Of a DNA stretch of 32,000 bases, positions 1 to 32,000 are shown piece by piece. The stretch is from NCBI RefSeq assembly GCF_000179635.2, contig NC_014833.1, forward strand, positions 1,380,001-1,412,000, written 5' to 3'. Made by a program: the position numbers and the translations under genes. Position 1 is the stretch's first letter, and the number at the start of each line of letters is the position of its first letter. The stretch comes from Ruminococcus albus 7 = DSM 20455. Lineage in GTDB: Bacteria; Bacillota; Clostridia; Oscillospirales; Ruminococcaceae. The notes below the pieces were generated by a model. That model was not told the origin of the DNA and did not search any database. It saw only the letters and a program-made list of their open reading frames with translations.

Positions 1-390
1 TTTCAGACCCTCAACTGCCGCGTTCTTATCTACCTTGAATGGTATGACGTAATCAGGCTTCAGGGAACCGCGGAACTGACCTGTCATAACAACGGGATTA
101 TCACAATAGGGGCATTTTGTAGCGCCCAGTGTTTCATCAGCGATTATCTCACCGCCGCAGGACTGACAGGAATAGACACGCATATTGTCCGTTTCGCCCT
201 CCTGCCACTGGTTTGCTTCAGGGTTCCAGTCTGTTTCATCGTTGCCGTCAGTGCTGAGATCCTCGTCATATGCAAGCAGAGTATCCATATCGAATTCGGT
301 CTCACAGTAGGGGCATTTCATTTTCTGTACCTGAGAATTGAATTCGATAGCACCTGCACAGCAAGGACATTTATATTCTTGTACTGCCAT
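1..390 (-). CDS. Zinc-ribbon domain protein, N-terminal part only (gene runs off the left edge)
   Basis: Absent from the ORF track because it is edge-truncated. Reverse-complement reading from ATG (388-390), with GGAGAA RBS 5 nt upstream, gives MAVQEYKCPCCAGAIEFNSQVQKMKCPYCETEF...YSCQSCGGEIIADETLGATKCPYCDNPVVMTGQFRG... It has two CxxC...CPYC zinc-ribbon pairs and stays open to position 1. Confidence 0.75.
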   Translation of the reverse strand, partial: MAVQEYKCPCCAGAIEFNSQVQKMKCPYCETEFDMDTLLAYDEDLSTDGNDETDWNPEANQWQEGETDNMRVYSCQSCGGEIIADETLGATKCPYCDNPVVMTGQFRGSLKPDYVIPFKVDKNAAVEGLK

Positions 391-514
391 GTATATTCTC
401 CTAATCTATTCTGTATCAAGCGTCCGCATCTATACGGGCTCGCTATCTATACAAAATGATTGCAGAGATGCCTGCACCTCTGCAATCGAGTATTATCAGT
501 TATATATGTACTTA

Positions 515-1852
515 TCAGTTAGCATCGCTATCGTCGAAAACGTCGCCGCATTCGGGACAGAACTTGGGAGGATTGGAAGGATCAGCGGGAGTCCATCCGC
601 ACTTGTCGCACTTGAATACTTTAGCACCTGCAGGCTTGGGTGAGCCGCAGTTCTGGCAGAATTTACCCTGATTTACAGTGCCGCAAGAGCAGGTCCAGCC
701 ATCAGCTGATGCGGGTTCGGGCTTGTGTGCGCCACAGTTCTGGCAGAACTTTCCTGTATTTGATGTACCGCAGGAGCAAGTCCAGCTGTCAGCTGAAGAA
801 GCTGCTGCCTGCTGCTGACCCATAGCGAAAAGCTGCTGAGCGTTCATGCCGCCTGCCTGCTGAGCCATATTAACGCCCATGAAGCCTGTCATAGCGCCTG
901 CTGCGTTGCTGCCTGCAGCACGCATAGCATCGCCCTGAGCTGCAACAAGTCCGCCTGCTGCCATAGTAGGATCTGCGTACATACTCATACGTCTGCCTTC
1001 CATAAAGAGCTTCTGGCTTTCCTGCTGAGCCTGCTTGATCATCTCCTGATCTTCCTTGGGGAGGTTGAGTGCCTTGATAGCAACTTCAATTACCTCGATA
1101 CCCATATTCTTGCCCCATGTATCAGCAAGTGCAGTATTTACGGCATTCTTCAGTTCTGCCTTTTTGCCTGGGATCTGGTTGGGTCTGATCTCCATATCGG
1201 AAAGTGTGGAAAATGCGGGAGTCAGTGCATCTATGAATTCAGCTTTCATTCTGGATGCGATAGTTTCTTTCCTGTACTCGCTTGCCTGATTGCCGCAGAT
1301 GTTTGTATAGAACAGCAGAGGATCAACGATCTGGAATGTGTACAGACCGCTGCACTTGATAGATACGTCAACGTCAAGACCGATCTTGGAGTCAACTACT
1401 CTGAAAGGTACTACCTCGGGTGTGCCGAAGAGGTTGTTGGAGATCTGCTTGGTGTTGAAGTAGTATACTCTCTGGTCCTTTCCTGGATCGCCGCCGTAGG
1501 TTATACGCTGACCGATCTGCTTGAAGGTATCCTTGATCTTCTGACCAAGCTTGCCGTCAGCAAACAGTGAAGGTGTGCCCAGTTCAAATGTATATCTGCC
1601 GGGACGGTTGCAGACTTCAATGATAGCGCCGTCTTCAACGATTATCATTGTCTGTCCGTCAGCTACTGCTATACCAGAACCTGCGGTGATGATATTATCA
1701 CTGCCCTTTTTATTCTGTCCTCTGTTTGTAATGACTTTCTGTCCCTTTACCATAAGTACTTCATCGGGAAGTGCCTCACAGTAAAAATATTCCTTCCACT
1801 GATCTGCCATTGTGCCGGCTGCTGCGCCGATGGCTGCCATAATAAGTCCCAT
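515..1852 (-). CDS. SPFH/band-7 family protein (YdjI / 'virion core protein'-like) with a C-terminal triple zinc-ribbon tail
   Basis: 445-aa ORF. AAGGAGGG RBS sits 7 nt before the ATG at 1852. The N-terminal and central region matches my memory of the YdjI/COG4260 SPFH family. The C-terminus has WTCSCGTSNTGKFCQNCG, WTCSCGTVNQGKFCQNCG and FKCDKCGW...KFCPECG knuckles. Confidence 0.8.
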   Translation of the reverse strand: MGLIMAAIGAAAGTMADQWKEYFYCEALPDEVLMVKGQKVITNRGQNKKGSDNIITAGSGIAVADGQTMIIVEDGAIIEVCNRPGRYTFELGTPSLFADGKLGQKIKDTFKQIGQRITYGGDPGKDQRVYYFNTKQISNNLFGTPEVVPFRVVDSKIGLDVDVSIKCSGLYTFQIVDPLLFYTNICGNQASEYRKETIASRMKAEFIDALTPAFSTLSDMEIRPNQIPGKKAELKNAVNTALADTWGKNMGIEVIEVAIKALNLPKEDQEMIKQAQQESQKLFMEGRRMSMYADPTMAAGGLVAAQGDAMRAAGSNAAGAMTGFMGVNMAQQAGGMNAQQLFAMGQQQAAASSADSWTCSCGTSNTGKFCQNCGAHKPEPASADGWTCSCGTVNQGKFCQNCGSPKPAGAKVFKCDKCGWTPADPSNPPKFCPECGDVFDDSDAN

Positions 1853-1915
1853 AGTTAGACCCTCCTTAAAAATTGTTCATTATTCAATATATAATACCTT
1901 ATTTTATGGTACGTT

Positions 1916-2194
1916 TTACCTTTTTGTATCTCTCGGCTTATAGCCGTTCTGTGAATACGGATTCTTGTTTTCCTTAGGCTTTTCGGGAATATCGGGCTGA
2001 GATGCGACCCAGTGAAAAAACAGGGTTTTCGCTGCTATGCCGATGAGCCAGCAGCCAAGCACTGTCCAGAAGCACCATATCGGAAGACCAAGCTTGAAGT
2101 GAAGCACCAGCAGCACAGCAGCTATCAGACCTCCCCATATATTCAGCAGGAGGTTAAGTGCGTATGAGCCGAGAAAGCTCATGATCCTGTTCAT
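1916..2194 (-). CDS. Small two-TM membrane protein, hypothetical
   Basis: The track ORF is 1916..2254. The internal ATG at 2194 (MNRIMSFLGSYALNLL...) has a GGAGTG RBS upstream. There are two hydrophobic helices and a basic C-tail. It lies directly upstream of, and co-oriented with, the SPFH gene. Confidence 0.55.
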   Translation of the reverse strand: MNRIMSFLGSYALNLLLNIWGGLIAAVLLVLHFKLGLPIWCFWTVLGCWLIGIAAKTLFFHWVASQPDIPEKPKENKNPYSQNGYKPRDTKR

Positions 2195-2345
2195 ATCATC
2201 ACTCCGTTCACAAAAAATACATTTCGGGGAACGAAAAGATACAAAGTTCCTCAAATATTATAGCATATAATTTCACTGATTGCAATACCTTTATATAAAT
2301 TATTTTAGGCATATTGCCGGTATATTAATGCAAAGTGAGGGAATA

Positions 2346-4691
2346 TCATGGCTCAAGCAGCACCTTGTTTCCGCTGCCGTCGACCACAACTATGTTTTTA
2401 AGACTGCCGCGTCCGAAGTTGCCTGTTGTACGGCAGCTAGCAGTAACAGTGCGCTCACCGTAGGGCATTATTATGATATCGGTTGCCTCGATAAGATTGC
2501 CCTTGGCATTTTCAGAACCGTTGTAGTATATGTAAAGATCGGGCCAGAGAAAATCTGATCCGGTATTTGTTATGGTCAGCTCTACCGTCAGCTTATTGCC
2601 TTTTATCTCAGCTGAATCTACTGTTACCTCCAGCTCATCCATGTATCCGGTATCACTCCAGCCGTTTATATTGCCATCACCGAGCATGGGGTCAGTGGAG
2701 GATATATAGTAGGAATTTACATAGCCGTAGGTGTTGTTATATACTGTGTAATACCATGCCGAGCTGCCTGTATACCATATCTGTATAGGTGTGCAGTCGG
2801 GGATGGAGGCGAGCTGCTTTGACGAGGAGGATTTTTCCTCGCGCAGTGCAAGTGAACCACCGTCGGTATCAACATACATAGTACCCTTGGAGGTATAATT
2901 GAGTGCGGTGCCTTCGGTCGTGCCGCATACCGAACAGGTCTTTGGCTTGGTGAGGGTTGCTTCTGTCCAGGTGTGACCTTTAGCCTTGCCCCGTGTTTCA
3001 CCGCAGTTTTCACAGGTCTCGGGTTCGGTGCAGGTAGCATTTTTCCACTTATGACCTATGGGTTTGCCCTCGGTCTTTTTACACCTTTCACAGGTCATTG
3101 GTGTGGTGCAGGTAGCTTCCTTCCACTTGTGTCCCAGTTCTTCCTGTCCTATAAGTCCGCAGACCTCGCAGTACTGCGGCATTTCGCACTCGGCATCCTT
3201 CCACTTGTGACCAATCGCGTCACCTTCGGTCTTTCCGCAGACAGTACAGGTCTTGGGATGATCGCAGTCTGCCTGCTTCCATACATGGTCAAGCTTGCTG
3301 CCTTCTTCCTTGCCGCATACTCTGCAGCGCCTTGGATGAGTGCAGGTAGCTTCTTCAAAATCGTGGGAAGCCAGTTTTCCGCGTTTCTTGCCGCAGCGCA
3401 GGCAGGTCTCCTGAGTTGTGCAGGTAGCAGGCTGCCAGTGATGTATGCATATCACCTTTGATAAAAAAAGTGAGCCTATGCAAAGAATACAGCAAAGCGT
3501 AAGTCCTATGACTAGTGCTTTTCTCTTGGTGGCCTTTGAAAGGTGTGCAGGTTCTTTCGCTTTTGGTGCGGCTTTTGCAGGAAGCTGTTTTTTTCTGCGT
3601 TCGGGTCTTGCCGGTGCAGGACGCACTATCAGTTCCTCTTCTTCCTCATCGCCGGGACGCATGAAGATACTGTCGGTTATATCAATATCGTTAACGGATC
3701 GCTCATCGTTTACCTGTGAAGTATCATCCGCTGTACATTCTGTATCGGATGTATTTATTATCTGAGGGCTGCTCACACATTTACCGAGTGCCGCCAGAAA
3801 TTTTTCAGCATCCTGTATGCGGTCGGCAGGGTCAAAGGCACAGCAATCCATTACCAGCTGTTTCAGCGCTTCGCTGCCGTTTACGGGTGCTGGAAAATTC
3901 TTTCCGCTTAGTCTTGCGAATATAGCCGCATCAACAGCGTTGCGGTTGTCACCTGCGTTGACCAGCGGCAGACGATCCTCGTTCAGCAGATAATAAAGCG
4001 TTATTCCGAGGGAGTATATATCCGCGGAAGTGCCGTAATGCTGCTCACCGGGGGTGCGTGCGTTCCATACTTCGGGTGCCATGAAGGGCTGAGTACCTAC
4101 AAATGTAGCAAAACTACCAGCCCTGGTCTGCTTGGCTATGCCGAAATCACCAAGATAGAAATCACCTTTATCATCGACGTAGATATTATCGGGTTTTATA
4201 TCGCGGTGAAGCATATTTATCTCATGCATAGCGCATAGGGCTTCACCTATATGGAATGCCAGCTTTTCTATCTCAGCAGGCGGAAGATTGCCCTTGGTGT
4301 TTATGTATTCGGTGAGAGTTTTGTAATACTCCATTTGTATGAGCACATCAAAGCCTATAACATCTCCGTCATCCCCTATGATATCGCGGTAGGTGTGGTT
4401 GATGCAGTGTACCAGATGTGGTTTGTCACCGAGACGGTACATATTCTTTATTTCTTCTGCTACCTGTTTTTTGCGTTCAGACATTTCCTGCTCACGGCTC
4501 TCACGGGTGACAGAAACACTTCTGTCCAAAATAATGGGCAGTACCTTGACGGCACAGTATCTAACCTGACCGTAAAGTTCCTGTCTGAACTTATAAACCT
4601 TTCCCGAACCGCCGCTTCCCAGATAGGAATCCTTGTACCAGTTTTCCCAAAGCGGTTCATAGGAAGTAAGTCTTTCACCTATATCTTTCAC
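2346..4691 (-). CDS. Hanks-type Ser/Thr protein kinase, membrane-anchored, with extracellular Cys/His repeat array, an SH3b-like domain and a C-terminal beta-rich domain
   Basis: GTG start at 4691 with AAGGGGGTGA RBS. Kinase motifs: GSGGSGKVYKF (Gly loop), AVKV, HRDIKPDNIYV, DFGIA, APE. One TM helix (ALVIGLTLCCILCIGSLFL). Then 7 repeats of HxWxxATCTxPxTCxxCGxxxG, then an SH3b-like stretch (GTMYVDTDGGSLALREE...YGYVNSYYIS). Confidence 0.9.
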   Translation of the reverse strand: MKDIGERLTSYEPLWENWYKDSYLGSGGSGKVYKFRQELYGQVRYCAVKVLPIILDRSVSVTRESREQEMSERKKQVAEEIKNMYRLGDKPHLVHCINHTYRDIIGDDGDVIGFDVLIQMEYYKTLTEYINTKGNLPPAEIEKLAFHIGEALCAMHEINMLHRDIKPDNIYVDDKGDFYLGDFGIAKQTRAGSFATFVGTQPFMAPEVWNARTPGEQHYGTSADIYSLGITLYYLLNEDRLPLVNAGDNRNAVDAAIFARLSGKNFPAPVNGSEALKQLVMDCCAFDPADRIQDAEKFLAALGKCVSSPQIINTSDTECTADDTSQVNDERSVNDIDITDSIFMRPGDEEEEELIVRPAPARPERRKKQLPAKAAPKAKEPAHLSKATKRKALVIGLTLCCILCIGSLFLSKVICIHHWQPATCTTQETCLRCGKKRGKLASHDFEEATCTHPRRCRVCGKEEGSKLDHVWKQADCDHPKTCTVCGKTEGDAIGHKWKDAECEMPQYCEVCGLIGQEELGHKWKEATCTTPMTCERCKKTEGKPIGHKWKNATCTEPETCENCGETRGKAKGHTWTEATLTKPKTCSVCGTTEGTALNYTSKGTMYVDTDGGSLALREEKSSSSKQLASIPDCTPIQIWYTGSSAWYYTVYNNTYGYVNSYYISSTDPMLGDGNINGWSDTGYMDELEVTVDSAEIKGNKLTVELTITNTGSDFLWPDLYIYYNGSENAKGNLIEATDIIIMPYGERTVTASCRTTGNFGRGSLKNIVVVDGSGNKVLLEP
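2898..3443 (-). repeat. Seven tandem 78-bp (26-codon) coding repeats inside the kinase ectodomain
   Basis: The period is visible at DNA level: ccactt occurs at 3045, 3123 and 3201 (exact 78-bp spacing). At protein level the seven modules span aa 417-598. Confidence 0.85.
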
Positions 4692-4945
4692 GCGCTCACC
4701 CCCTTTTTGCTTGCTTTTCTCATTTCTCCCACATTATATCATAATCTCACTTTATTTTCAAGGCGAATGACTAACTTTCATTTTTCTTTCACCCGTTTAG
4801 CACATATCGCAACCTTAGATAGCACAGATGCGCCTCGCGGTGGACAAATGTTGCAAAATGAAAACAATAGCTACAAAACAGGTAACAGATAACGGCTGAT
4901 CGTATACAGCAGAAAGGTCATAAGGCTATAACTGCATATACAAGC

Positions 4946-4980
4946 TAAAAAACGAGGAGCTCCTTCAAGGAACTCCCCGA
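4946..4980 (-). terminator. Rho-independent terminator downstream of the GGDEF gene
   Basis: Imperfect 11-bp stem (4953-4963 pairs with 4969-4979, 2 mismatches), loop ttcaa. It is followed on the minus strand by a U6 tract (plus-strand A-run 4947-4952). Confidence 0.6.
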
Positions 4981-5010
4981 TATTTTAGCAAATTTTTTGA
5001 AATATCGCAT

Positions 5011-5478
5011 TTAATGGTGTTCAGCATGATATCTTTCCTTGTCGGCACGCATATTTTCATATGCGGTCTTCAATGCAAAGCGTATATCCGCGGCTGACTC
5101 GGTATAACATTCACCTGCCGCAAAGCTTATACTTTCAAGACTTTCCCTGACATCAGCTATGCACTTCATGTATCTGTCAAACTGCTCTTTTTTAAAGCCT
5201 TTGAACACCACGACAAATTCATCGCCGCCGAAGCGATAGTACTCACCCATGCATTCGGTGGCTTCCTGTATCGCCAAAGCCACTTTTCTGATCTGCACAT
5301 CGCTCATCAGATGACTGTGATAATCATGATATTTTTTCAGATCATTTATATCCGTAAACAGCACGCCTATCGGTACGCTTTTGAATTTTTCTTCACGTTC
5401 TGCCATATCGGCAAATTCTTCAAAAGCTTCCTTTTTTAAATAGCCTGTCTGTACATCATATTTATCGGATATAGTCAT
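5011..5478 (-). CDS. Stand-alone minimal GGDEF-domain protein (putative diguanylate cyclase, partly degenerate)
   Basis: 155 aa. GAGGTGA RBS. The GGDEF motif is intact (YYRFGGDEFVVVF). The upstream metal/base-binding segment reads FTDINDLKKYHDYHSHLMSD rather than the canonical D-I-D-x-F-K-x-x-N-D-x-x-G-H-x-x-G-D. Confidence 0.7.
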   Translation of the reverse strand: MTISDKYDVQTGYLKKEAFEEFADMAEREEKFKSVPIGVLFTDINDLKKYHDYHSHLMSDVQIRKVALAIQEATECMGEYYRFGGDEFVVVFKGFKKEQFDRYMKCIADVRESLESISFAAGECYTESAADIRFALKTAYENMRADKERYHAEHH

Positions 5479-5513
5479 GATATCACCTCATTTTCGTGAG
5501 TGGCTGCTTTATA

Positions 5514-6928
5514 TTATTTCAGCAGCTTTTCCAAAACGCCCAGTGAACCCAGCAGCAGCAGGAAAAGCAGTACAGGTTCAATAAATTTTACCATAACGAT
5601 GTACATACCCTTTCTGCCGAAACGCTCGCCGTTTTTGGTAGCTTCGTCGATGATGGCCTTAGGCTTTACTATCCAGCCTATGAGTATGCAGGTGCTGATA
5701 GCAACAACGGGCATCAGGATATTATTGGAGATATAATCGAATATATCGAGTATCGTACCAACACTTCCGTTTGGCAGTTTCAGTTCAAAGTAAAGCTTGT
5801 TGTAACCCAGACAGATAATTACGCCCAGTATCAGTGCAGCGGCTGTTTCGATAATAACAGCCTTTTTACGAGACCATCCGAACTTGTCCATCAGACCCGA
5901 AACAACGGCTTCAAGTATTGATATGGAACTTGTCAGCGCAGCGAACAGTACCATTATAAAGAATGCCGCGCCTATCCATGTGCCTGCAGGACCCATAGCT
6001 TCAAATACCTTAGGCAGTGCTACGAACATCAGTCCGGGACCTGCACTCTGCAATCCATCTTCGCCCAGAAAAGCAAATACAGCAGGGATTATCATAACGC
6101 CTGCAAGGAAAGCTACCAGTGTATCGAATATCTCGATGCGGTTGACTGACTTCATCAGGTTCTCATCGTCCTTGAAGTAGGAACCGTAAGTTACCATGAT
6201 ACCCATAGCCACGCTTATCGAATAGAACAGCTGCCCATAGCATCAAGCACCACGTTGAATATGTCCTTTGCGCCCATGCCGTCAATGTTTGGAACAATGA
6301 ATATCTTGAAACCGTCCAGACCTGTCCTGCCGTCATTGCCTTTGAGGGTCAGGGAGAAAATTGCTATACCTATTATCGCCAGCAGAAGCAGAGGCATAAG
6401 CACCTTGGATATAGCTTCGATACCCTTGTTAACGCCCAGTGCGATAACGATAGCTGTCGCACCAAGGAAAATAACGTCGAATATAATGGGCGAAACCGGT
6501 GCGGTGATGAACCCGCCGAAATAATCGTCAGACGCTGCAGCAGTGCCGTTGCCCGTTGCGAATACAGTGAAATACTTCAGAACCCAGCCGCCTATCAGGC
6601 AGTAGTAAGGAAGTATCATAAAAGGTACTATCTCCGCAAAAACGCCTATCCACTTTGACTTTTTGTGAAGTTCGCCGTAAGCTGTAAGACATCCCTGCTT
6701 GGTCTTTCTTCCCATTGCGACTTCGCTGACCAGCAGGGTGAAGCCGAAGGTCAGGGCGAGTATCAGGTATATGACCAGAAAGATACCGCCGCCGTTTTTA
6801 GCCGCCAGATATGGGAATCGCCAGATGTTTCCAAGTCCCACCGCCGAACCTGCCGCAGCAAGTACGAAACCGAGAGAACTGGAAAAGGAATTACGTTTGG
6901 TCAGGCTTTGTTTTTCTGAATTTGCCAT
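5514..6928 (-). pseudogene. NSS-family (neurotransmitter:sodium symporter, SNF/LeuT-like) transporter split by a -1 frameshift
   Basis: The N-terminal ORF 6215..6928 carries GLGNIWRFPYLAAKNGGG. The C-terminal ORF is 5514..6212. Reading through the junction in the other frame restores the conserved TM6 motif DAMG-QLFYSISVAMGIMVTYGSYF. One base appears to be missing in the short G-run (plus-strand ccc 6234-6236). Confidence 0.8.
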
Positions 6929-6982
6929 ATTCTTTCTCTCCTAAATCTTTTTGTTTATTATAAATACAGATTTATAAAATCA

Positions 6983-7011
6983 ATTATACCATATTATTCC
7001 GATGATTACAA
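6983..7011 (-). promoter_or_regulatory. Sigma-A-type promoter for the NSS transporter / GGDEF unit
   Basis: On the minus strand: TTGTAA (7006-7011), 17-nt spacer, TGgTATAAT (-10 at 6983-6988). It lies about 55 nt upstream of the ATG at 6928. Confidence 0.5.
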
Positions 7012-7257
7012 GACCTATGATTGACAAACGGTCATTTTTATATTAATTTTTGGTATATTTTCTCTGCATAGAACTGTCCTTGGCGGAAATACTATAGTAA
7101 ACGATATTATTTTCACAGCATCAACTGTTCACGGATCGGGATAACGTATCTGAGGACACTGAATGAAGCGATAAAGATCTCGTTTACTATATTTATGCCG
7201 TGAGATAGCGTTCTGCGTAAAGGGAACGATACGGTAAAAAGAAAGGAAAGATCACAA

Positions 7258-7644
7258 ATGAAGAAATATCTAGCAGTTACTATCTGTGCGCTGTCAGCTG
7301 CGGCTGCGGTAACAGCCTGTTCGGCAGGGGAGAGGAATGGATCGGAGTATAAGGCAGGAAAATATGAGGAGAGCTCTGCTGTGACTACAAGCCGTTCCGC
7401 AGTTGCTTCGGAGGCTGATACTCCTTCCTCAAAGCGCGAAGAAAGCTCATCAAAAAGAGAAGAATCCTCGTCACGCCGTGATACGGAAAGTTCTATGAGA
7501 GAAGATGAGTCAGGGCATGGTGATAAAGGGGATGTTATGAGCCGTGTGGGAGAGGGGATAGACGATATCCTTGACGGCGGCAACGAAGTCATTGATGATA
7601 CCATAGATACAGGCAAAGACGTGGTTGACGATATTTTTGAATGA
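7258..7644 (+). CDS. Ser/Glu-rich secreted lipoprotein, hypothetical
   Basis: Signal peptide plus lipobox (MKKYLAVTICALSAAAAVTA-C). The mature part is low-complexity and acidic (SSKREESSSKREESSSRRDTESS). The overlapping 193-aa minus-strand ORF is its shadow. Confidence 0.7.
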   Translation: MKKYLAVTICALSAAAAVTACSAGERNGSEYKAGKYEESSAVTTSRSAVASEADTPSSKREESSSKREESSSRRDTESSMREDESGHGDKGDVMSRVGEGIDDILDGGNEVIDDTIDTGKDVVDDIFE

Positions 7645-7647
7645 CAC

Positions 7648-7674
7648 AGAAAAAGGCGGGTCGATCCCCGCCTT
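7648..7674 (-). terminator. Terminator hairpin between the convergent lipoprotein and ABC-F genes
   Basis: aaggcggg (7653-7660) / cccgcctt (7667-7674), loop tcgatc. The U-tract is on the minus strand (plus-strand A-run 7650-7654), just after the ABC-F stop at 7687. Confidence 0.7.
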
Positions 7675-7686
7675 CTGCTATACATA

Positions 7687-9624
7687 TCATTCAAGACTTG
7701 CCCATTCGTCCATCATCTCGTCGAGCTCTGTTTTCTTAGCCTCAAGGGCGTTGCACTTCTCCGTCATCAGCTCAAAATTCGCCGCAACTTCGGGGTCTGC
7801 TATCTCGTTCTCCAGCCTGAAGATATCCACCTCAGCCTGCTCGATAAGCTCCTCCAGCTCTTTCAGACGCGCCCTGAGCTTCGCCTCCAGCTGACGCTGT
7901 TCCTTGCTGCGGTAGCTTATCTCCTTCTGCTCCCGCCTGTCCTGCTCCGCCTGAATTCGCTTCTGCTCCGCAGCCGCTTCCGCCGCCGATTTTTCAGCCG
8001 CACTTATCGCCGCCGCATACGCATCGAAATTTCCCTCGTAGCAGTTGACCTCGTCCGCCTTTACCTCGATTATCCTGTCAGCCACCTTATTAATAAGGTA
8101 TCTGTCGTGGGATACCAGTATGATAGTACCCTCAAATTCCGCCAGCACATCTTCCAGAACTTCCTTCGTGTTCAGGTCGAGATGGTTCGTCGGCTCATCA
8201 AGGATAAGCACATTTCCCCGTGTGTACGCCATTATAGCAAAACACAGCTTAGCCCTTTCGCCGCCGCTTAGTACCGATATAGGCTTGAATACGTCCTCAC
8301 CCGTCAGCAGTACCGAACCCAGTGCCTTTCTCGCCTCCGCAGGTGTCATGGCAGGGAACCTGTCAAGCATCTCATCAATTACCGTGCTTCCCATGTGCAG
8401 GATATTGTGCTCCTGCTCAAAGTAGGATATCTTCACGTTTCCGCCCCACACGATGTTTCCGCGCTCATGGGGTATGATGTTCTGTATCAGCTTCAGTATA
8501 GATGTCTTGCCGATACCGTTTGACCCGATTATAGCCGCGTGCTCGCCCCTCCTGATGTGCATATCAAGGCTGTGTATAAGGGTCTTGCGGCCATCGCCCT
8601 CACCTACCACCAGAGGACAGTCTATCACCTTCACGATGTCCTTTGTCGGCTCAATATCGTATTCCAGCTTTATCTTCGGCGGGCGGGTGAACATCAGAGG
8701 TTTCTCGATGCGCTCTATCCTGTCCAGCATATGTTGTCGTGATTTCGCCATCTTCGCTGTCGAAGCCCTCGTCTTGTTCTTGGCGATGTACTCCTCCAGC
8801 TTCTTTATCTCCTCCTGCTGTGCCTCCCACTCTTTCAGCTGACGTTCCGCGTTGTGCTTCTTCTGCACCACATAAGCCGAATATCCGCCCTTGTAAGAGG
8901 TCAGCCTGCCCAGCTCTATCTCACAGATACGGGTGCATATCTTGTTCAGGAAGTATCTGTCGTGGGATACTATCAGTATCGACCCTTTGTAGCTTTTCAG
9001 ATAGTCCTCCAGCCACATCAGCGTGGTGAAATCCAGATGGTTGGTAGGCTCGTCAAGTATCAGCAGGTCGGGACATTCCAAAAGCAGTTTCGCCAACGCC
9101 AGACGTGTCTTTTCACCGCCCGAAAGGGAAGATATCACCCTGTCACGGGGCACATCGCCAAAGCCCATACCATTGAGTATGCGGCTGATGTTCACATCTA
9201 TGCGGTAGCCGTCGTTAGCCTCAAAATACGCCGATAACTCCGAGTATTCCGCACTGACTGTCTCCAGCTCAGCCCCCGTCAGCCCTGTCATCTGCTGTTC
9301 CAGCTCGTCCATTCTCCTGCGTGCCGCCAGAAGCTTGTCAAAAGCCTTGTGAAGCTCCGCATCAATGGTGGAATCGCTTTCAAGACCGCTGTTCTGCCTT
9401 AAAAATCCGATAGTGCAGTTCTGAGATATCTCCACCGACCCCAGACCGTCATCAGTCTTGTCAAAGCCCAGACTGCCTGTGAGGATATTCAGAAGCGTAG
9501 ACTTACCGCAGCCATTCACCCCGATAAGACCGATAGTCTCCCTGTTTTCGATGACGAGGTTGATATCCTTCAAAAGCGGCTCACCATTAAAATATTTATA
9601 TAAATGCTCAATTTTAACCAGCAT
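7687..9624 (-). CDS. ABC-F family ATPase (two ABC domains plus C-terminal coiled coil)
   Basis: I prefer the ATG at 9624 (MLVKIEHLYKYF...), which has an AGGAGAAAG RBS. Walker A GVNGCGKST and GSNGIGKTS. Signatures LSGGEKTRL and LSGGERAKL. Walker B ILDEPTNHLD occurs twice. The C-terminal tail is charged and helical. No TM domain. Confidence 0.9.
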   Translation of the reverse strand: MLVKIEHLYKYFNGEPLLKDINLVIENRETIGLIGVNGCGKSTLLNILTGSLGFDKTDDGLGSVEISQNCTIGFLRQNSGLESDSTIDAELHKAFDKLLAARRRMDELEQQMTGLTGAELETVSAEYSELSAYFEANDGYRIDVNISRILNGMGFGDVPRDRVISSLSGGEKTRLALAKLLLECPDLLILDEPTNHLDFTTLMWLEDYLKSYKGSILIVSHDRYFLNKICTRICEIELGRLTSYKGGYSAYVVQKKHNAERQLKEWEAQQEEIKKLEEYIAKNKTRASTAKMAKSRQHMLDRIERIEKPLMFTRPPKIKLEYDIEPTKDIVKVIDCPLVVGEGDGRKTLIHSLDMHIRRGEHAAIIGSNGIGKTSILKLIQNIIPHERGNIVWGGNVKISYFEQEHNILHMGSTVIDEMLDRFPAMTPAEARKALGSVLLTGEDVFKPISVLSGGERAKLCFAIMAYTRGNVLILDEPTNHLDLNTKEVLEDVLAEFEGTIILVSHDRYLINKVADRIIEVKADEVNCYEGNFDAYAAAISAAEKSAAEAAAEQKRIQAEQDRREQKEISYRSKEQRQLEAKLRARLKELEELIEQAEVDIFRLENEIADPEVAANFELMTEKCNALEAKKTELDEMMDEWASLE

Positions 9625-9757
9625 AACTTTCTCCTGTAATTTTTTCCTGTTTATCCTTACGCTTAAATCAAGACCTGCACCCACGGCAGATCAGCTCTTA
9701 TCATATGTCGCACGATGTTTCGATATTCGCGTATCAGCGACATTATGCCGAGTCTGT

Positions 9758-10111
9758 TCAAAGCCCCATGATATAGCGGTTAAGCTCTTCTTCCTTATCG
9801 CAGGATATCACAGTCGGTATCCCCGCACTCCAGAGGGCTTTTGAGATCTCGTTCATCGTCGGGACAATATCCTTATATATCTCAACTTCCGCAGTAAGCT
9901 CGTAATACAGAAAACCATCGGGGTACATACGGAGTTTCTCCGCATGAAACTCATTGTTCTTCCTTATCATGATATCGAACCTGCCGAATGAACAGACCGA
10001 TAGACCGAGCTTTTTCGCTTTACCAAAATGCTTTTCGAGGATAGCGAGAACACCCTCACGGGATAAAGACGTGTGCATATAGAGCCTGCAAAACAAGAGC
10101 AACACCTCCAA
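9758..10111 (-). CDS. Hypothetical small protein (start uncertain)
   Basis: 117-aa ORF with a TTG start in the track. Possible internal starts include the ATG at 10078. I recognise no motifs. Confidence 0.4.
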   Translation of the reverse strand: MEVLLLFCRLYMHTSLSREGVLAILEKHFGKAKKLGLSVCSFGRFDIMIRKNNEFHAEKLRMYPDGFLYYELTAEVEIYKDIVPTMNEISKALWSAGIPTVISCDKEEELNRYIMGL

Positions 10112-10273
10112 GATGCAAATATGTGCATTATCCTTTTTATTATATCACAGGATATGTAAAAAGTAAAGATACCAAAAATGAATTATCTTAGATGCCTGCC
10201 AAGGAGAAGAGCCTGAGTCAAACCATTCGCGGCAGCAAACCTGAGCCCCAAACAAACTAAGCCGCGAATAGAG

Positions 10274-10473
10274 CTTTTGGTCAAGCTTTTCGCGAAAAGC
10301 TTGCGGGAGCGCGAGGGCAGAGCCCTCGCATCAAGGCGCAAAACCAAAATGCACAGCGAACTATAAGAGCACAACAAACTTCCGACCTCAAAAAAGGCGC
10401 GGCAATATCAAAAATCGAGCGTGGAAAATCAAACGTTTACGCTCTTTCTACGTCCGTAAATATTGCCGCGCCC
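10274..10473 (+). repeat. Copy A of a roughly 200-bp repeat unit (non-coding)
   Basis: It starts cttttggtcaagcttttcgcgaaaagcttgcgg and ends tattgccgcgccc. It contains the perfect 20-bp palindrome AAGCTTTTCGCGAAAAGCTT and an internal hairpin ggcgcggcaata...tattgccgcgcc. Confidence 0.75.
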
Positions 10474-10707
10474 GCCGTCAAACAGCGTAAGCGTCTTTGA
10501 CGGCTCGACCCGACGTAGGAGGGGCGAAACCTCGCAAAGCTACGTTCCAAAACCAAATCATCGACTAGCCCAACAAACCACGATCTATATTATAAGACAG
10601 CTATCTGTTTCCGAACTGCAAGAGTGCGGCACTCTTGCCCTAAGTACTGCGCTATCAGGTCGCCCCTGACGGGTCGAGAAATCAATGAGCGTACCGCCGT
10701 TGATTTC

Positions 10708-10916
10708 GGGCGCGGCAATCATTTACGCAAATAGTTTGTGCGGGGCTTTAGTTTTGTCCACGCTTGGAATGTCTTTATTGCCGCGCCTATTTTTGACAGA
10801 GCGGTTTGTTTGCTGTTCTATTTATAGCTTTGTTGCCACGTCGCTTTTGCACCTTGAGTTGAGGGCTCTGCCTCTCGAGCTCTCCGCAAGCTTTTCGCGA
10901 AAAGCTTGACCAAAAG
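10708..10916 (-). repeat. Copy B of the same repeat unit, inverted relative to copy A
   Basis: The reverse complement aligns with copy A end to end: same palindrome, ggcagagccctc, ggcgcggcaata and attgccgcgccc blocks. The copies are diverged; I estimate about three quarters identical by eye. Confidence 0.75.
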
Positions 10917-10983
10917 GATTGCGCTCATATAGAAGTTTTATTAAAACAACTATAAACAATAACTTTACAGCAGGCTATGAAAC

Positions 10984-11022
10984 AAAACAGGCAGATACTT
11001 CGATGAGGTATCTGCCTGTTTT
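10984..11022 (-). terminator. Strong bidirectional-looking terminator after the UvrD-like helicase gene
   Basis: 15-bp stem aaaacaggcagatac (10984-10998) / gtatctgcctgtttt (11008-11022). There are A- and T-runs on both sides. It starts 16 nt after the stop at 11038. Confidence 0.8.
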
Positions 11023-11037
11023 CTATTTTAGTTTCAT

Positions 11038-12945
11038 TTATCTCAAATCTTTAATAACCCAGTCGTTACTGAATACGTCCTTACTTTTTTCATAAGTTTC
11101 AGACTGCATTGCTACACAAAGTAATTTTTTGGGTCTGCTCATGCCAACATATGCGAGTTTGCGGCTATAATCAAATAGAGGTGATTTTCCAAGACTTCCA
11201 GCACCAAAATAAGGAAGAATCCTGTTCAAGTCAGTTGAACGTTGTCTGGATGTTTCAAGATAAAGTGTTGCATCATGTGTTTCACCTTTTACTGCGTGAA
11301 TGGTATCAAATACAATCCTTCGACCTCTAATTGGATCAATAAACACATTTTTCTCAGGCCTATCTGCCCGACTTGCAACACTCGATTCATCAAGAAAGAA
11401 ATCTGGAAGTATAGTGAATATATCAGCTATGGTTGGATCGCTGATTCTTAGCAATTCTTTAAGCTTTCGCCGTAACATCCAATCTACGGTTTGTCTATCG
11501 AAGCATTTTAATGTCGACATCTCATAAATCCAAGAGCGATATAAATCTCTATACTGTTCTTCAAGGAACCTTTTTAATGCAACAGTAGTAAATTCTTTGC
11601 CAGATGCTGGATTCACTTTTTTAATATAGTGAAATATACGACATAACAACTTACGAATGATTTGCTCTGCCTTATAAAGCTTGCCGTTCTCTAATACCTG
11701 TGTTAATTCTTCTACTGAAATCCAATAGTTATATTCACTTTTCTTATTAGAACTATCAAATTCTGGAAAATAGCTACCGATTTTAAGTCCAGCAGTACTT
11801 TCGCTTTTTATTGCACCAATTGCCTTGTATACGCCGTTTCTATCATTCAAATTGTGAGCTTCTAATTCAGAAATAAAACTTACAATAACTCGGTCAATAT
11901 TCTCAGGAGAAAAAACAAGTAATACTGGTTTAACTCCTGTTTCTCCAGTAAACGTCACTATACTTTTTTCTTTCTTCTTTAGTTTGCAAATTACATTAGC
12001 AATTTCCTGACTAAATCTGCAAGAGGTCATAATGGGCAAGTAATCATCCTGTGGGATCCAATCAGTTGTTGTATCTTCAGATTGGTTATATATAGCTTGA
12101 TCAGAATCACCAATTTTGAAAATCGCACATTTTGTTGAGTCAAAAATAGCGTTTATAGCTTGCCTTTGAATATCATTACAATCTTGATACTCATCTATGA
12201 AAACGTATTGAAATCGTGATGAAAATATATCTGTATACGATTGGGATAAATCATCAATAGCAGCCTTTGCAAACGAATAGGCATCCTGATACCTTATTAT
12301 CCCTTCGTTTTTTAGAAGATCAACTAATAATTCTGAATATTGCTCTGTGGAAGGCTTTCCTGCACAAGCCAATGCGTTTTTCTGTCGTTCTATACAAAGG
12401 GCACCATCATCTCGTAAATATAAAGCCTGCGTATGACTGATACGATCAGAAAACTGTCTGCCAGTTTGGTAATTATTTTCAGTTAGATAATTCAGTTTGC
12501 TATACTTTCTATTATTCAGCATTTTATTAAGCATATGCTGTGCATAGGTCATACTATCAACCACTTGAACGCTTTGCCCGAAAGTATTGCGTATATAAGG
12601 CATAGTCACAAATCTATCAATAAATGACTGAATCGTCCCAACATAATTAGGATAGCTGAGAATCTTATCTGAATAATCAGAGAGTTTTCTTTTGATTTCA
12701 TTTACAGCAACATTTGTATGGGAAAGCACACAAATTCCAGCACCGTTTTCAAAAGGAATTCTATCAGCTAACAGTTTTAACTTAGCGAGAAGAACGGTAG
12801 TTTTTCCGCTGCCAGGACAGGCGGCTACATCAGTTGAATGCCAACACCGGATGACTTTTCTTGCATCATCTGAAAAATGTGTCTCCTGTGGCAGAAGAAG
12901 TTCTTCAGTTGATTCGATATCCTTATCGGAAATTATCCATTCCAA
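11038..12945 (-). CDS. UvrD/PcrA/Rep-like SF1 helicase, partner of the OLD-family nuclease (GajB-like)
   Basis: 635 aa. TTG start with GGGAGGG RBS 7 nt upstream, 15 nt after the OLD gene stop. Walker A ACPGSGKTT. Motif II VFIDEYQDCN. C-terminal HAVKGETHDA and YVGMSRPKKLL. The gene is AT-rich. Confidence 0.85.
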   Translation of the reverse strand: MEWIISDKDIESTEELLLPQETHFSDDARKVIRCWHSTDVAACPGSGKTTVLLAKLKLLADRIPFENGAGICVLSHTNVAVNEIKRKLSDYSDKILSYPNYVGTIQSFIDRFVTMPYIRNTFGQSVQVVDSMTYAQHMLNKMLNNRKYSKLNYLTENNYQTGRQFSDRISHTQALYLRDDGALCIERQKNALACAGKPSTEQYSELLVDLLKNEGIIRYQDAYSFAKAAIDDLSQSYTDIFSSRFQYVFIDEYQDCNDIQRQAINAIFDSTKCAIFKIGDSDQAIYNQSEDTTTDWIPQDDYLPIMTSCRFSQEIANVICKLKKKEKSIVTFTGETGVKPVLLVFSPENIDRVIVSFISELEAHNLNDRNGVYKAIGAIKSESTAGLKIGSYFPEFDSSNKKSEYNYWISVEELTQVLENGKLYKAEQIIRKLLCRIFHYIKKVNPASGKEFTTVALKRFLEEQYRDLYRSWIYEMSTLKCFDRQTVDWMLRRKLKELLRISDPTIADIFTILPDFFLDESSVASRADRPEKNVFIDPIRGRRIVFDTIHAVKGETHDATLYLETSRQRSTDLNRILPYFGAGSLGKSPLFDYSRKLAYVGMSRPKKLLCVAMQSETYEKSKDVFSNDWVIKDLR

Positions 12946-13674
12946 CGTAGAACCCTCCCTTTATATTTTCTCTCCCGCAGCATACTTGATAGCATTTACA
13001 ATATAGCGCAAATACTGATCTTTTTCAATTTGTGTATTAAGTTCAGCTTTCTTTGCCTCATCTGTTTTGAACCCATATAAGTCGAGGTCAAACATTTTTT
13101 CTTGTGTTACTCCTTCTGGTATTTTAGATGTTCTCCATCTTAACGCCGAAGCCAGACATTGAGCAACTATCGCTTTAAGGCTACTTTTCCCATCACCGTT
13201 AAGCATTAAATCATAAATTCGATATGCACGTTCGGCATCAGATAAACTTTCCCATAGCTGTGCTTCTGTTTCAGCATCTTTATTTGCTTCACCTATTTTT
13301 GCATCAGTCAGTGAAATATACTCTCGAGCATTCAGAATCTTCATGCCATAATGAACTGCCTTATGAAAATCTTTTGAAAGACAGCTCAAAGCAATACAAT
13401 ACTCTAATGTCCATCGAGGTGAAGTGAAGCCACGAACGGCTCCATTTGTGTATTTTTCATTTTTCTTTTCTTGTGCTTCTGTAGATTCTTTCACTTTCTC
13501 ATTAAATGTTTTTTCCTCGGTAGAAGAATCAACATCATATGGCTTTACGTCACAATCTGTTATTACTGAAACAGGTATACCAATATCGTTTCCGTCCTGC
13601 CGAACCATAATCCCACTATATCTAAGAAAAGCTGTGCTTCCAACATTAACAATAGAAATTCCGTATTTTTCTAA

Positions 13675-14780
13675 GGCAACACCGCACAACTTGCGCAGCA
13701 GCCCAAAAAATGATATAATAAAAGTATGAAAAGCAATCTTCAAACCTCACTCTTCGGCGATGCCTTCCAGAGTGCAAAGACCAACAAAAAACAGTTCCTT
13801 GAGAAAATGGATTCTCTGATCCCTTGGCAAGACTGGGTTTCTATAATATCTCCGATTTATTATGAAGGGAAAGTCGGACAGAAGCCATACCCAATCGAGC
13901 TGATGCTCAGGATCCATATTCTCCAGAATTTCTATGACCTCGCAGATATGGCCGTTATGTATGAGATACTCGACAGCCGCTCTTTCTCTGATTTCTGCGG
14001 CGTATCATCTCCCGATGATGTTCCCAACGGCGATACTATCGGCCGATTCAGACAGCTGCTTATCGACAACAATATCCAAGAGCAGATATTCGCGCAGGTC
14101 ATCAGCATCCTGGATAAGAATCATCTCATCCTGAAGAAAGGTACTATCGTCGATTCGACACTTATTGCCGCGCCCTCCTCCACAAAAAATGCTGACAGGC
14201 AGCGCGACCCCGATGCGCATTCTGTCAAGAAAGGCAATCAATGGTATTTCGGATACAAGGCGCATATCGGTGTCGATAAGGACACCGGCCTTGTTCACCA
14301 CGTCAAGGCGACCGCTGCAAATGTACACGATACGGAAGCCGTCGATGACGTGATCGATGGCGATGAAGATGAAATATACGGAGATTCGGGATATCTGAAT
14401 GTTGAGGAGCATATATCGGAGGAAAAGCAAAAAGAGGGGCGGGAGTATCACATCAACCGCCGGCGCGGTGCAAAGAAGAAACTGGAGCCTAATGATCAGT
14501 TGGTTTTTGAGATAGAAGAGTTTGCGAAGTCCACAGTACGTTCAAAGGTCGAGCACGTTTTCGGAGTTGTGAAGCGACTGTTCCGATTCCGACGAACGCG
14601 GTACCGTGGCTTGCGAAAACAACAAGCCAAATTTAATATGATATTCGCGCTGGCGAATCTTTATCTGGCTGACAAGAAAAACTTGCTGGCTTGATAAAGT
14701 GCGCCCTGCGAACAGGATCTTGGGCAGGCATATCTGTTTGGGGTATGTCTTGCTTTAGAGGTCATTTGTGCGGTGTTGCC
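13675..14780 (+). mobile_element. IS5-family insertion sequence (1106 bp)
   Basis: Terminal inverted repeats are GGCAACACCGCACAA (13675-13689) and TTGTGCGGTGTTGCC (14766-14780). They are flanked by the direct 4-bp duplication CTAA (13671-13674 and 14781-14784), which fits the IS5 YTAR target. There is a single transposase ORF. Confidence 0.92.
13726..14694 (+). CDS. IS5-family DDE transposase
   Basis: 322 aa. It aligns along its length with my memory of E. coli IS5 transposase: PYPIELMLRIHILQNFYDL, GTIVDSTLIAAPSSTKN, RDPDAHSVKKGNQWYFGYKAHIGVD, RSKVEHVFGVVKRLF. Confidence 0.92.
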   Translation: MKSNLQTSLFGDAFQSAKTNKKQFLEKMDSLIPWQDWVSIISPIYYEGKVGQKPYPIELMLRIHILQNFYDLADMAVMYEILDSRSFSDFCGVSSPDDVPNGDTIGRFRQLLIDNNIQEQIFAQVISILDKNHLILKKGTIVDSTLIAAPSSTKNADRQRDPDAHSVKKGNQWYFGYKAHIGVDKDTGLVHHVKATAANVHDTEAVDDVIDGDEDEIYGDSGYLNVEEHISEEKQKEGREYHINRRRGAKKKLEPNDQLVFEIEEFAKSTVRSKVEHVFGVVKRLFRFRRTRYRGLRKQQAKFNMIFALANLYLADKKNLLA

Positions 14781-16074
14781 CTAAGGGATATCCAATTATA
14801 TCAGCGATTACAGGAATTAATATGTTTTCCGCATCACCTTCGACCATTATGATACCCTTTGCAAAAAACAGATTGGCTTTTGTTGAATCAAGAAAACGTT
14901 GAAGAAATAGGTAATCACCTTTTTGCAAACCTGTTTTTCCCTCAGCCAAATCGTACCCACAACCGCTTTTCATTAAGATTAAGTTTTTTAAATTGATTTT
15001 TGATGCCAAAATCGGACTGTGTGTAGATATTATAATTTGGACATCATTTTCGTTATACTCGTTCTGAAGATAGTTAATCAACCTAAGTTGCGCTTGCGGG
15101 TGTAAATGAGCTTCCAATTCTTCGATCAGAGCCAGTTTCAATCCACCGTCAGTGTCATCTTTAAGAAGTAATAGTTCTGCTGCAATGAACAACAGATTTA
15201 ATTCTCCTAATCCCGGGTTAATCTCAGGGGCATTCAATGACAGTGATTCCAGGATAGCTTTGAGCTGAATATCGGATGTTTTCAATTCTGCATTGCTTGC
15301 CTGACCTTGATCATTAAAAGACGCTAAGTTGTCTCGAATCGCTTGAAGAATATGTTTTCCATCGGCATCATCAGTAAAATACTCCTCAATTTTTTTGTTT
15401 GCGTCTTGAAAAATGTCAAGAACTGCGTGTTCCTTCTTATCTTTGAAAACGGGATGATTAAGCAGTATTTGCGAAATTCTGGAACCACGTCCAGAACTCA
15501 TTTCGCGTTCTGCATCACGAAGTGGTTTCAAATAAACTGCTTTCAATAACTCTCTTGCTTTTCCGTCAATAGAAATACCATCATCTATATCACCTACGCG
15601 CAATTCTTGATAAATTCTGTGTCCGTCTTTCCATGCACGATAATGAAGTTGAAGTGTATATTCGACCTTATCTCCATCTTTTTTGAAGTTTAAATATTCG
15701 ATGAAGTTTTTGGCTTCATTCTGCGTGAATTCAGAAAGCGTACAATCGATTTTGAATTCAGAACACGCATTTCCATCGGCTGATCTATAAAAATCTTCAT
15801 CTACTGGCTTGATATATTCATTACTTTGCGTTAGCAAAACTAATTTTAACGCATCAATCACAGCCGTTTTTCCGGAATCATTCTCACCAATCAGCGCATT
15901 TAGCCCCTTATGAAAGGTGATTTGCAGACCAGGTGCTCCATCCACGGATTGGAAACGACGAAAATTATACACCTTTAACTCAGATATAATCATTTTTTCA
16001 CGCTCACTTCCGAAAATTTATAAAGTATAGTAATCCTTCTTATGTTTCAAAATTGTGATTAAAAACCTGTTATT

Positions 16075-16103
16075 ATGTTAGCACCTATTTTGAAAAATGT
16101 CAA
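16075..16103 (-). promoter_or_regulatory. Sigma-A-type promoter for the OLD/UvrD operon
   Basis: On the minus strand: TTGACA (16098-16103), 17-nt spacer, TGcTAACAT (-10 at 16075-16080). It sits between the methyltransferase terminator and the OLD ATG at 15993. Confidence 0.5.
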
Positions 16104-16116
16104 TAGCAGTCAAATG

Positions 16117-16155
16117 AAAGGACAGATACTTCCACAAGAGAAGCAGCTGTCCTTT
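16117..16155 (-). terminator. Hairpin terminator after the methyltransferase gene
   Basis: aaaggacag (16117-16125) / ctgtccttt (16147-16155), with inner cttc/gaag pairing. It starts 10 nt after the stop at 16166. The U-tract on the minus strand is only moderate (TTTCATTTG). Confidence 0.45.
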
Positions 16156-16165
16156 TTACGTCATA

Positions 16166-19100
16166 TCAGAATTCCACGACCTGATCAATCTCCGCCATAA
16201 GCTCCTCGGTGAGCCTGAGAGCTGCAATGATCTTCTTGTAATGCTCGATGTCCTCAGCGGAGAGCGTAGTCTTCTTGCGGTCTTTGAGCCACTTCTGCAA
16301 CGGCTGATAGCCGCCTATGTACTGCTCCCACTGTGCCTGCGGAACATTATCGAAATACTGTGTTTTGCTGATGTACACCCTGCCGTTCTTGTATTCGGGC
16401 TTTACGACTTCGTTAGTGCCGTCACCGACAAAGCTGTAAGCTGCGGTATCGAACTCGGTCTGCATCAGGTGGCATTTTCTCAGCTTGCCGCCAATCTCTA
16501 CCAGTTTCCAGAAGGTTTCCTGATCTGTCGGATACGGTACACGAGGAAAGTCGATTTTCAGGAACTCCTTGTATTTATCACGATATTTCGGAGAGTAAAG
16601 AACCGCATAGATATAGTCGAACAGTTGTAAAGCCATTCCGTCGGAATAAATAATTTCAATAGGTTTCAATAATTGACGAGCTAACTCTTCATTAATATTG
16701 ATTGTACTGCGACCATATTCTGGGTAATATAAATACAAAGGAAGCACAGTACCTCCACCTCTCCGATAAATATTCTGATCACTTATAATATTAGAAACAA
16801 AAACAGTGTCCCAATAATTTAGATTTGCAGCCCCTCCTTGTCTACATATTATTAAACTATAGTTATTCTTATTATTTATATGAGAAAACACTTTTGTATT
16901 CGGACGAGCTAAGACGTTATCATAATATAATATTTTACGAAAATCAAACGGACGGTAAAGGATTTCAGATATATAATCTTTTACATCACATTTTTGTAAA
17001 GACATACGTGCTGATAATGCATTCCATTTATCATTGTCTTTTATTGGTATCCCGAAATAATTGCAGACTGAATTTAACTCATTATCAGGATCAGCAAAAT
17101 ATTTGATTTTTTCAATTAATTCGTTTTCGGTATAATCTACAACAAGAGAATCTCTTTTAGTAAGAACGCCCAATGTGCCTAAAACGAACAAATCTCTAAC
17201 TGATACCCCATCAGAATACTTTTTCTGTATTGGATTATCCATATAGAAGAAAGGATAGTTTGGTGCTACAATAGGAGTCAAGTTCCATTTGATTTCAGCT
17301 AAGGCGGAACTATTTAACATTGTATATTTATCTTGTCTGCTTCCATAATAATCATAGTATCTTATAATTGGTTCTTTATAACTATTAGAATACGATTTCA
17401 CTAAAATTAGAATTGAAACGCCTTGTTGAATATCAAAAACATTCTCATCTTTACTTCCGTCTGGAGCTACCTCCTTTTTTTTGGCATTGCCATGTAAATT
17501 CAAAACAAATAGTTTGTTATATGTTTGCAATAGATTCCATCGCATTCCTCGGAAAGTTGGATTATCGATATATCCGTGCGGACATATATATGCCATTATT
17601 CCGTATCCTGACTTTTCTATAAACAGCTGAGCATATCTTAAAAATTTTACATAATCATCATTAATCCACTTATAGTTTTGTTCTTGTAGTTTTATTCTTC
17701 CGCCAGGCTCTTTCTTGTAATCTTCCATTAAATCCATTATCCATTTGCCTTTATTGGCACTTTCTCCGGAATACGGCGGATTACCAATAATCACATTAAT
17801 TCCGTTATTCTTCTTCGCCTGATTCGCCTCAATGGACTCAAACGCCAGCGGATCATTGTCAAACAGCGTCATCTGAAAATCGTCCTTGCCTGCTTCTTCC
17901 AGCGAATTGGTCAGGAACACATTCAGTCGGTGATCGCCGCCGAAATCATAGCCTGTATCTTTCAGCACCATAGCGAGCTTCATGTGAGCTACGGCATAGG
18001 GAGCCATCATCAGCTCAAAGCCATTCAGACGGGGCAGCAGGTGCTTCGGGACATACTCATTCCATGCCTTTCTGATCTGCTCCTCGCTCTCGCCCTTGTG
18101 CTTGGCTCTGAAATTATCATATATTTGCAGAATGGTCTGACGCAGGAATGTTCCCGTTCCTGTTGCGGGATCGAGTATCTGAACAGCAGGTACTTCCTTT
18201 GTGTCCTCGGTCATGCCCTGACCTCTGATCTTTTCACGCATATACTTCACAGTCTTGGTTTCTTCCGATGCCAGACCGTCCGCAAGCCCGAACTCCGTTT
18301 TCAGAATACTGTCAACTGCTCTGACAATGAAATTGACAACAGGCTGTGGCGTATAGTAAACACCCCTCTGCACCTTCTGTGCCTTGTCATATGCGGTCAG
18401 GAATTCCTCATAGAAATGAATAACAGGGTCTTCACGGCCGCCGCCCGTCTGACGGTTGAAATCGGCAAGTATCAGGTCGGTGTTCGTGTGCGTGAGTATT
18501 TCAACAACATTCGCAACTTCCAGTTCGTCAAAGGTCAGGTGACGCTCACTGCCCTCGCCCAGACATTCCTCCATGAGCCTTTTCAGGAACGGGTTGGTGT
18601 TCGGAATGCAGGCGATCGCTTCTTTCACATTGAAGCTATCCTGCGTCTTGTCCATGCATCTTGCCGAGAATAAGCCGTAAACAACGGTCTGAGCGTACAT
18701 ATCTGCAAACTGCTGCTTTGTCATATCGTGAATAAGGTTATCCTTAAAATCCTTGAACAGCTTATGCACATATCCGTCATGCGTTTCAACAGCATATATG
18801 TCGAGAATACGGTCACGGATAGCCTGAGCCTCAGCCGCCAGCTTGACCGTAAGCGAAGCAGAGTCCCTGATAACCTGATGATATGCCGTTACAAATGCCG
18901 CCGACCACTGATCGTACCATGCCTGTGTGTCAGTAACATCTTTCACCCATGACAGGTGACTAATACGTTCCTCAAAAGTGCGTATCTGTGTGAAGTCCTC
19001 AACCGCAGGCGCACAGGAGATCATTTTTATTTGCGGAAGTCCTGCATCCTTATCCTCAAAATGTGCGATACCGATGGTTCGGTTATTATCCGTCCCCCAG

Positions 19101-19447
19101 AAACAAAGGAACAGAAGGTCTTTCTGCGACCATACAGCGTGTTCAGCGGCATTTCTTCTCTTGGGGATAAGTCCTGACAGTATCTTGCGGAGTGCTGACA
19201 CTTCAAACTTGTTGCTGTCGAACTCTACGCAGAAGATGCCCCATTTCTGCTCATCGCAGAGTGGCTGTAACTGCCGTAATGATGAAATCTTAGCAAATGC
19301 CTCTTCTTTCAGTCCGATGTCCGATGCATCGAAATCGTATGTAATATCGTCGATCTCATCAAAATCATCAAGGTCGATGTTCCAGTTCAGTTCCTCGGTA
19401 AAGTATATGATAAGATCATCTATGCTCTTTATATTTCTGATATCCAT
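16166..19447 (-). CDS. Large gamma-class N6-adenine DNA methyltransferase with Type ISP / MmeI-like C-terminal specificity region
   Basis: 1093 aa. AAGGGG RBS. Motif I ILDPATGTGTFL. Motif IV VIIGNPPYSG. The C-terminal QWEQYIGGYQPLQKWLKDRKKTTLSAEDIEHYKKII matches my memory of the Type ISP C-terminal domain. There is no helicase or obvious nuclease domain in this polypeptide. Confidence 0.85.
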   Translation of the reverse strand: MDIRNIKSIDDLIIYFTEELNWNIDLDDFDEIDDITYDFDASDIGLKEEAFAKISSLRQLQPLCDEQKWGIFCVEFDSNKFEVSALRKILSGLIPKRRNAAEHAVWSQKDLLFLCFWGTDNNRTIGIAHFEDKDAGLPQIKMISCAPAVEDFTQIRTFEERISHLSWVKDVTDTQAWYDQWSAAFVTAYHQVIRDSASLTVKLAAEAQAIRDRILDIYAVETHDGYVHKLFKDFKDNLIHDMTKQQFADMYAQTVVYGLFSARCMDKTQDSFNVKEAIACIPNTNPFLKRLMEECLGEGSERHLTFDELEVANVVEILTHTNTDLILADFNRQTGGGREDPVIHFYEEFLTAYDKAQKVQRGVYYTPQPVVNFIVRAVDSILKTEFGLADGLASEETKTVKYMREKIRGQGMTEDTKEVPAVQILDPATGTGTFLRQTILQIYDNFRAKHKGESEEQIRKAWNEYVPKHLLPRLNGFELMMAPYAVAHMKLAMVLKDTGYDFGGDHRLNVFLTNSLEEAGKDDFQMTLFDNDPLAFESIEANQAKKNNGINVIIGNPPYSGESANKGKWIMDLMEDYKKEPGGRIKLQEQNYKWINDDYVKFLRYAQLFIEKSGYGIMAYICPHGYIDNPTFRGMRWNLLQTYNKLFVLNLHGNAKKKEVAPDGSKDENVFDIQQGVSILILVKSYSNSYKEPIIRYYDYYGSRQDKYTMLNSSALAEIKWNLTPIVAPNYPFFYMDNPIQKKYSDGVSVRDLFVLGTLGVLTKRDSLVVDYTENELIEKIKYFADPDNELNSVCNYFGIPIKDNDKWNALSARMSLQKCDVKDYISEILYRPFDFRKILYYDNVLARPNTKVFSHINNKNNYSLIICRQGGAANLNYWDTVFVSNIISDQNIYRRGGGTVLPLYLYYPEYGRSTININEELARQLLKPIEIIYSDGMALQLFDYIYAVLYSPKYRDKYKEFLKIDFPRVPYPTDQETFWKLVEIGGKLRKCHLMQTEFDTAAYSFVGDGTNEVVKPEYKNGRVYISKTQYFDNVPQAQWEQYIGGYQPLQKWLKDRKKTTLSAEDIEHYKKIIAALRLTEELMAEIDQVVEF

Positions 19448-19457
19448 AATGTACCCC

Positions 19458-22400
19458 TTATATCATCTGAAGCCATGTGACCAACTTGGCTTTTTTGCCC
19501 ATAGGTGCCTGTATCGCTTTCAGATAATTCTTCTTGATGTAGTTTTCTATGACCTTGCGTATCTCGGAGAACTGCCCCTCATTAGCGTTAAAGGCTCTGC
19601 TCTCGTCACGTTCACATTTTATTGCAGTCCATATCTCATGCAGATCTTCTGTGACCTGCTTGCTTTCCGGATCAACAACATACCAACGGTAAATACCATC
19701 GCCGTCCGACCATGAGCCGTCAGCTCTCTTGGTAGGCAGTTCATAGCAGAAGAAGTATCCCTTCCGTGTTGACGCCATTTTACCGCTGTACATCTTTCTT
19801 GGCAGCTCCTTGACCTGTTCAAGATAGTCGGGATTATCTGCTAAGAGCTGCTGATATGCAAGGGCAATTTCTTCCTCTGCGGAAGTACTGCCCTCATAAT
19901 GTGAATTGAATTCTTTCAGTGCTTCGTATTCGTCATCAGGAGTGAGGAGCTTTTCTCCCTCAATGCCGAATGTCTTGGAAATACGGAGCGTTTTCTTTGA
20001 TACGGTCTTATACAGTGACAAAAGATCTTCCAATTCCTTTGGCGGCAGGAAGTTCCAATAATACGCAAAATCACGATCTGCTTTCAGTTCTGGGTGATCT
20101 GCAAGCAGATGGGCTTCGGTATCGGCATCACGGCGTCGGTCTATACGACCTATTCTCTGCATAAGGCGAACAGGGTTCCAGTGAAGCTCATAATTAATAA
20201 GGCACGATGCGTCCTGCAAGTTCAAGCCTTCTGCAAGTACATCTGTTGCGATAAGTATCTTTATCTCGTCCGTTACTTCCGCCGACGAACATCCGTTATA
20301 ATAAGGAGCGAAACGCTGTATCATCTCATGGCGGTCACCGGAAGTCTGCCCGTCGATCTCATAAAGATCGGTAAAACCTGCCTTTTGCAGTTCACGATAG
20401 ATATACTGCGCTGTCGCCTTGTATTCCGTGAAAATGATAACTTTCTTGTTCTGAATGCGTGAATCTTCGTGCAGGATATGCTTTAATTTCCGTATCTTAT
20501 CGTCGTTTTCGGGCTTGAACTCCATCATATCTTCGATGAACTTAGAAAGTGTGTCCATATCCATCATGGTATCAACAAGCAGAGCATTGATATCGAAATC
20601 ATTGACATCAAAGACTTCCTGTGTATTCCACACATAATCGGGCAGGCTGTCCTCAATATCTTCGATAGAGGTCTGATTCAAAGCTGCATATTCCTCGGCG
20701 TACCGTAGAATATCTTCTTGTTCAGCCTGTTTTCTCTCAACACGTCGCTTACTGCTCGCATCAGTATCCTTGTAGTCGTTGAGGAATTTGTTCAGACGGA
20801 TATATATTTTGATACAAGTCTCCTTGAATGCTTCGATAGAACTTTCAAAGCGTTTCAGGAGCAAGATGCGGATAAGATTTACTACCTGCTGTTGACGACC
20901 TGTTACCATTTCGTCCATCTTGGACTTGTCCCCGATGAAATAATCATCGCTGTACGGCGAATAAATGGCAAGGGACAGGATCGTTATCGTTTTTCCGTTC
21001 TTGTCCTTGCGGTCAAAAGACTCCTTGAAGTCCTTTATCAGTCTGCCGTATGACTTTTCGAGGGAGTAGTTCGCAACTGTCGGCGGTTTTCTCTCGGAGA
21101 AAAGGACATTATTACCTTGCTCAGTCAGCAGACTCCGCTTAACGTAGGCACGACTGCGCTGTACAACAAGCTCCGTCACAAGTTTGTCTGCGCGGATAAT
21201 ATCACCGGATATATCAAAAGAATCGCTGATGGCTGTACCCGAAACCTGATCAAGCTGCTTCTCCATTTTTTTGAAATGACCTGAAAGACTATGGATACCC
21301 AACGGAGCAGCGGAGAAATAATCTTCCTGCCTATGAGTGAACAACTCAATAAGATGCTGTAAATCAAGGAAACTGTTATTGATCGGTGTGGCTGTCAGCA
21401 TAAACATCTGCTTTTTACAGCCTGTCTGCATCATATCAAACAGCTTTCTGTATCTGTTGGAGGAACGGTTGCGGAAATGATGTGCTTCATCTATGATAAT
21501 AATTTCCGCCTGCTGTGCGATCTGATTCATTAGATTCTGATTTTTATCAAGCAGCAGGTCGGTATGATTGATGATCTTGAACGGGTAGAAGCCCTCTAAT
21601 ATCTCAGGGATAAGGCGTTTTATAGTTACTTCCCATACGGATACCCTTGCAGATGCAGGAACGATCAGTACGACATTTTTACGCTCCTTCTTTACGAAAC
21701 GCTCTATCAGCATCATGCCGACAAAGGTCTTGCCCAAACCTACACCATCACAAAGAAAAGCACCTGAATAACGCTCTGCTATCTGGATAAGGCTGTTATA
21801 GCCGTCCTTCTGATACTGCGACAAGCCTTTGTATACGACCGATTCGTTTTCTTCCCATTCAGATACTGTTTCCTCATGGCTCTTGAAATACTCATACATT
21901 GAGCGTAGATAAACATCATAAGGACTGAACTCACGGCAGTGCATCTCCATGACCTTTAACACAGCCTCGGTAATATCCGTGCCGTTCTGCCAATGCTCAT
22001 CAAACCACTTCTGAAGCTGTTCAACTTCATCTTTTACCTGAACATTCAGCTCGATATTCTGCGTCAGTCCCGCCTTTGTAAAGTTGCTTGATCCGACCAG
22101 GGCATATCCCGAAGGAACATTCATAGCGGAGATAAACTGATCTCTGTATTCGTCACGGAAATATGTGATATATGCTTTAGCGTGAAATTTATTGCTGTCA
22201 TATACACGGCACTCGATCTTGCCGGACTTCATAGCCTTTATGATAGCCGGAACGCCAATAAGGAATTCATTCTTTTCCTGCTCACGCTCCATACTGTTAC
22301 GGAAACGCTCAATCATAGTCTGTGCTACTTCTTCTATGACATCTTTGGTGCGCTTAGTTACTTCGTTGCCGAGGATAATGCGTATCTTGTCGAGCTTCTG

Positions 22401-22553
22401 CCAATCTTCCCCTAAAGTGAGCAGACCGCCGATCTCGAAGTATCCTGTTGCAATATCCATCTGCTTGGAAATCGAACACCATTCGGAAAGATAATTCTTT
22501 ACAGAAGCCTTTTCGCTGCTGTTGTCAACTATATATAAAGTATCGTGTGCCAT
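19458..22553 (-). CDS. HKD (phospholipase-D family) nuclease domain fused to an SNF2-family SF2 ATPase/translocase
   Basis: I prefer the ATG at 22553 (MAHDTLYIVDNS...), which has an AGGGGGA RBS; the track start is 22613. HKD motif FHAKAYITYF...LVGSSNFTKAGL. SNF2 motifs DGVGLGKTF (I), IIIDEAHHFRN (II), MLTATPINNS (III), LIATDVLAEGLNLQ (V), WNPVRLMQRIGRIDR (VI). The stop is 10 nt before the methyltransferase ATG. Confidence 0.88.
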   Translation of the reverse strand: MAHDTLYIVDNSSEKASVKNYLSEWCSISKQMDIATGYFEIGGLLTLGEDWQKLDKIRIILGNEVTKRTKDVIEEVAQTMIERFRNSMEREQEKNEFLIGVPAIIKAMKSGKIECRVYDSNKFHAKAYITYFRDEYRDQFISAMNVPSGYALVGSSNFTKAGLTQNIELNVQVKDEVEQLQKWFDEHWQNGTDITEAVLKVMEMHCREFSPYDVYLRSMYEYFKSHEETVSEWEENESVVYKGLSQYQKDGYNSLIQIAERYSGAFLCDGVGLGKTFVGMMLIERFVKKERKNVVLIVPASARVSVWEVTIKRLIPEILEGFYPFKIINHTDLLLDKNQNLMNQIAQQAEIIIIDEAHHFRNRSSNRYRKLFDMMQTGCKKQMFMLTATPINNSFLDLQHLIELFTHRQEDYFSAAPLGIHSLSGHFKKMEKQLDQVSGTAISDSFDISGDIIRADKLVTELVVQRSRAYVKRSLLTEQGNNVLFSERKPPTVANYSLEKSYGRLIKDFKESFDRKDKNGKTITILSLAIYSPYSDDYFIGDKSKMDEMVTGRQQQVVNLIRILLLKRFESSIEAFKETCIKIYIRLNKFLNDYKDTDASSKRRVERKQAEQEDILRYAEEYAALNQTSIEDIEDSLPDYVWNTQEVFDVNDFDINALLVDTMMDMDTLSKFIEDMMEFKPENDDKIRKLKHILHEDSRIQNKKVIIFTEYKATAQYIYRELQKAGFTDLYEIDGQTSGDRHEMIQRFAPYYNGCSSAEVTDEIKILIATDVLAEGLNLQDASCLINYELHWNPVRLMQRIGRIDRRRDADTEAHLLADHPELKADRDFAYYWNFLPPKELEDLLSLYKTVSKKTLRISKTFGIEGEKLLTPDDEYEALKEFNSHYEGSTSAEEEIALAYQQLLADNPDYLEQVKELPRKMYSGKMASTRKGYFFCYELPTKRADGSWSDGDGIYRWYVVDPESKQVTEDLHEIWTAIKCERDESRAFNANEGQFSEIRKVIENYIKKNYLKAIQAPMGKKAKLVTWLQMI

Positions 22554-22744
22554 TGCAATCCCCCTGACTATTGCATAATTCATAAAAGGGATCATAATGC
22601 TTTCAGACTGCATACCTGATAAATGCGGTGTTATACTATGTAAAGTATCTGGGGAGAGAGTAGGTTTCTTGAAATAGATACTTTTACGAAATCCGCATAT
22701 TTTAACAGGTATTTGCTTTGAAAGACATAATATCCCATAATGAA

Positions 22745-22773
22745 ATTATACAAGATTTTCCGTAAAATTTCAA
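22745..22773 (-). promoter_or_regulatory. Sigma-A-type promoter for the PLD-SNF2 / methyltransferase operon
   Basis: On the minus strand: TTGAAA (22768-22773), 17-nt spacer, TATAAT (22745-22750). It lies about 190 nt upstream of the ATG at 22553. Confidence 0.55.
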
Positions 22774-22861
22774 GTATCAGGCTGAAAATCGGCGGTTTGT
22801 ATACAAGAGGACTGACTCAGATGTGCAGATTGCTATTCTGAGGGCATTGGAGGGCTACTGA

Positions 22862-23950
22862 ATGGAGAAAACAGGTATAACTATTACAAAGCGTAAAGAT
22901 GGACGGTATGTCGGGAAGTTCATCGCTGAATACGCCGATAACGGCAAAGCGCAGTATCACTATGTCTACGGCAAGACCTATGAAGAAGCCGAAAACAAGG
23001 TGATGATAGGGCGAGAAATTACCACACGCTATCTTTCGGGCAGATATATCAAAGTCGGCAAGGTGTATCGGGAATGGCTGAATGCCGTGGTGAACCGTGT
23101 CAAGGAATCTACGCTTGCCAACTACCGGAACAAGTTTGAAAAGCACATTCTCCTCGAATTCGGAGATATACCCTGTGCCGACCTGACCGCAGGCAGGATA
23201 AACGCATTTATAAACAAAAAGCTCGCAGACGGATTATCTGCAAGCTATGTGAGGGATATATTTACTGTTTTCAAAACGATGCTGAAATATGCACAGGAGG
23301 AATATGGGTTCAGGCTTTCCCTGAAAAATGTCGTTCTTCCTAAAGCCGAAAGAAATCAGGTCGAGAAGATCAGCGATGCAGAGCAGAAAAAGCTCGTTTC
23401 ATATCTGAAAGCCAATATGTCGCTGACTGCTTTCGGTATCCTGCTGTCGCTTTTTATGGGACTGCGTATCGGTGAGCTTTGCGGGCTGAAATGGGAAGAT
23501 GTGGACTTTCGGAACAAGATACTGCATATCCGCAGGACTGTTCAGCGTATCAGTTCTGCCAACGGCAACAGGAAGACAAAGATCGTGATCTCAGCACCGA
23601 AGTCGGCAACATCGTTCAGAGAGATTGCTATCCCCGATATGCTCATGGAATATTTTGAAATGTTCCGTGATGAAGCCGATCATTTCATCTTATCGGGTAC
23701 AGACAAGCCTGTTGAACCCCGCACAATGCAGTACCGCTACAAGAAGATACTGCATACTGCTGATGTGGAAGATCACAACTATCACAAGCTCCGCCACACA
23801 TTTGCGACCAATTCCGCAGAGAAGGGATTCAACGTCAAAGCCCTGTCCGCCGTTCTCGGTCACAGCAGTGTCCCCCTGACACTTAACCGATATATCCACC
23901 CTGACCGCACCTATGAACGCAGGCTGATGAATATGTGTATGCAGTTGTAA
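22862..23950 (+). CDS. Tyrosine site-specific recombinase / integrase
   Basis: 362 aa. GGAGGG RBS 7 nt upstream. Arm-binding-type N-terminus (ITKRKDGRYVGKF). Catalytic-region motifs RIGELCGLKWEDVDF, HKLRHTFAT and LGHSSVPLTLNRYIH. Confidence 0.9.
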   Translation: MEKTGITITKRKDGRYVGKFIAEYADNGKAQYHYVYGKTYEEAENKVMIGREITTRYLSGRYIKVGKVYREWLNAVVNRVKESTLANYRNKFEKHILLEFGDIPCADLTAGRINAFINKKLADGLSASYVRDIFTVFKTMLKYAQEEYGFRLSLKNVVLPKAERNQVEKISDAEQKKLVSYLKANMSLTAFGILLSLFMGLRIGELCGLKWEDVDFRNKILHIRRTVQRISSANGNRKTKIVISAPKSATSFREIAIPDMLMEYFEMFRDEADHFILSGTDKPVEPRTMQYRYKKILHTADVEDHNYHKLRHTFATNSAEKGFNVKALSAVLGHSSVPLTLNRYIHPDRTYERRLMNMCMQL

Positions 23951-24103
23951 ATTGTTGTCAGAACAGTATCTTGACAATTGAATACTGACGGTTTTACGCT
24001 GTTTTTTGAGCTTTATCGTGAATGTATCTATTTCAAGAAATCGGCTTTTCTGTATTATAGAGCAACTGCGCGCAGGTCTTGCGCTGTATGCGCGCTGAAT
24101 ATG

Positions 24104-24137
24104 TGAAAAAAGCTCTCTACGATCATGTGGAGAGCTT
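24104..24137 (-). terminator. Terminator after the mob/SSB-like operon
   Basis: Stem aagctctctac (24110-24120) / gtggagagctt (24127-24137) with 1 mismatch, loop gatcat. U6 tract on the minus strand (plus-strand A-run 24105-24110). Confidence 0.65.
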
Positions 24138-24215
24138 CATAAACGTAATTAAGGCTCCCAGAATACTCTGAGAGCCTTGTTATTTCACATATATAGAAAT
24201 AGATTGCCTGCACTA

Positions 24216-24545
24216 TCAGAAAAGCTGTCCTGAATCAACGTCTACCTTGACTGCAAATCTATTCTGGAAGTGTAGTTCCTCTACGATAATAACTGCGGTA
24301 TTATCAGGAGCCTTCCTGAGCGAGCCTACAAAGGTTATCTGCCCACCTTTTGAGTAGAGAAAACTTACTGATTTAGCGTTGTCATCAAATGCAAGACAGG
24401 TAAACGTGTCTGTCTCAACGGTATCAATGCCATTTCGTTTCGGCTGGTCAACAGCAATACTGAATTTGCAGTAGCTGCAATCCTCCACAGTTACAACGTC
24501 CAAATCGGTGGTGATGCGTCCTGTCATCATGATCTTGTTTAACAT
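24216..24545 (-). CDS. Divergent SSB-like OB-fold protein
   Basis: 109 aa. AAAGGAG RBS. The pattern MLNKIMMTGRITTD..., FSIAVD, TDTFTCLAFDDNAKSV..YSKGGQITFVGSL and VEELHF parallels bacterial SSB N-terminal OB folds. There is no acidic C-terminal tail. Confidence 0.5.
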   Translation of the reverse strand: MLNKIMMTGRITTDLDVVTVEDCSYCKFSIAVDQPKRNGIDTVETDTFTCLAFDDNAKSVSFLYSKGGQITFVGSLRKAPDNTAVIIVEELHFQNRFAVKVDVDSGQLF

Positions 24546-24560
24546 AGTCTACTACTCCTT

Positions 24561-24770
24561 TCAGTCCTCGTCGCTGCACTCGTCCAGCCCGTGCAGGAGC
24601 TGAATATAAACGCATTCAGCTCGTTCATGCTCCTCGCCGTCGGCGGACATCATAAGTTCAAGGAAGTATGCCTTAGCTTGTTCGTAGTCATTCCAGACCT
24701 CACGCTTACCGTTGCATATGGTAGTGACTTTGTTTGATCTCGGCATTGCCAATTCAGGTGTTTTCAACAT
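24561..24770 (-). CDS. Small acidic hypothetical protein
   Basis: The internal ATG at 24770 (MLKTPELAMPRSN...) has a GGAGGTAAC RBS. 69 aa, with the acidic C-terminus DECSDED. Its stop is 15 nt before the SSB-like ATG. Confidence 0.5.
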   Translation of the reverse strand: MLKTPELAMPRSNKVTTICNGKREVWNDYEQAKAYFLELMMSADGEEHERAECVYIQLLHGLDECSDED

Positions 24771-24908
24771 AGCTGTTACCTCCAAAAGTTTTATCGTGAA
24801 TCCATTATAGCGGATAATTATTTCAGAGTCCAGCATATCAGGATAATTGTAATAATCTTTGTGCAGGGCGCAGCAATATTACAATTATCCCCGGTGCAAT
24901 GCGCTGTA

Positions 24909-26309
24909 TTATTCAAGGTCATTTCGCTTGCGCTTTTTCTGCTGGTCACGGCTCCGTTCCTGACGGAGATACTGTTCGATCTCTCTTGCCGCCTCGGATA
25001 ACTCTCTTGCCTTCTGATCGACGGCTTTGTATTCTGCATTCTTCTGTACCCGTTGTGCAGTCAGATCAGCGATCATCTTCTCGAATTTCTCCACAGAAGG
25101 AGTAGTCCCATCGGGATACCATTCCAGTATTTTTTGTGTAAGCATATAATGCTCGGCAAGTGATTCACTATGTTCATTTTTATACTTTTCTTTTTTACGT
25201 CCGTTGAGCGCCATATATTCCTGATGTATCGGTTTCACCTCACGGTATTTGCGGAGCGTTTCTGCACGTTCTTCAAGCGACTTGATCTCACCTGAAATGT
25301 GGTTAAGATCCTGCACAAGTGCTACCCTTTTACTGAAAGCTGAAATGCCGGAAGTCTTGGCTTCATCAACCGTTACGCCGTACTTGGCAAGAATGTTCAG
25401 TGCCTTGCTTGTGATCTTCATATTCTCACGGTCAATGGCATCACGGATAAACTTGTTTTCTTCAGCCTTCGGGGAAATAACTCTAACTTTAGTTTTCGGA
25501 GTATAAAGCATTATGCCATTGTACTGTGCGATACGGGCTTTTATCTGCTCAGTCTCATAATACCAGCCCAGTGTTTTCGCCCTTGTGAATTTTGCACGGG
25601 AATTATTCTCTTTCTGCTCTGCAAGCATATATTTCAGGTCGATTTTATGGTCAGGATTATAATCGACAAGTATGCCGTACTCAGCGCATTTCAGAAGGAA
25701 ATCATCAAAATCTTTGCTGACCTTTACTACCTGATCTATGGCATATTTCAGCTTGGCTTTCCATGACAGACCTTGACGGGACATATCCCATTCCCAATGG
25801 CTCTTGCCTTTGCTCTGTTCGGGGTTCTGAATGATGGACAGATTGTTCTCACTGCATAGCTCGTCCGAGATGCGCCGAAGCTCTGCCCAGGCACGGTCTT
25901 TCTTATTGCCTTGATTATGCTCAGTTTCAAACGTTTTGCCCGTGATCATGTTCGTATTATTTACGATTATATGTGCGTGGATATGCTCATGATCTTCGTG
26001 TACGGCAATGACATATTGATACTGCTCTTGCAACAGTCTATGGCATAGTTCTTCTGCAATCTCCATAGCTTTTTCAGGAGTGACTTCTCCGGGAGAAAAG
26101 CTCTGAATTATGTGCTGTGCTTGGGTGGTGCTTCGTCCTGTTCCAAACCGTTGTCGGACAGCTCGGAATTGTTCGGCTGCTCGGACTGGTTCTGTCTCGC
26201 ACATAAAAGACTGGACAAGTGCATGACCTCTGGTCTTATTCCCGTCCACGATGTATTCAAGGCTGTCGCACACTGAACTCCTGATTGAATGTAGTTTAGT
26301 AACTGCCAA
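24909..26309 (-). CDS. Relaxase / mobilisation nuclease (MobA/VirD2-type domain)
   Basis: 466 aa with a TTG start. N-terminal LEYIVDGNKT (candidate Tyr region). Histidine triad HEDHEHIHAHIIVNN. Long helical C-terminal half. Confidence 0.88.
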   Translation of the reverse strand: MAVTKLHSIRSSVCDSLEYIVDGNKTRGHALVQSFMCETEPVRAAEQFRAVRQRFGTGRSTTQAQHIIQSFSPGEVTPEKAMEIAEELCHRLLQEQYQYVIAVHEDHEHIHAHIIVNNTNMITGKTFETEHNQGNKKDRAWAELRRISDELCSENNLSIIQNPEQSKGKSHWEWDMSRQGLSWKAKLKYAIDQVVKVSKDFDDFLLKCAEYGILVDYNPDHKIDLKYMLAEQKENNSRAKFTRAKTLGWYYETEQIKARIAQYNGIMLYTPKTKVRVISPKAEENKFIRDAIDRENMKITSKALNILAKYGVTVDEAKTSGISAFSKRVALVQDLNHISGEIKSLEERAETLRKYREVKPIHQEYMALNGRKKEKYKNEHSESLAEHYMLTQKILEWYPDGTTPSVEKFEKMIADLTAQRVQKNAEYKAVDQKARELSEAAREIEQYLRQERSRDQQKKRKRNDLE

Positions 26310-26758
26310 ATCTCGTTCACGCTCGCTTTCATTGTTGTAATATCTTCGCTGTAAGCACGTCCTGTTCCGTTCACTCTGCGGGCTACCTGATTCACATTCG
26401 CAGCAAGCCCACGAACTGCACCGACGATGTTCTTCATATCGTCCTGATCTATCATCAGAACATAGTGTGCTTTGGTGCAGTCACGGACATAGCTGGACTT
26501 TCTCATTTTAAGCAAATCAGCCTGCTTGCAGATATGCTCCCACTCCGTATCATTGAAGCGAATATTAAGAGTATGATTACGGCACTGATCCCGTCCGTCG
26601 ATATATTCCTGTTCGTCTGCTGTGAGATTATCGAGAGTGACCTTTTCAAGCACTCCGTCAAGCTCCTCTTTCAAACCATCACGAGTATAGTTCAGAGTAA
26701 GTTCCGCGCTGTCCTTGTGACCGTAATCACGCTTGTAGATTTTCTCTGCCTTTGTCAT
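26108..26758 (-). CDS. MobC-like relaxosome accessory protein with an unusually long C-terminal extension
   Basis: ATG at 26758 with AAAGGAAG RBS. The MobC signature is RKSSYVRDC...LAANVNQVARRVNGTG. The ORF only stops at 26108, about 200 nt inside the relaxase gene in another frame. Confidence 0.75.
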   Translation of the reverse strand: MTKAEKIYKRDYGHKDSAELTLNYTRDGLKEELDGVLEKVTLDNLTADEQEYIDGRDQCRNHTLNIRFNDTEWEHICKQADLLKMRKSSYVRDCTKAHYVLMIDQDDMKNIVGAVRGLAANVNQVARRVNGTGRAYSEDITTMKASVNEIWQLLNYIQSGVQCATALNTSWTGIRPEVMHLSSLLCARQNQSEQPNNSELSDNGLEQDEAPPKHST

Positions 26759-26840
26759 AAAATCTTCCTTTCGTTCCTGACCGCATCAGCGGTCTTTTTT
26801 ATTTAGGGGTCTTAGGGGAACTTTTCCCCTGACAAGCATC

Positions 26841-26880
26841 GTGTTTTGTTGCCCGTTTTCCGAAACGCGGCACAAAACAC
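26841..26880. promoter_or_regulatory. Candidate oriT inverted repeat upstream of mobC
   Basis: Imperfect 18-bp hairpin gtgttttgttgcccgttt-tccg-aaacgcggcacaaaacac. It lies 83-122 nt upstream of the mobC ATG. Neighbouring hairpins are at 26779-26794 and 26813-26829. Confidence 0.4.
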
Positions 26881-27231
26881 CGTGCTTGCAAACTGAGAGT
26901 GCCGATTTCATCGACACTTATATAATCCGCCTGCGGCGGTTGTTTTCTCGCTGTAATAGCGGGAATTCGGAGCGATAGCGACTCTATCTTTTTTTCGTCG
27001 CTCCTGCCGACGATTATATTGTAAAATTCCTCGGCGCAATTATTGCGCAAGTTGTGCGGCAGTTTGATGAAAATGTATCTTTATATATCTACCGAAGAAT
27101 TTATGGTTATGTTAATGTTTCTTCTGAGAATTTTCAGTATGTTTATAGCAGTTCTTCTCATTGCTTAAAATCAACAGCGAATTTATGTTTATATTGTGTA
27201 TAGAACTGTTGCATTTTTAAAATCAACTTAG

Positions 27232-27260
27232 TTGCATTTTCAATGATTATGTGGTATACT
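27232..27260 (+). promoter_or_regulatory. Strong sigma-A-type promoter for the CHAT gene
   Basis: TTGCAT (27232-27237), 17-nt spacer, TGgTATACT (-10 at 27255-27260). Confidence 0.6.
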
Positions 27261-27336
27261 TAATATGTAAGAAAAGGTATGTTCTTACTTATAAACGTTT
27301 CGCATTTTGGAGGAAGATAATATTTCGGAGGACTAT

Positions 27337-28389
27337 ATGGCTCTTATTGATACTTATAGAACAAATGTTGCAAAGAAAAGAGAGCAGTTTTCCAAACTGT
27401 TTTCAGAGAAAGCTAAGGAAAATGAAAAAATAGCTGCAGCAAGAACTAAAATTGAACGTGCCAGCGATGCTATAAGAAAAACAAATAGTTCAGCTACCAT
27501 TAAATCTAAAACCAATGATATAACCAGGGCTGAAAAAGACATCACAACGTCTGAGAAGAAAATTGCCGTTCTTGAAAAACAGATTGCAAAGCTTGAGAAG
27601 GAAATAGCTGATGAACAAAAGAAAGTTGAACGTGAAGAAAAGAAGATTCATGATCAACGGATTAAAGAGGAAGCCGAAATGCAGAAAAAAACACAACACC
27701 AGATTTTAGAGTTAAATAAAACAATTCAGCGTCATGCTGACATACATTCTAATTTGCAGAATCAAATAGATGAATTACAGAAATTACCTAAAACAATTAC
27801 TGTATTATTTTTAGCATCAAATCCCGTAGATACTCCTTCGCTACGGTTAGATGCTGAATGTCGAGCAATACAAGAAATGATTAGGAAGTCTGAATATAGG
27901 GACACAATAAAATTTGAATCAAGGTGGGCTGTACGAACTTCTGATCTTCTACAGGCTATAAATGAAGTTAATCCTGATATTATTCATTTTAGTGGTCATG
28001 GAGATGACGATGGTACGTTAGCATTTGAGAATCCTGACGGAGAATGTAAATTAGTTACAAAAGAAGCTATGGCACAAACTATTATGACACTTTCCGATAA
28101 GGTGCGTCTGATTTTCTTTAATGCTTGCTTTTCAGCTATTCAAGCGGAGAATATCGTAAAGTATGTAGATATAGCCATTGGAATGAACACTTCTATAGGC
28201 GATGAAGCGGCACTCGTATTTGCCTCTCAGTTTTATTCTTCTATAGGATTTGGTAAGAGTATAGAAGTATCTTTTAATCAAGCCAAAGCTGCTTTAATGT
28301 TAGAGGGTATTCCTGAAGAAACAACACCCGAATTGTTTGTTCGAGATGGATTGCAAGCTAACAGTATTATTTTAGTTCAACCAGAATAA
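27337..28389 (+). CDS. Coiled-coil - CHAT (caspase-like Cys protease) domain protein
   Basis: I prefer the ATG at 27337 (GGAGGA RBS 5 nt upstream) over the track TTG at 27307. The first 150 aa or so are Lys/Glu-rich coiled coil. The C-terminal half has the CHAT signature LFLASNP...LRLDAECRAIQ...PDIIHFSGHGDDDG...LIFFNACFS...AIGMNTSIGDEAALVFASQFY. The candidate dyad is His221 (27997-27999) and Cys264 (28126-28128). Confidence 0.8.
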   Translation: MALIDTYRTNVAKKREQFSKLFSEKAKENEKIAAARTKIERASDAIRKTNSSATIKSKTNDITRAEKDITTSEKKIAVLEKQIAKLEKEIADEQKKVEREEKKIHDQRIKEEAEMQKKTQHQILELNKTIQRHADIHSNLQNQIDELQKLPKTITVLFLASNPVDTPSLRLDAECRAIQEMIRKSEYRDTIKFESRWAVRTSDLLQAINEVNPDIIHFSGHGDDDGTLAFENPDGECKLVTKEAMAQTIMTLSDKVRLIFFNACFSAIQAENIVKYVDIAIGMNTSIGDEAALVFASQFYSSIGFGKSIEVSFNQAKAALMLEGIPEETTPELFVRDGLQANSIILVQPE

Positions 28390-28418
28390 CATCATCTATA
28401 AATCAGAAATATTTTCGT

Positions 28419-28465
28419 AAAAGCTGTGAAGCGGGATATACTTCCGCTCCGCAGCTTTTTATTAT
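28419..28465 (+). terminator. Rho-independent terminator after the CHAT gene
   Basis: About 15-bp stem (28419-28434 pairs with 28444-28459; one mismatch, one G-U), followed by a T-run. Confidence 0.7.
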
Positions 28466-28527
28466 TTCCGGACAAATTACACTGGGGAAAATGGAAATTT
28501 CACTAAAAGTTCGTGCGCAATTGCGGC

Positions 28528-28557
28528 TGGACAAACGGCTTCATTGCGCGCTATAAT
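28528..28557 (+). promoter_or_regulatory. Candidate promoter for the DUF4315-like/TnpW/recombinase block
   Basis: TGGACA (28528-28533), 18-nt spacer, TATAAT (28552-28557). The -10 region TGCGCGCTATAAT is repeated exactly at 29336-29348. Confidence 0.4.
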
Positions 28558-28626
28558 TTGATTGTGGAGATACCACGTCAAACACAAACAAAACAAGGAG
28601 AGAATAAAACGGAAGGAGGTGGCGGT

Positions 28627-28938
28627 ATGCTTACCTATGAACAGCAGACAGAAAAGCTCCTGAGCAAGCGTCAGGCGGTGCTTGACCGTATCGAGAGCGA
28701 CAAGGCTGAAATTGAGAAGATCAATGCCAAGCTGAATGCTATCCAGCTCGCTAAGATCAGGGACGCACTTGGCTGTGATGAGCAGGGACTTTTTGAGCTT
28801 ATTACAAAGCACCCTGAACAGCTTGCGAAGCTCAGACAGGATAGCATTGCCGAGAGAGATACAGATACATCTCAGGACGATGATGAGTTCGGTCAGCAGA
28901 TGAGCTTTACTGACAAGAAAAATCCTTATGAGGAATGA
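28627..28938 (+). CDS. Small coiled-coil protein, DUF4315-like (assignment from memory)
   Basis: ATG at 28627 with GGAAGGAGGTGG RBS. 103 aa (MLTYEQQTEKLLSKRQAVLDRIESDKAEIEKINAKL...). This is a typical neighbour of large serine recombinases in Clostridial elements. Confidence 0.55.
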   Translation: MLTYEQQTEKLLSKRQAVLDRIESDKAEIEKINAKLNAIQLAKIRDALGCDEQGLFELITKHPEQLAKLRQDSIAERDTDTSQDDDEFGQQMSFTDKKNPYEE

Positions 28939-28941
28939 CGA

Positions 28942-29004
28942 ATGATTGCTGTGATAATCGGGACGGCAGCAATGCTGTTCCGCACAGCTATCATAAAAGT
29001 ATAA
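28942..29004 (+). CDS. Possible 20-aa hydrophobic micro-ORF
   Basis: MIAVIIGTAAMLFRTAIIKV. GAGGA RBS 7 nt upstream. It starts 3 nt after the preceding stop. It is too short to judge. Confidence 0.25.
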   Translation: MIAVIIGTAAMLFRTAIIKV

Positions 29005-29091
29005 GGCAACAACAAAACGAGGGTAAGATAGAGAAAGCGAAGCCCTCACTCTATATGCGTAGAGATAGACAAGCAAAGGAGAAAGTTCGCT

Positions 29092-29301
29092 ATGAATAAT
29101 AAAGATAATATTGCCGTAGAAAATACGGCAATTGAAACTGTGTCCGAGTACAAGATCGGGCATACCCTTTACACGGTGACTACCGTGTTCAACCCTGCTT
29201 CAAAGGCAAGCCTTTCGGATATTCTGAAACGGCTCATAATCCGTGAGTGTGAGGATTTCCTCGGTGAATCCGGACAAGAACCCGAGAAGCAGGCTGTGTA
29301 A
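29092..29301 (+). CDS. TnpW-like small transposon-encoded protein (assignment from memory)
   Basis: 69 aa. AAAGGAG RBS. ...YKIGHTLYTVTTVFNPASKASLSDILKRLIIRE... resembles the small ORFs annotated TnpW next to TnpX-type recombinases. Confidence 0.5.
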   Translation: MNNKDNIAVENTAIETVSEYKIGHTLYTVTTVFNPASKASLSDILKRLIIRECEDFLGESGQEPEKQAV

Positions 29302-29319
29302 CTTTGGAATATCGGCGCA

Positions 29320-29348
29320 TTGTATTTATTTTCGGTGCGCGCTATAAT
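29320..29348 (+). promoter_or_regulatory. Candidate internal promoter for the serine recombinase gene
   Basis: TTGTAT (29320-29325), 17-nt spacer, TATAAT (29343-29348). It shares the 13-mer TGCGCGCTATAAT with 28545-28557. Confidence 0.35.
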
Positions 29349-29353
29349 GATAA

Positions 29354-31040
<1,687 letters not shown>

Positions 31041-31157
31041 TCATCTTAAAATCTTAAATACTTCTTTATCGGCGCTCCTCTAAAGCTCTCCTCCTTGGCA
31101 TTCTATCTTCAGCACAGCTAAATCACCCACTTATCAAAACTTTTACACCCCAGTCTC

Positions 31158-31186
31158 TTTACATTTATAAAAAAATATGCTATAAT
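31158..31186 (+). promoter_or_regulatory. Sigma-A-type promoter for speD
   Basis: TTTACA (31158-31163), 17-nt spacer, TGcTATAAT (-10 at 31181-31186). Confidence 0.6.
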
Positions 31187-31300
31187 GATTTGTAGTTTGC
31201 TGTAAGATGTTTACAGCATATCACCATACCATGTTCAACCACCGCAAACCCGCCTGTTTACGCGGCTTGCTTTAAATACACCGAAAGGATAGATGGCAGA

Positions 31301-32000
31301 TTGGAGAATAATAAGATCACCCTTTACGGCTTCAATAATCTTACCAAGACCCTCAGTTTTAATATCTACGATGTTTGCTACGCTAAAGGTCAGAAAGAAC
31401 AAAAGGATTATATCGAGTATATCGACGAGCAGTATAACTCCGAACGTCTTACCAAAATACTCTGCGACGTTACCGAGATGATCGGTGCCCGCGTGCTTAA
31501 TATTTCCAAACAGGATTATGAACCCCAGGGCGCTTCCGTGAATGTCCTCATAGCCGAAAAGGAGCTGGATAAGGATTCTATCGACCCCTCCTGCAATCTG
31601 GGCATTCTACCCGATACTCCCGAGATGATACACGCTCATCTGGATAAGAGTCATGTGACCGTGCACACCTTCCCCGAGTATCACCCCGATAACTCTATCT
31701 CCACTTTCCGCGTGGATATAGACGTATCTACCTGCGGTACTATATCTCCCCTTAATGCCCTGAATTATCTGATAGCCAGCTTCGATTCCGATATCATCAC
31801 CATCGACTACCGCGTTCGCGGATTCACCCGTGATGTGCTGGGCAAGAAGTTCTTCATCGACCACGATATCACTTCCATTCAGGATTATATCGATAAATCT
31901 ACCCTTACCAAGTATGATGCCATCGATGTCAATGTATATCAGTCAAATATTTTTCACACCAAGCTGCTGATAAAGGAGATCGACCTCCAGAACTACCTGT
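31301..32000 (+). CDS. speD: S-adenosylmethionine decarboxylase proenzyme, E. coli type (5' part; runs off the right edge)
   Basis: Absent from the ORF track because it is edge-truncated. The TTG start at 31301 gives (M)[29 protein letters not shown]...[16 protein letters not shown]...[15 protein letters not shown]...[23 protein letters not shown]...[13 protein letters not shown]...IFHTKLL. This is near-colinear with my memory of E. coli SpeD, including the LDKS-H processing site. Confidence 0.9.

Follow-up and report, generated by a model that had tools for sequence, protein, structure and literature searches.

A PLD-SNF2 gene and a Type ISP-like adenine methyltransferase gene paired in Ruminococcus albus as a probable two-subunit restriction-modification system

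In the Ruminococcus albus window (the whole stretch of 32,000 nucleotides that was analysed), we detected two intact minus-strand ORFs (19458..22613 and 16166..19447), each of more than 1000 codons. Together they probably encode an ATP-dependent restriction-modification system of two subunits, in effect a Type ISP / Type IIG-like enzyme divided over two chains and armed with a PLD nuclease, a reading to which we give a probability of about 0.7 on sequence evidence. The upstream gene (gene 1, 19458..22553, 1031 aa, with a mechanical ORF extending to 22613) is the predicted R subunit, in which an SNF2-type translocase follows a PLD (HKD) nuclease on one chain. The downstream gene (gene 2, 16166..19447, 1093 aa) is the predicted M+S subunit and combines an N-domain, a helical region, a gamma-class N6-adenine methyltransferase and a target-recognition domain. 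The domain E-values and the two intact ORFs of this length are far beyond chance. All features described here lie on the minus strand, and residues of gene 1 are numbered on the 1031-residue version (start at Met21).

Pfam matches in gene 1 comprise PLDc_2 (1.3e-10), SNF2-rel_dom (1e-14) and Helicase_C (1.9e-20), with ResIII also matched; the top PADLOC match is 'C3a139 HKD+Snf2' (1.1e-58), and relatives at E<=1e-30 form 1450 clusters at 50% identity. The nuclease domain (aa 30-188, 21990..22466) carries a single HKD motif, with H124-x-K126 in FHAKAY and G154-S-S-N157 in GSSN. Among 54 sequences of 25-64% identity, G154 and S155 are invariant and H124, K126, S156 and N157 are conserved in at least 90%. 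The SNF2/ResIII ATPase N-lobe (21318..21824) contains the Walker A motif GLGKT (272) and DEAH (355), whose residues G272, G274, K275, D355, E356 and H358 are invariant in the 54 relatives, and TATP is found at 387. Motifs V and VI lie in the Helicase_C lobe (20124..20498), and in motif VI (QRIGRIDR at 799) Q799, R800, G802, R803 and R806 are likewise invariant. The single HKD motif and complete SNF2 motor claimed in the earlier note are thus borne out by Pfam matches and motifs. The C-terminal region (aa 811-1031, 19461..20123) has no family assignment and no Pfam match; homologues of as little as 25% identity still align over it.

Gene 2 matches Type_ISP_C across the full profile (5.3e-69) and also N6_Mtase and Eco57I. 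By sequence, its matches in PDB are DrdV (7lo5, 2.2e-34), LlaBIII (1.5e-28) and LlaGI (7e-24). An all-helical region (aa 166-340, 18428..18952, from AF2 secondary structure) leads into the methyltransferase catalytic domain (aa 341-680, 17408..18427), which has motif I DPATGTG at 426 and motif IV NPPY at 556; together with the Type_ISP_C match, these agree with the previous assignment as a gamma-class adenine methyltransferase with a Type ISP-like tail. The hypervariable target-recognition core (aa 681-960, 16568..17407) was delimited by the identity drop among 114 homologues, to 24-43% versus 65-90% elsewhere. Beyond it, the Type_ISP_C domain is conserved up to its C-terminal end (aa 961-1093, 16169..16567), with IGGYQPLQKWLKDR at about residue 1044. 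Compared with the allele of one related locus (L004), aa 701-900 are 22-30% identical and the flanks 96-100%, a clean swap of the recognition-domain cassette although the helicase is 98% identical. The recognition domain is Type ISP/DrdV-like, and alleles that are nearly identical elsewhere exchange it as a cassette.

The coupled layout, junction, promoter and hairpin described in the earlier note were all recovered, with one correction at the start of gene 1. Gene 1 ends at TAA (19460-19458), which is overlapped by the ribosome-binding site AAGGGG and followed by the 10-nt spacer GGGGTACATT and the gene 2 ATG at 19447 (junction 19448..19463); most related loci have a gap between -25 and +36 nt. 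Upstream of gene 1, the sigma-70-like promoter at 22745..22773 (TTGAAA 22773-22768, 17-nt spacer, TATAAT 22750-22745) is the top such site in 15900-23000 and matches 11/12 positions. The true start of gene 1 is most likely the Met21 ATG at 22553 and not the mechanical 22613, because homologue starts align with Met21 (120/120 of the closest homologues are about 1031 residues long) and because AGGGGG with 6-nt geometry precedes it, as at the gene 2 start. This leaves a 5' leader of about 190 nt (22554..22744) from the promoter to the probable start, including 60 nt of the mechanical ORF. A stem-loop 3' of gene 2 (16117..16155; -20.3 kcal/mol, z = -3.1 versus shuffles) with a UUUCAUUU tail is a candidate intrinsic terminator, and is absent from the list of a simple terminator scanner.

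As a restriction-modification system, the pair would use gene 2 for both modification and specificity: the recognition domain at its C terminus would read a short asymmetric site, and its gamma-class methyltransferase would place m6A on one strand, which would tag host DNA as self. Restriction would fall to gene 1, which brings a single HKD half-site and an SNF2-type motor predicted to translocate on dsDNA; this motor may travel over long distances or serve as a switch. At an unmethylated site, the bound gene 2 protein may recruit or license the gene 1 protein via the conserved non-catalytic N-domain, and translocation off the site would be powered by ATP hydrolysis. Since a PLD active site takes two HKD halves, cleavage would require two gene 1 protomers, which could already be dimeric, as MtsD and SauUSI are, or could meet as motors converge from head-to-head sites. 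Dependence on head-to-head sites is proposed by analogy with Type ISP, Type III and MANTIS, and if two motors had to converge, hemimethylated, newly replicated host DNA would be spared as well. Recombination would replace the recognition-domain cassette and yield new specificities.

It is rather unlikely that the pair performs no classical cleavage, whether by joining a methyltransferase of epigenetic or regulatory function to a remodeller-like protein (a relic, as has been proposed for DnmA of B. subtilis) or through BREX-like exclusion in which the PLD domain does not kill. Such a role would resemble the analogous B. subtilis cluster dnmA-yeeB-yeeC, which shows no phage or plasmid restriction (PMC9973331); BREX also employs a related methyltransferase without proven cleavage, and the nuclease activity of MtsD in vitro is yet to be measured. 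However, the HKD catalytic residues are kept family-wide, the MtsD PLD mutant lacks restriction in vivo (bioRxiv 10.64898/2026.09.23.753747), and recognition-domain diversification with cassette exchange is an arms-race signature rather than that of a housekeeping regulator. The genomic setting argues in the same direction, as mobile elements carry the pair, with Gabija, GmrSD and toxin-antitoxin modules next to it; in Ruminococcus albus it is cargo of an integrative mobilisable element, adjoining a Gabija system.

The two genes could also be independent neighbours, gene 2 a self-contained Type IIG/IIL enzyme and gene 1 an autonomous SauUSI-like or Type IV-like nuclease, which we consider very unlikely. 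Defence genes tend to cluster in islands, and SauUSI is described as a PLD-helicase able to act alone (PMC7913695). Against this, the earlier note's question of neighbourhood conservation was answered by strict pairing. Among 38 loci of the gene 1 helicase clade with at least 1.3 kb of flank, drawn from at least 15 phyla, a same-strand N-domain methyltransferase is present in all 38 and directly downstream in 37, with junctions that overlap or are only 4-36 nt wide. In the reverse look-up, a PLD-SNF2 gene lies directly upstream in 4/4 gene 2 homologues, as it does in two further loci reached via gene 1. Where something occasionally separates the paired genes, the insert is an unrelated cassette (toxin-antitoxin, Fic or DUF3800), and no third gene family is conserved across the 38 loci. 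This pairing, together with the cassette swaps and the retained PLD and ATPase motifs, gives comparative support to the previously proposed division into a nuclease-translocase polypeptide and a methylation-specificity polypeptide. Gene 1 also has no DNA-reader domain recognisable in the Pfam search.

The self-contained reading of gene 2 draws on the PADLOC model REase_MTase_IIG (7e-229), a label that REBASE-style HMMs share, and on DrdV, the nearest solved structure by sequence, which is single-chain. The IIG alignment, however, starts only at residue 165 and covers aa 165-1090 (model positions 130-1075), leaving the model's nuclease portion unmatched. Stand-alone gene 2 relatives, 39% identical over aa 185-1088 in alignments that begin at aa 185, instead carry an N-terminal PD..ExK nuclease motif (GAPDF...GHLEAK), and no helicase gene was found in their neighbourhoods. 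In gene 2 this PD..ExK domain is replaced by the N-domain (aa 1-165, 18953..19447), which is 77-88% identical among close homologues and has no Pfam family. Its AF2 model (pLDDT 83.7, pTM 0.81) has no match in PDB or BFVD (best E 0.02). The alignment shows no conserved catalytic residues and no conserved acidic residue or lysine, and hhalign against the PD..ExK domain of the stand-alone relatives detected no homology (probability 0.3%). Of the options raised in the earlier note, a decayed nuclease is not supported and a coupling domain is favoured; the D-x9-E-x-D string noted there is not a conserved motif (D77 becomes E, S, A, N, K or G, E75 becomes K, R or D, and D65 is not conserved).

The N-domain is present on every partner methyltransferase of the gene 1 helicase clade, including unrelated backbones. 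Besides gene 2, it heads Eco57I/MmeI-type methyltransferases, some with a DUF7008 or Schlafen domain, that are paired with the same helicase clade. Because the same domain heads these other backbones, the roughly 150-residue N-domain is probably the module on which the PLD-SNF2 partner docks. The co-occurrence of the two genes and the distribution of their domains suggest that the gene 1 and gene 2 proteins bind each other.

A reading of the pair as part of a larger system (class 1 DISARM or MANTIS / BREX-related type 2, the rest being elsewhere or lost) deserves almost no weight: class 1 DISARM likewise unites SNF2, PLD and adenine methyltransferase, gene 1 shares the domain plan of MtsD and has partial DrmD matches (PADLOC 7.8e-39, NCBIfam 6.7e-44), but the NCBIfam bits are far under the curated cut-offs (DrmD 150 versus 610, DrmC 17 versus 133), no DrmMI, DrmA or DrmB was found in gene 2 or any neighbour, a third gene is not kept among the 38 loci, and in relatives, small plasmids and mobile elements carry the pair by itself. 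Identity with DISARM was rejected, as DrmA and DrmB are missing from the window, in line with the earlier note, and from related loci; its label 'DISARM-related' is weak. MANTIS identity was rejected as well, since the window has no DUF499 or DUF3780 gene.

The two-subunit restriction-modification system proposed here can be compared with MANTIS, whose MtsD effector (PLD + SF2) is a dimer that shares a single PLD site, and in which H122A and K260A abolish restriction (bioRxiv 10.64898/2026.09.23.753747). The MANTIS methyltransferase MtsC is alpha-class, whereas gene 2 is gamma-class, and MANTIS loads its methyltransferase with two further proteins, whereas the Ruminococcus pair has two genes; stand-alone working of the two-gene system is therefore not guaranteed. 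Docking through an N-terminal domain has a precedent in Morgan et al. 2009, who proposed that nuclease-less MmeI homologues dock a helicase or nuclease in this way (PMC2731913). The architecture is already in REBASE and in Blow et al. 2016 (AchA6III, type 'IIG*'), a kind that is known but uncharacterised. AchA6III, a distant relative of the Ruminococcus pair with the same architecture, consists of an MmeI-like methyltransferase beside a fused PLD endonuclease/translocase, and in vivo AGCCAG is methylated on one strand at 89% of sites (PMC4752239).

On the minus strand of the window, two long open reading frames follow one another in tandem (19458..22613 and 16166..19447 in the ORF call). The first, gene 1, encodes a PLD (HKD) domain and an SNF2 motor and is the predicted restriction subunit; the second, gene 2, encodes a 1093-aa methyltransferase with its recognition domain and is the predicted modification and specificity subunit. 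At their junction, the gene 1 stop (TAA, 19460-19458) is overlaid by an AAGGGG and followed by a 10-nt spacer before the gene 2 start at 19447. The top sigma-70-like site of the region, TTGAAA-17-TATAAT (22773-22745, minus strand, 11/12 match), precedes the pair, and a 16-bp interrupted stem-loop lies 3' of gene 2 (16117-16155). This stem-loop was missed by the terminator scanner and was confirmed by direct folding (-20.3 kcal/mol, z = -3.1). The open reading frames, junction, promoter and hairpin that the earlier note had described for the two genes are thus all present at their window coordinates. The closest homologues of gene 1 (n = 120) have about 1031 residues and all start at the equivalent of Met21, and the corresponding ATG at 22553 is preceded by AGGGGG and 6 nt, which is the geometry of the gene 2 start. 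We therefore placed the true start of gene 1 at 22553 (19458-22553).

Gene 1 carries a single PLD/HKD domain (H124-x-K126 and G154-S-S-N157, in 1031-residue numbering), assigned using Pfam to PLDc_2 (1.3e-10) with an additional weak match to RE_NgoFVII. It is followed by an SNF2/ResIII ATPase lobe (GLGKT 272, DEAH 355, TATP 387) and a Helicase_C lobe (QRIGRIDR 799), together forming an SNF2-like motor with DrmD/RapA-like affinities. Across 54 aligned family members that are 25-64% identical to gene 1, each of the motif residues listed is either invariant or conserved in 90% or more of the sequences, which indicates selection on nuclease and motor alike. With 1450 clusters at the 50% identity level (E <= 1e-30), this is a large family; a phage-genome search with gene 1 returned only two weak records, so the pair is not typically phage-borne.

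The gene 2 product is a gamma-class N6-adenine methyltransferase with the layout of that class, motif I (DPATGTG, aa 426) standing ahead of motif IV (NPPY, aa 556) and the recognition domain at the C-terminus. The Pfam family Type_ISP_C matches at 5.3e-69 over profile positions 1-341 of 342. The nearest solved structures by sequence are DrdV (Type IIL, 7lo5; 2.2e-34), LlaBIII (1.5e-28, aligned with aa 422-998) and LlaGI (7e-24, aligned with aa 422-1057). The REBASE-derived PADLOC model REase_MTase_IIG matches at 7e-229, only from residue 165 (model position 130), and its nuclease-bearing part is left unmatched by gene 2; MmeI_Mtase scores 22 bits, under the 27-bit cut-off. Among 114 full-length homologues, identity is 65-90% over aa 1-680, 24-43% over aa 681-960 and 63-76% at the C-terminus. 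The same pattern is seen at a single locus of a Ruminococcus MAG from buffalo omasum (L004), where helicase and gene 1 share 98% identity and the gene 2 allele is 96-100% identical over aa 1-550 and 951-1093 and 22-30% identical over aa 701-900. Judged from the aligned sequences, the two alleles differ by a clean replacement of the recognition-domain cassette. A recognition-domain swap between near-identical backbones is described for LlaGI and LlaBIII (PMC3553950).

We gathered 80 loci with a gene 1 profile from one-genome-per-species contigs and then searched them for gene 2; the 48 loci whose helicase is at least 35% identical to gene 1 are referred to as the helicase clade. Conservation of the two genes as neighbours, which the earlier note had put forward as a check, was found throughout: all 38 clade loci that have 1.3 kb of flank or more hold, adjacent and on the same strand, a large methyltransferase headed by the same N-terminal domain as gene 2 (N-domain, aa 1-165). 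The methyltransferase is directly downstream of the helicase in 37 of these loci and upstream in one, mostly with a gap of -25 to +36 nt, and the ten clade loci lacking a partner all stop at a contig edge. In the reciprocal look-up, a PLD-SNF2 gene is directly upstream of the gene 2 homologue in 4/4 cases on long contigs, and likewise in two loci reached via gene 1. The pair is distributed over at least 15 phyla and is abundant in gut and rumen metagenomes. Hosts of the clade include Bacillota, Actinomycetota, Chloroflexota, Acidobacteriota, Planctomycetota, Verrucomicrobiota and Myxococcota, as well as Alpha-, Beta- and Deltaproteobacteria, Omnitrophota, Armatimonadota, Poribacteria and others. 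Ruminococcus sp. YE71 (GCA_900119155) and Oribacterium sp. WCC10 (GCA_900113415) are candidate natural carriers. Fused forms of the two genes were absent from the 150 representatives and the 240 listed homologues, and a profile search of a large protein set with the N-domain yielded short contig-end fragments only.

Clustering of all open reading frames in the 38 loci revealed no third conserved gene. In eight loci, the two genes are separated by 450-960 nt, but a conserved third component in these gaps was rejected, the inserts being unrelated cassettes. Seven of the eight loci (L007, L009, L019, L032, L036, L045 and L079) have, between helicase and methyltransferase, Fic-like, DUF3800 and four-helix-bundle proteins, and also toxin-antitoxin pairs of BrnT-like, MazF-like and VapC-like types. 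Small cassettes thus seem to land preferentially at the operon junction.

More distant PLD-SNF2 relatives (about 25% identity), such as those of Lactococcus lactis pUL021B (L085) and E. coli p1919D62-2 (L086), occupy another conserved cluster on Lactococcus, Enterococcus and E. coli plasmids, in the order helicase-related protein, DUF4391 protein, site-specific DNA methyltransferase and DEAD/DEAH helicase, with a small HTH regulator in front in the Lactococcus version. On plasmid pANSO36D of Nostoc cf. commune SO-36 (L097, 3374-6679), a 1101-aa protein annotated as type ISP restriction/modification enzyme has an N-terminus without PD..ExK, and the 4 kb around it contain no helicase. However, this strain has a PLD-SNF2 homologue on a different plasmid, NZ_AP025733.1 (hit H31), and the two may be partners in trans.

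In the window, a divergent tyrosine integrase (22862-23950) lies on one side of the pair and a Gabija system on the other, directly downstream on the minus strand (11038-15993). In the Gabija system, gajB (11038-12945, minus) is intact and gajA is interrupted by an IS5-family element (about 13672-14783), which leaves, both on the minus strand, an N-terminal piece (14755-15993) and a C-terminal TOPRIM piece (12961-13743). The element has 18-nt inverted repeats (13672-13689 and 14766-14783) and a DDE_Tnp_1/DUF772 transposase on the plus strand (13726-14694). Sister elements keep the order integrase, pair and Gabija, with an intact gajA; in L087, L091 and L092, gajA encodes 640-644 aa. Beyond the integrase are an SSB (24216-24545), a MobA/VirD2 relaxase (24909-26309), NikA/MobC (26108-26758) and a large serine recombinase (29360-31021). 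GC content is 0.35-0.39 over 11-18 kb versus 0.45-0.51 in the left flank, and among the collected loci, a Ruminococcus sp. MAG gives the nearest genome match. Overall, the region resembles an integrative mobilisable element with defence cargo.

A 360-aa protein encoded at 27307-28389 (plus strand) combines a coiled coil at the N-terminus with a CHAT protease domain at the C-terminus, matches PADLOC PDC-S66 weakly (4.9e-13) and may be a further defence gene of the island. In the left flank of higher GC, a 781-aa Ser/Thr kinase with SH3 (2346-4691, minus) matches PADLOC mad6 (2.9e-47) and PD-T4-6 (1.4e-33), and an ABC-F type ATPase (7687-9684, minus) matches mad3. These are probably generic domain matches and not defence genes. 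A sodium:neurotransmitter symporter of the SNF family (5514-6928, minus) is split into open reading frames at 6215-6928 and 5514-6212, which cover profile positions 1-111 and 265-481, respectively, and is probably a pseudogene or a frameshift.

The part of gene 2 left unmatched by the Type IIG model is the N-domain, a domain of about 150 residues. It is 77-88% identical among close homologues, and across diverse partners only W22, R98, F113 and F130 are invariant. The AF2 model is an alpha/beta fold (pLDDT 83.7, pTM 0.81) for which Foldseek against PDB and BFVD gave no significant match (best E 0.02, TM <= 0.34). The AF2 model of aa 1-345 (pLDDT 72) likewise matched nothing in PDB under E 0.38, and a profile of the N-terminal 345 residues matched PDB sequences at chance level (E >= 0.45). 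No Pfam family covers the domain, and in the literature search we found no paper describing the family of the window or its N-domain, nor papers on Type_ISP_C (PF18135).

The N-domain occupies the exact place that the nuclease has in stand-alone enzymes. Relatives of gene 2 of this kind include a plasmid-borne 1058-residue protein of P. aeruginosa that is 39% identical to gene 2 aa 185-1088, and the PD..ExK motif at the N-terminus of these relatives is of textbook form, GAPDFIIKNGNLVIGHLEAKD. A helicase neighbour was absent from every locus examined in P. aeruginosa, Roseinatronobacter, Acinetobacter, Agrobacterium and Borreliella. The earlier note had raised the possibility that D65-x9-E75-x-D77 in gene 2 is the trace of a decayed PD-(D/E)XK nuclease, a reading that gained no support and was rejected. 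Close relatives replace D77 with E, S, A or N and E75 with N, the domain has no conserved D/E/K triad, and its relationship to the PD..ExK nuclease of the stand-alone relatives has an hhalign probability of 0.3%.

Six clade loci (L009, L028, L032, L033, L060 and L079) have as partner an Eco57I/MmeI-type methyltransferase, in some with an extra DUF7008 (L032 and L079) or Schlafen domain (L009 and L060), that is still headed by the N-domain. Since the same N-domain heads these partners, it goes with the helicase and not with the methyltransferase backbone. The simplest reading is that it would dock or license the PLD-SNF2 subunit. Comparison of the N-domain with the N-termini of methyltransferases paired with more distant helicases (hhalign 77.7%, E 1.9e-5) suggests that these carry a remote version of it. 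In a Poribacteria locus without methyltransferase (L046), the N-domain is found as a free-standing 188-aa open reading frame right behind the helicase (13055-13621), with a second N-domain fragment upstream (7719-8075); either the locus has decayed or the domain exists here in stand-alone form. We tentatively propose, at somewhat less than even odds, that the N-domain is a portable and so far undescribed adaptor fold that replaced PD..ExK and plugs several unrelated methyltransferase/recognition chassis (the Type_ISP_C type and the Eco57I/MmeI type, some with DUF7008 or Schlafen) into the PLD-SNF2 clade, and that the pair represents a loader-independent, minimal two-protein type of ATP-dependent restriction.

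The main interpretation of the earlier note, a two-protein restriction system, is supported as a prediction by the strict pairing, the catalytic conservation and the hypervariability of the recognition domain. The gene 2 protein would bind an asymmetric site and hemimethylate it; at an unmethylated site, it would recruit the gene 1 protein via the N-domain. By analogy with MtsD/SauUSI and with Type ISP/III enzymes, the SNF2 motor would then translocate with ATP, and cleavage would require either that gene 1 protein dimerises or that two motors converge, since one PLD site takes two HKD halves. We assign a probability of about 0.7 to this mechanism as a whole, that is, a reader and methylase with a recruited PLD motor nuclease. 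Such a two-protein system would be the simplest available model for a site-bound hemimethylating methyltransferase that licenses a separate translocating nuclease, and also for asking what makes additional loader ATPases necessary in MANTIS and BREX-related systems. For specificity engineering and interaction studies, the cassettes of the recognition domain and the putative docking domain would offer handles.

Among known systems, the closest in architecture is AchA6III, a REBASE entry listed in the tables of Blow et al. 2016 as type 'IIG*' with m6A at the asymmetric 6-bp site AGCCAG, 89% methylated (PMC4752239). As in the pair, a methyltransferase/recognition protein without PD..ExK stands beside a fused PLD endonuclease/translocase. 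We retrieved the locus on plasmid pACHL02: the helicase has the same PLDc_2, SNF2 and Helicase_C domains as gene 1 (23.7% identity, E 3e-54), and the gene order is equal, with the AchA6III genes overlapping. However, the methyltransferase of AchA6III is an MmeI-family protein (MmeI_hel, MmeI_Mtase and MmeI_TRD, 1e-18 to 1e-78), whereas gene 2 does not match these models and belongs to the Type_ISP_C/DrdV-like family. The AchA6III methyltransferase has no BLASTP similarity to gene 2 at 1e-3 and no match to the N-domain HMM. The helicases also form separate clades, with at least 35% identity within that of the window and 23-29% between the two. By these sequence comparisons, the family of the window is distinct from AchA6III in both its methyltransferase/recognition lineage and its helicase clade.

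Type ISP enzymes (LlaGI and LlaBIII) share with gene 2 a gamma-class m6A methyltransferase followed by a homologous recognition domain, and with the pair the functional set of nuclease, SF2 motor, methyltransferase and recognition domain. They are single polypeptides with an Mrr-type PD-(D/E)XK nuclease, whereas the system of the window has two polypeptides, split in the same way in all 38 related loci, a PLD/HKD nuclease, and the N-domain as an extra on the methyltransferase chain. Type IIL/IIG enzymes (DrdV) likewise have a methyltransferase homologous to that of gene 2 and a single C-terminal recognition domain, but the stand-alone relatives, including Borrelia and plasmid enzymes, have an N-terminal PD..ExK and no helicase neighbour, where gene 2 has a non-catalytic N-domain and an obligatory PLD-SNF2 neighbour.

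Systems of the DnmA-YeeB-YeeC/OspHL35III type resemble the pair in having a recognition methyltransferase without nuclease motif and a helicase neighbour. Morgan et al. 2009 (PMC2731913) described helicase-flanked MmeI homologues without PD..ExK and speculated that their N-terminal domain docks a helicase/nuclease; as a caution, restriction was absent for the analogous dnmA-yeeB-yeeC genes of B. subtilis (PMC9973331). These systems differ from the pair in having three genes with the methyltransferase first, an MmeI-like methyltransferase family unlike that of gene 2, and a separate GIY-YIG/T5orf172 nuclease where that of the window is fused to the motor.

MANTIS (Gao_RL, BREX-related type 2; MtsABCD) has an effector, MtsD, that like gene 1 combines an N-terminal HKD/PLD domain with an SF2 helicase-like ATPase and is dimeric with one shared PLD site (bioRxiv 10.64898/2026.09.23.753747), and its specificity comes, as proposed for the pair, from a hemimethylating adenine methyltransferase. 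We rejected the view that the pair is a MANTIS fragment. MANTIS requires MtsA (DUF499 AAA+ ATPase) and MtsB (DUF3780), and both are absent from the window ORFs scanned and from the conserved gene set of the 38 related loci; the MANTIS methyltransferase MtsC is of the alpha class and has its recognition domain in the centre, while gene 2 is gamma-class with a C-terminal one; and gene 1 scores 148 against the NCBIfam PLD anti-phage model, whose cut-off is 1100. A fragment of class 1 DISARM, which also has an SNF2 helicase (DrmD, partly similar to gene 1), a PLD protein (DrmC) and an N6-adenine methyltransferase, was rejected as well: its PLD protein is separate and not fused to SNF2, the required DrmA and DrmB (DUF1998) are absent from the window ORFs scanned, no third conserved gene exists in the 38 related loci, the NCBIfam scores of gene 1 are far under the cut-offs (DrmD 150.5 bits versus 610; DrmC 16.8 versus 133), and no DrmMI model is among the PADLOC matches of gene 2.

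Tools for defence annotation call gene 2 a complete, single-chain 'Type IIG' enzyme and give gene 1 no assignment; with the nuclease on the neighbouring gene, counts of 'Type IIG' and the functional assumptions attached to them in gut and rumen genomes are partly wrong. The architecture itself is known and named, and methylation has been demonstrated in one distant relative, AchA6III. The advance is incremental in that this architecture was already noted (Morgan 2009; Blow 2016), and to it the present analysis adds a putative docking domain that is portable and the observation that annotation models in current use mislabel the system. We regard the pair, with moderate novelty, as a widespread predicted variant of the already noted split Type IIG/ISP-like class.

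Follow-up and report, generated by a model that had tools for sequence, protein, structure and literature searches.

The CC-CHAT Gene and Its Mobilizable Island

The window, a 32,000-nucleotide stretch of Ruminococcus albus 7 DNA, contains an intact forward-strand gene, CC-CHAT (27337–28389), which consists of an ATG start, 350 codons, and a stop; the full-length family shares 44–79% identity across phyla. An alternative TTG start at 27307 would yield a protein of 360 aa, but the homologues begin at MALIDTYR. The ribosome-binding site GGAGGA (27327–27332, forward strand) lies 4 nt upstream of the ATG, and GGAGG is kept at the same distance in the loci of the homologues. A promoter-like site was read by eye on the same strand (27232–27260), with TTGCAT (27232–27237), a 17-nt spacing, and the TG-extended element TGG-TATACT (27252–27260). 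A consensus promoter scan of the region returned 8 sites against 7.0 expected and missed this one, because its −35 element agrees at only three of six positions. We regard it as a plausible candidate promoter. The unit is closed by a forward-strand intrinsic terminator (28419–28465), in which a hairpin (28419–28459) is followed by a U-tract. The ΔG of the terminator was −23.7 kcal/mol (z = −4.55), and none of 200 shuffles was as stable. The self-contained expression unit described in an earlier note on this DNA was upheld for the ORF, the GGAGGA motif, and the terminator, while the promoter is seen by reading and the scan did not rise above chance. The GC content of the coding sequence was 35.0%, as compared with 42.0% for the whole element. 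The Rfam search of the whole window gave no family match, and reading of the protein revealed neither a signal peptide nor a membrane segment.

Of the two ORFs directly beside CC-CHAT, one is the MobC gene and the other encodes a 103-aa protein belonging to the recombinase module. As the earlier note had stated, CC-CHAT sits between a MobC/relaxase module on the reverse strand (24909–26758) and a TnpW-like/large serine recombinase module on the forward strand (29092–31021). These genes belong to an island of ~20.2 kb (10917–31085), which was delimited by comparing its junctions with other genomes. AAAG is found at both junctions (10913–10916 and 31082–31085). At the right end, homology to Ruminococcus sp. 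YE71 extends as far as 31085, beyond which the flank is speD-like here and gyrA in YE71. At the left end, the segment 10913–13676 is common to loci L102, L103, and L105 at 99.9% and divergent thereafter, and the flanks differ. Joining 10916 to 31086 restores the arm of a chromosomal palindrome, and locus L095 shows such an empty-site-like configuration. A left end at 10212, with the 21-nt inverted repeat 10197–10217/31080–31100 as attL/attR arms, was also considered. It was rejected since L095, which lacks the element, has the same sequence there; the repeat is therefore the outer arm of the chromosomal palindrome split by the element. Metagenome contigs scanned for the exact pattern of the empty site gave no matches. 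The predicted junction of the circular form reads ...CTCCTCTAAAGGATTGCGCTC..., and the predicted site restored after excision reads ...GACCAAAAGCTCTCCTCC....

The left part of the island carries a Gabija system on the reverse strand (11038–15993; PADLOC E-values of 2.7e-169 for GajA and 6.9e-171 for GajB). Its gajB gene occupies 11038–12945, and gajA is split into two parts (12961–13743 and 14755–15993) by an insertion sequence (13672–14783) with a DDE transposase and inverted repeats. The gajA gene of L102 is intact (640 aa). Next to it, also on the reverse strand, lies a restriction-like pair (16166–22613) recognized by Pfam, comprising a type IIG/ISP-like methyltransferase (16166–19447) and a PLD-SNF2 helicase (19458–22613). 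PADLOC assigned these to REase_MTase_IIG (7e-229) and HKD+Snf2 (1.1e-58). The mobilization module encodes a MobA/VirD2 relaxase (24909–26309) and a NikA/MobC protein, and no T4SS domains were found in the scanned main ORFs of 10917–31085. At the right end of the island, the recombination module holds the TnpW-like protein and the large serine recombinase (29360–31021; Resolvase, Recombinase, Zn_ribbon, and DUF4368 domains). The island also contains a tyrosine-recombinase cassette. An SSB-like gene is present on the island as well.

Based on its gene content, the island is an integrative element with a large serine recombinase and predicted mobilization; copies with defined junctions occur at different chromosomal sites in different genomes. 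The earlier note had taken CC-CHAT for the sole cargo of such an element. This proved wrong, as the junctions and three other genomes delimit one ~20.2-kb element that also carries Gabija, the methyltransferase–helicase pair, and the tyrosine-recombinase cassette. The argument for selection drawn from a sole cargo therefore falls. CC-CHAT is, as judged from its annotated companions, one of three putative defense modules on the mobile island, beside Gabija and the R-M-like pair, which points the same way as the lost argument. The island would represent three defense systems travelling together between rumen Ruminococcus genomes. It resembles the Tn4451/Tn5397-like elements of Clostridia in having a large serine recombinase (DUF4368) with a TnpW-like protein at one end, a MobA-type relaxase, and no conjugation machinery. 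It differs from them in its size of ~20 kb, its phage-defense cargo in place of antibiotic resistance, its separate tyrosine-recombinase cassette, and its AAAG junction core, the junction core of Tn4451 being a GA dinucleotide.

The CHAT Domain and the N-Terminal Module

Residues 151–350 of the protein (27787–28386, forward strand) form a compact CHAT/caspase-fold domain. The Pfam scan assigned PF12770 to aa 167–321 (40.4 bits, cut-off 24, E = 3.1e-10); it was the one domain found, the remainder being coiled-coil noise. In line with the earlier note, no TPR, NACHT, TIR, or other known sensor domain is fused to it. The AlphaFold2 monomer model (pLDDT = 89.4, pTM = 0.59), which as a monomer cannot show assembly, consists of helices at residues 3–48 and 52–147 and an alpha/beta domain at 154–335. 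The best Foldseek match of this model was SAVED-CHAT (PDB 8tl0, E = 2e-15, rmsd = 3.1 Å across some 205 columns), with MALT1 and caspases 4, 9, 6, and 7 next in rank. The sequence match to 8tl0 had an E-value of 2.5e-13. His221 in HFSG-H-G (codon 27997–27999, forward strand) and Cys264 in FFNA-C-FS (codon 28126–28128, forward strand) were invariant in 71 homologues, and they were aligned to H375 and C422 of SAVED-CHAT, respectively. The latter residues are the proven catalytic dyad of SAVED-CHAT, and the double mutant is inactive. The fold and the dyad suggested in the earlier note were thus recovered by profile, structure, and alignment: CC-CHAT is predicted to be a cysteine protease of the caspase fold, and its His/Cys dyad is intact.

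The N-terminal module (aa 1–150; 27337–27786, forward strand) comprises the helices of the model and matched the PADLOC profile PDC-S66. The earlier note had described this region as ~150 aa of heptad-like coiled coil. The helical hairpin/coiled coil was retained by our analysis, and the generic heptads were not, since the region is a conserved module homologous to that of PDC-S66. The conserved stretch covers its first ~100 aa and takes in the loop motif R-T-K-S-x-S-T-I-K-S-K; R48, T49, S51, K58, and R64 are residues of the conserved loop. PDC-S66 matched with E-values of 2.1e-13 and 3.8e-13, with aa 4–140 collinear with profile positions 3–139, as compared with 5e-3 or weaker for generic coiled-coil profiles.

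Relatives of the module were collected by a profile search of 1.84 billion representatives. A tblastn search of plasmids with the N-terminal 150 aa was judged too insensitive, because it recovered only two Shewanella CC-CHAT genes. The module of CC-CHAT aligned without gaps with that of CC-TIR and CC-cyclase-like proteins. The CC-TIR proteins matched PDC-S66 over its full length (E = 1e-90 to 1e-106) and also matched TIR_2, and their TIR domains matched the TIR structures of TcpB, PdTIR, and AbTir (E = 1e-47 to 1e-51). Judged by these profiles, PDC-S66 is a group of coiled-coil-TIR proteins with TIR domains of the AbTir/TcpB/PdTIR group. The CC-cyclase-like proteins matched PDC-S66 over its N-terminal half. 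This third fusion is rare, and its C-terminal domain (P0213/P0236) gave no Pfam and no PDB matches. A single weak link to a PF00211 cyclase protein (E = 5.6e-4) and cyclase-like motifs seen by eye let us call this domain cyclase-like tentatively.

According to the alignments, the N-terminal module of CC-CHAT is homologous to that of PDC-S66. As it is shared by CHAT, TIR, and cyclase-like proteins, the effector appears to have been swapped on a common scaffold. The link between CC-CHAT and the coiled-coil-TIR proteins of PDC-S66, which rests on sequence comparison, is new here. Our literature search found no paper joining a CHAT domain to an AbTir/TcpS-type coiled coil and no characterization of PDC-S66, absences that do not amount to proof.

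Comparison with Known Systems and Family Spread

SAVED-CHAT, a type III-B CRISPR/CBASS-derived effector of Haliangium ochraceum, has the CHAT domain nearest to that of CC-CHAT by both sequence and fold. It is activated by filament formation and cleaves PCaspase. In contrast, CC-CHAT has no SAVED domain and no cyclic-oligoadenylate sensing, and its N-terminus is a helical hairpin. The SAVED_CHAT profile matched the CHAT part only (positions 308–451 of 498, E = 2.2e-3), with SAVED/CARF absent. SAVED-CHAT also has linked PCaspase, sigma-factor, and CRISPR genes, of which CC-CHAT has none. The type III-E Craspase TPR-CHAT (Csx29) and the gasdermin-associated CHAT/caspase proteases are likewise switchable caspase-fold CHAT immune effectors. 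Craspase needs gRAMP and Csx30, and the gasdermin-associated proteases need an adjacent gasdermin, whereas no neighbor of CC-CHAT is conserved. We found no TPR match in the protein, and the window contained no CRISPR genes, no linked cyclase or Cas10 signal generator, and no adjacent gasdermin gene. A conserved neighbor was sought in 80 related loci and none was found; the earlier note had reported no adjacent partner within the unit.

Two systems come closer in their single-gene habit. Borvo (BovA) is a one-gene system with a CHAT protease effector that is reported to cause cell death upon sensing a phage gene product (Millman et al., 2022). CC-CHAT shares the single gene and the CHAT protease effector, but its architecture is different and much shorter, and the homology so far is that of the shared CHAT superfamily. 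Borvo membership was rejected, as a PADLOC scan of the CHAT half (E ≤ 10) gave only "chat" (3.1e-9) and SAVED_CHAT (2.2e-3). The BovA models are presumed to be present in PADLOC v2.0.0, because MkoA, another system of Millman et al. (2022), is present. PDC-S66 agrees with CC-CHAT in the ~150-aa N-terminal module, collinear from residue 1, and in the loop motif, size, single-gene habit, and module order. The two differ in the effector, which is a C-terminal TIR NADase domain in PDC-S66 and a protease in CC-CHAT. CC-CHAT, with a CHAT C-terminus and no TIR, is by domain assignment a sibling architecture of PDC-S66 and not a member. AbTir (EXB04249.1; CC 27–118, TIR 134–267) resembles both in layout.

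The CC-CHAT family comprised 1983 clusters at E ≤ 1e-3. It was found in at least 535 species-representative genomes at 44–99% identity, with alignments running from query residues 1–9 to 327–350. The hosts belong to Bacillota, Bacteroidota, Pseudomonadota, Spirochaetota, Planctomycetota, Chloroflexota, and Acidobacteriota, and range from free-living and soil bacteria to marine and rumen ones; the family occurs patchily and has spread by horizontal transfer. Exact-protein look-up of CC-CHAT returned contigs shorter than 2 kb only, and that of the island relaxase returned no matches. The phage DNA collection contained one weak match in 50,697 records, and the viral structure library gave generic caspase-like matches only; by these searches, CC-CHAT is therefore hardly ever phage-borne.

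The association with mobile elements and defense islands proposed in the earlier note was recovered in the neighborhoods. In 32 of the 80 loci, a gene for an integrase, a recombinase, an IS3 transposase, or a type I R-M system lay within 6 kb, a semi-quantitative enrichment given as counts without a matched background. The neighbors across 30 loci include BREX (BrxL, PglZ), SIR2-HerA, type III R-M, and MADS genes and several PDC candidates, and housekeeping genes are neighbors at many loci. Close relatives were located on a mobilizable plasmid-like element, on a conjugative element, and on a chromosomal island with WYL, PBECR4, and PLD-helicase genes. In Staphylococcus plasmids, a truncated copy adjoins an Fst toxin gene.

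Proposed Function and Alternative Explanations

Bacterial immunity is increasingly found to employ caspase-like proteases as executioners, but the characterized ones require partners such as CRISPR complexes, second messengers, or gasdermins. CC-CHAT is predicted to act without a conserved neighbor, from its own expression unit. The conflict or abortive-infection role put forward in the earlier note is still the best reading, owing to the fold and dyad, the lack of a known fused sensor, the lack of a partner in 80 loci, and the recurrence on mobile elements and in defense islands. We consider it reasonably probable that CC-CHAT acts as a single protein in abortive infection against phages (or other invaders) and is activated when a trigger makes it assemble. 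In such a mechanism, the N-terminal module would keep the enzyme inactive until an infection cue, either a phage protein or the loss of a guarded host function, makes it drive higher-order assembly. The CHAT domains would be brought together in the assembly, modelled here on the SAVED-CHAT filaments. Caspases and TIR domains are proximity-activated. The coiled coil may be a sensor, an oligomerizer, or an autoinhibitory substrate, as the earlier note suggested. The active protease would then cut proteins of the host, the phage, or both, and the infected cell would come to a halt ahead of phage release. No such system would be simpler than a 350-aa protein that brings its regulator along, and it would offer a compact model for the induced-proximity activation of caspase-fold enzymes.

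The shared module also links CC-CHAT to the coiled-coil-TIR proteins, with their TIR domains of the AbTir/TcpB/PdTIR group; what these proteins do in nature has been debated for years. Since the module is common to both, this question becomes testable by asking what the module senses. More tentatively, the ~100-aa N-terminal hairpin with its conserved loop might be a general portable module for both trigger sensing and assembly, attached to three or more kinds of death or signalling enzyme that are activated by proximity (CHAT, TIR NADase, and class III cyclase-like); this is possible, though we think it less likely than not. If it were true, bacterial immunity would have in CC-CHAT a minimal "initiator caspase" made of one protein, and the long-debated "virulence" TIR proteins of the AbTir/TcpS/TirS type would belong to the same family as sensors of phage. 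A single escape-mutant screen could then reveal the trigger they share.

Other roles were weighed against these data. In the window, CC-CHAT borders the promoter region of the MobC/relaxase genes and its transcription runs away from that region, close relatives lie on conjugative or mobilizable elements, and the same element has the SSB-like gene, such genes being common in plasmid leading regions. As the first gene by a presumed oriT, CC-CHAT might be expressed early in the recipient, cleaving host defense proteins or excluding competing elements. We find this transfer-associated role unlikely. No oriT was located, and the place of the gene relative to the relaxase varies: in L087 it follows ParA/ParB, and in L093 MobC lies several genes downstream of it. 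Many homologues, moreover, reside in chromosomal islands or type I R-M operons without transfer genes, and the TIR NADase as the sibling effector suits a suicide effector better than an anti-defense protein. An executioner that depends on a signal from an activator encoded elsewhere is similarly improbable; an unlinked sensor might, for example, cleave it or switch it on, much as SAVED-CHAT cleaves PCaspase. The lack of a recognizable ligand-binding sensor domain and the cascades of the nearest structural relatives speak for it. Dependence on a specific partner, however, is hard to square with the missing conserved neighbor and the single-gene horizontal spread across phyla, and the conserved N-terminal module offers a plausible built-in regulator.

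The occurrence on plasmids and integrative elements and the Staphylococcus copy beside Fst would suit an addiction or stabilization toxin that penalizes loss of the mobile element. This role seems very unlikely to us, as no small ORF or RNA resembling an antitoxin is kept next to CC-CHAT, the upstream gaps range from overlap to >1 kb, and the gene is frequently chromosomal and embedded in R-M operons. We would be equally surprised by a non-conflict protease with a regulatory or developmental task, or by a factor for interaction with a host, a role once suggested for TIR proteins of the Tcp type. CHAT domains are also present in some regulators, among them the anti-sigma factor DdvA (Foldseek match 8rot), and the TIR siblings of the TcpB, TcpS, and TirS class were historically described as virulence factors, which leaves a non-defense role of the module some probability. 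The patchy, horizontal distribution, which extends to free-living, rumen, marine, and soil bacteria, the protein's lack of a signal peptide or membrane segment, and the neighborhoods of defense and mobile-element genes all argue against this role.

For the preferred abortive-infection effector, the type I R-M operons offer a further parallel. The PrrC anticodon nuclease sits between hsdS and hsdR and is a backup suicide effector. CC-CHAT takes the same hsdS–hsdR position and orientation as PrrC-type effectors in several genomes, but the enzymes, a nuclease and a protease, are unrelated, and CC-CHAT of the window is not beside a type I system. Guarding of an R-M enzyme by CC-CHAT is a conjecture. 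Type I R-M operons contained or adjoined the gene in 9 of the 80 loci. It lay between hsdS and hsdR in L055, L067, L071, and L079, with other ORFs intervening in the last three, and its start abutted or overlapped the hsdS stop in L067 and L079.

Fold and N-terminal module of CC-CHAT

The earlier note had read CC-CHAT, the 350-aa product of the gene at 27337-28389, as a coiled coil followed by a CHAT domain with a His/Cys dyad. The fold and dyad assignments proved correct, because Pfam, AlphaFold2/Foldseek, residue invariance and the alignment with 8tl0 agree. CHAT (PF12770) matched residues 167-321 with 40.4 bits (cut-off 24), and the Pfam scan returned no other domain, only coiled-coil noise. 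By sequence, the best solved relative was the SAVED-CHAT filament 8tl0 (E 2.5e-13). The AlphaFold2 model, with 71 homologues as input, reached a pLDDT of 89.4 and predicted a helix at residues 3-48, a tight turn, a 96-residue helix at 52-147 and an alpha/beta domain at 154-335. Foldseek against the PDB also placed 8tl0 on top (E 2e-15, rmsd ~3.1 Å over ~205 columns), followed by MALT1 and caspases 4, 9, 6 and 7. H221 (HFSG-H-G) and C264 (FFNA-C-FS) were invariant across 71 sequences. HMMER aligned them with 8tl0 chain residues 355 and 402, which an offset of 20 converts to H375 and C422, the SAVED-CHAT dyad whose double mutant is inactive. CC-CHAT belongs to the CHAT/caspase superfamily. Its assignment to Borvo was rejected, as no BovA model matched; SAVED-CHAT was rejected for want of a SAVED domain, Craspase for want of TPR or CRISPR genes, and a gasdermin-linked protease for want of a gasdermin.

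The N-terminal half, described in the earlier note as a heptad-like coiled coil, turned out to be a real domain. Positions 3-139 of the PADLOC profile PDC-S66 (282 positions; a candidate defence model of coiled-coil-TIR proteins, described as uncharacterised) were collinear with residues 4-140 at E ~1e-13, whereas the SMC, JetC and LmuB-type coiled-coil matches to the isolated half reached 5e-3 at best. When 1.84 billion representatives were searched with a profile built from the first 150 residues, 583 matched at E<=1e-3; among them were CC-CHAT proteins and fragments as well as two further architectures. In the coiled-coil-TIR proteins (270-297 aa), the module occupies residues 1-150 and precedes a TIR domain (Pfam TIR_2). 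These proteins match PDC-S66 over its full length (E 1e-90 to 1e-106), and CC-CHAT represents a sibling architecture. Their TIR domains are near the solved ones of TcpB, PdTIR and AbTir (E 1e-47 to 1e-51); AbTir has been described with the same order, CC at 27-118 and TIR at 134-267. In the rare third architecture (P0213, P0236 and P0271), the module is followed by a ~170-aa domain that matched nothing in Pfam or the PDB. One weak link led from this architecture to a protein of the PF00211 cyclase family (E 5.6e-4), and class III cyclase-like motifs were recognised by eye only.

The three architectures aligned without gaps over the first ~100 residues, sharing L21, E28, K31, K38, S51, K58 and R64 as well as the turn motif R-T-K-S-x-S-T-I-K-S-K. 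The conserved turn (residues 47-58) is independent of effector type, and is the best candidate for a trigger-binding or assembly surface. A literature search found no paper on the CC-CHAT family or on the shared N-terminal module, which provides an unexpected, testable link to AbTir/TcpS-type TIR proteins.

CC-CHAT combines an intact, predicted caspase-fold protease with a conserved N-terminal module that also occurs in a family of TIR NADases and in a third, tentatively cyclase-like enzyme. SAVED-CHAT turns active once filaments bring its CHAT domains together. Caspases are activated through induced proximity, and TIR NADases require assembly to build their active sites. By analogy, a scaffold serving several assembly-dependent enzymes would most simply be an assembly switch, and the module may regulate the CHAT enzyme through control of assembly.

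Distribution and genomic context of the family

A search of 5.8 billion clusters gave 1983 matches to CC-CHAT at E<=1e-3. Among the matches listed, nearly all were ~350 aa long, with 100% query coverage and 53-79% identity. In a scan of one genome per species, at least 535 genomes encoded a relative, in Bacillota, Bacteroidota, Pseudomonadota, Spirochaetota, Planctomycetota, Chloroflexota, Acidobacteriota, Gemmatimonadota and Desulfobacterota. Cyanobacterial plasmids also encode the compact CHAT domain in fusions with TIR and NACHT proteins. The family was essentially absent from phage genomes in a search of these, and 88 plasmid records carried a relative. They include truncated 141-aa remnants on 14 Staphylococcus plasmids, annotated as 'CHAT domain-containing protein' on S. 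aureus pHUV05-03 (5097-5522) and 13 others. The remnant corresponds to the C-terminal part (51% identity over residues 179-350), and is surrounded by resistance genes, IS257 and an Fst toxin. A 43-kb Shewanella putrefaciens 'plasmid' has a full-length gene at 6001-7032. It adjoins genes for a DUF2326 protein and an HNH endonuclease, and a helix-turn-helix regulator and a divergent regulator of the Cro/CI family follow shortly downstream. Most genes of this replicon are small and hypothetical; it is possibly phage-derived, and its CC-CHAT may be a lysogeny-associated defence gene.

Flanking genes at 80 CC-CHAT loci varied in size, orientation and spacing, and all-against-all clustering of their 747 neighbours, with clusters named from reading of representative sequences, yielded no conserved partner gene. 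Within 6 kb, tyrosine integrases were the commonest (14 + 4 loci), besides the type I R-M subunits HsdM (8), HsdR (8) and HsdS (7), serine recombinases (4) and IS3 transposases (4). Altogether, 32 of the 80 loci had such an integrase, recombinase, transposase or type I R-M marker. In a 30-locus sample, many neighbours matched PADLOC models, among them BrxL, PglZ, SIR2-HerA, type III R-M and MADS genes and several PDC candidates; the Pfam picture was the expected one, with integrases, methylases and HTH regulators mixed with some housekeeping genes. Relatives with 73-75% identity were found on a NikA-relaxase-ParAB plasmid-like element, on a conjugative element with VirB4 and a CHAP hydrolase, and in a chromosomal island with WYL, PBECR4 and PLD-helicase. 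At nine of the 80 loci, from unrelated phyla, CC-CHAT adjoined a type I R-M operon or lay within it, in the same orientation. It lay between hsdS and hsdR in four (L055, L067, L071 and L079), with other ORFs intervening in the latter three, and its start abutted or overlapped the hsdS stop in L067 and L079. This position recalls PrrC, an effector known from inside type I R-M operons, and by analogy would allow a guard-type trigger.

Such a neighbourhood pattern is characteristic of a stand-alone defence gene, with an enrichment that is semi-quantitative and without a matched background. CC-CHAT is independent of its neighbouring genes and has a defence and mobile-element context; we rate it a probable single-gene caspase-like immune effector. 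Less likely readings are an anti-defence or leading-region protease, an executioner dependent on an unlinked activator, an addiction toxin and a non-conflict role.

Expression unit and mobile element

The CC-CHAT ORF, on the forward strand, opens with an ATG at 27337 and closes with a TAA at 28387-28389. Automatic gene callers chose the TTG at 27307, which adds 10 residues (P0001 and P0002, 360 aa). The ATG is the true start, because in many phyla the homologous proteins start at the counterpart of MALIDTYR, with GGAGG a few bases upstream; here, GGAGGA occupies 27327-27332 (+). The terminator at 28419-28459 (+), plus a U-tract, folds at -23.7 kcal/mol (z = -4.55). The promoter proposed earlier could be seen by reading at 27232-27260 (+; TTGCAT, 17 nt, TGG-TATACT), but was missing from the consensus scan list because its -35 has only 3/6 matches, and promoter-like sites in this AT-rich stretch were no more frequent than expected by chance. 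The next gene downstream has a strong promoter-like site of its own in the scan (28528-28557; TGGACA, 18 nt, TATAAT), which fits a monocistronic unit. The GC content of the coding sequence was 35.0%, against 42.0% in the surrounding element.

Sequence comparison delimited that element as one ~20.2-kb insertion, 10917-31085, on the basis of shared end points, AAAG junctions and an empty-site arrangement in a related organism. On the right, Ruminococcus sp. YE71 shares 21697-31085 at 95.8%, its contig beginning at that point, and homology ends exactly at 31085; beyond it, the window has a speD-like gene (translation read by eye) and YE71 has gyrA, gyrB and recF. On the left, three contigs (L102, L103 and L105) share 10913-13676 at 99.9%; they then carry dockerin, GH26 and Rce1 genes in place of the flank seen in the window. 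AAAG is present at both junctions (10913-10916 and 31082-31085). Joining 10916 to 31086 reconstructs the empty site, GACCAAAAG followed directly by CTCTCCTCCTTGGCA, so that a chromosomal palindrome with its left arm at 10197-10306 regains its right arm. The element-free metagenome contig L095 has the same short right-arm arrangement, adjoining the same ABC-F gene. The element sits in the right arm of a non-coding region (10125-10916, ~790 nt) of nested long inverted repeats, with outer arms of 33 nt that are 100% complementary; this region matches no Rfam family and is ~84% conserved beside the ABC-F gene in L095.

CC-CHAT had been regarded as the sole cargo, which fails: the same unit carries Gabija, a type IIG/ISP-like methyltransferase with a PLD-SNF2 helicase, and a tyrosine-recombinase cassette, besides an SSB-like gene, relaxase, MobC and a serine-recombinase module. 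No conjugation genes were present among its main ORFs, so that it would at most be mobilisable. Compared with other copies, it is a mosaic, with 99-100% identity across 24.1-28.6 kb and 81-95% in flanking parts, so the copies have recombined. Gabija is probably dead in this copy: gajB is intact, and an IS at 13672-14783 (DDE_Tnp_1/DUF772 transposase, 18-nt terminal inverted repeats) cuts gajA, intact at 640 aa in L102, L103 and L105, into 412-aa and 260-aa pieces.

Further features of the window

The methyltransferase segment at 16330-17418 fails to align with its counterparts in L102, L103 and L105, while both sides align at 93-98%; the protein has 1093 aa, versus 1104 aa there. The segment looks like a swapped target-recognition region, which would mean a different specificity. 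In the tyrosine-recombinase cassette (22665-24040), 25-nt inverted repeats with 92% complementarity bracket the gene (22862-23950). The entire cassette is absent from the otherwise homologous L102, where one repeat copy joins the flanks. This would make it either a small recombinase-only mobile/invertible cassette or a phase-variation switch beside the methyltransferase/helicase operon. The MobC/NikA ORF (26108-26758) and the relaxase ORF (start 26309) overlap by ~200 nt as listed (region 24909-26758); the start or stop assignments may be wrong, or a frameshift may be present.

Outside the element, a Ser/Thr kinase of 781 aa that includes an SH3 domain, near an SPFH/Band-7 protein (regions 2346-4691 and 515-1852), matched PADLOC mad6 (2.9e-47) and PD-T4-6 kinase models; it may be an ordinary or a defence-type kinase. 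The stretch 1039-14029 is 99.99% identical to contig JHYT01000066.1 of GCA_000621285.1. The two differ solely by one base missing near 6234. Its loss breaks a sodium:neurotransmitter symporter gene of 471 aa into ORFs 5514-6212 and 6215-6928, and reflects either a sequencing/assembly difference or a fresh frameshift.
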